This document shows, one piece after another, positions 1 through 64,000 of a stretch of DNA of 64,000 bases. A model generated the notes under the pieces. The model had not been told where the DNA came from, made no database searches, and saw nothing but the letters and a program-made list of their open reading frames with translations. Origin of the DNA: Octopus vulgaris (taxonomy: Eukaryota); the NCBI GenBank assembly GCA_951406725.2, contig OX597824.1:36146001-36210000 (forward strand). The letters run 5' to 3'. Every line of letters starts with the position of its first letter. The stretch's first letter is position 1. Both the position numbers and the translations under genes were made by a program.

Positions 1-1
1 T

Positions 2-2265
2 GTGGCCGGTCCCTCTTGTGAAACACACAGACTCAGTAATTTTATTGACATCCTCCTCAAACCTATTCTCCAACATATACCAAGCTTTATACGGGATGAT
101 CTGGACTTTTTAAACCATCTCCCGAACAAAACCAGCAAAGACACCCTCCTGGTTTCATTCGATGTAATAAACCTCTACACCTCGATTCCTCACGAATATG
201 GAATTATAGCCATACAATACTGGCTGGAAAAATTCCCAAATGACATTCCTGACAGAATTGGAAAAGAATTAATCGTTGAAGGAATAATAAGGTTCATTCT
301 ACAGAACAACTTCTTCAATTTCAACGAAAACACTTATAGACAAAAATTGGGCATGGCGATGGGAACGAGGGTAGCACTTACTTTTGCCAAACTTGTCATG
401 GCATACTTGGAAGTCCAAATATATGCACACGGAAGATTAAAATTTGGGGAAAATTTCCAAAAATACTTACTTACCAACTGGAAACGCTACCTGGATGACT
501 GTTTTATCCTTTGGCCACATAACATTGAACAACTCACAGAATTTAAAAACTTAATCAACAGCATTAACCACAGGATCCAATTCACTATGGAATACAACCA
601 CCAACAACTACCCTTCCTGGACATCTTAATAATAAAGAGAGATACTGAGATTGAAACTGACATCTTCTTCAAACCAATAAACTCAAAACAATATCTTCTA
701 TTCTCTTCTTGCCACCCAAAACATACTAAAATAAATATACTGTTCAACTTAGCAAGAAGAATTTGCACGATTGCATCAAATCCTGAAACCCGAGAAAAGC
801 AACTCCAAGAACTTAAAACTTCATTACTAAATGGAAAATACCTGGTCAGTCAAATCAAAAATGGAATAGAACATGCAAAAATGATAGCCATCCAAGAGTT
901 ACGGAAAACAAGAAAACACCATGACACACTTAAAACTCTATCTTACGTATCAACACACAATCCAAGAAACTAGGAAGCATACAACATCATCCACCAAAAC
1001 ATACCCATCCTTATGAAGGACCCATGAAAGAAAAAGGCACTAGAAACACATAGGATTATTAAAAGCAAGAGACAACCACAATCTCTAAAAAAATTACTCA
1101 CCAGCGCCAAATTACCCACAAAAAATACAACACCAGAAGTCAAAAAATGCAACTGCCCTAACTGCGGAACTTGCACCTATCTCTTAGAGGGCTCGACATA
1201 CAAATTTAAGTCAGGCCTAACTTTTACCATAAAACATGACTTCACCTGTGCTTCTTAAATGTGGAGGTTGTGGTGGAGACTACATTGGTCAAACAAGCTT
1301 AACTTTGAGGGATAGATTTAAGGTGCAGAGACAAAAAAATCCAGAACCTCTCAACTAGGATAATTCCCATTAGCTGCTCCATAGACAAAAACTCTAAATA
1401 CCAAATCTTCCCTCTCTGTCAATACACTGGAAACACTTCAACCCAATTCCATAAGGAAAACATATTGATTAAAAAATATAAACCACATCTAAATATCCTT
1501 TAGAAAGAAGAAAAAGCAGTATAAAGAAGAGAAAAAACACTTTTTGCCATAAAATAGACAATAAAATTTTAGTAACAATCTTCCAACCGGGTTTCAAAAC
1601 CGCAGCTCCAAATCACCACACAAACACCAGTTGCTGATGTCACATAATTGCAAACCAATCAAAACAGAACTTCAACGAATACAATAAAAAGACCCTTTGA
1701 GAGAACCAACCAACCGGAACGACATATAACCATATCCTGCAAGAAAACCAACCAAGCAGAACGACAAGCTTGACCATAGAAAAAAACGTCATAAATTTTT
1801 TAACCAATCAAAATCAGATCTGCTCGCAGAAAAAAATTTACAAATACATCTTTCCCTAAACATACCATTACAAGCGAAAGCGACTGTTTAAAGATCTGAG
1901 AAACTGTAATTTCCCTATTTTTACTATTTTAATTCTCACACTTGTTTTTTTCAGTATGACTTGTCGACCACCACTGAAATTAATGAGTTTTAATTTCAAA
2001 CTTACACCTTCTGTTTTGAACATGATAATTTATCAACATTGAAACATTTTAATTTAACAACATTGAAACATTTCAGCTTGTCAACATTGAAACATTTTGA
2101 TTTGTCAACATTGAAACTTATAACGATGTTTTTCTAATTTTACACTTTTACCATTGATAGACAAAAAATATTGTTGAAACTAGTTTGGTATATATGTAAA
2201 TAAATGTATTTTAAACATTTACGAGCTTTTGAAATTTAAGTGTATTTTCAACAACACACCCTCTT
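2..2265 (+). mobile_element. Degenerate Penelope-like retroelement (RT + Cys linker + GIY-YIG remnant + 3' UTR), cut by the window start; diverged relative of the element at 48080-56178
   Basis: ORF 2..973 has PLE RT motifs ([40 protein letters not shown]). The frame continues through stops into KCNCPNCGTC and HDFTCAS, then a broken GIY-YIG region to about 1503. The 3' UTR has CCAAT repeats and a hammerhead-like motif, and ends at a (CT)n(AT)n microsatellite. Confidence 0.93.
2149..2190 (+). ncRNA. Minimal type I hammerhead ribozyme-like motif with a variant core, in the PLE 3' UTR
   Basis: TACCA-TTGATAG-ACAA aaaata TTGT-TGAAA-CTAG-TT-TGGTA: stem I TACCA/TGGTA, stem II ACAA/TTGT, palindromic stem III ACTAGT. 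Confidence 0.6.
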
Positions 2266-2267
2266 TT

Positions 2268-2381
<114 letters not shown>

Positions 2382-2504
2382 CTATATTTTAGCAGCTAAC
2401 TTTTCAAACACTTATTCTTGAATTATGTAATCTGATTGCTCAACGGTTTTACAATTATTTTCACAATTCCTTACATTTTGTAACCTGCAATGGGAAAGTA
2501 CAAT

Positions 2505-3000
2505 GCTTATTTCTTACTTTACTTATGCCTTTTGCTTCCTGTGGGGCCTATGCAAAGCTTGACTTTTCTCTACTGTTTTTGACTCTGGGTTGTCTTTTCT
2601 GCATTTCAATAGTTGGATCTTGCTTTTTCAATTATGTCTCAGTATCCTACCCCCAGCTATTTTTAGGGTGCCCTTTCTTCTGCCTCTCTTTGGTTCCCTG
2701 TTTCCCTTAAGGAAGATCTTCCTCTCCCAGGACTTGTTGGTTTTCAAATATCTCCAATGCTTTTCTAACTTTGCTTTTTCTAAGTAGAGGTGTTGTTCCT
2801 ATTCAAACCCAGCTCTACCTTTTGGGAAAATATCCACATTAGTCCAGCTTCTATCCTTTGACCTGTCCAGCATGTGATGCCTTTCTCTGAGCTTGTGCTC
2901 CACTGGAACAGCTCTGAGGGTCACTGAGGCCATCATCCGAGAACAAGCACTAGACCTTGTAGTGGAACATATTTATTAGCATCATCAAAAATGTTCTTAA
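2505..3000 (-). mobile_element. Degenerate 3' end of an RTE-type LINE
   Basis: Minus strand encodes a KKGHPKNSWG-like (RGRP..W) C-terminal motif followed by a (TAAG)-like tail; heavily decayed. Confidence 0.4.
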
Positions 3001-3089
3001 TTTTAACAGGATTTGGGATTCCAATATGTAGTTCTTGTTAATAGTAAATTTTTGTAATTGTAATTCTTTCATGTGTTAGCATAGTTTAA

Positions 3090-3310
3090 CCCTTTAGTGT
3101 TCACATTATTCTGCCAAAATTAATGCTTTTTAATCCACATTGTTTTGAACTAATCATGCATTATCTTGTAGCTATGAGATTTTGATGAGGTAGCTGTTAA
3201 TTTTTAAAATGATATTGTAGGGTTGGTGTGAGAGACCAGATGTGACCAGTTTAAACATAAAACAGGCAGAATACTTTTGGCCGGATATGGCCGGATTAAA
3301 TGCTAAAGGG
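3090..3310. mobile_element. piggyBac-type MITE (TTAA-flanked, CCCTTTAG...CTAAAGGG); other copies at 28307-28526, 39139-39356, 44743-44952 and 62248-62465
   Basis: TTAA|CCCTTTAG...CTAAAGGG|TTAA termini; about 220-bp internal sequence shared by 5 copies. Confidence 0.8.
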
Positions 3311-3935
3311 TTAAACATACAAACATTCAAATTTTAAGTAATAATTCTATTAGGGACAAGAGCCAAAGGTCAGTATTTTTCTTCTCCATGTCACTCACCC
3401 ACCCACACCTACTACCTCTAGTAAAAGCGTGCATAATATATTCCACAGTTAACTATTATCATCAGCCCTACCTTGCACGTATGTATACATACAATGTAGG
3501 TCATTACATGCTTGTGTGTGTGTGTGTGTGCGTGCATGTGCGTGCGTTTCATTTTGTTTTTACTTCACTTAAACTAGTTCAATCAAAGTGAATTACTTTC
3601 ATATATACTACTCAATATAGACACGTGTGTAAAATTTCATATTTTTATATCTAATAATTCACATGGTTATTTTGACTACTGGACATCATCTGCTGCAGTT
3701 ATAAATACTTATTTATAGCCAAATTAACATAAATCTATAGAGATAATTAACTTAATATTTGGTCAATACCAAGTATTAAGTTAGTTATAAATAAGAGATA
3801 TGAAGTAATCTTATAGTTGTACTTAACAAAACAAGTAGTATGAAAGTGAAATTTAAACCAATAAATATTTAGTGACAATCAAAATTAACTGCATTGGCTT
3901 TAGTCTTTATAATAAACAATGCAAGGTATGAAAAT

Positions 3936-4149
<214 letters not shown>

Positions 4150-4476
4150 GCTGAGCTGAGACCCCCTTCAGTCATGACTGACCATGGGATTGCACCTAGA
4201 AAGTTACCCTCCGAGGCACAAGTCAAGGCAAGGATGTTTATAGAAGACCAGCAGTTGCCCATGCATACCAGACTCCCCTCTCCACACCACCAATGTTATC
4301 CAAGGGAAAGGCAAAAGCTTGGCACCTGTGATGTCACAACTCATTTCTACAGCTGAGTGAACTGGAGCAACGTGAAATAAAGTGTCTTGCTCAAGAACAC
4401 AACACGCAGCCCGGTCTGGGATTCGAACTCACAACCTCACCATCATAAGCTCGACGCGCTAACCACTGAGCCATGC
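4150..4476 (-). mobile_element. tRNA-derived SINE
   Basis: Minus-strand head GCATGGCTCAGTGGTTAGCGCG...GAGTTCGAATCCC has Pol III A and B boxes, followed by a CTTGAGCAAGACACTTTA core-like segment. Confidence 0.8.
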
Positions 4477-4689
4477 ATAGAGCATAGAGAGAGTAGGAGG
4501 TGGGATGGGAAACAATATGACAAACACAAGATGTAGTTTATACCAATTGCTATTTGCATCCTCTGCTGTAGGTGTTCATAGTGCATTTGAATGCAGATGC
4601 ACAACAGTTCTGAAGAGGAATTCTTTATTACATTACGTTAACAGGGAACAAACAATTTTTCTATATAGTCTTTTCTATATGTTTTCATA

Positions 4690-5060
4690 TAGGCACAGGA
4701 GTGGCTGTGTGGTAAGTAGCTTGCTTACCAACCACATGGGCAAGTGTCTCTACTATAGCCTTGGGCCAACCAAAGCCTTGTGAGTGGATTTGGTAGATGA
4801 AAACTGAAAGAAGCCCGTCGTGTATACATATACATATACATATATATGTATATATTTGTGTGTCTGTGTTTGTCCCCCCAACATCGCTTGACAACTGATG
4901 CTGGTGTGTTTACGTCCCCGTCACTTAGTGGTTCAGCAAGAAAGACCGATAGAATAAGTACTAGGCTTACAAAGAATAAGTCCTTCGGTCGATTTACTCG
5001 ACTAAAGGCGGTGCTCCAGCATGGCTGCAGTCAAATGACTGAAACAAATAAAAGAATAAG
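4690..5060 (+). mobile_element. tRNA-derived SINE family A; other full or partial copies at about 17980-18358 (+), 30060-30150, 31100-31550, 36350-36570, 38460-38860 (+), 41180-41575 (-) and 46270-46540 (+)
   Basis: Shared head GGCTGTGTGGTAAG, body GCAAGTGTCTTCTACTATAGCC...CCAAAGCCTTGTGAGTGGATTTGG, internal (TA/TG)n and tail CAAATGACTGAAACAAGTAAAAGA. Confidence 0.88.
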
Positions 5061-5229
5061 AGAATATTGTTACTCTGTATATCACAACTGGTAATATTAC
5101 CAAGTACAGTAGTAACAATGCTACTCTATTGAAGTAGACTGGATGAAGACACTCTAAGTGGAGTTCTTATTCTATCATCCCTAACATAACACAAAACAAC
5201 TTTGTCAAATATAGTTAAGATTAAATACA

Positions 5230-5625
5230 CTAGAGAATAATAACAGAGCCTCAAAATGTGACTGTAATTGTATGAATCTACCTAGTTGTCCTTTTATTTC
5301 TAAATAGCTAGAAAAAATATAGTCTACCAGAATAAGGTGCTAACTAACACTTCAAACTTAGGGAAAATAAGTTAAAGTGTAGATACACTTGAGACACAAA
5401 GCAAAGAAGAATATGGCTACATTATCAAGCTACCTCTGGTGCTTAAAAGAAACCAGCATCAATTCACTCTGTAGAAGAGGTTTGGGGCTGAAATCATACT
5501 ATACAGAAGGAACAAAATTTAAAGTTTGTACCAAAGACGTATATCAGCCCCACTTTGCAAATTCAGAACTTTTAAACAAGAAATCTGAGAAAATAACAGT
5601 CTACAGGTACAAAATTTAATGATCT
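5230..5625 (+). pseudogene. Highly decayed GIY-YIG/C-terminal remnant of another PLE lineage
   Basis: ORF 5389..5619 contains ATLSSYLWCLKE and ELLNKKSE, resembling the T.LS.YIW.LK / LLNKRSE C-terminus of PLE endonucleases. CNC/CP remnants lie upstream at about 5255-5290. Confidence 0.55.
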
Positions 5626-6507
5626 TACCTAAATTATAGACCATTACTTGGCTCAGGACGATAGAATTACCAGTACTATGATTTCATAAAAATATTACAT
5701 ACATTACACACTCAACATGAACAATATATATTACACACAGTATAACATATAGTATAACATTAGGAAAGAAAACCCCTTGCACTATAACACCTAGCACTAT
5801 CTCCAACATTACATACATTATCCATCAATCCCTTTGTATCTATAACTATAATAAAGAAAGCCACTTATTAATTAATCTGTAGTATGTAACTTTTACAAAA
5901 GAAAAGCAATTATTAAAGTCTACATCGTCAAGAAAATTCTTAAAAATCCTCATTTTAATATTTTTTTTTTATCAAAGTGTGGTTTGGAAGTTTCTTTTAT
6001 TTTTGAAGAGATCAACCACAGAAAACTAATTTTAATTTTTTGTCTTTTTTCTTTCTCTCATACCATTCATGATGCTACTTTCTACAGACATATTAGTAAA
6101 AATGTTTCTCCATATTATAAGTGCAATCCAGTGTCAGCCAAATTATGTTAATTGCAGTTTCCTTTCATATTTGTTGGAAGTTTTTATTTACTTAGCAATA
6201 AATACACAAACAGTATACGTATATCTAATGTGAATACATGTTGGAATGTAGAATAACTTCCTTTACAATATTTGTCATGGTGTAATGCAATCCTAGCAAC
6301 TCTGTGGGTGAATCACACACCCATTACCAAAAAAAACAAAAATAAAGGACTCACAATTTTCTTCCCCCTCTACACTTCATCATCACCTTAATAATAGCAT
6401 CATTATCATCATCATTATTACCACTGTCATCTTTCAGCTACATCAGAGACATAACTGGAACTATTATTAATATCATTAACTGATCAACAATAGTAATCAT
6501 CTAATAA

Positions 6508-8608
6508 CACTGGTCAACAGCCAATTTTCATCAGGGATATTATATGGTGTTTTATATGTAGTTTTGTCCGCAGATTTCAAAAATGTAATTGATTTCCTTC
6601 TATCAGGCATGTTTGCATAATCTTTTCTTTCCATATATTTTACTTTCTGTTTAAGGTGCCAAGTCATCATCATCATCAAATTCTACTCAGGATGTCAAGG
6701 CATTGCAAGAACAGTCCTGATATATTTTGTCATGTCTGTGGTTCATTTACCACCAAAGCTCAGCAACATGCCATCACAAGTGAAATCAAGAAGATTTACC
6801 AGTTATACTTTGGCTGCTCTCTCAGGGATCAAGATAAGAGTTGGGCCCTGCACATCATCTGCTCAGCTTGTTCAAATGGACTAAGGAATTGGCTAAATAA
6901 GAGGAAGAGAGCAATGCCGTTTGCAATACCTATGATATGGAGAGAGCCAAAGGATCATTTCATGGACTGTTATTTCTACAACGTTAACGTATATGGGTTT
7001 ACTGTAAAGACCAAGCATAAGATTGTGTATCCCAACTTGGAATCAGCAAGAAGACCAGTACCACAGAACAACAATGATCTTCTTGTTCCAATAACAACAG
7101 AAAATGTCTGACGAAGATGTATTTCCTGAAGAAAATACTACTGCTGTTGAAGACACTGAAGTGGATTCAGATTTCATGATTGAAAATGAAGACGTACCAC
7201 AGAAATGTTCTCAAGGAGAGATATATGATTTAGTTAGAAACTTGTCATTGTCGAAGGATAAAGCTGAACTATTAGCATCTCGCCTACAAGAAAAGTGTCT
7301 GCTTAAGAAAGATGTTTTGTATTAGTCATTTCAGGAAGAGAAATAGGAATCTGACTTCATGCTTCTCTGTTGATGGACCACTTTGTTTCAGTAATAACAC
7401 TGATGATGGTTCCAAGAGCATGTTCCAGCTGAATGGCACTTATTCATTGAGTCGTCTAAGAGAAGCCTTAAGGCAGTACTACTACACAACGGCAATAAGC
7501 AACCATCCATTCCCATAGGACATTTAGTGCACATGAAGGAGTGTTGTGAAAACATGCAAGTACTCCTCAATGCCATAAAGTATACAAACTACAGCTGGAA
7601 AATATGTGGAGACTTGAAGGTGATTGGAATATTGATGAGAATGCAATCTGGGTTCACGAAATATTGTTGCTTTTTATGCCTATGGGATAGTCATGCAACT
7701 AACAAACACTATGTGCAATCAGAGTGGCCTTTGCGAAAATCATATGAGCCGGGAGTTTCTAGCATCCAGAGCAAGCCACTTTTAAACCCAGAAAATGTAC
7801 TCCTTCCACCTCTTCACATAAAGCTTGACCTCATGAAACAATTCGTGAAGACACTTGCCAGGAAAAGCTCAAAAGGTTTTAAATATATGAAGGCCAAATT
7901 TCCAAAAATCACCAAGGCAAAACTGAAGGAGGGCATATTCATAGGTCTGCAGATAAAAGAACTCCTGAAGGACAACCACTTCCTCACAGCACAGGATGAG
8001 ATTGAGCTTAAAGCCTGGGAATCCTCAAAATGGCTAAGTGAAAATTTCCTAGGCAACAAGAGATCTCTAGAGTTTAGAAATGGAGTGAAATGTCTTCTAG
8101 ACTCCTACACTGCAATGGGCTGTCATATGTCACTAAAAGTCCATTTCCTTGATTCACATCTGGACTTATTTTGCAGAGAATCTTGGAGCAAGGGGAACAC
8201 TTTCATCAAGATATTGCACCGATTGAACAACAATATCAAGGATTTTGGAATGCAGGAATGTTAGCTGGCTACTGTTGGATGTTATATAGGGATGAACCTG
8301 AGACAAAACACCATAGAAAGTCCAAATCCCAAAGATTTTAAGTTGTTATGCAGTTGAGTGTATTCTAACTTATTTGTACACAATAATTTTAATGTTGTAC
8401 AATAAAAAGCCATGAAATTATTGTATCTCGTATTCCATATACTTTATATAGACATGCTTTACGTATCCTATAAGTGAAAACAGCAGGTATCATTAACATG
8501 AAAATGTGACCTGATAGAGGAAATCAGACTTCAGATTCGTAATCAACATAAAAAATTAACCCAGAAAAGTCAATCAGCAACTCTGATGATTAATTTTGTT
8601 GACCAGTG
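6508..8608 (+). mobile_element. Chapaev3-type (CMC superfamily) DNA transposon, full length, with a frameshifted transposase (about 6692-8340)
   Basis: TIRs CACTGGTCAACA...CATCAG / CTGATG...TGTTGACCAGTG and 3-bp TAA target duplication (6505-6507, 8609-8611). N-terminal zinc finger FCHVCG...DQDKSWALHIICSAC...WREPKDH..DCYFY; core WKICGDLKV, CCFLCLWDS, LPPLHIKL and MSLKVHFL split over several ORFs. Confidence 0.85.
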
Positions 8609-8854
8609 TAATAAGTGTAATAAGACTAATACATTAATAATAATATTACTAATATCAATGTTTTAATAATATTATTATAGATGGATTACCATAATCTTTT
8701 TTATTATAGTCAGAATTTTAGTATCTTTAACGATCTTTTGTTACTATTTTTAGAGATATTATTGATGGAATTTAGAGCTCAGTGTTGTTATGAACGTTAC
8801 TACTGTTATTATTATTACTATGGTGATTAATAATATTATTGTCACCAGTAGTGA

Positions 8855-9062
8855 GGTGGCAAACTGACAGAATCTTTAACACATCAAACAAAACTCTTAG
8901 TGGCTTCCTTCTGGCTTTACATTCTCATTTCAAATTCTACTGAGGCTGACCTTGCCTTTCATCCTTTTGGGGGTCAATGAAATAGGTACCAGTTAAGCAC
9001 ATGTAATTGATGAGCTCCCTCCATAAAGATTTCAGGTATAGGGCTTATAGTAGAAAGAATTA
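8855..9062 (+). mobile_element. SINE family C; other copies at about 16580-16755 (-), 21250-21460, 25790-26000, 28080-28290 (-) and 58485-58695
   Basis: Recurrent GAGTTCAAATTCC...GCCTTTCATCCTTTCGGGGTCGATAAAATAAGTACCAG domain behind a decayed tRNA-like head. Confidence 0.75.
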
Positions 9063-10239
9063 TTAGTGATAGTATTTATTTTAATAATGATATTAAATAA
9101 TATTTAATATATATTATCATTAGAAACAACTAAGACCTCTGTGTTGTTAATTCGAGTGACCGACAAGAATATATACATATGTATATACATATTTCATGTA
9201 ACAAACATGACAAAATATATTTTTCATACAAACACACACACATTGCAGGGGAGTTGTCCATACTCCAATTGTCTGTTCTGGCATGGTTTCTAGGCTGGAT
9301 GCCCTTCCTAATGCCAATCACTTTACAGGGTATGCTGGTACCTTTTATGTGCAACTAGCATAGATGCATTTTACACATTACCAGCATGAGTACATTTTAT
9401 GTGACACCTGCAAAGGACATGCCTGTATATATGGATGACTTAGCTATATCCTAGATATAAATATATATTATTTAATAATATATGCCTCCCATGCTGGCAT
9501 GAGTTAGACAGTCCAACAGAATTTGATAAGTTGCAGAGCTATGTCATGTTCCAGTGTATATTTTACATGGTTTCTACAACTGGGTGCCTTTCCAATCACT
9601 TACAGAATGTAGTGGGTGCTTTCTAATGATGACCCCAGCACTGGTGAAGATTGTCATATCTTGCAAGACTAAGGGAGAAACAGGAAAGAATATGATTGTT
9701 CAAGACAAGGTGATAAGAAAGAATAAGTAAATTGAGAGGAACAGACTGTTAGCTGTAATAGGGTAGCAGAGGAGAGAATAATAAAAAACAAAAACAAGAC
9801 ACTAATTGGGAGAGTGAGTATGGTTGAGACCAGGGGAAAGAGATCAGTGTCAGGCTGGTTGAGAAAAGGTGGGGGGACAGAGTGGAAAAGGAATGGATGG
9901 GTTTATGTAACAGGGGTCAGATGTTATCCAACAATATAAAGGTGAGAATATGTGACCCAGTACCAGTAAAAAGAGAGAGAAGGGAGAAATAGATTAGAAT
10001 GGTGAGGATTCATGAATCATTGAAGGAAAGAAAGGTGGGGGGTCCTATAAAGGTAAGGGGAAGAGCAGAGTGTGTGTATGGCAAAATAAAAAAAAATCCC
10101 CGATTGGGAGACAATGGGGGAGGGATAGTGAGAAAAAGTGAGGGGGGCTAGGGTGAAAGTGGGTAGGTGAATCGAGCAGTGAGAGACAGAAAGGTGACAT
10201 GGCACCTAAGGTAATGACATAAAGGTAAAGGTAATGACA

Positions 10240-10745
10240 TAAAGATGCTTACACTCGGTCATACATGCACAGTGACATTGCACATCCAGCAAAGAATACT
10301 AGCTTCATTTCTTTCAAGCCTAGACATGTCCTTAGTGGTCACAGCCCATGTTTCACTAGCATCATACAATCTGCCTTTCACTCTGAGGGAGAAGCCCTTA
10401 GTTACCAAGAAAGGTAGAAGCTCTCTGAATTTTGTCCAGCCTATTCTTATACTAACAGCTATGCTCTCTGAGCATCCACCTCTACTGCTGACTTGGTCAC
10501 CTAGATCAGTGGTTTTCAACCAGGGTTCTGCGGAACCTTAGGGTTCTGCAAGAAGTTACAAAACTGCTAAAATCGGCAGTAATTTTTAATTCTCCTGTGC
10601 AGATATGTGTGCATAAGACTATTAAATTATTGCACAGGGGTTCCTCGAGCCAGTGGAATGTTTCCTTTAGGTTCCGCTCCAGCAAAAAGTTTGAAAAGCA
10701 CTGACCTAGATAATGGAAGCTATCAACTACTTCTAGGTATTCCAC
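10240..10745 (-). mobile_element. RTE LINE fragment (RT C-terminal region) interrupted by a hAT MITE
   Basis: LEVVDSFHYLG|DQVSSRGGCSESIAVSIRIGWTKFRELLPFL...SETWA; same family as 13450-14940. Confidence 0.85.
10507..10703. mobile_element. hAT (Charlie-like) MITE
   Basis: TIRs CAGTGGTTTTCAAC / TTTGAAAAGCACTG; perfect 8-bp TSD ACCTAGAT (10499-10506, 10704-10711). Confidence 0.88.
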
Positions 10746-11599
10746 CAAAAGATTGCTTTAAGATACATGGCTTATTTTATGAATATGCCTGTTCACAATA
10801 GCAAGAAACTGTTAGTAGCTCTTTCAGTTGTGTATTTAATTTGATATATATATATATATCTATATGTATCTTATACATAAATAGCAATTTCTGTCTGTCA
10901 CTTTGTCTAATACCATCTTGCTGCCAACACAAATGAACCAATCTTGACGAAACTTTGCATGCATGTTAAACTAACATCCAATTCAATTATAGGTTAATAG
11001 CATTTCAATAAGAATCTATAATGCCCCCACCACACACACACACACCTACACTCTCTGAGTGGTTGGTGTGAAGAAGGGCATCCAGCTGTAAAAACCTTGC
11101 CAAAATCAGATCAGAACCTGGTGCGGCCCCCCACCCCAGCTTGCCAATTTTCAGTCAAACCGTCCAAGCTGTGCCACCATGGAAAGCAGACATTAAATGA
11201 TAATGATGATGTAATGTAATGTGTCTGTGTAACTGAAAATCCAGAATAATCCAAAAGATAAATTTTTCTTCTTGGAGTAAATAAAATATGAGGTCAAGAG
11301 AAGAGGTGAAGATAGATATATTTATCCATATTGCTTCTATATGATTACAGTTATTTCATAACTTTCTTCATGTAGTATTAATTTCAGAATGCAAAATTAT
11401 ATGTACATGTCTGCATGAATATGTATGCCCAGCATTATGCAATGCAACGATGTATTTGCAAATTAATGCAAAGTTAAATTGTAGATGTAACCATAATGTT
11501 CTGGTGATCTGATGAGTTAGCTTTCTTCATTTGCATTAATTTGTGGTGGGATAAAGTGGTGAGAAATGATCTTCAGACACTGGGCCTCATTAAGGAGAT

Positions 11600-12005
11600 G
11601 TCAAGGGAACGAGTCTTCAGGTGATTTGCTGTACTTGAGAAGACACGTTAAACTAAGTAAAATTGTGGTCAGCTATATATACAGGTATGTCCTTCTGTCA
11701 GCCAAGAAATCTTTGTCCTACAAGATCGTAGGTGCTGGTCTCATGTAAAAGCACCTGTGATGGTGCCATACAAAAAGCACCCATGTCAGTGCCACATGAG
11801 AAGCACTCATGCCAGTGTCACATAGAAAAACATGCAGTATGCTGTGAATTGGCTGGCATTAGAAAAGGCATCCAGCTGTAGAAGCCATACCAAAACAGAC
11901 AATTGGGACCTATTGTAGTTCTTCAGCTTGTCAGCTCCTGTCAAACTGTCCAACCCATGCCAGCATTGAAAACGGACCTTTGATGATGATGATGATGATG
12001 ATGAC
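11600..12005 (+). mobile_element. (GAT)n-tailed SINE family B; other copies at about 9240-9420 (-), 11050-11210, 15170-15400 (-), 34450-35045, 35640-35935, 37450-37820, 41940-42190 and 44000-44262
   Basis: Shared AAAAGCACC repeats, GTGGTTGGCGTTAGGAAGGGCATCCAGCTGTAGAAAC, GTCCAACCCATGCTAGCATGG and a (GAT)n tail. Confidence 0.85.
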
Positions 12006-13449
12006 GACAATTGTCTTGCATAATACTGAGAGTACAAACATGTACATATAATTTTGCATACTGAAATTAAAATCAGATAAAAGTTTTGAAACAGCTGTAA
12101 CCATATGGAAAAATAAATCTATCTTCACCTTTAACACCTCTTCACTATTATGTTTATAATATATTATGTATGTGTGCCTGTGATTACAAAGGAATGAAGC
12201 CACAATGATCCATTAAATGTGCAAACTTAGTGTTATATGATCTGCAAAGTGTATATGTGCCGGGAGAAAAATTAGGAATTTAAGGCATTAAGTGTAGAGT
12301 GTAGGACAGAAGACTATACTGTTATAGTCATGTGATGCATATGGATGAAAACAGCTGCATAAAAATTCCCAAATGCTTAAGATGGATGGGGCTTGTAGAA
12401 GATGCAAACTGAGGAAAATATGGAATGAAATAGTGAAGGCTCATAAAGAAGATGACTAAGGACCAGAACATTTGTTTGAGAAGACTCATCTGGAAGTAAA
12501 ATGTCTATAAACACAATTGGGACCTTTGCCTGATTTTCTCATCAAATTTTCCCCCCCACCTCCTAATTCTCTATCACTGAACTTGCCATCACTTGAAAGC
12601 TGCAGTTGCTGTAATCAAATGAAAGCAGACTACATATTTTATCATCTTTTCTGTGATATCAATTATCTTTCTTGCTACCTGGAACCATTCCAATTGTCTT
12701 CCATCCTTCATTATTACATTGTTTCTCTCCACTCACATTTTACATTGGTTAGCCTACCATTCTTTGCTAACAAATCTTCTTTCCCTCTCCAATGAACCAC
12801 TTTCTGTTGATTTATCCATATCACTATACATCTCTCACTCTCATTCATGCATTACATCTTTCTCTTCACTCACACTCTTTTAACCTATCTAGTTATGTCA
12901 TCTCTGTCTTTCTATCCTACTGCTCTTGACTCTCTTGTACTGCCAATCAACCCTTACTTCCCAACTCATATGTATCATTGATTATCCCACCAACATTCAC
13001 CATACTCACTCCTATACCCTTCCCAATGTCTAGTTATCATTTTCTGTCTCCTGCGTTCTATCCAACTCATATTTTATCACAGACATCTCCTCCACCTTGA
13101 CTCTTGTTCATCATTCAATGTTTTGCACACCTTACCACATTTATTATCATTCCTCATGCTTCCCATATACTTTTGCTACCTCAACCTAGCCTCCCTTCTT
13201 GCTCTTTAGCCCCTTGGACCTATCTTAACACTTTCTCACCACCAAATTTATTTCCCTTTCTTGTTTCATACCAATTAGTCTCAAACCCTGCATCACTTGT
13301 CTCACAAGAAATATGTTCAGCCTCGTTCCTCTATACCCTAACCTTTCATCATCTTGCATAAAACTGCATCTTTCTCTACTGTAACCCCATTCAGCCAATG
13401 AGAATCTTAGTCTTGCAAACCACTTAACAACTTCACTGGTGTTGATGCC

Positions 13450-14940
13450 ACACAAAATGCACTTAGTAAAATGGCTGATGTTAGGAAGGGCATCCAGCAA
13501 TAGAAACTTTTGCACACCACATCTGATGCTTATGTCCAACTTTTCTCTCAGGGCACTTATACTTTGTTGTATATGCACACTGACACATCCAGCAGAGCAT
13601 GCTAACTTCATTTCTTTCAAGCTTACACATACCTCAGCAGTTGCAGCCCATGTTTCACTGCCATGTAGCATGGCTGTTCACACACGTGTCATACAGTCTA
13701 CCTTTTACTCTGAGCGAGAGGTAGGAGCCCTCTGAAATTTGCCAAAGCTATTCTTATTCTAGCAGCTACGCTCTCAGAGTATCCACCCCCACTGCTGACT
13801 TGGTCACCTAGGTAATGGAAGCTATCAACTACTTCTAGTTTTACCCCCTGGCAGGTGATGAAAGCTGTTTTCTGCACATTTTTAGTGTTTATTGCCCCTG
13901 TGCATCTGCCACACACAAAAACTATCTTCCCAGTTAACCTTCCTTTGATACTGCTGCACCTTTTGTGTCCATAGCTTACAATGGGTACATCATATGGAGT
14001 TTCTACATACACCTTTCCTACTTACTAAGACTTTGGCTTTTGATATATTGACTCTAAGGCCCTTCAATTCTAGACCTTGCTTTCACACCTGAAACTTCTC
14101 TAGCTCTGGTAGTAACTCAGCTATTTGAGCAAGGTTGTCAGCATAGAGCTCCCAGGGGCAGACTGTCTTGAATTCCTCTGTTATTGTCTGGAGGACTATG
14201 ATGAATAAGAGGGGGCTGAGGACTGATTCTTGGTGAACCCCTACTCCTACCTGAAATTTTTCACTGTACTCATTGCCAACTCTCACCTTACTGACGGTGT
14301 CCCTGTACATAACTTGTACAGCCTTCATTAACCACTCATCTATCCCTTGTTTCTGCATTGACTACCAGATAGGGGATCATGGAACCCTGTCAAAGGCTTT
14401 CTCCATGTCAATGAAAGCCAAGTACAGAGATTTATCTTTGGCTAGGAATTTCTCTTGTAGCTGTCTTACCAGAAATATAGCATCAGTAGTGTTTCTCCCT
14501 GGCACAAACCCAAACTGCATTTCATCTAAACTAACTCACTCCCTGATTAATTGGGCTATGACCCTCTCAGTGACTTTCATCACCTGATCCAACAGTTTGA
14601 TACCTCTGTAATTATTCCTATCTAATGTGTCACCACCTTTTCCTTTGCAGCAGTTGACTATGGTGCTGCTGCACCAGTCATTGGGTATGACTCCTTCATG
14701 TATCACCTGGTTGACTATAGAGGTGACAAACCCTACACCGCCAGATATTTTAAGCATCTCTGCAGTGATTCCTGAAGGGCCGGGGAAATTCTCTGTCTTC
14801 ATACCCTTAATTGCTTTATCTACCAAAGTACTGTCAATTCGGCAGACTCTCTTTCTCCCATTCATTCTCTTCATTTAGCAACTTTTCTTAGTGGCATATC
14901 AAGTCTCTCTTTGCAGCATCACTAAATGCAAGTGAACCAT
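13450..14940 (-). mobile_element. RTE-clade LINE, degenerate RT
   Basis: Frameshifted ORFs carry GPSGITAEMLK, IPNDW, NYRGIKLL, QFGFVPGRNTTDAIF, GVHQESVLSPLLF, LYADNL, FHYLG and HGSETWA. Confidence 0.92.
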
Positions 14941-16229
14941 CGTGTCTGTTGACTGTAAACAGCCTCACTATCAATACAAGTGGTGTTGAATGTTTGTAGT
15001 CAACTGTGAAAGCATGTCCAAGTTTCTTCACATGTCTTGACACATTAAACAATTTCTGTAAAACAAAAAAGGGTTATTACTATGCCTGGGCTACTATTTG
15101 TATGATAGGTTGGGTGTCTATTACCAAGCAAACATGGAAAAGAGGATATTAAATGATGAAGATCATATATATCATCATCATCATCATCATCATCATTTAC
15201 TATCTGCCTTCCATGCTGGCATGGGTGGAATGGTTTACCAGGAACTGGCCAGGCAGAAGCCTGCATCAGTCTTCTGTAACTGTTTTGGCAGGATTTTTAC
15301 AGCTGGATGCCCTTCAAAACACCAACTATTTTACAGTGTGGACTGGATGTTTTTTTAAGTGGCACCTGTACTGACAGGGTCATCAAGTAACTTGCAAGAC
15401 AAAAATCATTTTTGAAGAGAGAGGGCATTGAAGGAGATGATCTTGTATCAGATGATTAAAGGCTTATAGTGAGACAGAGAGACTGAAACAGGTGTCTTGC
15501 TGTAGGGAGGTGTAAGGTTACCTGGAGAGAGAGAGAAAGAGAGAGAGAGAGAGAATGAAGACAGAAACAGGTGTGCTGCTGCAAGGAGATACATGGTTAC
15601 CCAACCTGAAGGAAGTGCAGGAGGAGAGAGAGAAAGAGAGTGAGACATAGATGGTGGCAAAGTGCCGGGTATACTCACAACAGACAGGGATCAGAATATA
15701 AATGGGATGGTTAAGTAAAGAAAGAGGGAGATATAGATGGTGGTATGTGCCAGGGCATACCCTTGAGGTTCGAAGGTTGTAATATGTGGCAAGATATTGC
15801 AAAAGGTACAGGATTAGAGTGTGCGGAGGGATGGGGAAGTGAGCGGGGGAAAACCTGGGTATATATAGAGTGTGGAGGGGAACAGTGAATAGTATTTCTT
15901 AGTATAGAACGGTCAATACTGTGATGAATTTCTTGTGCTTTGCTATTCCACCTCACTTTCTGTTTCTCATTGAAAATTTTGCTCTTCCAAGTCTTTTTCT
16001 TCCTTCCTTTCTCTCTCCCTCTCACTCTCTATTGTTATCTATTCCACTTTTCTCTTGTGCTCTCTCTCTCATTATTTCTAGTATGTGCATACTTTATATC
16101 AACCAATTTTGATTCATTTAAATTTGGATCCAAATTTTGAGAATGCAAGTTCAAATCATAGTTACAAACAAATATATTTATTTTAGGCTAAAATTTGCCT
16201 TGAATTTTCATTCCAATAAACTGATATAG

Positions 16230-19200
16230 TACAATATTTAATTTACCCTCTCGCAGAATAAGAAGGGCCACCACATGCATACATGTTGATCTGGTAAACA
16301 AACAAGATTCACTCCAAGGAAATTGACTCCATTATACATGTTGAGCTACAACATTCTTGCTAGGAGAAAGAGCTCTTCATTACTGTTAAAAGCCAGATGG
16401 TGCATGGTCCTTGAGGTAATATCAGCAAGAATTCACATTGCATAGAAGACAACAAATGCATCAAACAGTTTCCTTAGAGACCCAAATGGCTAAAGTAGTT
16501 CCTCTTAGAAAGGAACAATAAAGAACTGAAGCTACTAAATCTTGGCTGGACAATATGATATTATTTTCTCATATAAGCAGAAGGCTTGAAATTTGGGAGA
16601 GGGTGATAGTCTATTACATCAACTCAAGTACTCAACTGATACTTATTTTACCAACCCTGAAAGGATGAAAGGCAAAGTTGACCTCTGTAGAACTTGAACT
16701 CAGACGGATTAAATGCCACTAAGCATTTTGGCTGGTGTGCTAACAATTCTGCCTTAAACTGGACAGTAAGATATTGACAACAGATGAATAACTAAAAATG
16801 TAATGCATACAGTGTTAACTGCTGCAAGACAATAAAGTTCATCTGTCTGCAAATATGACATCATAGCATCTATCATTGCAATGTTTTCTCAGATGATTCA
16901 AAACAGTTGCAATGAAGTTACCCAATTCCAGCAAGGACACTGAATCAATTACAACGAGGCATGAATGAGTCTGTCTTAACTTTTTCATCCTCCCCATTCA
17001 TGAAGATAATGCAGCACTCTACAACTTGCTGTCCTCTTGGAAAATTACCAATTGGTTTATTTCACTCCAACAACTGCAAACACATAATCCAAGGGAATTT
17101 CAGCCCTTGTCAAGATGGACTGTCATTATGATCCTTGAAATATTCCATATATGGTAGGTTATCATCCTACTATACTTGGAATGACAAGCAATGGAGATGA
17201 AGAAAGCAAGGCACTACTAATAAAAGCCAACCTAACAATAAATTTTGACAGTGCCATTGGAAGACAGTTTATCGTACATGCCATCATTCAACATTAATGT
17301 TCCTTTTTACAACTTCTCCTGAGAATAATGCATTCAAATTCATTTCAAGATCTTCATATAGTAAATGAGGAAGCTTGTACCACCTACATTCCTCATACTT
17401 CCATTACAAGAAAATGATGCCTAGTTGGCTGCAATTTAATCAGAGAGGAATCTTTTAGCACTACTGTTAAAATGCAGTCAACAATCCAACCCATTTTAGC
17501 ATTGGTTCAGCACCATGATGACCTTGCCAAGATTTCAAGTATCAAACTCAACAGATAGACTCTGGTATAGAAACAGGGAATACATAGATAATATCTACAA
17601 TGCAGTGTTCATTATTAAGCTCAAGGATACAAATGGCTAAGAAATTAGAAAATACAGCCTTCTTTAATCTAAATACACTGAAGTCAAGAATCTAGCAATA
17701 AAATCTCTGAACAAGGTATCATATAATGTTGACATGTCAATAGCAAATGCAAATGATAATGAAACTTAAAACACACCAGAAAGTAGACTATTCTGAGATT
17801 TTTGGCAAAATTCAACAATAAGAAACTAGAGTTTGCTCTCTTGGTATTTATATTTATATTTCCAACATATTTCCCTCGCAATCTTTCAGGGCAATGCCTT
17901 TTCTGTTTTCTCTGCTGGAGCCATGAGAAACGTTTCTATATTGTGAGAGGAAAGATTTTTCAAAATGAATTCAAATAAAGGCACAGGCATGGCTGTGTGG
18001 TAAGAAGCTCACTTCCCAACCTCAAGGTTCTGGGGTCAGTCGCACTGTGGCACCTTGACAAGTGTCTGCTACTATAGTCTCTGGCTGACCAATGCCTTGT
18101 GAGTGGATTTGGTAGATCAAAACTGAAAGAAGCCTATTTTATATATATATTTATGTGTGTGTTTTTATGTCTGTGTTTGTCCCCCCACCATTGCTTAACA
18201 ACTGATGTTGGTGTGTTTATGTCCATGTAACTTGGTAGTTTGGCAAAAGAGACTGATAGAACAGTCCGGGGGGCGATTTCTTCAACTAAAAAGGACCCTT
18301 TTAAGGCAGTACTCCAGCATGGCCATGGTCAAATGACTGAAACAAGTAAAAGAATAAAGGCAGTATATGTCATTTCTATGAATTCCCGCTAAACATTGGT
18401 TATAACTGAGGTCAACATCAATGGCAACAAACTTAGCAGAAACAGAATATTTTTACCAAACATTGACCTCAATGATCTTGTGACTGCTGATCACTCTCTC
18501 ACCAATTAGTACATTTTCATAGTCACTACTTTCCTCAATGTACCTTTATGATGGAACTACAAAGACATTTCAGACCATCTAATGCATACCAAAATCCATC
18601 AACATAAAGGGAGGGCTACTGCAGTTGTTTCTTCAAGTATTGCTACTACAATCCTTCCTGGCTGCTGTACAACATATTCTGCTTTCAAACTCCCATAAGG
18701 CTTAGGCACAAATGATGTACCCACTCACAAGAACACTTAAATGATGCTAAATTATTGTCTGAGAAAAATGTATAATTGCTCACAAGAGAACCCAGAAGTT
18801 CCCTGGACAGACCATTGCAGGACAATGGATCTGAAATGGGATAAGTAGCAGTAGTATTACTAGGTGACTTCTATCAGAACCTGTCAGTGGTCTAAAACAG
18901 AATAAAAATTGATGAAATCCATGTTTGTTTTCAATCATGATCACTTTGAACCAATGTTAAAATCGTCAAATTTATATGCAAACATAAAAGTCAATCATTT
19001 CAAGAACAGCTGAGAGGTCATTTTGCAAAAAATTTGTTACTTGTCGAGGAGGGAAAATTTCTTCTTATTAGTAATGGCAATATGAACCCACCTCCTATAA
19101 ATGCAATGGTGAAGATAATAGATAAATTGATATTGAAGGTATTCTTCAACATGCAACAACATTAACTCACAAGTGATGGAGCAAAAAAATAATGTTTGGA

Positions 19201-20815
19201 TGCCGCAGCAGGAACTTCTAGGAAACAGTCTTCTTGCAATAGATACTGTTTGGGATCAGGAAGATATAGTTGATTTTAAGGCTGAAACTTTTAATCCATT
19301 GGAACTTCTAAGTTTCCTGCCCAACAAATTTCAGTTATCAAAAATAAAAAAAAATCCCAAATAATGCTGCAGCTAAGGTTCCATGTTGGCACAGAACAGC
19401 TATTAAGAAACTTATGCTAAATGTCAGTAAGACTACTAATTTTCACTGGGAGATGTGGCATGTTGATTTAGGTGATTTCAGTTTCTGACTTAACCATGTC
19501 AGATAACAAATCTCAAAGGAAAACACTAACAGTTGCTGGGCTGTATTTTTAGTAATAAATGACTAGACTACAGTCTACTCCTGACATACTTATGCCATCG
19601 CTTTTTGGACTTTTGAAAATTTAGGCAGCAAGAATGAAGCAGAAGATGGACGGGATGGGCTGAAATGAGCTGTTGACTTGAATTTGTTTAAGATGAATGA
19701 CAGCTTGCCAGGTTGAAGCCCACACACTATGGTTCCAGGTTCTTGTGTGACATGCTAAGTCAAACAAGGAGTTGCACCAATCTGCCAAGAATACAGACAT
19801 TTGGATTTCAACTCTGAAGTTATAGGTCCCAATCTATGAAGCCTTGCTTTCCTCGGCCAAACCGACTAGCAGGGTGATTTTAAGTCAAAGTTGCTCTTCT
19901 GCTAGCCTAGCCTATTAGTGGCATTGGGGTGTTGATGAGTGACCTTCCTCTGCTGGGTTCATTATTTGCCCATAACAGGTGTTACCAACATGGGTCAGGA
20001 TGAACCTTGGAACAACGGCAATTAAGAGGGTATTCCACACTCCTCAGAACATCCAATCTTCTGATCAGAGGCTTTACTGTCAGATGTGGTTTATCATCAT
20101 ACTCAGGACACTGAGTAATAAATAGTGCTTTCTAATGGCTAACTTTACATATGATATTCAAGTGTTGGAAGACCCCCAAATATTTTTCTTTATGCCCCCT
20201 GTAGATAAAACTAAAAATACTGAATATCCTGAGGTGCTGGTATGAAAATGTTCGGAATTATTAAAGCCACGATGGGTACAGATCTATTTTTATATACGCT
20301 AGGGTTTGTTCCATATCTTAATGTCATTTCTTAATCACTGCATGTATTACATACAGTTCCAGTATTTGAAATGTGTGGGTTTCTCTGAGCACCCTCGTTT
20401 CCGCACATTATTACAATGATTTTAATTATAAATAGATAGGTTACACCGGCTAATATTCACGTTCCTCCACATTTTCCAAATTATTTTACGAATTAAAGAA
20501 TTTCAAGAATAAAATAAAATAATCTTCTGTAGCAGTTTTAAATGAAAATAAAATTATCTTCGCATTCACTTTATTTAACACGTTTAAGTTATATATATTT
20601 CGTTATAGTATAGATGCTATTTACACACTGAAATTACGAGATATACAATTAATATTGATCACCTTAGCAGGACACCGGACTATTAAACGTGCATTGAAAA
20701 TAATTTTGTTCTTTAAATCACTGATAACCATTTTAAAATGCAATAGTGTTCTATTAATACAATCCTAGGTTATTTCTAGCAACCTTTTACCCTGGGCAAC
20801 GTCAGGTATACAGCC
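16230..20815 (+). mobile_element. Ancient decayed autonomous Helitron (Rep + PIF1-like helicase) with nested SINEs
   Basis: Manual translation: GPPHAYMLIW (HUH motif, about 16265), MVHGP*G, AIGR..LQLLL..SFQDLHIVN (about 17250-17370), AVVSSSIATTILPGCCTTYSAFKLP (about 18620-18695), LLGDFYQNLSV, NKSQG..LTVAGL (about 19505), SNG*LYI..SSVG and KTKNTEYPEVL (about 20210). A 3' hairpin CCTGGGCAACGTCAGG lies at about 20791. Confidence 0.85.
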
Positions 20816-20818
20816 AAA

Positions 20819-20903
20819 GGCAGAATTAAAGAATACGCAATTCACCCATTTTCGGCGTAACCTTAACCCTAAACATCAGGTGTGCGTATTCTTTACCTTC
20901 GCC
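20819..20903. mobile_element. Tiny GG...CC-ended MITE with an internal TAACCY repeat
   Basis: Imperfect TIRs GGCAGAATTAAAGAATACGCA / TGCGTATTCTTTACCTTCGCC around TAACCTTAACCCTAA. Confidence 0.55.
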
Positions 20904-22206
20904 GAGCAGGGAATATGTAAATATTATGTACATGTGTCACAAGAAAAATACATCTTGTAATTATTAAAGATGAAAACAAAGCATTGTTTCCTACTGGAAC
21001 GGTAGTATGAATTCAGATGACAAAATTACAACAGTTCACTTAATTTACTGAACCTTAAAGGAAATTATATGTTTTGCGTTTCCGGTTTTTGTGTATGTGC
21101 GTGTCTAAATTCTCTTAAAATCAGATCTGCTTCCCATGGCTTCATCCAAAATCGATCAAATATATTGTGGTCACTTTAATCGATAATACTTCCTCCCTAT
21201 AAAAGCAGCTGTCAAAAGTAATTATTATTTATTCACAGATGGGTCGATATATTAGCAGAATCGGTAATGTCAAATAAAATGTCTTGCAGCATTTAGCTAC
21301 GACTCTTTACATTCCGAATTTAAGTCCCGTCAAGGTCAACTTAGCCTTTCATCTTTTCGGGCTCGATGAAATAAAGTATCCTCCAATTACTGCGATGAAT
21401 TTAATCGGCGAACTCTTCCTCCGAAATCTGTGGCCTTATGCGTAGATCAGACATCATTATGACACACGTAGTTAGTTTCAGTATTATAAAGAGATGTTCT
21501 TTTCTCGTTTATATATAGGCACTTTTTAACGAAAGTGGAAAGAATAGGTGATCGACATAACTACTGCATCTATTATTTTAGAGTATCAAATAGTTAATTC
21601 ATCGGTTATTAATAGGGTTGAAGTAGTTATAACAACGTAAAACATGACACTTAAGTCTAACTTCAAGACAAACGACACCTGGTAAAGCTAATTAGAATGT
21701 GTAAACACATACACAAACAGATGCTTTGGGTGGTTTATGACTACTTGATCGCTAATATTTTAGGTAAAATTATATTTTAAATAATAATCATAGATCGCTC
21801 GAAATGAAAATAAAATAAACGTATAGAGATAACATAAACGAAAACATCAATATGAAAATAACACGAAACCGGAAATCGAAAACCCTGTCTGCTCGAAAAT
21901 GAGATTTCTTGACATGGACTTTAGTGCGAAATAATTGATAAAACAACATCATGTAATTGATAAATCACCTATGAAGGTTTTAAATTTGATAACAGAATAT
22001 ATATAATTGTATCCTATATGTAGTTAATTGGAGTGTAATGATTGATCATGAAACCGAAATGTTATACAGAGATCGAAATATATTATGAGCAAAGAACAAC
22101 TTGATACTGAAAAGAAAAAACGTATTTAAGTATTAATACGAGATAATTTAATTCGTAGTTGAACATTAATATTGCTAATATTTACATTTATTAAGAAGGC
22201 ACTTAC

Positions 22207-22225
22207 TGACAGAGATATTATCCAT
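22207..22225 (-). CDS. Candidate first coding exon (MDNISV, phase 1) of an unidentified divergently transcribed gene
   Basis: Minus strand reads CAGTC ATG GAT AAT ATC TCT GTC A|GTAAGT (consensus donor), inside the CpG-rich promoter-like zone. No downstream exons were identified. Confidence 0.3.
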
Positions 22226-22869
22226 GACTGGTTCGTATAGCTTTTCCAATATAAAGCTAATGAAGAATCGCCTCAATTGAAAAATATGAAATGTAAATCC
22301 CAATTACTGTTTAAAATAAGTTACTCATTTAAAACAAAAATGTGATCCACCAATGAATTATTTAAGTACTTCGAGTAAAATACGGATACGATATTCCTGG
22401 AAAGTACTTTCCCTTCTGCTCATTACGAGAGTGTTTCTTACGTTTGATTGGCCAATATTAATCACATGAACATGACGTAACACCAATAACGTTAGCCATT
22501 GTTTTTGTTACCTTTTCGATTTCCCCTATGTCAGTGTTGTCTACCTTTCTGCTTCCTTAATTCTTCACCTCTCTGTCACCCTTTCTCTTTATCTCTACCA
22601 CATAAAACGTCACACATCAACCCTTTACCACGTCACCTTTAAACGAAATTATTATGCTCGCAATCATACATAAATATTAGACAAATTTAGAATACGTCAA
22701 CAAAAGTGGGGGTGTGGATTTTCCCCGCGCTATTGGCGCTCAAAACTCGGCTGCAGTTGTATAGTTTGTTCGAAAACAAAATTAATTAAAACTCTTAAGT
22801 CGTATAGAGAGAAAACACTTCTTTAACTTCTGGATGATGAACTGAAAATCACACACACACATATTCGCA

Positions 22870-22995
22870 TCTATCTATCATCTATATATCTACCTATCTA
22901 TCTATCTATCATATATCTTCTATTTGTCTATCTATCTATCTATCTATCTATCATCTATCTGTCTATCTATCTATCTATCTATATATGTATGTATG
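22870..22995. repeat. (TATC)n microsatellite
   Basis: Seen directly. Confidence 0.95.
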
Positions 22996-24069
22996 AGGGT
23001 TCAGTAATTGTACTAGTGTTTCGTATGGTCTGTCTAGGTCCTAAAGAGTTATGATCAAAGATGTGTCGCTAGGTATACACTGCTAAGTGTGCCCTTTATT
23101 TTCGATAATAGGCTGTGATTTAAGAAAAATGTGGCTGCTATTTCTAGTGATCACATAAAGCTTTAGTTTTGTAGATAAGAACATTACGAAGACAATTTAT
23201 ATTGAAATACTCTGTAGATAAAACAGCTTTAATTGGTGACTAACATTACTTGTTTCATCGGTAAATACAGTAAGGCTGCTTCGGCTGGGTTTCATGCTTT
23301 TTTAAATCATACTTCGCGAAGTGTAGCCTCTCTGTAATTTTACCTAAGCGGTAGCTAAGAAATCGATATTTAATAACAAATGTTGGTATGGAAGAAGAGA
23401 AACACTGAAAGATTAAATTTGTGTTGGACTTTATGCTCTGACATTTAAAGTGTAATGTAAGTAAAACATATTTAATAATTAGAACATTAAACAGTCAACG
23501 TGTTGTGTTTTCTTATAGTTACGATGTCAACACCTCTACTTTTCTATGTGAACCAGTGTATAATATTATGCAATTATTTATACCCCTCTTCCGCCTTTAA
23601 TTCCTCTTAAGCGGTGAATTGCAGTATCGGCCGGAGTTATCTCCCGTAACAATTAAATTTACTCGACAGATTTGCTCTTCCTTTCTCCACTCCCATCTTT
23701 TTCTTACCTACAATTTTAGCTGTCTTTTCTATGCTTCCCTCATTAAACATGTCAATACTAACTTAAATGTCTTTTGATAAGCTGTAAAAATTTCAAGACG
23801 CGATCTAAGAGACACTTCATAGAGATGTGGAGTTTGTCTGGAGTTATCTTCCATGTTGCATTCTCTCCGTGGTCCTAAATATATTTTAGCTGCCCAATTT
23901 ACTGAATAACATTGAATATACTTTCAAATACGTAACTTTCTAATTACCATTTAGGCGCCATCAATGAGCTTTTTCATTTATTCTTGTGTGAGGAGTAGAA
24001 ACAACTAAAAACCTCCAAAAGTCTTTAAAATATATAAAATAAATTAATTTCTTTCCATTTTTTCTTTTT

Positions 24070-24106
24070 TTTTTCTGATGAAGGACTAGCATCTGAAAAG
24101 TAAAGG
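24070..24106 (+). ncRNA. Degenerate minimal hammerhead motif in a PLE 3' remnant
   Basis: TTTT-CTGATGA-AGGA ctagca TCT-GAAA-AG-TA-AAGG; stems II and III are imperfect. Confidence 0.45.
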
Positions 24107-24202
24107 ACTCTTTCCTTTCCTTTCAAGTGTTATGATAATTACAATTATGTTAAAATCTTTCCCTCTAATTTTGTCATTTTCTTGTTTTTACCTTATATTC
24201 AC

Positions 24203-24622
24203 GGATCCTTTCGGTTTGAACTGCAGTTTTTAACATAATTTCTAGGTAACTAAAAAATTTTTAACTTCTTATACTGGTAGAATGTGTTTATAAAATATCT
24301 TTTTCTCTTAACTCTATTGAAAAATTTCTATAGTTTGTAAGATATTTGTTGTTTTTTTTTTTCTTCAATTTCTGCAATTTCAACCAATCACTAATGTTTA
24401 TTGAGGTAATAAACATTCTGTGCCGTATGAATATGTCCCTCGTTTAAGAAACAGATTGGGCTTATTTACATTTGTGAAGAAAAAAAGATATCCTTCTCCC
24501 CACCCCTAATCCTAACCCTAAAATAGATTGAAATGCAATTGATCGATACTAGGGTCATAATTATGGGTGACAATTTCATATGACACCGCTAGAAAAAACT
24601 GCAATTCAAACCAAAAAGATCC
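24203..24622. mobile_element. GGATC-ended MITE with 8-bp TSD (Merlin-like), copy 1
   Basis: About 28-bp TIRs GGATCYTTTCGGTTTGAAC.GCAGTTTT; flanks ATATTCAC/AAATTCAC. Confidence 0.8.
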
Positions 24623-25029
24623 AAATTCACTCAACAACAAGTAATCAAAATGAAATACTATAGTAATAAAACTGAAAGTAAATAAAAGTACCTGTAATTG
24701 CAGCAAGGAAAAAGAAAACTATCAATTCCGAAATGTTGATGATTTTCCTTTGTCTCGGCATTTACCTTACATTTGTTTTTATTGCAACCACAATTCTTAT
24801 GGATTTATTAGGGCAAGTTGCAAACAGAACACTGAAATTATGTATTCAGTTTCAAGATGAATATATTTTCTGGAGTTAAATAAAGTAGTTGTTGGGAAAA
24901 AATCTATAAGATGTCCATCTGCCCATTTAACATCCATTTTCCCATGGTAGCATGAGTGGAGCAGAAATATCATAGAGGAAATAAGAGCATGTCAGAAATA
25001 TTTATGTGTTTGATGTTTGGAAAGAATAG

Positions 25030-25446
25030 GGATCTTTTCGGTTTGAACGGCAGTTTTTAACATAATTCCTAGGTAACTAAAAAATTTTAAACTTCATATA
25101 CTGGTACAATGTGTTTATAAAATATCTTTTTCTCTTGGCTTTATTGAGAAAATTCTGTAGTTTGCAAGATATTTGTTGTTTTTTTTCTTCAATTTCTGCA
25201 ATTTCAACCAATCACTGATGTGTATTGAGGTAAAAAAACATTCTGTGCTGTATGAATATGTCCCTTATTTAAGAAACAGATTGGGTTTATTTACATTTGT
25301 GAAGAAAAAAGATACCCTTCCCCCCACCTCTAACCCTAACCCTAAAATAGATTGAAATGCAATAGATCGATACTAGGGTCATAATTATGGGTGACAATTT
25401 CATATGACACCGCTAGAAAAAACTGCCGTTCAAACCGAAAAGATCC
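25030..25446. mobile_element. GGATC-ended MITE with 8-bp TSD (Merlin-like), copy 2
   Basis: Perfect TIRs GGATCTTTTCGGTTTGAACGGCAGTTTT; perfect TSD AAGAATAG (25022-25029, 25447-25454). Confidence 0.88.
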
Positions 25447-28400
25447 AAGAATAGATAGAATTCTAAGAATCCATCTCAGAAAATGTTTAACTACTTTATA
25501 TTGTTAATAAACTTTAATCAAGTGCTAAAACAAATATGAATGTGGTCATTTGTATTTAACAACAGGAAGATAAGGAGGACATCCATAAAAAAACTGAAAT
25601 TTTAATTCAACAAAGTTTTGTTTTCTTCATCTTTTAAAATTTATATTGGACAAGATGGCCCAATAGAGAATGACAAAAAAATAAGGAAAAGTAGTGATTT
25701 TGGCATCACTAGTCTTCCATAGTTGATATCCCAATCTCTAAAGAGATCCTTGTCATAGCCAAAATTTTTAATATTTCATCCCATTATGGTGGTGAGCTGG
25801 CAGAACCATTAGCATACTTGGCAAAATGTTTGGCAGCATTATGTCTATCTTTATGTTCTGAGTTCAAATTCCACTGAGGTCAATTTTGCCTTTCATCCTT
25901 TCAGGGTTGATAAAATAATTACCAGTTGAACACAGGAGTCGATGTGATCAACTTATCCAATCCATCAAAATTGCTGGCCTTGTGCCAAAATGTGAAACCA
26001 ATATTTCATCTCATTGGCAAAATTCATTTTTTATATGAATTTGCATCCTGAGATGAATCGATCTAACAAGTTTAATTCAGCATAAACCCTCTGTCCTAAC
26101 AAAAATTTCAACTACTTTGTTAACACTATTCTTTACATAACCAAAAGAAACCTATTAGGAAAGAACATTTCAACACTTATTATAAAAACTATCAGATCAA
26201 AGTGCCTTGATGAATAATATATTTTCATTTGAATAAAATGTTATTCTCCACATAATCTTTTCTATCAATTTCTCATTTGGATTCTCCTCCAACACATTGT
26301 GAATTCTTCCACCACTCAACAATAAGAAACTTTAAAACCTTCTTATTCTGTTAAATAAGAAAAGTTTCTTTTCATAAAGTAATGTTTAGAAAACAACAGT
26401 TAAGTTCAGTTCACATTTGCATGTGGAAACACCTCTGTGTTGTCTGACAGGGAGATTAAACAAGTGAAAGGGTGTGTGTCAATGTGCTGTTTGTTGGCTG
26501 GTCACTGCAGGAAGTGGGAGAGAAATAAAAAGAGAATGTATGCACATGTTAAAATACATTTGCTCAGAGATCAACCATGAGCTAGAGCCAACTAGCTTTT
26601 CTTTCTGATTAATTTCCAAAAATAGCTTCCTTATATAATATACATTGGGCTGCAGGGAAGAAGTGGCTAGGAAATTTCTGAGTATACTGACTGATATTTT
26701 ATAGCCAATGAAAATAGTCAAGCTCCCTTTGTTAGATCTGCTCATTTTGGCACACATTTACATTCAGTCAATGGGATCTTGTTTTATAGATTCAGCTATA
26801 GCTACAAATGATGGCCAAATATACTGAAAACCAATGTATTAACATAACTGTGTAAGTGAAAGACCAAAACAAACGATTATGGAAGACTAGAAATGGCAAA
26901 AATAACAAGTAACTTGCCCATTGAAAACAGCTGCAAAAAGGGGAAAGAGACAGGAAGAAATGTTGAGGTATCACTTCTGATTTAAGAGAAGGAATAGACT
27001 GCGTGAGATTGGTGTTCTTATGCTGAGTTTGGAAAGCTGAGGATTATTGCATTGTGAGAAATTCATAAGAAAGTAATACATTCTGCAGAATGGGTTGAGG
27101 TGGTGGGGTGGGATATGTAAATTAATGACTGCATTACTACTTCCTGGCTGTTCATGTCTCAACAAGATTTGTATTAAACTGATGACGAAATGAAAGAGAA
27201 CTCAAAAACATATGGTTTCTGGGGAGATATTTTTGGCTAAGAAGTATGTGAACCAAAGGCTATCTATAGTACATTATGAAGTACATTGTAAACTACATGG
27301 CAAAGCTCAAGTTATTTATACATGATAAAGTACATGATTAAGCTAAAGTTATTTACAATGTTCCTAATGTTTTTATCAACCTGTAGTATGCAAACTTGTC
27401 AGTTGAAACTTCTTGGTAACCAGAACTAACCCCTTGCCCAAACATCTTCAGATAAAAAAAATCATATCAAATAGTGCTGTTGGCACTGTATGCTCAAGTA
27501 TTTGTTATATATCTTTTGTTGTCAACCACCCACTGGACACCAACTCCAGGCTAATCTGAAATCCTGGATACTATCAGATTTTGCTACCACATGGTGGACC
27601 TTTTCAACCTTCCTAAGTGATTTACTATCTCAACACCACCCAAGCTCAACACGCCATGCTTTTACAACTCCACTGCTACAATAATACTGTAATCAAAGCA
27701 GCTGGCCTCATCATCATCTCTGTTAGCAATTGCCCCGTCACACTTCCAAATGGCTTGATAGAATTTTCCTATTCATTGTTTCTTTCCTCCCCCTCCCCCT
27801 CCATCTATGTCACTAATCCTGTAATTTGCCTTTTCAACTCCTCCCTCATCCTTGGATCCTCCTTTCTCCAGAACACTTTTAATATTAAATCCTGAAACCC
27901 TGTTATCACATACAATTATGGTCTTCTCACCTTCAAATACTTCCTAGACCATTGCACCACTTTTAAACCCAGCACCTTCCTTTCTCTTCAGCTAATCTTC
28001 ATCCTTTCTAATCTTCATTATCCCATAACTAAATACTCATAGTTGCTGTCAATATTAGACCTCACAGTCTCTGATAAAACTGATTTCAAATTTTGGCACA
28101 AGGCTAGCAAATTTGGAGGAGAGAGTAAGCTGGTTACATTGACTCCAGCCCTCCATTATTACATATTTTATCAACCCCAAAAGGATGAAAAACAAAGTCA
28201 ACATTGGTGGAATTTGAATTCAGAATGTTAAGACAGACAAAATGCCGCGAAGTATTTATTCCACTAAGTATTTTCTACCAGCTCACTGCCCTAATATTGA
28301 GTTTAACCCTTTAGTGTTTAAACTGGCCATATCAGGCCAACATTGCCTTCCTGTTTTATGCTCAAACTAACCAGCTCTGACCTCTCACACCTACCCTACA

Positions 28401-30150
28401 AAGTCATTCTAAAAATAAACAGGGTCATCATCGAAATATCAGAGTTACAAGATGCTGTACAATTAATTTAAAACAATGTAATTAAATAGGCTTTACATTT
28501 GACAGAGTAATCTGAATGCTAAAGGGTTAAAAATTCTTTTGGTAGAAAGGGTTGATAGCTACCTGAGGGACAATCTCTGGTAATATTACCTGGTAATACT
28601 TTGGACTTAATACAGTGAAATCTGCGTCTTAAAGATTAACCTTTGTCTTTGGGGGTCAGAAAATACTTATCAACTGCTGACCCTCTAAAAAGGTTAAGAG
28701 AGATCTTCAATGGAGTACTACTCACACATTTGGAATGATGCTGTTACTACACGCACACACACATCGTAGATGTATCCAAAAGATGGTTATCTAATCTAAT
28801 TGGCAAAGACTCATTCACAAACACGACAATCTCTTACAAATGTCTATGCTGTTTCCTGCTGCTGCCCATCCCAGTGTGTATTACATCTCCAGTTTGCCTG
28901 TAATCTCTCAAACCATCTGGCTTAAAGCCTCCTTCCATAATGACTCATCTCATTTATCTCTTCTCTTCTTCATGTCGCTCTTTCTCTGCCTCTGTTTATG
29001 AACATTTCCCCCTCATCTATATCAAAGTAAAAAAAAAAAGTGTATGTATGTGTATTTGCCACTATGACCTTCAGGTTGACAGCTGAAGGTCTTGTTATGT
29101 CCATCTTATTTTTATCCTTGACCAGTGGCATAGTTAGAGAGTGTGCCACTCCCATAACAGTGTCTTTGCCCTCCCCCTCCGCTCAATTGCTCCTTTTAAC
29201 TGCACCCCTAACTGTTCCCTTAACTGCCCACTAACTCCTCCCACCAACTGATCCCCTAACTTCCCCCACTTACTCCTAACTGCTCCCACTTACACCTCAC
29301 TGCCCCCATTCCCTCCTCACTACCCCACCAACTTCCATCCTCACTGCCCTTCTCACTGTTCCCAGCTATACTACTATCTATGATTTAGGTTTCCATTGTT
29401 CTCTGTGCTTATTCATTTATTTTCTATAATTTTAATATCCAGTTTTTCCATTTTAATTCTTATTTGTTTCTTCTTTTATTTCCTTTAACATGTAGACATT
29501 TGTCAGAACATGGAACGAACCACAAAGTATCTCTTCATGTCCTCAAAATTTTATCCAATAAAAGATTGTCCAGTTAATTTGACAACTTCCACTCAAAACC
29601 CTCACCCATTTTTCAATGTATAGACAGACAACCCCATTCTTATGTCAGCCCCTGTTTCTTCTCTTATTCCATTCCACATTCAGTTTTCCTTTCTCTAGCT
29701 CTAATTTCCAATCATCATTGTTATAAATTTTAAGATGCAAAACACTAAATACAACATTAAAGATAATTGATAATGGTAATGACAAAAATAATTTTGTTGT
29801 CATCATTAACAATTTACCTTTTGACAAGCTTAACTGATAAAGCATACATCAAATAGACTCCAATAAAATAATGTTGTGTCATAGTGACATGCTAATTGTT
29901 GTCCTCTTTTTAATCGACAGTCATTACCAACTATTTCACAAAGAAACATTCAACACTCTGCTACAGGAGAGAATCTTCATTTGCAATGCAGAAACAGTGG
30001 AAAATACTTATTTGTAAGTAATATTTTTCCAGCATTATTACTTTATACATACTGTATGGCACATTGGGCAAATGTCTTCTACTATGGCTTCAGGCTGACC
30101 AAAGCCTTCTGAGTGGATTTTGTAGACTGGAACTGAAAGTTGCCCATTAC

Positions 30151-30224
<74 letters not shown>

Positions 30225-30235
30225 TATATATATAT

Positions 30236-30676
30236 GGATCTTTTCGGTTTGAACGGCAGTTTTTTCTAACGGTGTCATATGAAATTGTTACCCATAATTA
30301 TGACCCTAGTATCGATCTATTGCATTTCAATCTGTTTTAGGGTTAGAGTTAGAGATAGTTAGGGTTGGTTAGGGTTAGGGGTGGAGGGAAGGGTATCTTT
30401 TTTTCTTCAGAAAAGTAAATAAACCCAATCTGTTTCTTAAACGAGGGACATATTCATACAGCACAGAATGTTTTCACCTCAATAGATGTCATTGATTGGT
30501 TGAAATTGCAGAAATTGAAGAAAAAAACCAACAAATATCTTACAAACTATAGAATTTTCTCAATAAAGCCAAGAGAAAAAGATGTTTTATAAACACATTC
30601 TACCAGTATACGAAGTTTAACAGTGTTTAGTTATGTGGAAATTATTTTAAAAAACTGCCGGTCAAACCGAAAAGAT

Positions 30677-30678
<2 letters not shown>
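30236..30678. mobile_element. GGATC-ended MITE, copy 3 (opposite orientation), inserted in (TA)n
   Basis: Same TIRs and internal sequence, with an expanded TTAGGG-like tract at about 30337-30382. Confidence 0.88.
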
Positions 30679-30711
<33 letters not shown>

Positions 30712-30813
30712 GGAGTAAACACATAAATGTGAAACAAGGTGGAAAAAAGAGTACTCAAATACCAGTGGTAGAGTAATATGCTTTATTTTAAGCAGCAGAA
30801 AATTCAACAAAAT

Positions 30814-30851
30814 CTGTTACTCTGAGTTTCTCGTTGCCGTTCATCAGACAG
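30814..30851 (-). ncRNA. Type I hammerhead ribozyme with a canonical core, in a ~180-bp PLE-type remnant embedded in (TA)n (about 30710-30886)
   Basis: Minus strand: CTGT-CTGATGA-ACG gcaa CGA-GAAA-CTC a GAG-TA-ACAG. Confidence 0.75.
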
Positions 30852-30882
30852 TTTTTGCTAGAATGGAACTTATATATTAATT

Positions 30883-30937
<55 letters not shown>

Positions 30938-31549
30938 TATGTGGGTACAGGACATCACCAACTGTGTAAACAACATAAAGTACAAAAACAAATGTGTTAA
31001 ATACACAGACACAGAGAACGGCCCTTCATCAGTTGTCGGTTGTCTATCTACTCCTCATTTCAAGCTTTCCATATATGTTTTTTATATTTTTTATCTTTTT
31101 GTCTTTTACTTGTTCCAGTCATTAGACTGCGTCCATGCTGGGGCACTGTTTCGAAGAATTTTTAGCTGAATGAATCGACTCCAGTACTTTTTTTTTTTTT
31201 CTTGAAGCCTGGTACAGAAATTTTATTGATATCTTTGGCTGAACTGCTAAGTTACAGAGTTGTAAACACGCCAACACTGATTGCCAAGCAGTAGTTGGGT
31301 CAAACGCACGCACACAACACACACACACACACAAAAAAAAAACAGTACTGAATGTATTTATGTCTGCTCCAAGCTGTCGGCTACAGTTTTGCATTAAGAT
31401 AGATGATATTTTGCCTAGACTCATGTCTTGCGTCCGGAAAATTTGTTTGGGCAATTGTCTTTTACTATAGCCTTGGGCTGACCAAAGCCTTGTGAGTGGA
31501 TTTGGTTGACGTAAACTGAAAGAAGGCCATCGTATATGTATGTGTGTGT

Positions 31550-32570
31550 TACTATAAGTGTTATGTCCATCTGTCTGTCCGTTTCCGCTTCATGGTCCAA
31601 CGGCTAGACCAATGGCCACCATGTTTTTCAGGATTATGAAAAGGTATGATTATTTAGTAGATATTGGGTTTTGTATTAATAAATCACCTTTGATTTTTTT
31701 TGTTAAAATTCCGGTGATAAGGATTAACTCTGGATTTTCATCGTATAGTTCATGGGCTCATCGTAGATATGAAGGGGGTTGCGAGGACGGTTACTAGCGA
31801 AAATAAAATGGGAAAAGTGTGTGTCAGTATATAAAGTGTGTGATTACTTAGTAGTTATTGAAGTGTGTCAGTCTTGAGCAGGATTCGAAATGGCTAATCT
31901 AAGTGGCTGTTGTTTACATCTCAGTTTTGTCAATCAAAATAACACACGCTACCAGAACATCCGGACATTATTTGCATAGAACAGTGAGCGGTAAGTCTTA
32001 GTTTGTTTTTTGTAACCCTCAAGATTTCGCTCACACATTCACAGCAAACAAGGCACAGGGCCACGCTTTAGATCGTGTAGGTGTATTTTTACCCACTCCG
32101 ATGTTTACACACGGCCAGTTATACATCGCTATGAGTAGAGCAACGGACTCCAGGGATTTGAAAATTGTTGTTGTTTGTTCCTTCTCGAGCCCCGCCTGGC
32201 TCAAAAGGGCCAGTTTCCCGGTTTCCTTGGCGTATAGGTTCCCCACCTGGACGGGACGCCGTTCCGTCGCAGGTGAGCTGCAAGATGCAGGAGGAAAGAG
32301 TGAGAGAAAGTTGTGGCGAAAGAGTCAGCAGAAGTTCACCATTACCTTCTGCTGGAGCTACATGGAGCTTAGGTGTTTTGCTCATAAACACACACATCGC
32401 CCGATCTGAGATTCGAACCCACGATACCTCGACCGCGAGTCCGCTGCTCTAACCACTAGGCCATGTGCCTCCACGATTTGAAAATTAGTGTCGACCAAAC
32501 AGAAAATATCATCTACAAAGAAGTTTCGTAATCATATTTTCGAAAGGAATATCATTCATAATCTAAATAA
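31550..32570 (+). mobile_element. Internally deleted Helitron retaining the helicase C-terminus
   Basis: TANKAQGHALDRVGVFLPTPMFTHGQLYIAMSRATDSRDLKI | SVDQTENIIYKEVS* (C-terminal PIF1-like helicase motifs), split by a SINE. Confidence 0.75.
32167..32474 (-). mobile_element. Young tRNA-derived SINE with (AAC)n tail; second copy at 37030-37333 (+)
   Basis: A box TGGCCTAGTGG and B box GGTTCGAATC; 12-bp TSD GATTTGAAAATT (32155-32166, 32475-32486). Confidence 0.92.
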
Positions 32571-32594
32571 GGAAATTTGTGAACTTTGAATGTA

Positions 32595-34047
32595 CACAAC
32601 CGCAAAAGAAAGGCAAGACGTGTGTGACTGTGAAATATGTTTTAATTTCATTATGTCAGAGATAAATTTGAATAAATCTGATAAAGTCAGTTTCATGGAT
32701 GCACTTTGACCACAGTCTATGGGTCGTTGTCATGTGTTCTGGTAATGGGTGGATCCAGCACATCGAGATTGTAGGGTGTGACATGTTCAATACTGTATAT
32801 GTCCTCCTTAGGTGTTCAAGACAGCCATACACCATCGGTACATGGACTGCATGAAACAGTTCACAAAAGCCATTGGCACCTGTGCCCACACCCTGAGGAA
32901 AGCTGCCTCCAGTTCCACATGCGTTGTTGGCCTTCGGACCACCTGGTTCAGCCATCTCTGGATTTCATTCCTTAGGTATTCGGTTGGGTTCAAATCCGGG
33001 CTGAGAGCTGACTACGGTGCGGTTCTGACACTGTACTGATGCAGGAAGTCTATCGTGACCCTATCCATATGGGAGGGAGCATTGTGCTGCTGGAACACAT
33101 GGCTATGGTGATGCATGAAGAAGGGTATGATCTTAGGTCTTAGGATCTGGTCAACGTTGCGCTGCGCTGTGATGCCATTCCCTCTGCCTGCACCAACATT
33201 TTGGAATACAAAAGGCCCAATTCTCTGATTCAGGTCTATAACACCCCAAACCATGATGCTTTGGCCACCCCATGTTTCTCTCTCCGTGACACATGTGTCT
33301 CTGTAGCATTCACCCCTCCTACACAACACCCTCACTCTACCATCTGAGGTGGCAACACAGTACCAGTTCTCGTTAGAGAAGACTGTCGACCTCCATTGTT
33401 GATGTCACCAATGTCGGTGCTGTGTAGCCTACTGTAGTCATGCCTGATGGTGATGGGTGGTGAGGACAGGCCCTCAAGCAGGATGACGGCAACACGGGCC
33501 ACTTGACATCAAACCATGTCATTGCTGATGGGTCACTGTGCAGTGCCAATCATCTCTCGAGTTATCACGTTGGCTGGTTTGAAGTGATCATGGAGGTGTT
33601 GCAGGTGGATGAAATGGTCCTGCCTGAGCATGGTCACCTGGGGGCGCCCTCTGCAGGCATTGTCTGCAGTGCTGTTGGTATTGTTGTATCCCTATTACAG
33701 GCAATAGATAGTGCTGACATGGACATTATAAGCTTACCTGATGCATCCAAATTACAAATGCCAGGAACGCAGTTCAAGTTGATTTTTAAACCCATAACCT
33801 CCACGAGATGCTTGTGCATTTCGGTTTTCATGACAATTGTTTGCGACTGCCACCCACGGCATTCAACGCAGCTGTGTTTTGGCATCTCATTTCAGGGATG
33901 GTTGACAAGTTACCTGCAATTTGGGCCTCAGCCATAAACCAACATATCTTGGAATATTTACTTTTACACCCGCAAAATAAATTTTCAGAATTTACCATAC
34001 AAAAATGACATTTGAAAAAATTTGCATTTCTTTTGCAGTTCATTGTG
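32595..34047 (-). mobile_element. Tc1-like DNA transposon, degenerate transposase
   Basis: WGGQSIMVWG, VFQQHNAPSH and SPDLNPTEYLRNE motifs; imperfect TIRs CACAA..CYGCAAAAGAAA.GCAA flanked by TA. Confidence 0.85.
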
Positions 34048-37000
34048 TAAGACAATAAACAAGCATAAAATAGTGTAAACAACTAAAATAAAAGTATATC
34101 TAAATTACATTTTTTCTTAATACTTTTTATGCAGTGGTCAAAGGAAGCTCTGGCTTTCATTACGAGTGGGTCACATAACCACTCATGATACAGAGGCTGA
34201 GAACCTCTTTCAGTTCGGGAGTGAATTGTCATCACATGTCACTTAGTCACAAACACATGTCATATAGCTGCAACAGAATGCTGTATCACCAACAATAATG
34301 TGATTTCTCTAAGACATCACCCAGTAATCTATCAAGTCCATTTACACATTTCTCAATACATACTGCTGTCATGACTTTCCTTCCTCATTTTATGCCTCCA
34401 TATATATATATTTAGCATATTTCCAAAAGTCTTGGTCACTAGTCACCAAGGAAATGACTAGTGACCGAGACTTTTGGAAATATGCTGTGCTTGAGAGACC
34501 CGGCAAGCCAAATGAGACCATAACCTCGTGGCCTATGCCAGGAGTGTAACCAGCCCACTTATGCATACCTTTTCCTTCTTTGGACACTAAAACTCTGCTT
34601 GCGAAGACCTGTTGAGGCAAGTGAAATCAAAATCAAAATCAAATTCGATGACTGGCATCCGTGCTAGCGGGGTGCACAGAGCACCATATGAGTGTGATCG
34701 TTGACAGAGCGGCTAACCGAATTCCGTGCCAGTGGCACATAAAAGGCACCATTCAAGTGCGATCGTTACCAGCATCGCCTTACTGGCACCTGTGCTGGTG
34801 GCATGTGCAAAAAGATTCGAGTGAGGTCATTGCTAGTACCACCTGACTGGCACCCGTGCCGGTGGCACGTAAAAGCACCCACTACACTCTCAGTGGTTGG
34901 CATTAGGAAGGGCATCCAGCTGTAGAAGCTCTGCCAGATCAAGATTGGAGCCTGGTGCAGCCATCTGGTTCACCAGCTCTCAGTCAAAATCGTCCAACCC
35001 ATGCTAGCATGGAAAGTGGACGTTAAGCGATGATGATGATGATGTGTGTGTATATGTGTGTGTGTGCATGTGCATGTATGCATGTGTGCATGCACCTGTG
35101 TCTACTAAGCAACATGATGGATTTTAAAAAATCTACACTGGTGTGACTGGTAGAATCTTCAAATGTAAATACCCACAAATGTAAATACCCACAATGCCCA
35201 AAACATATTTTGGAATATATACAAAAGAAACACATCTTTCCAAACGCATCTGACAGTTAAAAGAAAATAATCATTTATATAAAATGTAAAATAATACATA
35301 ATCATACATTAATGGTTCCTGAATTTCCCTCCTGTACACCAGAAAATAAAGTATCACATAATCACACAAAACACATGCTCCCTAAACAAGAGGAATTGAA
35401 ATCATAACATATAGCAGACAATAGATGTATATTCATCTTCAAAAAATGGTCCGAACTCAAAGTGGATAAGACAGCTACTAAGTGGCCTAAACTTCACCCT
35501 CAGAAGTGAAACAAACCACCAAGTGGCCTAAACTTCATCCTCAAAAATGAAACAAGAAACAGCTGATCAAATTAAACTCACATACATGCACAAAGATAAA
35601 TGGAAAACACACACACACACTCACATGCACAAATATACCGGCGAGGCCGTTCATGTCCGTTGCCAGCCTCGCCTGGCCCTCGTGCCGGTGGCACATAAAA
35701 AGCACCATCCGTTCGTGGCCGTTTGCCAGCTCTGTCTGGCACCTGTGCAGGTGGCACGTAAAAAGCACCCACTACACTCACGGAGTGGTTGGCGTTAGGA
35801 AGGGCATCCAGCCGTAGAAACACTGCCAGATTTGACTGGGCCTGATGAAGCCTTCTGGCTTCACAAACCCCAGTAGAACCGTCCAACCCATGCTAGCATG
35901 GAAAGCGGACGCTAAACGATGATGATGATGATGATGAATTTTACAGTATAACAATAAATTTATCTATGGAAACATGCACACAAGCACACTTAAATATCTA
36001 TAACACCAAAATACTTGTTCTCCAATGAAAAAAACCAAACAAAAATTCTTAATTAGTTTAAAAGACAGTTTCAGAAAGCTACACTGAACGCCCTACCCCA
36101 TAAAACATCTTTCAAAATTGACCAAAACAAAATACCTATTAGTAATAAGCAGCCAGTCATGATATTCACATGCATAGTGAAAATTACTGAACCATATCAA
36201 TATATAAGATAATAAACAAACCTAACCACAACACATATATACACAAATACATGCAAAGACTTATAATTCAAAAGCATTTGCTCTCCAATGAAATTAGCAA
36301 AAATTTATTAATTAGTTAAACAGGCAACTTGTATTTGTGTGTGTGTGTTTATGTGTGTGTGTGTATATGTGTGTGTGTTTGTGTCTGTGTTGTACCCCCA
36401 CCATCGCTTGACAACTGGTGCTGGTGTGTTTACATCTCCATAACTTAGTGGTTCAGCAAAAGAGATTGATAGAATAAGTACCAGGGTCGATAGATTTGAC
36501 TAAAAATTCTTCACTGTTGTGCCCCAGCATGGCCACAGTCTAATCACCAAAACAAATAAAATTAAAAAAAAACAAAACAAGAAGACACCCCAAGTTTTAC
36601 ACTCCATAAAGAAACCTTTACTGTTGACAAAAAAGAAAATTCCAATACATTAAAAAAAGTCACTCAACCCTGAAATACCAGATACATTATCAGAAACTCC
36701 TCCATAAAGAAATAAATCTTTAATTAGTTTTACAGTTAAAAATAACAAGTGTCACATCCACAAACGAATCATTAAGATTTCCCAATAAAACAAATGTGAA
36801 AGAAGAACAAAATGAATTTGTGGGCAACAAATCAATGACACAGAAAACAGCTGTGAAAAATTGGACACAATAGTACACACTTGAATTTTTTCACAGACAA
36901 TTCAAGAGTTGAGTTCAACAATGATGCAGATGCATCACTTGTGATGGAGACTATATTGAATATAACTTTCGTATAGAGGAAGAGTTACTCTGTCAATGGA

Positions 37001-39526
37001 AGCAAGTTGAATGACCTATGTTAAATAAAGGAGGCACATGGCCTAGCGGTTTGAGCAGCAGACTTGCGGTCGAGGGATCGCAAGTTAAAATCTCAGACCA
37101 GGCGATGTGTGTGTTTATGAGCAAAACACCTAAGCTCCACGCGGCTCCGGCAGAAGGTAATGGCGAACTTCTGCTGACTCTTTCGCCACAAATTTCTCTT
37201 ACTCTTTCCTCCTGCATCTTGCAGCTCACCTGCGACGGACCAGCATCCTATCCAGGTGGGGAACCTATACTCCAAGGAAACCAGGAAACCAGCCCTTATG
37301 AGCCAGGCGTGGCTCATGAAGGAACAAACAACAATGTTAAATAAAAGAATGTTATGTCACTTTTACGTTATTTCTGGTATAACCTTGTATTTATTATATA
37401 GTTAGGTATGCAAAATATGATATATATAAAATAATATATATATAATGACTGGCTTCTGTGCTGGTGGCACGTGACCTGCTGTGCTTGAAGAGACCTATTG
37501 AGTCAAGTACATCGATATCAAAATAAATATCAAATGGAAATTGTAGTTGTGATCCAAATGTGGCCGAGGCCAGCACCACCTTAACTGGCTTCTGTGCCGG
37601 TGGCACATAAAAAGCACCAACTGATCGTGTCCGCTGCCAACCTCCCCTGGCATGTAAAAAGCACCCACTACACTCACGGAGTGGTTGGCGTTAGGAAGGG
37701 CATCCAGCTGAAGAAACACTGCCAGATCAGACTGGAGCCTCCTGGCTTCCCAGACCCTGGTCGAACCGTCCAACCCATGCTAGCACGGAAAACGGACGTT
37801 AAACGATGATGATGATGATGAATATATATTGCTTCCAACCAATAAGATTTATATAACAGCTAACATCACAGAAAACCAGTGTAATAATGGTTTTTGTTCA
37901 TTCTGCTAAATTAATCAAAATCTTTCTCCCAAATTTATAGTTCAGATTTTGAGACAATTCACATTATTTCTAGGGCTGAACTTTATATGGAAAATTCATT
38001 GCAGATAATTAAATTAAAGCTGAATGTAATAATTCAATTCAACAACAATGAATTTTTATTTGTACTAATTTGGGAATTAGAATCTGCATTACTGAAAAAG
38101 CTTACTAACTGTAGGATTAATAAGATTAAAATCAAGGTAATCACATCAGACACATTGATTATTAAATTTTGGTTGAGTAAACATAAATTATTTTTATTTT
38201 AAAATCAGAATATTATGTATTTTTATTCACAAAAACAAACATTTTTCCAAAGAAAAAATAAGTTTTTTTCAAGTGTTCCATTCTATAAAATCACAAGAAT
38301 ATTTATTTGTATAAAAAGGAAAAGGGGTATTTAATATGTTTAATTATTTTTATAAACTATTATGTACATTTTATTATAGACATTCGTCACTGCATACAGA
38401 CTGTAACCTTATATAGGGTATGAAGAAAATTATATAATGCATCAGAGAGCATTGAATTAAAGGTGCAGCTGTGGCTGTGTGGTAAGAAGCTTGCTTCTCA
38501 ACCTCATGGTTCTAGGTTCAATCCCAATGTGTGGCACCTTATGCAAGTGTCTTCTACTATAGCCTCTGGCCAACCAAAGCCTTGTGAGTGGATTTGATAA
38601 ACGGAAACTGAAGGAAGCCTGTTGTATATGCATGTGTGTTCGTGTCTGTGTTGTATCCCCACCATCGCTTGACAACTGGTGCTGGTGTGTTTACATCTCC
38701 ATAACTTAGTGGTTCAGCAAAAGAGATCGATAGAATAAGTACCAGGCTTTAAAAAAAATAAGTATCAGGGTCGATACATTTGACTAAAAATTCTTCAAGG
38801 TGGTGCCCCAGCATGGCCACAGTCTAATCACTGAAACAAATAAAATAAAAAAACAAAAAAAGAAGAATGTATTTCTAGCTTGCTCTTAAAAACAATTTTA
38901 GTGTTTCAACCTCTGGACAGAGCATGTGAATTAAATATAAGAAGGATTATAATTTTGACCAATGTATATATCATCAGCTTCATACTTAAATTGCCAGATC
39001 TACTCCACCAAATAATATGCTCTCAACCTGAGTGAGAAAGTGTACATAGTTTTAAATTCACTGATACTAATTTGAACTTGACTGATTCAGAAGGCCTCTC
39101 CTTCTGTTATTAGAACCACTTGTTGCTACTTGTATTAATCCTTTTGAATTTACACTGGCCATATCAGGCCAAAATTCTACCTGGTTTGTATTTAAACAAG
39201 CCAGATCCAGCCTTTTATGCCAACCCTACAATGTCATTCTAAAAATAAGTGATTAGATCATTGATATCTTAAAGCTATAAGGTAATGCATGATTAAATCC
39301 AAACAATGTGAATAAATAAGTATTGCATTTTGCAGAGTAGTCTGAATGCTAAAGTGTTAATATAAGATTGGAAATACTCTTTGATACTATGAAGTTGTAG
39401 GTATATTAAATATTGTAAAAATCATGCTTATGGTAAGGCATCAATAGAAAATTTCATATGAGATATGCTGATACTGTTCATTTTGCAGTTAGGTTTAAGA
39501 TATATCTTCTTATACTGACAAATTTT

Positions 39527-39556
39527 ATGACCTGTAATAAATACTGGATATTTATG
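39527..39556 (+). CDS. CPQ: Candidate CPQ start exon (MTCNKYWIFM..., signal-peptide N-terminus); donor and phase unresolved
   Basis: Acceptor TTTTGCAG at 39488, then ATG and hydrophobic codons. The best donor (GTGTGT, 39557) is phase 0, whereas the next exon needs phase 1. Confidence 0.3.
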
Positions 39557-40073
39557 GTGTGTTGGAGTTATTTCTACATCAATATCGTTGATGCTCATTC
39601 AGTAGAGAAAAACTTATTTAAAATGTTTATAACATTTCCTCTATATGTTGATGTGTCACTTATACACACTCTGTAAAGTTTGTCAATGTCCTTTCTAAAC
39701 ATGTAAGAAAAAAATGATTAAACTCTGTGAGAAACATATTCAGACTTCGGATTGTTCTGTAAAGATAATTTTTATTGGGAGTGTTACTATGTTGACTGTA
39801 TAATAATTGCCCAGTTATCAGCTCAGTATCAATGAGATTAAGATACTAAAATGGTGGCCATGTAATCATAAGTTGAAAATGTACATACAGAGCTGTTGTG
39901 TTGTGACTTAAGACAAGATATATTCTTCAGCTTGGTTTATTCTGTCTAAATGTACAAACTAAATACAAGGCCGTCATGATTATTCTATGATCAATAGTTG
40001 AATATAATTTTTTCACTCAATAATTTCATTTTATGATTGTTTCATTAAAATATTCTTTTCTATTTTCACACAG

Positions 40074-40145
40074 TCGTTGTTATTTCCTTGAAATGTTGTG
40101 TCACAGCACCTATTGACATATATGAAGAAATTAGCAAATATAAAG
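40074..40145 (+). CDS. CPQ: CPQ exon ([23 protein letters not shown])
   Basis: TTTTCACACAG acceptor and GTATGT donor; phase 1 joins G|AT with the next exon. Confidence 0.75.
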
Positions 40146-43100
40146 GTATGTCTATTGTATGTAAGAATATTATAAGAATATAATGTATAGAAATATTTCT
40201 TCTCTATGGCAGTTAATCTAAGTTTTGTAGTAGAATATATATATTTGGTATTTTAACCATAATATATTTTGTTTGGATTCAATTTGTTTGTTTGCATGCA
40301 TGCATAAACACATACACGCACACACACACACACACATACACACACACGCATGCATACAGACTGTCAAAATGAAAATTGCACTTATTCTTTAAAATTCTTA
40401 AAGCCAATTTTCCACCACAACATAAGTACTTCCAAATATTCAATATGGCCACTGTTAAACTTTCTTATTCTGCTGCACCTGATTTATCATCTATTATAGT
40501 TACCAACAATGATTCTAAATTTAAAAGAATATTAATTATTATAATATAATGTTAAACAAGTATGATATTAATTCCAAGTAGGCCAAAAATTATAGATTTA
40601 ATAATAATTGTACCTTTGAATATATTACTTGAAATAGTATTGATTATAATTGTAACTGTCACAAGGGTATAAGTTGTCAAATAAATAATGCTAGTTCTCA
40701 AATTATTTCTCAAACATTTAGACAAGTATAAAAGCGGAGAATTATTATAACCAGAAATAAGGAATAGTTTTTTTGGGTTTTTTTATGCTAGGTCCTATGT
40801 GACTTATTTTTATTGTTCCTGTTCTTATAGATGTTGCTGACAAAATTATTCAATATGCCGTCTATGGTGCTGCCCAAAATCAGTCTTACAACCGACTGGC
40901 TAAATTCACTGATATGTTTGGAAATAGAGTAGCAGGGTCTCAAAATCTTGAGAATTCAATTGGTAAGTACCTTTATTTGTTGCCCGACTAAGCCAAATAA
41001 TTAGGTAAAATTATAACTTGTACCACAAAACAAGTGATAAAGCTTATGGCAAGCCAAGACCACAGTTGTTGTTGTTGTGATTGCTTCAGCTGCTGCTGCT
41101 GTTGTTGTTGTTGTTGTTGTTTCTGTTGCTGCTGCTGCTGCTGATTAAGACAACCTGAAATGAGAAAATCCATAATCCCTTTTACTCTTTTACTTGTTTC
41201 AGTCATTTGACTGTGGCCATGCTGGAGCACCGCCTTTAGTCGAACAAATCGACACAAGGACTTATTCTTTGTAAGCCTAGTACTTATTCTATCGGTCTCT
41301 TTTGTCGAACCGCTAAGTTACGGGGATATAAACACACCAGCATCGGTTGTCAAGCAATGTTGGGGGGACAAACACAGATACACAAACATATACACACACA
41401 TACATACATATATATATACAACGGGCTTCTTTCAGTTTCCGTCTACCAAATCTACTCACAAGGCTTTGGTCGGCCCGAGGCTATAGTAGAAGACACTTGC
41501 CCAAAGTGCCACGCAGTGGGACTGAACCCGGAACCATGTTGTTGGTAAGCAAGCTACTTACCATACAGCCACTGTTGTGCCGAAAACATTCCAATCATAA
41601 CCATTTCATTGGTTACTGTATCAAGGACGCAATTGTCCAAAGTGTCCTTTTTTTGTTTTTATTTCCGAAGGTAAAGTGTAATTTGAAGGAGAATTGGCAG
41701 TTATTTCTAGAAAGTCAAATCCCAACATAGAATGGATTCACTATTAACTCATATACAATACAGTTTCAATCAGTTCTCATCCCAGTACCAGTGTAGAAGT
41801 CAGAAATGTTAAAATTTCTGACAATTTCATCTCTTCTGTTCTTGTCAGTCTATCTGTGAAAGATTTTCTTCATGAAGTCATGTACCTCATCAGACGGCTG
41901 TTTTGGAAAATAAATGTGTGTGTGTGTGTGTGTGTGTGTATAAGACTCATCAAGCCAAGTGAAATTGTAATCATGGCTGATGCTGGTGTCACGTATCTGG
42001 CACTCATGCTGTTGACACATAAAAGCACCCATTACACCCTTGGAGTGGTTTGCATTAGGAAGGGCATCCAGCTATAGAAACCATACCAAATAAGACTGGA
42101 ACCTGGTGCAGCTCTCAAGTTTACCAGTTCCACTCAAACCATCTAACCCATACCATCATGGAAAGCAGATGCTAACTGCTGCTGCTGCTGATATATACAC
42201 ACACATATATACATATACACACATACGCATACATGTGTGTGTGTGTGTATATAAACTTGTGTGTACATACACACACATTTTTATTGAGCAGAGTTGCATC
42301 AAGAAATACAGCAGTCTTAAAAACCGAAAACCAAATCAATGATTTCATTTTTATGTATGCAATGAAATTGATATTTGGTGGAATTTAATTAGTTTCATAT
42401 TTAATTTCTTTACAGATTACATTCTTCATAGTATGATGTCTGAAGGATTAGAAAATGTCCATGGAGAACACGTAAAGGTAAGGTAATTGAAAAGGATTCA
42501 TTAAGAAAAAAATTACTTTTTTATATCCAAGGAAGCAATTTTCACCATTCATCAGTATATGATATAGCAATGTTTCCAAGAAGTTTGGTAAATTTCCTGC
42601 AATTTTCAATTCAAGTCCTGACTAGTAAAAATGAGTGTGAGAAGGCGATGAGTGACAGAAATATTGGAGTGTCATATTAAATACTAGCTGGCCCTGTGCC
42701 GTAAAAAATGATGGTTAATTGTAGTATTTTATATATAAATATGGATGGTAAATCAAATTAATACACCTGTCAATGTTATCTAGTGGTTTGTCTTTTGAGA
42801 TGTGACATCGATCATCGTTTGTTACTGAAAGAATGCTGGTTCGCATACAAACATTCACATATTTCCCTTGTACATGCACACAGATATACTCACAAAGAGT
42901 TGAAACACTGTTTGATTTTTCTTTTCAGTGTTGACTCTTCACCATCCCACTTTCATTATACATACACACACACAAACATTCACATACCTCTCTTTTACAT
43001 ACACACACATACTCACACTGAGTTGAAACACTCCCACTACCAGTTTGCTATCATCCCTTTCTTCATTATTCATCTATCACCCCTTCCTTTCTCATTCATA

Positions 43101-46100
43101 TGTTGTGACAGAGAAAAACACATGATTATTATTATAGTAGATGTCATAGTATTTAGTTTGTATTTCTATGTTTTCTGGATTCTATCCACATTGGGAGCAA
43201 CATTGCTTTTTATTTCTGCAAAGAGGATGAAACAAGTACTAGTAATACAGGGTAATCTGTTTATTCAGTTATACTTAACTCATTTAAAAGTACAGTTTTA
43301 TGCTAGAGTGAAAATTAAAATATTATTTGTATTTATTATTTTCTCTTGCACCAATTATATTTTCTGAAAGATTGAAAAAACAGTGTTAGCACAATTCATG
43401 GAAGTTTTCTGACAGGAGTTACTTTGAAAACATTTAACCAAAGAGCCTGGGGTATATGTGGAGAGAGTGGAAATGCTTTAATTGACTACTCAAAGGATAA
43501 GGTCTAACCTAAAGTGGAATGGGGACCTAGTGTATCATTACCTTTCTGTGACTGTGGAACAGTCCAACTCTGAGTCTCCTTCTGGTTTGACCATTATTGA
43601 TGGATTCCTTTGTTGTTTGAAAGATTTGAAAAACGATGTAAAAATGGCACAAGATTGTGTTAAAGAATGAAAAGAATATAGACAAAACAAATGATAAAAA
43701 AAATGAAGACATAGGAAAAAGTTACTTCTATTTGACAGTGAGGTTCCTCTTACTGCCACTGAAAAGAGTATGACATCAGCCTTTGGAACTATTCCCCTTA
43801 GAGTTAAGGATTTGGTACCCTTTCAGGTTAACCTCCTTGAGATTCTTTGATAAGACTAATAACTTACATGAATTTAGCAATGATATATATATAACCAACT
43901 GCTTCTCAACAACATCATTAGCTTGTACCAGTAAACTAACCATAAGACATGTAACCTGATAAATGAAGAAACTAAGGCTACCATAAAAAATATTAATATA
44001 GCTCCGTGCCGGTGGCACGTAAAATGCACCAATCCGACCGTGGCCGTTGCCAGCCTCGCCTGGCACCTGTGCAGGTGGCACGTAAAAAGCACCTACTACA
44101 CTCACGGAGTGATTGGCATTAGGAAAGGCATCCAGCTGTAGAAACACTGCCAGATAAGACTGGAGCCTGGTGCAGCCTTCTGACTTCCCAGATCCCCGGT
44201 CGAACCGTCCAACCCATGCTAGCATGGAGAACGGACGTTAAATGATGATGATGATGATGATGATCAGTGGTTCTCAACTGGGGTCCATATAAAATTCCAG
44301 AGGGTTGAAACAAGCAAAATAGTAAATTGGAGATCTACAGTAGTATTTTAGGGGTCCATGAGAAATTTTTCTTTAGATGTATTTATTGCAAGAAATAACT
44401 TGGTTTCTTTCTCTCACATTTTGCATAGTTCAATATGTCTCCATCCATTGAAAAATGTTCCCTCAGAGAGTTCTGTTGCAAACCTATACAAGTGAATGAA
44501 TGCAAAATAAAATAGGAATTTTGAAAGAAGTATCTATAAAGTTAGTTTTCATACATTGAATGGCTATGGGGATCTGTCAGAGTAAAACAGTAATCAAAGA
44601 GATCCATAGGTAAAAAAAAAAAAAATTGTTGATAACCCCTGATATAGATAAAGAGTTGCATGTTTAGCTGAAAAATGTGAAGCATTTATAACATTAAAAG
44701 GTCACAAGGCCAACTGCAGAAACAGACCAAGTTATAGATTCACCCTTTAGTATTTAAACCAGCCATATCAGTCTTCCTCTTTTATATTCAAACCAAACCA
44801 GATCTGGCCTCTCACACCTACTCTAAAATATCGTCCTTAAAATAAACAATAACATCATCAGTATCTCACATTTACAAGATGATTTACAATTAATTTAAAG
44901 CAATGTGAATAAATAAGCATTGCATTTTATAGAGTAATCTGATGCTAAAGGGTTAATAAACACCACTAGCATTAAGTTAGGACTAATCAATGAAATATAT
45001 TCAGTGATATTAAAATTAGGAAGGGTGCCATCCTACAAAAATGGAACAACAGTACCACAACAAAATAAGGGTTCAGTGCTATTTCCAATAAGTCACAAGT
45101 TATGTACATCCAATCTCATAGTTTTGATATTTTACTTTTCAATATTCAGATCCTGATTAATTAAGACAGCAAAGTTCACATGTAATTGCATCAGCACTGA
45201 AGGATCAGTCATAGAACTAATTGCACACATGCCCTGCTCTGTGAACATGGGTTGGCTTGAGTAAAAATATCTGATCCTGCTGTCCTTTTTGATGTCTCAA
45301 TGAGTCTCAGAGTCCTGCTAGCTATGAAACATATGTAGCCTGGATTTTATATACTCCATTCCCTAAATTTGGATATATATATATGTGTGTGTGTGTGTGT
45401 GTAATTCTATAATTGTAACCTTTATTTTGTATTTATTGTCGTTATTTATTTGTTCTATTTCTTTTTTTAAATTCCAGGTACCACGTTGGGTGCGTGGCAA
45501 GGAATCTGCTACTATGCTGGAACCACAATATCACGAAATGGCCATTTTGGGGTTGGGTAGCAGTATAGCTACTCCTAAGAATGGCATCAAGGCAGAAGTA
45601 CTTGTTGTCAACAGTTTTGAAGAATTAAGAAAGAAAGCACAAATGGTAAATGCTTCAGCTTCCTTAAAATTCAAATGTAAATCTACCCAATCAAATGAAA
45701 GGTACAATTCCAAGCCAACCAATCATAAACATTGAGACATTGTGAGAAATGAAATTGCTTCTCTCAGGTTCTCTACACGGTTGCTCAGTCTACTAGAAAT
45801 AATAGCCTAATTTCATTCAAATCACATTGTACTACTGTAAAAAAAGGAAGAATACATTAGAAAATATATCCCAAGATAGACTGTATATGAATATTAAACA
45901 GGGTAGTCATGGTTGGAGTGCATTTATTTGTCTATCTGCTAATCTGGGGATAATCATGGAGTGCATTTATTTGTCTATCTGCTAATCTGGGGATAATCAA
46001 CTGAGGAGTATTCTGTTTGGTCATTCTACCTGCTAAAAACAGCAGGTAGAAACCTCCCTCAAATCACACCTTGCTCTTTAGTTAATGTAGTGTTGCATAT

Positions 46101-48031
46101 TCCTAAAAAGGTAGGATGGTCATGTCTAGCATGCTTTTGACAATATTTCCTGGGTTGACCCTGGGCTAAACAATAATTGTAACACTTGGTTATGAGCAAT
46201 TACTCTTCTGACTGACTTAGTTGCAGAATAACTTGCACTAAGATATTTGTAACATTCAGTTCATAATTGGGCCAACCAAAGCCTTGTGAGTGGATTTGGT
46301 AGGCGGAAACTGAAAGAAGCCTGTTGTATATATGTATATGTGTGTGTGTGTATGTGTGTCTGTGTTTGTCCCCCAACATCACTTGACAACTGATGCTGGT
46401 GTGTTTACATCCCCGTAACTTACGGTTCGGCAAAAGAGACTGATAGAATAAGTACTAGTCTTACAAAGAATAAGTCCTGGGGTCGATTTGCTTGACTAAA
46501 GGCAGTGCTCCAGCATGGCCACAGCCAAATGACTGAATAGCTGAAATGTTTCTAAGCATTTTTCCCAATGTGCTAATGATTCTGCCAAGCTCACTGCCTT
46601 AACTTATTGAAGAAGTGAGAAAATCACTTTGCTTGATTCAGTCGCAGTCACTGCAAAATCTTGGTGGAAACAGAGTATCATATGATAAAACATAGTAGGT
46701 AGGAGGAAATGTGAAGATTAGTCTGATAGGAGAATCAAACACAACAAATGTGATTGCTGAACATCAAGTGTTTCATCTACTGAATCCTATATTGAAGGTG
46801 AGATGAGTACAGCTAAAAACAACAAACTCACAAAAGCTTCTATATGGCTGCTCAGCCTGCAGAAATAGCAGCCAAATTCCTTTAGATTAGATCTTACTAT
46901 CTTAAAAAGGGAAAGATATGCCAGATAGTATAGTCCTGCATATATTGTATGAAAATAAGATGGAATGGTCACAACGGATACATTTTGGCCATAGAATTGC
47001 TTTATCTAAAATATTGTTCAATGAACTCCAGCATAGCTGCAGTCAAGTGACAGAAGCAAGTGAAAGAGTAAAAGAACACCAGCAACAACAGTAACAACAA
47101 CAGAAAAGACACCCTAATAAATATATGCTATTACAATCTAATATGACAGGTCACACAACATTGTTGTTAAATAAAGAAATATTTTCATGCTTTATCAATA
47201 AGAATTGTGCTTGTGCATTAAATCATAAGTTAACACAAGTTTATTGTGACAATAACAGAATATAAATATGTCTGAAATAACTGCACTTGGGAATTGGCCC
47301 ACCAAAGATTGTACGGCTGAAGTTACATTCTAAATTAATGTCCCTTAAGATGTGATTTTTATACTGAAAAATAGATTAATTTTACCAGTATCCTGTTGTC
47401 ACATTGCAGCAATAGGGATTTTGAAATGTATGGAAAAAAAAAAAAAAACTGTGCAGAAATATCATTGAAATGTTTGTTGACTTAAGGAAAAACAAACAAT
47501 TTGTTTAGTGTTATATGGCATTTTTCATTTCTGTAATTTATTTATTCAATTTTTTTATTTATCTGTCATACAACTACTTCAGTTTCAGGATCTTGAAAAA
47601 ACTTCCTTTTCAAATTGCTTTATATTTTGCAGGCTGAAGGTAAAATTGTTGTTTTCAACCAAAAATGGATAAGTTATGGAGAAACAGTTCAATATCGGAC
47701 CCAAGGGGCAAGTGAAGCAGCCAAAGTTGGAGCTTTAGCCTGTCTTATCAGAAGTGTTACACCTTTTTCAATCTATAGTCCTCACACAGGACATCAGGTA
47801 AGTAATACAGTGATAAAACGTAGTTATAAAATGCTGTCATAAACGCTTAAATAGCAGCTGATAAGAAATGATTTAATAAGGTTAAGCATTTAAAATGATT
47901 TGTACTCTATAACATGGGGGTTGACGACAGAAATTTCATTATTTCCTGGAATTTGAGCAGGCATTGGTGTGCTGTTGTGAAGTTTGCTTTACAGGAAATG
48001 ATAAAAAAGCTTATCAGAAACATAGTATATA

Positions 48032-48083
<52 letters not shown>

Positions 48084-51000
48084 TTAAAAAAAGGAGATGT
48101 CGAACACGAGTGGTGATATATAAAAAAGGAAATGAAGAAAATGCTGACAAATAATTGAAGTAATTTAAGTAATTTAATTAGGTGAATGTTCTTTTACCGG
48201 TTGCGCATTTGTTATGCTTATCAAAATATAAAAGAGAGATTAGAGTCTGTCTCTTATATGTGGAAAAAAAGAGGCTCCAGAGTTGTTTTGGATTTGCTTG
48301 GTTTCGCGCCTAAAATTTTGATTGGTCATTATGAAGGGGTCACGTGAATGTTTGAATGGAAGTTGGTGCTGGGGTAAGAAAAAAGGCTCCAGAGAAGTTA
48401 AAATTTGGCTAGTGTCCCGCCTAAAATTTCTTATTGGCCATAATAAAGAGGTCACGTGAATGTTTAGAATTTTCGAAAATAGTGTTGTTGAAACTTCTTA
48501 TTGTTCAGGCTGGTCAGTAGACGTCATGTGGATATTTTAAATAGCTTTTTAGCGCGTAGTTAGGGAGTGTATTTTCCGCTTGACTGGATAAGTAAGTTCG
48601 TTTAGAACAGGGAGAGCTGTATGTATGTATGTGTGCGCGCGCGCGTGTGTGTTTATATGTATGTTGGGGCGCGCGCGTGTATATATGTTTGTGTGTGTGG
48701 GTACAATTTTCAATATTTATAGTTCTGCTGGCCTTGTGCCTGTATCGGGAAGCAACGTATTTGTGTGAAGTCAATATTTACAGCCATTTCCAAAAAATAG
48801 TGTTGGATGTTTTGCACCCGTATTCAATTATGTGTATGTGTGGAACCATATATTTGTGTGTGTCATGGTGTTAATATCTGGGTAAAGGTGTGTGTAGGGT
48901 GTGTGCAGGTGTAAGTGTGTTTGTTGTGGGTTCGTGTTAGGGGCATGTGTTTAGAAGTGGTCTGTATTTATTAATAAGGTGGGATTCCATGGTTATTCGC
49001 TGGGTATGAGTGGCATTGTCTTTAAATTTGTAGAGGGGAAAGATTCTAAAATTGGGATGGAGTTGTGCGGCACAGGTATCAATATGTGCACTAAATGCTA
49101 TTTTTCTATATTCCTGTATTTTTATTTGGGATCTGTGGACAGTCATGCGTTGGCGGAGGCTATTTTTTGTTTGGCCTATGTAGTGTTCATTACAGCCCGA
49201 GCAAGTTAAGACATATACTAGGTTTTCTGATGCGCATGTGAAGTTGTGTTTTACTGTGAAACGTTGTCCTTGTTTAAAAAGGAATTCCGGACCTTCTATT
49301 AGGTTGATGCATATACCACAGTTGGGTCTATTGCATTTGTTTACTGTGGGTTTAGTTGTTGTGGTTGGCAGTACTTTGGCATTTGTTAGGATGGTTTTCA
49401 ATGATTTGGGTTGCCTTTTGCTCTTTATGATTTCGTGTGTTAGGAGGATTTGGTTCATTCTATGGTCCTTTTGTAATATAGGAATGTTCTGGAGGATGGT
49501 GTCAAAAGCTTCATTGTTGAGGGGGTTGTGTGTAGAGATGTATGGTAGAGTATGGGGTTTCGATGTAACAGGTTTAGGGCGTCTAAGTTCCTGCGTGCTG
49601 ATTTTTAGGGCGCGTTGGATCCCATTGTCAATTAGTGACGTGGGGTAATCCCTGCTTGTTAATGTGCCCTTGAGTTCTTGTAGACGTAAGAGACGGGTGT
49701 TTTTATTGGAGACTATAGTGCAAATTCTCTTGGCTAAGTTGTAGGGAATGTTAATTTTAACGTGTCTAGGGTGGCATGAATTGAAAGGGAGGTATTGCTT
49801 GGAGTCTGTGGGCTTGTAGTATATGTCTGTTTCTATTTTTTTGTTGTGAATTTTAATGAGGATGTCGAGGAAGGGAATTTGTTGAGGGCTGTATTCCATT
49901 GTGAAAATAATGTTTGTGTTGAGCCCATTTATAAGAGTGTGAAATTCGTTAAGCTTCTCGACGGTTTCGGGCCAAAGGATGAAGCAGTCATCAAGATATC
50001 TCTTCCAGTTCTTCTCTATGTGTGTGTGGAGAGTGGTGCCAAATTGGTTAAGAACGTTATTATAGAGGGTGATTTCCAGGTATCCCATGACTAAGTTGGC
50101 GTAAGTGGGAGCTGTTTTCGTTCCCATTGCCGTCCCTGATTTCTGTCTGTAGAATTTGTTGTTGAAGGTGAAGAAATTATTCTCTAAGATGAATTTGAGT
50201 CCTTCTAAAATAAATTCCTTTTTGATGCGGTGTGGGAGTTCGTTGGAGTAATTATCCAGCCAGAATTGGATAGCTTCTATTCCTAGGTTGTGGGGGATGT
50301 TGGAGTAAAGATTGACTACATCGAATGTTACTAGCAGGGTTTGTTCAGCAAGAAGTGTATTGGGGAGGTGGTTGAGCATATCTAGATCGTCCCTTATGTA
50401 GCTTTTAATGTGTTTGAGGAACGGCTTGAGAAGGGTATCAATGAAGTTGCTAAGGCGGTGGGTTTCGCAAGCGGGACCTGCTATTATAGGTCTCAATTTG
50501 AGGTCATTTGGTGAGGGGACATTGATTACAGAGTTTGTGGCTTCCTTGCATGCCTTACTTATTAATTCGCTTTTATGAATTTTGGGAATACCGTAGAAGA
50601 GGCTGGTTTTACTAGTGAAATTTGTGATGAAGTTGAATTCTTTGTTAGTGAGTTCTTCTTTGTGGGGGTTGATCAGGGTTTTTAAGTTTCTCATAATTTT
50701 CTGTTGATTGTAGTGTTCAGCCTTTTCGTAATATGTTCCATTTTCCAAGGTGGAGAGTGCTAAGTTGATATAGTATTCTGTCTCCATTAAGACTACTGCA
50801 CTTCCTTTATCGGCCTCTTTAATGGTGATAGATCTTTCATTTTTTAATTTGTTTAATTCTTCCCACTCTTTCTTGTTGAGGTTTGGTTTGGGTTTTGGTT
50901 TGTGTAAGTGTTGGTAGGGGAAGTTTGTAATGTGCTCACAGAATTCGTCTAGGATTTTATTTCTACCTTTTCGTGGGGTGTAGTTGCTTTTATTTCTAGC

Positions 51001-54000
51001 TAGTGACTCATCCTCATTGTGCTGGTCGAATAGTTCCTCACTAAGTCGCAATTTTCTACAAAATTCTGTAATGTCTTCCTTCATTTCGTAGTAGTTTGGA
51101 CGTGGGGGGGTTGGTGTGAATTTCAGACCTTTGGAGAGTAAGTTGAGAAGGTTGGGGTTGGGTTCTGTATTGGTTAAATTGATGACTTTAATTAGTTTAT
51201 GTTTCTCTTCCCTGTCCTGTGTTATTTTGTTTGCCTGTATCTGTGTGCTGTGTCTAAAAAATGGTTGGGGTAGAGGGGTTGTCTGTTGGTGTTAGGAGGT
51301 CCTGTGTGTTTGTTATATTCCTTGTTGTGAAATATGGTTCGGGTTCGTGGTTGTGGATAGAATGGGGTGTTCCTGTATTGCGGGTGTTGGTGTGTGTTTC
51401 TTTGTGTTGTGATGAATTGTGGTGATATGAGTGGCCTGCGTGGGTGCTTGTATCGAGTGGTATGGGTTTGTTGTGTATTGTGAGAGTTGAGAAAGTGAAA
51501 ATTACCTTGTTGTCCCCTCGTGGTGTGGATGTTGTTGTGTCTATCCTGGTAGTGGGATCCTCTTTTATTTGTTAATAAGGTATTCGAGTAGTTGTTGAGT
51601 TGTTGTGTGTAGCGTCTCCTTGAAGAGGGAAATTCGTTAATATAATTCTGGTGGTGAGAGTTTCCAGGGTTCTTGTTCCTCCTTATGGACGTGGGGTAAG
51701 AAGGTACATCTTCAATATGCTGTTTCCTTCTTTTGTTCAAGGTTGGAGGGTTGGTGGAGTAGTTGTGTGGTTGGGTTCCTGGTTTTCCCATTTTTATGAA
51801 CGGGTTATTGGAAGAGTAATCCGTTTTGAAAGTCGATTCATAGTTTAGGAACCAGGCGGCACTTTTTTCCCAGCGTTGTAGGGATTTTAGTTCCTCTTTG
51901 TTGCAGTCATCTTTCCATAACTTGGAGATCTTCTCTATGTGTAGGCTTTCAGCCTTGTTATTTATTACGAGGAGGATCTCTTCATCGATTGTTTTGACTC
52001 TTTCCTCATTTGTTTGGGCCCTTAATTTGAGAAGTTCAATCTCTGTTTTCAGTCTCTCTAATGCCATTCTTTCCCTAAGTCGTCTTTGAGGTTCAGGTTC
52101 ATTGGGAATGGCTTTTAATTGTATTTTGCGGGGAAGAGTTAGAGGAGTAGAGTTCATCCATTTTTCGTATATCTCGGCCTTGTTGTTGTTTCTAATCATT
52201 TTCCAGAAGGAGAACTTTCTGTCTCTGAGGGATTTGTTCCATTCTGGGATTATATGATTTTTCAGTTTGTATGAATCAATTTGACATGGTTCTTCTTTGT
52301 TTTTGGCTGGGTTGGTGGTGGTGAAAAAGGTGTGGATCGTATCACACAGAGTTTGTAGCTTATCGCCGATTTCGGAGGGTTTGTGTCCGGTAATGGTTTC
52401 CTCATTAGTAGAGTCCAATTTGTTGACTAGTACAGAGAGGTTGGTGTTGATGTTTTTGAGTTCCTGTAGGATTTCTTCGTTTAAGTTGATTAGGGTGGTT
52501 TCAGTTTTTGTAGGCATTTTCTGTATCTCGTGCGGGGATATGATATTTAAAAAAAGGAGATGTCGAACACGAGTGGTGATATATAAAAAAGGAAATGAAG
52601 AAAATGCTGACAAATAATTGAAGTAATTTAAGTAATTTAATTAGGTGAATGTTCTTTTACCGGTTGCGCATTTGTTATGCTTATCAAAATATAAAAGAGA
52701 GATTAGAGTCTGTCTCTTATATGTGGAAAAAAAGAGGCTCCAGAGTTGTTTTGGATTTGCTTGGTTTCGCGCCTAAAATTTTGATTGGTCATTATGAAGG
52801 GGTCACGTGAATGTTTGAATGGAAGTTGGTGCTGGGGTAAGAAAAAAGGCTCCAGAGAAGTTAAAATTTGGCTAGTGTCCCGCCTAAAATTTCTTATTGG
52901 CCATAATAAAGAGGTCACGTGAATGTTTAGAATTTTCGAAAATAGTGTTGTTGAAACTTCTTATTGTTCAGGCTGGTCAGTAGACGTCATGTGGATATTT
53001 TAAATAGCTTTTTAGCGCGTAGTTAGGGAGTGTATTTTCCGCTTGACTGGATAAGTAAGTTCGTTTAGAACAGGGAGAGCTGTATGTATGTATGTGTGCG
53101 CGCGCGCGCGCGTGTGTGTTTATATGTATGTTGGGGCGCGCGCGTGTATATATGTTTGTGTGTGTGGGTACAATTTTCAATATTTATAGTTCTGCTGGCC
53201 TTGTGCCTGTATCGGGAAGCAACGTATTTGTGTGAAGTCAATATTTACAGCCATTTCCAAAAAATAGTGTTGGCTGTTTTGCACCCGTATTCAATTATGT
53301 GTATGTGTGGAACCATATATTTGTGTGTGTCATGGTGTTAATATCTGGGTAAAGGTGTGTGTAGGGTGTGTGCAGGTGTAAGTGTGTTTGTTGTGGGTTC
53401 GTGTTAGGGGCATGTGTTTAGAAGTGGTCTGTATTTATTAATAAGGTGGGATTCCATGGTTATTCGCTGGGTATGAGTGGCATTGTCTTTAAATTTGTAG
53501 AGGGGAAAGATTCTAAAATTGGGATGGAGTTGTGCGGCACAGGTATCAATATGTGCACTAAATGCTATTTTTCTATATTCCTGTATTTTTATTTGGGATC
53601 TGTGGACAGTCATGCGTTGGCGGAGGCTATTTTTTGTTTGGCCTATGTAGTGTTCATTACAGCCCGAGCAAGTTAAGACATATACTAGGTTTTCTGATGC
53701 GCATGTGAAGTTGTGTTTTACTGTGAAACGTTGTCCTTGTTTAAAAAGGAATTCCAGACCTTCTATTAGGTTGATGCATATACCACAGTTGGGTCTATTG
53801 CATTTGTTTACTGTGGGTTTAGTTGTTGTGGTTGGCAGTACTTTGGCATTTGTTAGGATGGTTTTCAATGATTTGGGTTGCCTTTTGCTCTTTATGATTT
53901 CGTGTGTTAGGAGGATTTGGTTCATTCTATGGTCCTTTTGTAATATAGGAATGTTCTGGAGGATGGTGTCAAAAGCTTCATTGTTGAGGGGGTTGTGTGT

Positions 54001-56168
54001 AGAGATGTATGGTAGAGTATGGGGTTTCGATGTAACAGGTTTAGGGCGTCTAAGTTCCTGCGTGCTGATTTTTAGGGCGCGTTGGATCCCATTGTCAATT
54101 AGTGACGTGGGGTAATCCCTGCTTGTTAATGTGCCCTTGAGTTCTTGTAGACGTAAGAGACGGGTGTTTTTATTGGAGACTATAGTGCAAATTCTCTTGG
54201 CTAAGTTGTAGGGAATGTTAATTTTAACGTGTCTAGGGTGGCATGAATTGAAAGGGAGGTATTGCTTGGAGTCTGTGAACTGGAAGAGATATCTTGATGA
54301 CTGCTTCATCCTTTGGCCCGAAACCGTCGAGAAGCTTAACGAATTTCACACTCTTATAAATGGGCTCAACACAAACATTATTTTCACAATGGAATACAGC
54401 CCTCAACAAATTCCCTTCCTCGACATCCTCATTAAAATTCACAACAAAAAAATAGAAACAGACATATACTACAAGCCCACAGACTCCAAGCAATACCTCC
54501 CTTTCAATTCATGCCACCCTAGACACGTTAAAATTAACATTCCCTACAACTTAGCCAAGAGAATTTGCACTATAGTCTCCAATAAAAACACCCGTCTCTT
54601 ACGTCTACAAGAACTCAAGGGCACATTAACAAGCAGGGATTACCCCACGTCACTAATTGACAATGGGATCCAACGCGCCCTAAAAATCAGCACGCAGGAA
54701 CTTAGACGCCCTAAACCTGTTACATCGAAACCCCATACTCTACCATACATCTCTACACACAACCCCCTCAACAATGAAGCTTTTGACACCATCCTCCAGA
54801 ACATTCCTATATTACAAAAGGACCATAGAATGAACCAAATCCTCCTAACACACGAAATCATAAAGAGCAAAAGGCAACCCAAATCATTGAAAACCATCCT
54901 AACAAATGCCAAAGTACTGCCAACCACAACAACTAAACCCACAGTAAACAAATGCAATAGACCCAACTGTGGTATATGCATCAACCTAATAGAAGGTCCG
55001 GAATTCCTTTTTAAACAAGGACAACGTTTCACAGTAAAACACAACTTCACATGCGCATCAGAAAACCTAGTATATGTCTTAACTTGCTCGGGCTGTAATG
55101 AACACTACATAGGCCAAACAAAAAATAGCCTCCGCCAACGCATGACTGTCCACAGATCCCAAATAAAAATACAGGAATATAGAAAAATAGCATTTAGTGC
55201 ACATATTGATACCTGTGCCGCACAACTCCATCCCAATTTTAGAATCTTTCCCCTCTACAAATTTAAAGACAATGCCACTCATACCCAGCGAATAACCATG
55301 GAATCCCACCTTATTAATAAATACAGACCACTTCTAAACACATGCCCCTAACACGAACCCACAACAAACACACTTACACCTGCACACACCCTACACACAC
55401 CTTTACCCAGATATTAACACCATGACACACACAAATATATGGTTCCACACATACACATAATTGAATACGGGTGCAAAACATCCAACACTATTTTTTGGAA
55501 ATGGCTGTAAATATTGACTTCACACAAATACGTTGCTTCCCGATACAGGCACAAGGCCAGCAGAACTATAAATATTGAAAATTGTACCCACACACACAAA
55601 CATATATACACGCGCGCGCCCCAACATACATATAAACACACACGCGCGCGCGCGCGCGCACACATACATACATACAGCTCTCCCTGTTCTAAACGAACTT
55701 ACTTATCCAGTCAAGCGGAAAATACACTCCCTAACTACGCGCTAAAAAGCTATTTAAAATATCCACATGACGTCTACTGACCAGCCTGAACAATAAGAAG
55801 TTTCAACAACACTATTTTCGAAAATTCTAAACATTCACGTGACCTCTTTATTATGGCCAATAAGAAATTTTAGGCGGGACACTAGCCAAATTTTAACTTC
55901 TCTGGAGCCTTTTTTCTTACCCCAGCACCAACTTCCATTCAAACATTCACGTGACCCCTTCATAATGACCAATCAAAATTTTAGGCGCGAAACCAAGCAA
56001 ATCCAAAACAACTCTGGAGCCTCTTTTTTTCCACATATAAGAGACAGACTCTAATCTCTCTTTTATATTTTGATAAGCGTAACAAATGCGCAACCGGTAA
56101 AAGAACATTCACCTAATTAAATTACTTAAATTACTTCAATTATTTGTCAGCATTTTCTTCATTTCCTT

Positions 56169-56241
<73 letters not shown>

Positions 56242-59200
56242 CATATATATATAGCATAATTAAATATCAGAATGAGATTGAAACAGTAATCGCTCAATAA
56301 TGTAAAGTATAGAAGCCATCTTATCATGGCTAACCACATTGGGGAGGGGGTGTTACTGTAGCTTTATAGCCCCAAGATATCTTTGTCTCAAGCTGGCTTT
56401 AGACACAATATCTGTGTCCTTGGAGTATTTGCAAAGGGAGGCCATCCCTTCCTCGCAAGCCTGAGTGATACGCTCGAACTAGTTTCGGGATTGTTGTCCC
56501 TCGTCAATGGGCGGTAACCACCAGGTAGCGATGAAAGAGAAGGCTCCTTTGCAAATAGATATAAGTTTTTCTAATGGCGTCTGCCACTGATGTCGAAAAA
56601 CGAACAGTAAGCATAATTAAATCTCAGAATGAGATTGAAACAGTAATCGCTCGATAATGTAAAGTATAGAAGCCATCTTATCATGGCTAACCACATTGGG
56701 GAGGGGGTGTTACTGTAGCTTTATAGCCCCAAGAGATCTTAGGAAAATAAATATCTATCATTACATTGTGCATCTATGAATGTTTACCAGGTTGAGTTAA
56801 AAGTTTTTTTTTAGTATTTTAAGCCTTAATTAACAGTTCATATGAATTACATACGCAAAATGTCTATTCATCATAATATATCCCTTCTTATTCTATTGTC
56901 TGTTACCATCATTGTGCTAGAAGCTCGTTTCCACTCTTATGTTATTTGCCTGGTTTGGCAGCAAAAAGCTCACTGCATCTGTTTTCAACCTCATCCACAT
57001 TCTTGAGCCCCAGTCTGTGTAGAAATGAGCCATGGCTTGGAAAAGGTGGTAATCTGATGTTGCAATGTCTGGACTGTAGGTAGTGTGAAGCAGCACTTTC
57101 AGCCCCTCAAGTTCCTCAAGTTTGTGCTTGGTCACATTGGCAGTGTATGCGGAGGCATTGTCATGCTGTAGGAGTGTGCATCTTTGATTGTCCAATGATG
57201 TGTAGCAGCCTTTCAAAGCATCATGTACTTGCTGCAGTTGTTGAGCCTAAAGGTTAGCATTCACTGCGTAACCATTTGGGACAAGCTCAGAGTGCAACAT
57301 CTCCTCGAAATTCCATCAAACACACAACATGACCTTCTGTTCAAACCTCTCTTGTTTGACAACAGGTTCTGAAGCCATGCTGGAATGAAGCCACTAATTT
57401 CTTTTATTAAGATTATCAAAATAATCCATTTTTCATTCCCAGTTACAATTCAACACAAAAAACGGGTGTCACAAGAATTTGCCAGCAGTTGTTTGCAAAT
57501 TCTCACATTGTTGAGCCTGGTCATTGGTCAGTTCATGAAGAGCATTTCGACATCATCTGTTCACAAGGCTGAGTTTATGGAGTTTTGTGAATCAAGTTCT
57601 ACCAACAATTCATGAGTGCTTATGCTTGGCTGATGTTCAACCATTTCAAGCAAGGCCTCTTCCACAAAAGAAGGCCTCCCTGATCTTAGTTTGTCTCCAA
57701 GTCTGGTGTCACCTTTCCTGAAATGCCTGAACCAGTTTTATGTCATATGTTCATTGACAGTTCCTAGGCTTTCCACACTGTTAATTTCTTTTGCCACTGC
57801 CCTTGCACTCATTCCTACTTTTCCATATGTAGCATAAAATAGCTTTAATTGTAATTTTTTCATTGCTCATTATCAAAGCTGTAGAATAAAGAATAAACAT
57901 TTAATGTTCATGTGCTGTGTAGGAAAATAAAGAATAAACATTTCATCAATGACTGGGCAACAAGTTGTATCAAATTAATCATGTAACATGGAAATACAAG
58001 CTATCAAAAATCATCAGGGAAAATCTGAAAAACGTTTTGCATCAACCTGATACATTCTATAATGTCAATAATGTCAATTAATTGAGCAAAACTGGAGATT
58101 TTATGTTAACAATTCCATAGCAACAAATTGACCCTTAGTTCTGAAATTTCAAAACAGCTGGAATAAAAATGTCTTGCATGGAAAACAGGTAGTGATTAGG
58201 GACAGGAAGAGCATGTGGTTGTGAAATAATGTTTCAATAATAAGTCTTCATTCAGTCTATACTAGCATTGAAAATGGTTGTTAAATGAATGAATAAATAT
58301 CATATTCATCATAAGTTCTCTTTAAAATCTACGTTATTTACTTAGTGATATTGCCTGTGCTACTTACTATACAATAGATTTGTGCTATTATTTCTCTTTA
58401 ATCCTTTGATATTACCAGCTTAATACAAGACTGACCATTTTAAAGTGTGTATATTTAAATTAAAATTGTCCATAATAATTTTGATGAGATTGCAGAATTG
58501 TTAGTACACTGGGAAAAATGCTTAGTGGCTTTTTGTCCATCTTTATGTTCTGAGTTCAAATTCTGTCAAGGTCAGTTTTGCCTTTCATCCTTTCAGGGTC
58601 AATGAAACAAGTACCAGTTAGCACTGGGGTCAATGTAATTGACTGGCACCTATCCCTGGAATTTCAGGCCTTGTGCCTATAACAGAAAGGATTATCATTC
58701 AATCCCTAATATAAATACTTTGAATATTCCTAAAATTACATCCCAAATATGACAATAAAACTGATAATACAAGTAAAATTAATTTATGGCTATAATAAAA
58801 CTTTTCTGCTATTCTTGATAATTTTGCAATATTTAGTATTATAGTGAAGGTGTCCGTAAAATTCCTACAGCATGTATAACTGTTGAAGATGCTGAGATGA
58901 TGGAGCGTATGTCTAAACGAGGTTTGTATCTCTATTTCAAAATAATTTTTAATCTGTTTTAAAATTTTGTGTTATAACTCCTTCAAGTCTTTTTTTGTCA
59001 TTTCAATTATAGATGACACCAGATTTCCTTCCATCTAACATTTGTACTTTGCATGTTCATTTGGATATGTGAATTTGTCCATCACCAAACTTCTCTTCTT
59101 TTCTGCTTTTTATCCTCCCCCTCCTCCTCCACCACTACAAAATCCACGTCGATGGATTTGTATAGGGATACCACATCCATGCTACCCACTATACATCCTG

Positions 59201-60943
59201 TCAGGTCGCAGGTGTTGTGTTCAGTTGTTGATCCTGCTGAGGAGATCTTCCATGCTATCACAAACATCTAGTGACATCTGGATTATGGGGCGCATGATCA
59301 TTGAGAGGAAGTAGGAGATCCTGTAGTTGCTAGCAATATTCACTCCGCAGACTGGTCTTGTTGGTGGTCCCGCCATTGGATTAGTGGTTATTTTGTGGTC
59401 CTTGCGAAGTCCATACAGCATCAGGATATCGTTGTTCCAGGCCTGGAAGTTATTGGCCATGAGATCCAAGAACAATTGTCCACATCATTATGTGTGCGTT
59501 GAGGACCTTTTCTTTCTCCTCATGCGCCTGTAAAGTTACTTTCATATTGGTGATGTGAGGTTGCATTGCCTGGATGTAATTCACCAGGCTGTCTGTTGAC
59601 ATTCTGCCAGACTTATCTGTGGGGAGGCATACCACCTCTCATTCCTTGTGCTCTGCATGTGCTTATGTAGGCTACTCATGGGTATATACTTGAGTTGTTG
59701 GGCCTCTGTCCTATTCTGTCTCTTAGTGTATAGTTCTAAAGTCTAAGTTTTGTCCTAGCTATAGTGAATTCTGCTTCCATGTGGTCACTAATATGTCTTG
59801 GGATGCAGACCCTTTTGTTAAAGGGTTGTGTTGTTGGGTATATACGGCTCATGTTGTAAGATTTGTCACATGTGTTGAAGAACTGAGTGTCAAGGGGGTG
59901 GGTATTCATGTTGCTGGTCCTTCTAGGGTTATCTTCCTCACTACCACTACTGTTACCACTACCACCATTACTGCTACCATCATCAACCCCACTACTACTA
60001 CTACCACCACCACTGTAAAGCTAGGAATGTAGTCTATAGTATATGATGTACAGAGGGACAGTGCAGAAACAAGACAATGACATGCATAAGGGAGACAGTA
60101 GGGAACATAGGAGAGCAGATAAATGAGCATTGGAGGGAACTTAAGGAAGAGAAGCACACATCGGTCCTATACCAGCACACCGAGTGGGAACACGGGGGCT
60201 CACTCAACAACAGGTACTCTTTTTTCAAGAAATTTTCTTTAAATTTAACCCAATTGTAATTGAGGTTGCTAATAAAATATCTGGATAATTTTTGGTGTTT
60301 AACCATCAATATTCTTTTCGTTTTTGGGATTCTGCATCAATTTTTTTTCCAAACTAATATCTAATTTGGTAATCTTTGTTTCCATTTCTTGCTTGTGTCT
60401 TCCTGACATCTTGGGCAAAGAACCTCACTGTGTACGCTGATAGGCTATTAAAATATACACAACAGCAACATTGTTCTTCTCAGTGCATGTAATATACCAG
60501 TGAAAACAATTTTTTTGCACTTCTAGCAGGGATGGTAAACCAAGGATCATTCTCAAATAATTTTCAGCTCTTTTTTTGATAATTCCCCATACTCCTACAA
60601 TCACTGGTTTTCTAATCACCTTGAGACACTACATTTTTTCAATTTCAATGGACAAATCTTTAGATTTTCTAAGCTTGTCAAATTCTTTTGCCACAATATC
60701 ATAATCACAAGGGATACTCATATTAGTCTATATACTGACCTTGTTGTTTTAGTCTTTTACAACAATATCCGGTTTATTAGCTTATATGGTTCTATCTGCA
60801 TGCACAGGAAAATTCTAAAGAACTGTTGCATTTTTTTTCCTTCGGTGATGCTTATACCACTTGTCATCAGCTTTGATTTTATAATGCTGACGTATTAACA
60901 CCACTGCCACCGCCGCCGCCCCCGCCACCACCACCGCCACCAC

Positions 60944-60991
<48 letters not shown>

Positions 60992-62116
60992 TATTATTAC
61001 TCATTATTATCTTATTTTTGTTGCACTGGGTATTTTTTCTTATTTCAGGAAGTAAAATTGTTGTAGTCTTGAAGATGTCTGCTCAAACACTTAACTCTAC
61101 TGATTCCAGAAATATTGTTGCTGAAGTTGTAGGTCACAAGTACCCTGAACAGGTAAGATCAATCTAAATAAGTACACTGAACAGGTACATTCAATATAAA
61201 TAAGTACCTTGAGTGGGTATATTTAATTTAAATAAAAACCCTGCATAGGTACATTGAATCTAAATAAGTCCTCTGAATAGAAAAGTTCGATCTAAGTAAG
61301 TACCCTGAGCAGGTATGCTCAATTAAAATAAAAACTTTGAACATGTACAAGCAATCTAAATAAGTACATTGAACAGGGTACATATTTAGAGTGAGTTGTT
61401 TGTGTCTATAAATAATAAATAGAAAAAATTTGTGAAATAGTAGAAGCAAAGACTAGAATTGAAGAGCCTTAGAGACAACCTAGCAAAAACCAAAGTCTTA
61501 ATAAGTAGGAAGGCAGACAAACCACAAATCCCATCAGGTAGATGGCCCTGATTGATCTGTAGAAAAGGCATAGGTATAAATTCCATAAGATGTACCCAGT
61601 GTAAGCTATGGACACATAAGAGATGCAGCAATATCAAAGGAAGGCTAACTGGGAAGACAGTTGTTCTGCTTGCAAGACATAATAACTAAATCTCCATTGA
61701 ATCACACCCACTATTTTCAAATTGGAAGCACACACTGGTTAGTGTGGTTCTATACACTATGGCTGAAATAAAGAACAAGATGGTCATATCTGGAATGCTT
61801 TTGATCTAATGTCTTCTCAAGCAGAGCCGACTATGGGTTAAACATCAACAAACAACAAGAACTTAAGAGTAGGTAAAGGAGAAAGAAAAGAAAAACAGTG
61901 GGAAGAGATATTAAATGGTTAATTCTTTGATTAGTTCATTTATTAAGTTCATTGATAATTGAATTAGTTCATTATAATTTGAGTTCTCAGCATCATCAAC
62001 TCTAAACTATTTTATGTATTTTTAAACAGACTGTTTTAGTGAGTGGCCATATTGACAGCTGGGATGTTGGTCAAGGAGCCATGGATGATGGGGGAGGTGC
62101 CTTTATTTCCTGGCAG
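40074..62116 (+). CDS. CPQ: Carboxypeptidase Q (plasma glutamate carboxypeptidase, M28 metallopeptidase); spliced gene span, 3' part beyond the window
   Basis: Eight GT-AG exons join in phase and closely follow recalled vertebrate CPQ sequence, from [24 protein letters not shown] through [24 protein letters not shown]. Confidence 0.95.
40831..40962 (+). CDS. CPQ: CPQ exon ([44 protein letters not shown])
   Basis: TTCTTATAG acceptor and GTAAGT donor; CPQ N-terminal similarity. Confidence 0.93.
42416..42477 (+). CDS. CPQ: CPQ exon ([21 protein letters not shown])
   Basis: TTTCTTTACAG acceptor and GTAAGG donor; GLENVH motif. Confidence 0.9.
44265..44641. mobile_element. hAT-type MITE
   Basis: TIRs CAGTGGTTCTCAAC / GTTGATAACCCCTG; the 5' TSD is obscured by a (GAT)n SINE tail. 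Confidence 0.7.
45478..45645 (+). CDS. CPQ: CPQ exon ([16 protein letters not shown]...[35 protein letters not shown])
   Basis: TTCCAG acceptor and GTAAAT donor; start of the PA domain. Confidence 0.95.
47633..47797 (+). CDS. CPQ: CPQ exon ([10 protein letters not shown]...[17 protein letters not shown])
   Basis: TTTTGCAG acceptor and GTAAGT donor; PA domain. Confidence 0.96.
48190..48236 (-). ncRNA. Variant-core hammerhead-like motif in the PLE 3' UTR; copies at 52653-52699 (-) and 56059-56104 (+)
   Basis: Element sense: TTGATAA-GCAT aacaa ATGC-GCAA-CCGG-TA-AAAGA; perfect stem II, palindromic stem III ACCGGT, weak stem I. Confidence 0.55.
48937..51291 (-). CDS. PLE ORF2: reverse transcriptase + Cys linker + GIY-YIG endonuclease (frame open from 51291; first Met at 51084)
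   Basis: [16 protein letters not shown] upstream of the Met, then [76 protein letters not shown] and E..LI. Confidence 0.96.
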   Translation of the reverse strand, partial: HQQTTPLPQPFFRHSTQIQANKITQDREEKHKLIKVINLTNTEPNPNLLNLLSKGLKFTPTPPRPNYYEMKEDITEFCRKLRLSEELFDQHNEDESLARNKSNYTPRKGRNKILDEFCEHITNFPYQHLHKPKPKPNLNKKEWEELNKLKNERSITIKEADKGSAVVLMETEYYINLALSTLENGTYYEKAEHYNQQKIMRNLKTLINPHKEELTNKEFNFITNFTSKTSLFYGIPKIHKSELISKACKEATNSVINVPSPNDLKLRPIIAGPACETHRLSNFIDTLLKPFLKHIKSYIRDDLDMLNHLPNTLLAEQTLLVTFDVVNLYSNIPHNLGIEAIQFWLDNYSNELPHRIKKEFILEGLKFILENNFFTFNNKFYRQKSGTAMGTKTAPTYANLVMGYLEITLYNNVLNQFGTTLHTHIEKNWKRYLDDCFILWPETVEKLNEFHTLINGLNTNIIFTMEYSPQQIPFLDILIKIHNKKIETDIYYKPTDSKQYLPFNSCHPRHVKINIPYNLAKRICTIVSNKNTRLLRLQELKGTLTSRDYPTSLIDNGIQRALKISTQELRRPKPVTSKPHTLPYISTHNPLNNEAFDTILQNIPILQKDHRMNQILLTHEIIKSKRQPKSLKTILTNAKVLPTTTTKPTVNKCNRPNCGICINLIEGPEFLFKQGQRFTVKHNFTCASENLVYVLTCSGCNEHYIGQTKNSLRQRMTVHRSQIKIQEYRKIAFSAHIDTCAAQLHPNFRIFPLYKFKDNATHTQRITMESHLINKYRPLLNTCP
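51222..52517 (-). CDS. PLE ORF1: 431 aa from the first ATG, coiled-coil-like N-half plus basic Q/N/H/R/T-rich low-complexity tail
   Basis: Intact long ORF (frame open to 52613); heptad-like segments [18 protein letters not shown] and [26 protein letters not shown]; overlaps the ORF2 frame by about 70 nt. Confidence 0.85.
   Translation of the reverse strand: MPTKTETTLINLNEEILQELKNINTNLSVLVNKLDSTNEETITGHKPSEIGDKLQTLCDTIHTFFTTTNPAKNKEEPCQIDSYKLKNHIIPEWNKSLRDRKFSFWKMIRNNNKAEIYEKWMNSTPLTLPRKIQLKAIPNEPEPQRRLRERMALERLKTEIELLKLRAQTNEERVKTIDEEILLVINNKAESLHIEKISKLWKDDCNKEELKSLQRWEKSAAWFLNYESTFKTDYSSNNPFIKMGKPGTQPHNYSTNPPTLNKRRKQHIEDVPSYPTSIRRNKNPGNSHHQNYINEFPSSRRRYTQQLNNYSNTLLTNKRGSHYQDRHNNIHTTRGQQGNFHFLNSHNTQQTHTTRYKHPRRPLISPQFITTQRNTHQHPQYRNTPFYPQPRTRTIFHNKEYNKHTGPPNTNRQPLYPNHFLDTAHRYRQTK
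55829..56032 (+). promoter_or_regulatory. Duplicated ~112-bp promoter-like module in the PLE pseudo-LTR (also at about 48260-48465 and 52725-52930)
   Basis: Each unit has TCACGTGAC (E-box), CCAAT and TTTTAGGCG(G/C)G (E2F-like; unit 2 contains GGCGCGAAA) at fixed spacing. Confidence 0.55.
56253..56740 (-). mobile_element. Small non-autonomous hammerhead-bearing element (retrozyme or PLE pseudo-LTR-like): 131-bp direct repeats with a 357-bp period
   Basis: Repeats at 56253-56383 and 56610-56740 are near-identical; a hammerhead lies between them; the left end abuts (TA)n. Confidence 0.7.
56471..56513 (-). ncRNA. Minimal type I hammerhead ribozyme
   Basis: Minus strand: CGCCCA-TTGACGA-GGGA caacaa TCCC-GAAA-CTAG-TT-CGAGCG. 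Confidence 0.72.
56787..58050 (-). mobile_element. Mariner (DD34D) transposon, degenerate
   Basis: [10 protein letters not shown] and [13 protein letters not shown]; imperfect TIRs YCAGGTTGA..AAAA flanked by TA; about 1.26 kb. Confidence 0.9.
58837..58921 (+). CDS. CPQ: CPQ exon ([28 protein letters not shown])
   Basis: ATTTAG acceptor and GTTTGT donor; [15 protein letters not shown] motif. Confidence 0.95.
59040..59645 (-). pseudogene. Degenerate RT fragment of a further PLE lineage
   Basis: [22 protein letters not shown] and [13 protein letters not shown] across frameshifted ORFs. Confidence 0.75.
60420..60895 (-). pseudogene. C-terminal restriction-like endonuclease remnant of an R4/Dong-like non-LTR element
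   Basis: Minus strand gives [20 protein letters not shown]...IPCD...[10 protein letters not shown]...LLEVQK. Confidence 0.65.
61049..61152 (+). CDS. CPQ: CPQ exon ([35 protein letters not shown])
   Basis: TATTTCAG acceptor and GTAAGA donor; phases fit both neighbours. Confidence 0.95.
61138..61390 (+). repeat. 32-bp minisatellite (about 8 diverged units) whose first unit spans the CPQ exon end and splice donor
   Basis: Units start at 61138, 61170, 61202, 61234, 61266, 61298, 61330 and 61362; consensus AAGTACCCTGAACAGGTACATTCAATCTAAAT. Confidence 0.88.
61440..61670 (+). mobile_element. RTE LINE fragment (Cys-rich segment of RT)
   Basis: NLAKTKVL...[37 protein letters not shown]; matches 13930-14070 (-). 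Confidence 0.8.
62030..62116 (+). CDS. CPQ: CPQ exon with zinc ligands ([29 protein letters not shown])
   Basis: TTTAAACAG acceptor and GTATTT donor; M28 GHxDSW and GAxDD motifs. Confidence 0.97.
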
Positions 62117-62684
62117 GTATTTATCTTAAAATTTTAATAATTCATTTTTACTTTGGCATTTTTACTAAAATATAAGTTCTGATAAATGTTTAACATCATC
62201 TTATTTATTTATTTGCTTTAGTTGTCATTGAAATATTTTTGCTATAACCCTTTAGAATTTAAACCAATCACATCCAGCTCAAATATTCTACATGTATTAT
62301 GGTAACTAGTCAGATCCAGCTTTTCACACCTACCCTACAATGTTATTCTAAAAATAATCAAACACTGCATTGAAATCTTTTAGCTATGATATAATGCATT
62401 ATTAATTCAGAATATTGTGAATAGATAAGCATTATATTTGACAGAGTAATCTGAATGCTAAAGGGTTAGTTTATTTTTATGGACAGAGGCATAGCAGTTT
62501 AATGCCATGTGATATTATATACCATACATAAAACAATTGGAGAATCAAATTACCTTCGAGATTATTTTGAAAGTTAAATGTCCTGCTGTATATTTGTTTT
62601 AGCCTTACTGGGGATCTTTTAGTTTCAGCTTAATTCTATCATGCTGTGTTCCCAGTATACCAGGAATAGCCTAGATACATAACA

Positions 62685-63000
62685 TGGCAGTCCTGACTAG
62701 GATTATGTTACTACTTTTTAACCCTAGGAAAACATCTTTTCCACCTGATTTATCAACACATGAAATATGTCTTAGATATACTGTAAGCAAGGGGGCTCAC
62801 TGCTCCCTTCTAGCCATTGGCAGTACCAGCAGACTAATGGTTTCTGGGTTATTTCACTTCCTCAGTGCTGGATAGAAGGGAGCAGTGAACCCCCTTGCTT
62901 GCAGTATGTCTAGGACACAGGTCATGTGTCAATAAACCAGCTGGAAAAGATATTTTCCTGAGATTAAAAAGTAGTAACATAGTCCTAGTCAGGACTACCA
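62685..63000. repeat. Foldback (palindromic MITE-like) element with ~130-bp arms
   Basis: TGGCAGTCCTGACTAGGATTATGTTACTACTTTTTAA...CTTCTAGCCA pairs with TGGATAGAAG...TTAAAAAGTAGTAACATAGTCCTAGTCAGGACTACCA; loop about 55 nt. Confidence 0.9.
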
Positions 63001-64000
63001 CATTATTATGTTGGCAAGTTAAAATAACTATCCAGTACTGTTACTATTTAGATTCCAAATTGGCTATTTAAATCTAACCAAGATCTACAGGATTCCCGTT
63101 AAAGCTGTAATGAACAAGAAAAAGAAGATAAAATACTATAAATAGACAACCAATCACATTGCAGCTTTGTAATGAAGTGTGTTAATAGTAGCCTACTTAG
63201 CTGTTGTTTATTTTTGTTTCTTATAAAATAACAAAAGAACGATTCTTTTGCAATGAAATGAGTGCATAATGAACCCAGAACAAAAAAGGCCAAGACTCTT
63301 TACAGTTGAGGAAATCATTGATGATATTTACTCTTAAGATGAATAACTTATCCTTATGCAGACAATAAGAGTGATGTGGACATCAAACTGGTTAAAGAGA
63401 TGAGGAAAGTAGCAATTCAGGCAAACAAATATGTTAGTTGAGAGACAGACTTATAGTTGTTATTCTCCTGAATTTTTAACCATTTTATCCGTTTGTTTGC
63501 CATCTATCATTATTCTTGAGCTGTGTACGCAACTATTTATTTTGTTTGACTCAGGAGACCAAGTGGAGGGTTAAGTTAGACAAAAGGGCACAGATCTGAG
63601 AGAGTTAATGTGAGATGGATACAATTCATATTTAAACTACAACCAGCCATCACTTGTGGCTTGGTAAGTTGCACCATGCTTTCTCTAATTGATTCAGGGA
63701 CCTCTATAGTCATTGGTAGACATAGACGCCCTCCCAATTTTCTTACAGTTGACCCTGTGAAATATTCAGAAGGTGACACCTGGAATGAGAGAAAGGGCTG
63801 CACTGGTATCCAGTTCATATTCTTTATAGATATTTATATTGGTGGATCATGAAATGAAACACCTTGCTCAAAAGGATGCAATTCATTGTTAAGTCTAAGA
63901 ATTTACCAGTAATTTTAAGAAGAAGGAATTCGTTTTTGTTTAAAATATTTTATTTCAGTAGTTTTTTTTGTGTAAATGAAATAATTATTTATTGTAAATG

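Follow-up and report, generated by a model that had tools for sequence, protein, structure and literature searches.

A probable -1 ribosomal frameshift between ORF1 and the reverse transcriptase-endonuclease frame of a Neptune-type Penelope-like element

The window, a stretch of 64,000 nt of Octopus vulgaris DNA, contains an intact Neptune-type Penelope-like element (PLE) of a young, multi-copy family, and its reverse transcriptase-endonuclease (RT-EN) is very probably made by programmed -1 ribosomal frameshifting at a U UUU UUA heptamer. We base this on sequence comparison: the reading is supported by the two frames, the phase of the heptamer, the invariance of its T-run, a clade-wide conservation in which one heptamer is exchanged for another, and the lack of an AUG before the conserved ORF2 motifs. 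The earlier note had proposed a frameshift as a feature of this element. That proposal is supported, with the qualification that the frameshift is likely clade-wide in Neptune-type elements, judging from the junctions described below, and not a one-off; a precedent in PLEs exists.

The element and its overlapping frames

The element and the partial copies joined to it are arranged as follows:

48080..52542, minus strand: full-length Penelope-like unit with 3' pseudo-LTR
52543..54277, minus strand: 5'-truncated tandem copy, source of the upstream pseudo-LTR
54277..56178, plus strand: inverted, 5'-truncated copy, head-to-head
48035..48086, no strand: (TA)n microsatellite, 3' insertion boundary

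The tandem copy is identical to 48080-49810 at 1729 of 1731 aligned bases. Another (TA)n run lies beyond the inverted copy (about 56172-56250), and the whole tandem and inverted array is flanked by (TA)n runs. Pseudo-LTRs derived from tandem and inverted partial copies are present, as for endonuclease-bearing (EN+) PLEs, and the insertion lies in (TA)n, in the interior of a large contig, as opposed to the telomeric repeats of Athena and Coprina. Within the pseudo-LTR (52727-52928, 48264-48465 and 55829-56030) there is a duplicated unit with 112-nt spacing that carries CACGTGAC, CCAAT and GGCG motifs and is likely a promoter module. Neither the canonical hammerhead core CTGANGA..GAAA nor an Rfam hammerhead match was found (minimal variants could escape the pattern and be missed by Rfam), and the Rfam matches that did appear were microsatellite noise. 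Clustered A>G differences on the plus strand (48415-48578 and 49082-49108) were seen in contigs of two runs guessed to be RNA (X5 and X2); this is the pattern expected from A-to-I editing of antisense or double-stranded RNA.

The reading frames and their landmarks are:

51222..52517, minus strand: ORF1, 431 aa (ATG at 52517; frame open 52640-51222)
48937..51291, minus strand: ORF2 frame, 784 codons (772 after the slip), opening after the TAA at 51294-51292
51222..51291, minus strand: ORF1/ORF2 overlap, 70 nt, -1
51255..51261, minus strand: slippery heptamer T TTT TTA in X XXY YYZ phase
51222..51224, minus strand: ORF1 stop TAA, candidate roadblock, exactly 10 codons past the heptamer's UUA
51106..51183, minus strand: conserved N-terminal motifs (INL, then a second motif), upstream of the first ORF2 ATG
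51082..51084, minus strand: first in-frame ORF2 ATG, codon 70 of the frame
49987..49998, minus strand: RT catalytic motif YLDD
49309..49335, minus strand: CX4CxxC linker zinc finger of Neptune/Nematis type (CNRPNCGIC at residue 653)
48958..49221, minus strand: GIY-YIG endonuclease domain (Pfam PF01541)

ORF2 thus runs from its N-terminal motifs through the RT and the linker zinc finger to the GIY-YIG endonuclease, with Pfam matches to RVT_1 at residues 265-442 and to GIY-YIG at residues 691-778. The presence of the endonuclease places the element outside the EN- Athena and Coprina groups. Its assignment to the Neptune clade is made on the linker zinc finger and on its RT motifs, which by eye appear closer to the Neptune than to the Nematis rows of the alignment in the supplement of Craig et al. 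2021 (our RT tree held no named references). It shares with Neptune, as described in the passages of that paper on the clade (PMC8557442), an RT with C-terminal GIY-YIG, a CX2-5CxxC linker zinc finger, pseudo-LTRs, tandem and inverted insertion and a (TA)n target; it differs in that Neptune is described there as single-ORF, whereas here a separate ORF1 and the RT frame overlap at a slippery heptamer.

All positions given in the earlier note for the end of ORF1, the opening of ORF2, the overlap of about 70 nt and the in-phase heptamer were verified. The heptamer reads Phe-Leu in the ORF1 frame and Phe-Phe-Arg in the ORF2 frame. By itself it proves little, because the chance of one in-phase heptamer in this single overlap is about 0.15; the evidence beyond chance is its conservation. 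The ATG at 51084 lies 57 codons past the heptamer's two Phe codons, and initiation there would indeed, as had been claimed, omit conserved N-terminal motifs, since INL (51183) and the second motif (51138) lie before it. In the proposed mechanism, tRNA-Phe and tRNA-Leu would move from UUU UUA to UUU UUU. The majority of ribosomes would reach the stop 10 codons past the heptamer and release ORF1p, and those that slip would make an ORF1-RT-EN fusion whose predicted length of about 1193 aa we recomputed (421 + 772 = 1193). By analogy with gag-pol, ORF1p might then serve as an excess structural or RNA-binding partner.

Conservation of the junction and other ways of expressing ORF2

A pattern search of the genome that allowed 4-8 letters in the T-run found exactly six T at all 45 matched sites of the window's family (family A), and the T6 junction is shared by the best 30 of 40 scored genomic copies, which were chosen by similarity. 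Three further families of the same genome, B, C and D, with ORF2 N-termini 71, 53 and 61% identical to that of the window's family, have likewise retained ORF1, an overlap of 61-82 nt in the -1 direction and an in-phase T TTT TTA G; T6 is present at 23/25, 12/13 and 7/8 of their matched sites, respectively. All four families have two overlapping ORFs in place of the single ORF described for canonical EN+ PLEs. Their ORF1 tails are of unequal length and barely align. Family B is seemingly larger than the window's family, accounting for about 100 of the best 150 matches, many with an intact 784-codon ORF2 (for example G000, C6:52232705-52233391).

As the site is a homopolymer run, the break between the frames could be put down to an indel, to an assembly error or to a shared defect of a dead subfamily. 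T7, found at 2/25 family-B sites, does fuse the frames, and P0133 continues in frame from an ORF1 homologue into ORF2 sequence. However, the 45/45 count, the same heptamer in families B-D and the ORF1 homologue survey, in which the best 150 of 1,070 clusters are all 609 aa or shorter, refute a homopolymer artefact. Independent assemblies (X15 and X19, runs with other organism codes) contain no indel at this place, and the same two-frame layout recurs at 30-48% RT identity. We give this explanation virtually no chance. The earlier note had looked to other copies and relatives for one continuous ORF, on the one hand, or for persistence of the T6A heptamer and -1 overlap, on the other: no continuous ORF was found in the window's family, and heptamer and overlap are kept in the four families and in other hosts.

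For the latter, we drew 130 loci from contigs of genomes and metagenomes. Eighty-three matches reach the RT N-terminus with at least 150 nt upstream and form 53 clusters at 80% identity, giving 57 family-level clusters with the four families above. A -1 overlapping ORF of 190 or more codons is present in 24/57 clusters, and a +1 ORF of that length in 3/57. An in-phase heptamer occurs in 18 of these 24, compared with 2.45 expected from shuffles and five out of phase (over two phases), with the proviso that the clusters are not independent (four come from this genome and about 11 from one assembly) and P values are overstated. Twenty-two junctions, selected for T6 or GGGTTT heptamers, comprise 10 with TTTTTTA, two with TTTTTTG, nine with GGGTTTT and one with GGGTTTC. 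They lie on two deep branches of the RT tree, with identity down to 30% (10 short-ORF2 clusters excluded); the heptamer type differs between lineages and its phase and place are unchanged. At these junctions the ORF2 frame closes a median of 10 codons 5' of the heptamer and is open 3' of it.

The junction is also visible from the ORF1 side. A profile built from eight ORF1s, with the FL columns included (a possible bias, though the scores come mainly from the N-terminal domain), retrieved the 1,070 clusters mentioned above at E up to 0.001. Phe-Leu occurs in the last 45 residues of 77/92 homologues of 320 or more aa; the two windows ahead of that stretch give 5 and 3. No homologue has K, E, Q, M or W, the residues without a codon ending in U, directly before FL (0/77, background 0.179), in keeping with the U that U UUU UUA/G requires there. 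Longer fused ORF1-RT proteins were looked for and not found, which is weak evidence. ORF1 itself is predicted to form long helices at about residues 80-237 followed by a disordered N/R/Q/H-rich tail (mean pLDDT 60.6). It gave no convincing Pfam match, including none to Gag or esterase, and no PDB sequence match, and every ESM Atlas match scored below 0.9 and provides leads only. None of 13 homologues tested matched Pfam. As delimited by the profile, ORF1 is a large unannotated family that is absent from Pfam.

Six of the 24 clusters have no canonical in-phase heptamer. In L240 and a second unit in L220 (together with L218, which is below the size cut) the homologous place holds only G TGT TTT, G TTT TTT or G TAT TTT; L124 and L186 have neither a heptamer nor an AUGA overlap; and L195 and L200 have an AUGA stop-start overlap, which is also found in L185 and L194. 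The four AUGA overlaps come from one metagenome:

L185:505-520: AUGA overlap
L194:380-400: AUGA overlap
L195:2575-2592: AUGA overlap
L200:1845-1860: AUGA overlap

This group suggests termination-reinitiation as a different coupling route. These distant two-ORF relatives also favor the view that ORF2 of the window's family has a start of its own, whether by reinitiation after the ORF1 stop, at a near-cognate AUA overlapping that stop or at AUG 51084, with the heptamer a relic or a by-product of Phe-Leu. Families C and D have an ORF2-frame AUG (AUG G) 29 nt past the heptamer where A and B have AUA overlapping the ORF1 stop, and a start before the motif is called in 52/120 database ORF2 homologues. 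Yet the window's family and B, both without AUG before the conserved motifs, exist as many near-identical intact copies, and 11/22 junctions have no AUG ahead of the RT motif. Moreover, all 12 DNA-read Phe-Leu junctions use T TTT TTA/G, although TTT accounts for only 6/14 Phe and TTA for 8/35 Leu codons of ORF1, and in the G GGT TTT/C lineages it is slipperiness that has been kept, and not Phe-Leu. We consider an independent ORF2 start unlikely.

It is more improbable still that the T6AG is a 3' splice acceptor and that an intron joins a 5' exon to ORF2. G follows TTTTTTA at 10/10 sites, FL is most often followed by G, E or D (52/77), and one gene model in the databases, P0267, combines an ORF1 homologue with RT. 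PLEs are, moreover, described as keeping introns (Craig et al. 2021, PMC8557442). Against this, P0267 continues beyond FL in the frame of ORF1, as expected of a patch by the gene caller. The 12/22 junctions with TTTTTTG, GGGTTTT or GGGTTTC have no AG, and the residue after FL cannot begin with G, which excludes AG, in at least 24/77 protein homologues. ORF1 has a single donor-like site (51505), in phase 1, from which splicing would lead back into the ORF1 frame; those of families B and C are all phase 1, and D has none. Finally, contigs of 3063, 3659, 1284 and 394 nt from four runs span the site without gap or joint, and no joint was seen there in the eight runs compared. None of the runs is recorded as RNA and that status is guessed; rare splice forms, moreover, drop out of contigs. 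As the earlier note had raised an intron joining the frames as an alternative, we note that the transcript-like contigs are unspliced and that ORF1 offers no donor-like GT other than one whose phase is wrong. With these observations, the AG-less variants, and neither an in-phase donor nor spliced RNA found, the splice acceptor is largely rejected and -1 frameshifting is retained as the preferred reading.

Some relatives are single-ORF (L181, L191, L125 and L129). Their N-terminal domain (L181:136-675, L191:971-1500, L125:2126-2611, L129:924-1439) can be aligned with ORF1 of the G GGT TTT group, which suggests that one domain has been split or fused. The window's ORF1 is weakly linked to it (profile match with probability 1.5 and E 0.034, one row in the wrong frame), and we do not claim that homology. 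No relative was found in viral contigs. Animal PLEs do occur inside bacterial metagenome-assembled genomes (L112, L117, L130 and others), and several RT-EN homologues carry symbiont protein names; the elements in bacterial assemblies are probably host contamination.

RNA structure and the spacing of the ORF1 stop

The earlier note had seen no obvious 3' hairpin, and folding of the 100 nt downstream of the heptamer agrees (-1.2 kcal/mol, z = +1.35). No stimulatory hairpin or pseudoknot was found 5-9 nt downstream in the window's family, and the search for a consensus structure in 10 T6 junctions and for a shared long-range duplex gave none. Since no stimulatory structure was found, frameshift efficiency may be low. 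A weak hairpin about 8 nt downstream appears in the distant G GGT TTT group only (71% of cells paired, weakly covarying). In the G GGT TTT/C group the ORF1 stop lies 0-2 codons past the heptamer, at these loci and related ones:

L216:2641-2695: G GGT TTT/C junction
L220:2752-2806: G GGT TTT/C junction
L229:2659-2713: G GGT TTT/C junction

The T6 junctions have a different regularity. A stop lies exactly 10 codons after UUA at four DNA loci (the window's family, B, L173 and L180), and TAA, TAG or TGG occupies codon +10 in 7/12 T6 junctions. Among the 77 ORF1 homologues with FL, the C-terminus lies exactly 10 residues past FL in 22, one residue past it in six and 2-9 residues past it in a single protein (about 24-28 expected); the rest end at 11-40. 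The +10 state is clustered on the tree (11 changes vs 21 when shuffled) and persists at a median identity of 34%. We also considered that the spike might be a contig-end artefact (k=31 assemblies). Against this, the stops at +10 in the four DNA loci are real, and the 10 of the 22 +10 proteins that were looked up all lie on contigs that extend beyond the ORF, one of which measures 1.1 Mb.

Ten codons is also the spacing of an 80S disome. From the spacing, and by analogy with bacterial reporters, we tentatively raise the possibility that the hairpin is replaced by a ribosome terminating at the ORF1 stop, behind which the following one is held on the heptamer, an idea that we think has the odds against it. 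In the E. coli reporters described by Smith et al. 2019 (PMC6815119), a stop-stalled ribosome raises -1 slippage of the trailing ribosome, with a peak at a 9-codon spacer and a range of 8-10. The likeness is that a slippery heptad stands a fixed number of codons before a stop without RNA structure, the spacer being 10 here and 9 at the peak there. The difference is that PMC6815119 concerns artificial bacterial reporters with a slow UGA, whereas this would be a natural eukaryotic site with UAA or UAG. Alternatively, the +10 spacing could reflect a function of the ORF1 tail or a conserved hydrophobic ORF2 residue. With 55/77 homologues having other spacings, the 10-codon stop is not essential. 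For SARS-CoV-2, part of the literature proposes that a stop acts via pseudoknot refolding instead.

Relation to known systems and significance

The U UUU UUA site is that of HIV-1 gag-pol, where a stem-loop follows the heptamer, and within PLEs a frameshifted ORF1 is attributed to Athena/Terminon. The element resembles HIV-1 in its heptamer and in the logic of a structural protein plus a polymerase; it differs in having no stem-loop after the heptamer and an ORF1 without a Gag match in Pfam or PDB sequences. The earlier note had pointed to the description of canonical endonuclease-bearing PLEs as single-ORF, an ORF1 with a frameshift being better known from Athena elements. EN+ PLEs are indeed described as single-ORF in Craig et al. 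2021 (PMC8557442), while according to the Fig. 1 legend of that paper a frameshift with a pseudoknot can set a PLE ORF1 apart, the clade being unnamed in the accompanying text. Common to that arrangement and ours are an ORF1 with a frameshift in a PLE and a long helical, coiled-coil-like ORF1; the present element differs in having an endonuclease and no pseudoknot or hairpin.

Extra ORFs upstream of a Neptune RT have been reported before. The killifish repeat CL27 is a two-ORF Neptune whose description, in the sections concerned with it, mentions no frameshift (PMC12602865), and esterase-bearing ORF1s are reported for Neptune-like PLEs (PMC3905857, PMC5408684). Those ORFs, as presented in the relevant passages, are non-overlapping and ATG-defined or encode esterases, whereas the ORF1 described here has no esterase match. 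The word frameshift is absent from PMC12602865 and PMC3905857, and its single use in PMC5408684 concerns LTR elements. A literature search, whose reach stopped short of Arkhipova 2017 and of Gladyshev and Arkhipova 2007, turned up no account of an EN+ PLE with a slippery site, and the pertinent parts of PMC3846280, PMC11167929, PMC5718144, PMC7544508 and a 2026 preprint contain nothing on one.

The single-ORF picture of endonuclease-bearing PLEs would accordingly be revised to include a widespread Neptune lineage with a gag-pol-like layout, and RT-EN proteins annotated from the first Met would miss their N-terminus. The surprising part is the idea about stop spacing, more than the frameshift itself. 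If true, it would mean natural, conserved, collision-driven programmed frameshifting, an effect that PMC6815119, in the experiments cited, shows only in artificial bacterial reporters. RT output would then be tied to ribosome load, and, if the 10-codon stop is the stimulator, ribosome collisions would be a natural eukaryotic recoding signal.

Follow-up and report, generated by a model that had tools for sequence, protein, structure and literature searches.

The long palindrome in an intron of an M28 peptidase gene of Octopus vulgaris is the inner part of one 8.1-kb Penelope-like insertion and is not a free-standing structure. With a probability of about 0.7, we judge that it arose as a side product when a Neptune-type Penelope-like element recently integrated, in a single event, into a (TA)n tract. 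In our assessment, the palindrome came about by chance during integration and was not selected as a regulatory device. The window analysed is the whole stretch of 64,000 nucleotides (GCA_951406725.2 OX597824.1:36146001-36210000), and all positions are counted from its first letter. The insertion is made of three copies, called A, B and C here, and its parts are as follows.

48026-48083, no strand: left (TA)n target tract; its last 4 nt (48080-48083) are common to the element 3' end
48080-56178, about 8.1 kb: whole insertion between the two (TA)n tracts, with A full-length, B a tandem 5'-truncated copy and C an inverted 5'-truncated copy
48080-52542, minus strand: copy A, one full unit of 4463 bp, a Neptune-type Penelope-like element (type as argued below)
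48080-48115, minus strand: 36-nt tail at the 3' end of A, missing from C, with one copy of a 21-22-nt U-rich motif at each boundary
48116-48936, minus strand: 3' UTR or pseudo-LTR of A, with two imperfect 95-nt repeats (79%)
52543-54277, minus strand: copy B, the tandem 5'-truncated copy, which is the upstream pseudo-LTR and contains the left palindrome arm
52579-54277, minus strand: left palindrome arm, part of copy B
54277, no strand: head-to-head junction of B and C, a single G common to both arms
54277-56178, plus strand: copy C, inverted, 5'-truncated and without tail; its last 6 nt are common to the TA tract
54278-54477, plus strand: spacer, the 5'-most 200 nt of C, covering the RT catalytic YLDD region; complementary to A, not to B
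54478-56178, plus strand: right palindrome arm, part of copy C
56173-56253, no strand: right (TA)n target tract

When 52579-54277 was aligned globally to the reverse complement of 54478-56178, 1695 of 1699 positions were identical, with 4 mismatches and one 2-nt gap that sits in a GC microsatellite (99.7% identity). The perfect runs along this alignment measure 6, 92, 419, 176, 481 and 521 nt. Self-BLAST of the window found the same arms at 99.6% over 1701 columns (E 0.0), far above chance. The near-perfect palindrome with arms of about 1.7 kb and a 200-nt spacer, first described in a reading made from the sequence alone (the sequence-only reading), is thus borne out. ORF translation and domain search also confirmed its statement that the arms span the RT thumb region, the GIY-YIG endonuclease and the 3' UTR. 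That reading had further pointed to a 1-nt microhomology at 54277. The shared G is there, but it carries no mechanistic weight because chance alone gives an overlap of 1 nt.

What the first reading lacked was the third copy. In the self-BLAST, 54277-56249 is an inverted match of 50011-48026 at 98.2%, with mismatches mostly within microsatellites, and 48076-49810 is repeated directly at 52538-54277 at 99.4%. Copy B is therefore a seamless direct repeat of the 3' part of A, the partial tandem that forms a pseudo-LTR. The spacer corresponds to 49810-50011 in copy A, where 202 of 202 positions are identical. The tail is found on A and B and not on C, which adjoins B. Between the three copies there are four substitutions (two in B alone, two in C alone) and one difference in microsatellite length; one of the C-private substitutions adjoins the TA junction. 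With so few differences, the insertion appears to be very young, or else the copies have been homogenised. Among the four substitutions, one is of the A-to-G type and one is a CpG-type C-to-T on the element sense strand, too few to be read as editing marks.

The coding part of the unit consists of two open reading frames in a -1 overlap.

48937-51291, minus strand: ORF2, 784 codons stop to stop, with RT, a CX4CX2C linker and a GIY-YIG domain at the C-terminus; the first in-frame ATG is codon 70
51222-52517, minus strand: ORF1, 431 aa, with a long-helix domain (residues 81-240, pLDDT above 90) and a disordered tail
51255-51261, minus strand: slippery heptamer U_UUU_UUA in the ORF1 frame, within the 70-nt overlap of ORF1 and ORF2

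In ORF2, the RT (residues 265-442; RVT_1, E 3e-07) is followed by the GIY-YIG endonuclease (residues 691-778; E 2.6e-06), and both matches are above the Pfam cut-offs. Translation and alignment showed a CCHH motif whose two cysteines lie between GIY and YIG, which is a feature of EN+ Penelope-like elements in the available text of Craig et al. (2021, PMC8557442). All three cysteines checked in the CX4CX2C linker are invariant in 25 aligned sequences. A CX2-5CxxC linker between RT and a C-terminal endonuclease, as found here, marks the Neptune clade, although it also occurs in Nematis and is not exclusive. The linker, the C-terminal endonuclease and the TA target together point to a Neptune-type element; the comparison was made by eye with the accessible text on Figs S1-S2 of Craig et al. 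The Naiad clade was ruled out, as its endonuclease lies N-terminal to the RT and here it is C-terminal. A canonical single-ORF Penelope or Poseidon was likewise ruled out by the two ORFs in -1 overlap and the CX4CX2C linker.

The 95-nt repeats of the pseudo-LTR carry CCAAT, CACGTG and E2F-like motifs, found by a motif scan on the matching part of C, and these motifs suggest a promoter-like function. A hammerhead ribozyme is typical of Penelope-like pseudo-LTRs, though not universal. Rfam searches (E up to 1) and scans for the core motif found none here; degenerate forms can escape both. The 16 Rfam matches in 46000-58000 come from microsatellites that hit miRNA and snoRNA models, and every one is below the gathering score. 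A small hammerhead-like partial tandem abuts the right TA tract, and self-BLAST showed an old relative near another TA tract at 2296-2377.

The surroundings of the insertion are those of an intron in the host gene.

Near 40830-40961 and 42417-42478: two further likely host exons
45478-45645, 47633-47797, 58837-58921, 61049-61152 and 62030-62116, plus strand: host exons with AG/GT ends
47798-58836, plus strand: host intron of 11,039 nt in an M28 peptidase gene (CPQ-like), flanked by the exons 47633-47797 and 58837-58921

The five exons form a single open frame of 203 codons without a stop, with exons on both sides of the insertion, which accounts for about 8.1 kb of the 11,039-nt intron. One of the five exons matches Peptidase_M28 (E 4.3e-06), and the host protein has a weak match to PDB 3iib and a PA-domain cluster at 0.90. 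Carboxypeptidase Q consists of a PA domain and an M28 peptidase domain, and the gene is a putative carboxypeptidase Q (CPQ). Of the earlier claim that the structure lies inside the CPQ pre-mRNA, the intronic position and the path of the host sense strand hold; the name CPQ is tentative, with the one-exon match behind it.

The outer ends of the insertion suggest how it arose. Both junctions lie within (TA)n, where a target-site duplication is unreadable. The ends of A and C fall in the same register of the two U-rich motif copies, 36 nt apart, and each motif copy finishes in ATAT shared with the target, over 4 nt at the A end and 6 nt at the C end. Such a duplication is rare within the unit: only one of 624 sampled 21-mers has an equally similar neighbour 22-59 nt away. 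The two ends may be two priming sites on one duplicated motif, and this would have a bearing on the formation of the tail and the inverted copy.

The structure suggests a single event. The element's endonuclease would cleave the TA tract on both strands, and reverse transcription would be primed from each 3' end. The left end would prime at the distal motif and give A, and synthesis continuing past the unit boundary, through a template switch or on an RNA longer than one unit, would give B. The right end would prime at the proximal motif and give C without the tail, and the two truncated cDNA ends would meet with no real homology. Priming of cDNA by both target strands, followed by head-to-head joining of the two cDNAs, is most likely. 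The sequence-only reading had called the locus a Penelope-like integration product of the tandem or inverted type, and the layout agrees with what is available of Craig et al. (PMC8557442). According to that text, Penelope-like insertions are often partial tandems in which a full copy is preceded by a truncated tandem copy, an inverted 5'-truncated copy may be adjacent at the 5' end, a tail of 30-40 bp is present at one end and the targets are (TA)n; the origin of the tail and of the inverted copy is named there as an open question. For Adineta, the accessible part of PMC3846280 describes the tandem plus inverted layout as typical. With the anole PAc protein, both strands are cleaved and extended, and reverse transcription starts at two sites that delimit the tail (excerpts of Frangieh et al. 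2024, PMC11167929). Among the repeats listed for 39 loci of distant relatives (at most 8 per locus), there were no kilobase inverted arms; direct partial tandems occur in L004 and L010, and L020 and L025 have inverted repeats of about 300 bp.

Two-strand priming is not the sole reading: on the four variants, independent priming of C and copying of A in cis are indistinguishable. In a snap-back, the 3' end of the cDNA carrying A and B would fold onto A and copy its last 1.9 kb as C, which would then join the right target end through ATATAT. This would account for the agreement of A and C at both sites where B differs and for the identity of the spacer to A, and self-priming has been proposed for palindromes at the inverted junctions in Adineta (available text of PMC3846280). 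However, the junction homology is only 1 nt, there is no junction palindrome, and C ends at the register-matched motif, which is where two initiation sites would place its end. We consider the snap-back unlikely. Simpler fold-backs were ruled out: C is not a copy of B, from which the spacer is missing, and B is not a copy of C, because B has the tail, extends into ORF1 and lacks the variants of C.

It is less probable still that C, or B and C together, came by an independent insertion, or through later recombination or gene conversion, at an attractive TA tract. TA tracts are indeed targets of repeats here, as the hammerhead-like tandem at the right tract and the old relative near 2296-2377 illustrate, and gene conversion could keep the arms alike. 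Against separate events, B and C meet head to head inside the RT coding sequence with no TA between them, and the same layout recurs across the class (PMC8557442 and PMC3846280, as far as their texts were available).

An assembly or library artefact, either a fold-back chimera or a mis-join through repeats, has a slightly lower standing again. Such structures are known to trouble assemblies (available text of PMC8557442), the arms are 99.7% identical, and the locus is known here from the assembly alone. An artefact is nevertheless very unlikely because the host exons on either side keep their order and frame and the arms have different ends, one with a tail and one without. The arms also carry private variants, and a fold-back of either arm would yield another sequence.

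Transcription of the host gene could produce an intronic dsRNA of 1.7-1.9 kb. When the pairings were imposed as structures and not predicted by folding, the C:B duplex comprised 1695 bp with -3225 kcal/mol and a loop of 200 nt, and the C:A duplex comprised 1894 bp with -3600 kcal/mol and a loop of 4.3 kb. C can pair with B or with A because the spacer is itself element sequence; the spacer, which is transcribed first within C, pairs only with A. The earlier proposal of a hairpin in the host transcript thus keeps its near-perfect complementarity of at least 1.7 kb, but the palindrome is not the lone pairing, and the three-copy insertion offers two alternatives. By analogy with other systems, the intronic dsRNA would be a likely editing substrate and a possible source of siRNA. 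Penelope siRNAs corresponding to inverted regions were present in transgenic Drosophila, where their silencing was inefficient (excerpts of PMC3681739). The window contains 24 inverted matches of at least 150 bp, among which the two from the insertion stand out clearly in length and perfection, so the potential for intronic dsRNA appears commonplace here.

With arms about five times longer than Alu, a modest risk of fragility is plausible. In yeast, rearrangements at Alu repeats were about 20-fold fewer with a spacer of 200 bp than with one of 12 bp, and spacing mattered little in long single-stranded DNA (both from the available text of PMC10164571). That the hairpin is a retained functional silencing locus, controlling the element family or tuning the host gene, has the smallest probability of all, for although the Drosophila siRNAs are a precedent and the ubiquitous editing in squid affects repeats within introns and UTRs (PMC9068888), those siRNAs silenced poorly, the very young insertion bears no sign of selection and inverted matches abound in the window.

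ORF1 belongs to a conserved stand-alone family with 565 relatives at E 0.001. The best 150 of these are all at most 541 aa in length, and the best 120 ORF2 relatives measure 633-798 aa, with candidates up to 1372 aa considered. Longer forms of ORF1 were searched for and none was found, which is weak evidence. In the Pfam analysis, no family was common to more than one of 106 aligned members. The ORF1 model gave no Foldseek match at E 0.001, and a wide structure search found only generic helical bundles (best Z 8.7). A gag or capsid identity was considered and rejected: a feature search pointed to gag/PNMA-like clusters at 0.85, which is no more than a lead, and the predicted model consists of long helices.

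The heptamer U_UUU_UUA in the overlap is a candidate programmed -1 frameshift site. The ATG at codon 70 of ORF2 falls after conserved N-terminal motifs. We looked for a trace of the frameshift in 72 relatives of at least 330 aa, kept from 151 ORF1 relatives. The dipeptide FL is present in the last 45 residues in 60 of the 72, compared with 4, 4 and 12 of 72 in upstream control windows. None of the 60 has a residue before FL that lacks a T-ending codon (background 21%), and in 20 of them the F lies exactly 12 residues from the end of ORF1, as it does in the ORF1 of the window. The median pairwise identity of the ORF1 relatives is 29%, so the conservation of FL is not a matter of redundancy. At the DNA level support is thin, with an ORF1 relative in one of 39 fetched relative loci (L002); this locus has the same -1 overlap and the heptamer U_UUU_UUG, and its ORF1 contains an in-frame stop. 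No stimulatory hairpin was detected 3' of the slippery site, either in the window (z +1.30) or in L002 (z -0.51).

A homopolymer error in the run of six T (51256-51261) is disfavoured by the conserved trace in the relatives, though this copy itself might carry one. We also rejected the idea that the slippery site is a splice acceptor. In 45 of the 60 relatives the residue after FL has a codon that starts with G, which is compatible with an acceptor, but in the other 15 it does not, L002 has no AG, and an acceptor would have no need to keep frame with ORF1. No direct description of a U_UUU_UUR frameshift was found in the literature searched, which left subscription papers and Repbase outside its scope, and the available portions of 10.64898/2026.07.22.740005 and PMC5408684 hold nothing on a frameshift. 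The finding is at most partly new because the Fig. 1 legend of Craig et al. already mentions an ORF1 separable by a frameshift with a pseudoknot, with the clade unnamed in the text examined (PMC8557442). The conserved trace suggests an intact state for many such elements that have been annotated as broken or split into two genes.

Taken as one proposal, A may be an intact and recently active member of a widespread lineage that uses a conserved U_UUU_UUR -1 frameshift with no local hairpin, and its duplicated U-rich motif may anneal to (TA)n at both ends and so set the tail. We put this forward tentatively and regard the whole as less likely than its opposite. If true, the locus is a ready substrate for testing how the inverted unit and the tail originate, and that same step of integration would plant a host-transcribed dsRNA trigger of 1.7-1.9 kb against the element's own family.

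In L1 twin priming, two primers on opposite target strands give a head-to-head junction with little homology, and the inverted piece derives from a part of one RNA that lies upstream and does not overlap. The two-primer, low-homology junction is the same here. An L1-type inversion was ruled out, though, as B and C both cover the 3' end, and it is because both arms copy the same 3' end that a palindrome results.

Closer likenesses are found within Penelope-like elements. The EN+ insertions in the available material (Craig et al. 2021, Fig. 2 legend; Adineta Pen2a) show the same full copy, upstream truncated tandem and adjacent inverted truncated copy, with a tail at one end (30-40 nt there, 36 here) and an AT-rich target. 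In Pen2a the arms measure about 0.2 kb, compared with 1.7-1.9 kb here, and the present locus differs by having no junction palindrome and no readable target-site duplication. From the Neptune clade it differs by the separate ORF1 in -1 overlap and by the lack of a detected hammerhead. PAc (Poseidon, Anolis carolinensis), as far as the accessible text describes its activity in vitro, has the same two end positions delimiting the tail, and its extension of both strands is consistent with our reading. PAc has one ORF and a hammerhead, whereas two ORFs and no detected hammerhead are present here; its starts lie inside the ORF and without homology to the cut DNA, whereas the ends here lie upstream of the ORF1 ATG, and the duplicated motif with a 4-6-nt target match is seen only here. 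Drosophila Penelope with long inverted repeats, in the excerpts available, has the same dsRNA-capable inverted copies, with siRNAs matching them; the transcript here would be a host pre-mRNA intron. Set beside these systems, the structure is an ordinary, well-described Penelope-like integration product that is unusually young and clean, and the palindrome matters mainly as an intronic example of this kind in which dsRNA formation and editing are testable.

The Neptune-type Penelope-like insertion is composed of a full unit (A, minus strand), a tandem 5'-truncated copy (B, minus) and an inverted 5'-truncated copy (C, plus), and the features identified in it, in the surrounding window and in one of the fetched loci are listed here.

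51222-51291, minus: −1 overlap of ORF1 and ORF2 with a slippery heptamer
1199-1268 of locus L002, which carries an ORF1 relative: −1 overlap of ORF1 and ORF2 with a slippery heptamer
48080-48137 (A) and 52543-52600 (B), minus: in each, two copies of a U-rich motif of 21-22 nt that bound the 36-nt tail
48264-48470 (A), 52727-52933 (B) and 55824-56030 (C): two 95-nt imperfect repeats per 3' UTR
56253-56383 and 56610-56740 (span 56253-56740): 131-bp direct repeat (97.7%), adjoining the right TA tract
6593-8264, plus: two open frames of 172 and 285 codons
24194-25448 and 30232-30687: 420-460-bp repeat, three copies
62669-63015: imperfect palindrome, 347 bp, 76%

The peptide trace of the heptamer, FL, is kept in 60 of the 72 long ORF1 relatives, and in a third of these (20/60) the F lies exactly 12 residues before the protein end. 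Both outer insertion ends stop at one and the same register of the U-rich motif. The 95-nt repeats contain CCAAT, CACGTG and E2F-like motifs. Those of A would be directed antisense, toward a host exon approximately 500 nt away, and those of C toward the downstream host exons.

The 39 fetched loci hold relatives of this animal-type retroelement, and their contigs are filed as bacterial genomes; most likely, they are host DNA carried into bacterial bins. One locus (L004) contains a 4.7-kb direct repeat of 99.9%. Within the window, an older, decayed relative occupies positions 1 to approximately 1500 (plus strand) and shows about 67% nucleotide identity to A across 770 bp. A TA tract (2296-2377) lies downstream of it.

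The two open frames resemble a decayed DNA-transposon gene and are without a Pfam match. Two copies of the 420-460-bp repeat are direct (92%), and the third is inverted (84-87%). The imperfect palindrome is possibly a MITE.

Within the span of the 131-bp direct repeat, a degenerate hammerhead-like core with a 4-bp stem II and a palindromic stem III is present at 56507 on the minus strand, the sole such core found by a pattern scan of the window. An Rfam search of 46000-58000 gave no hammerhead match for it. The 131-bp repeat region is possibly a partial tandem of a small non-autonomous Penelope-like element or of a retrozyme.
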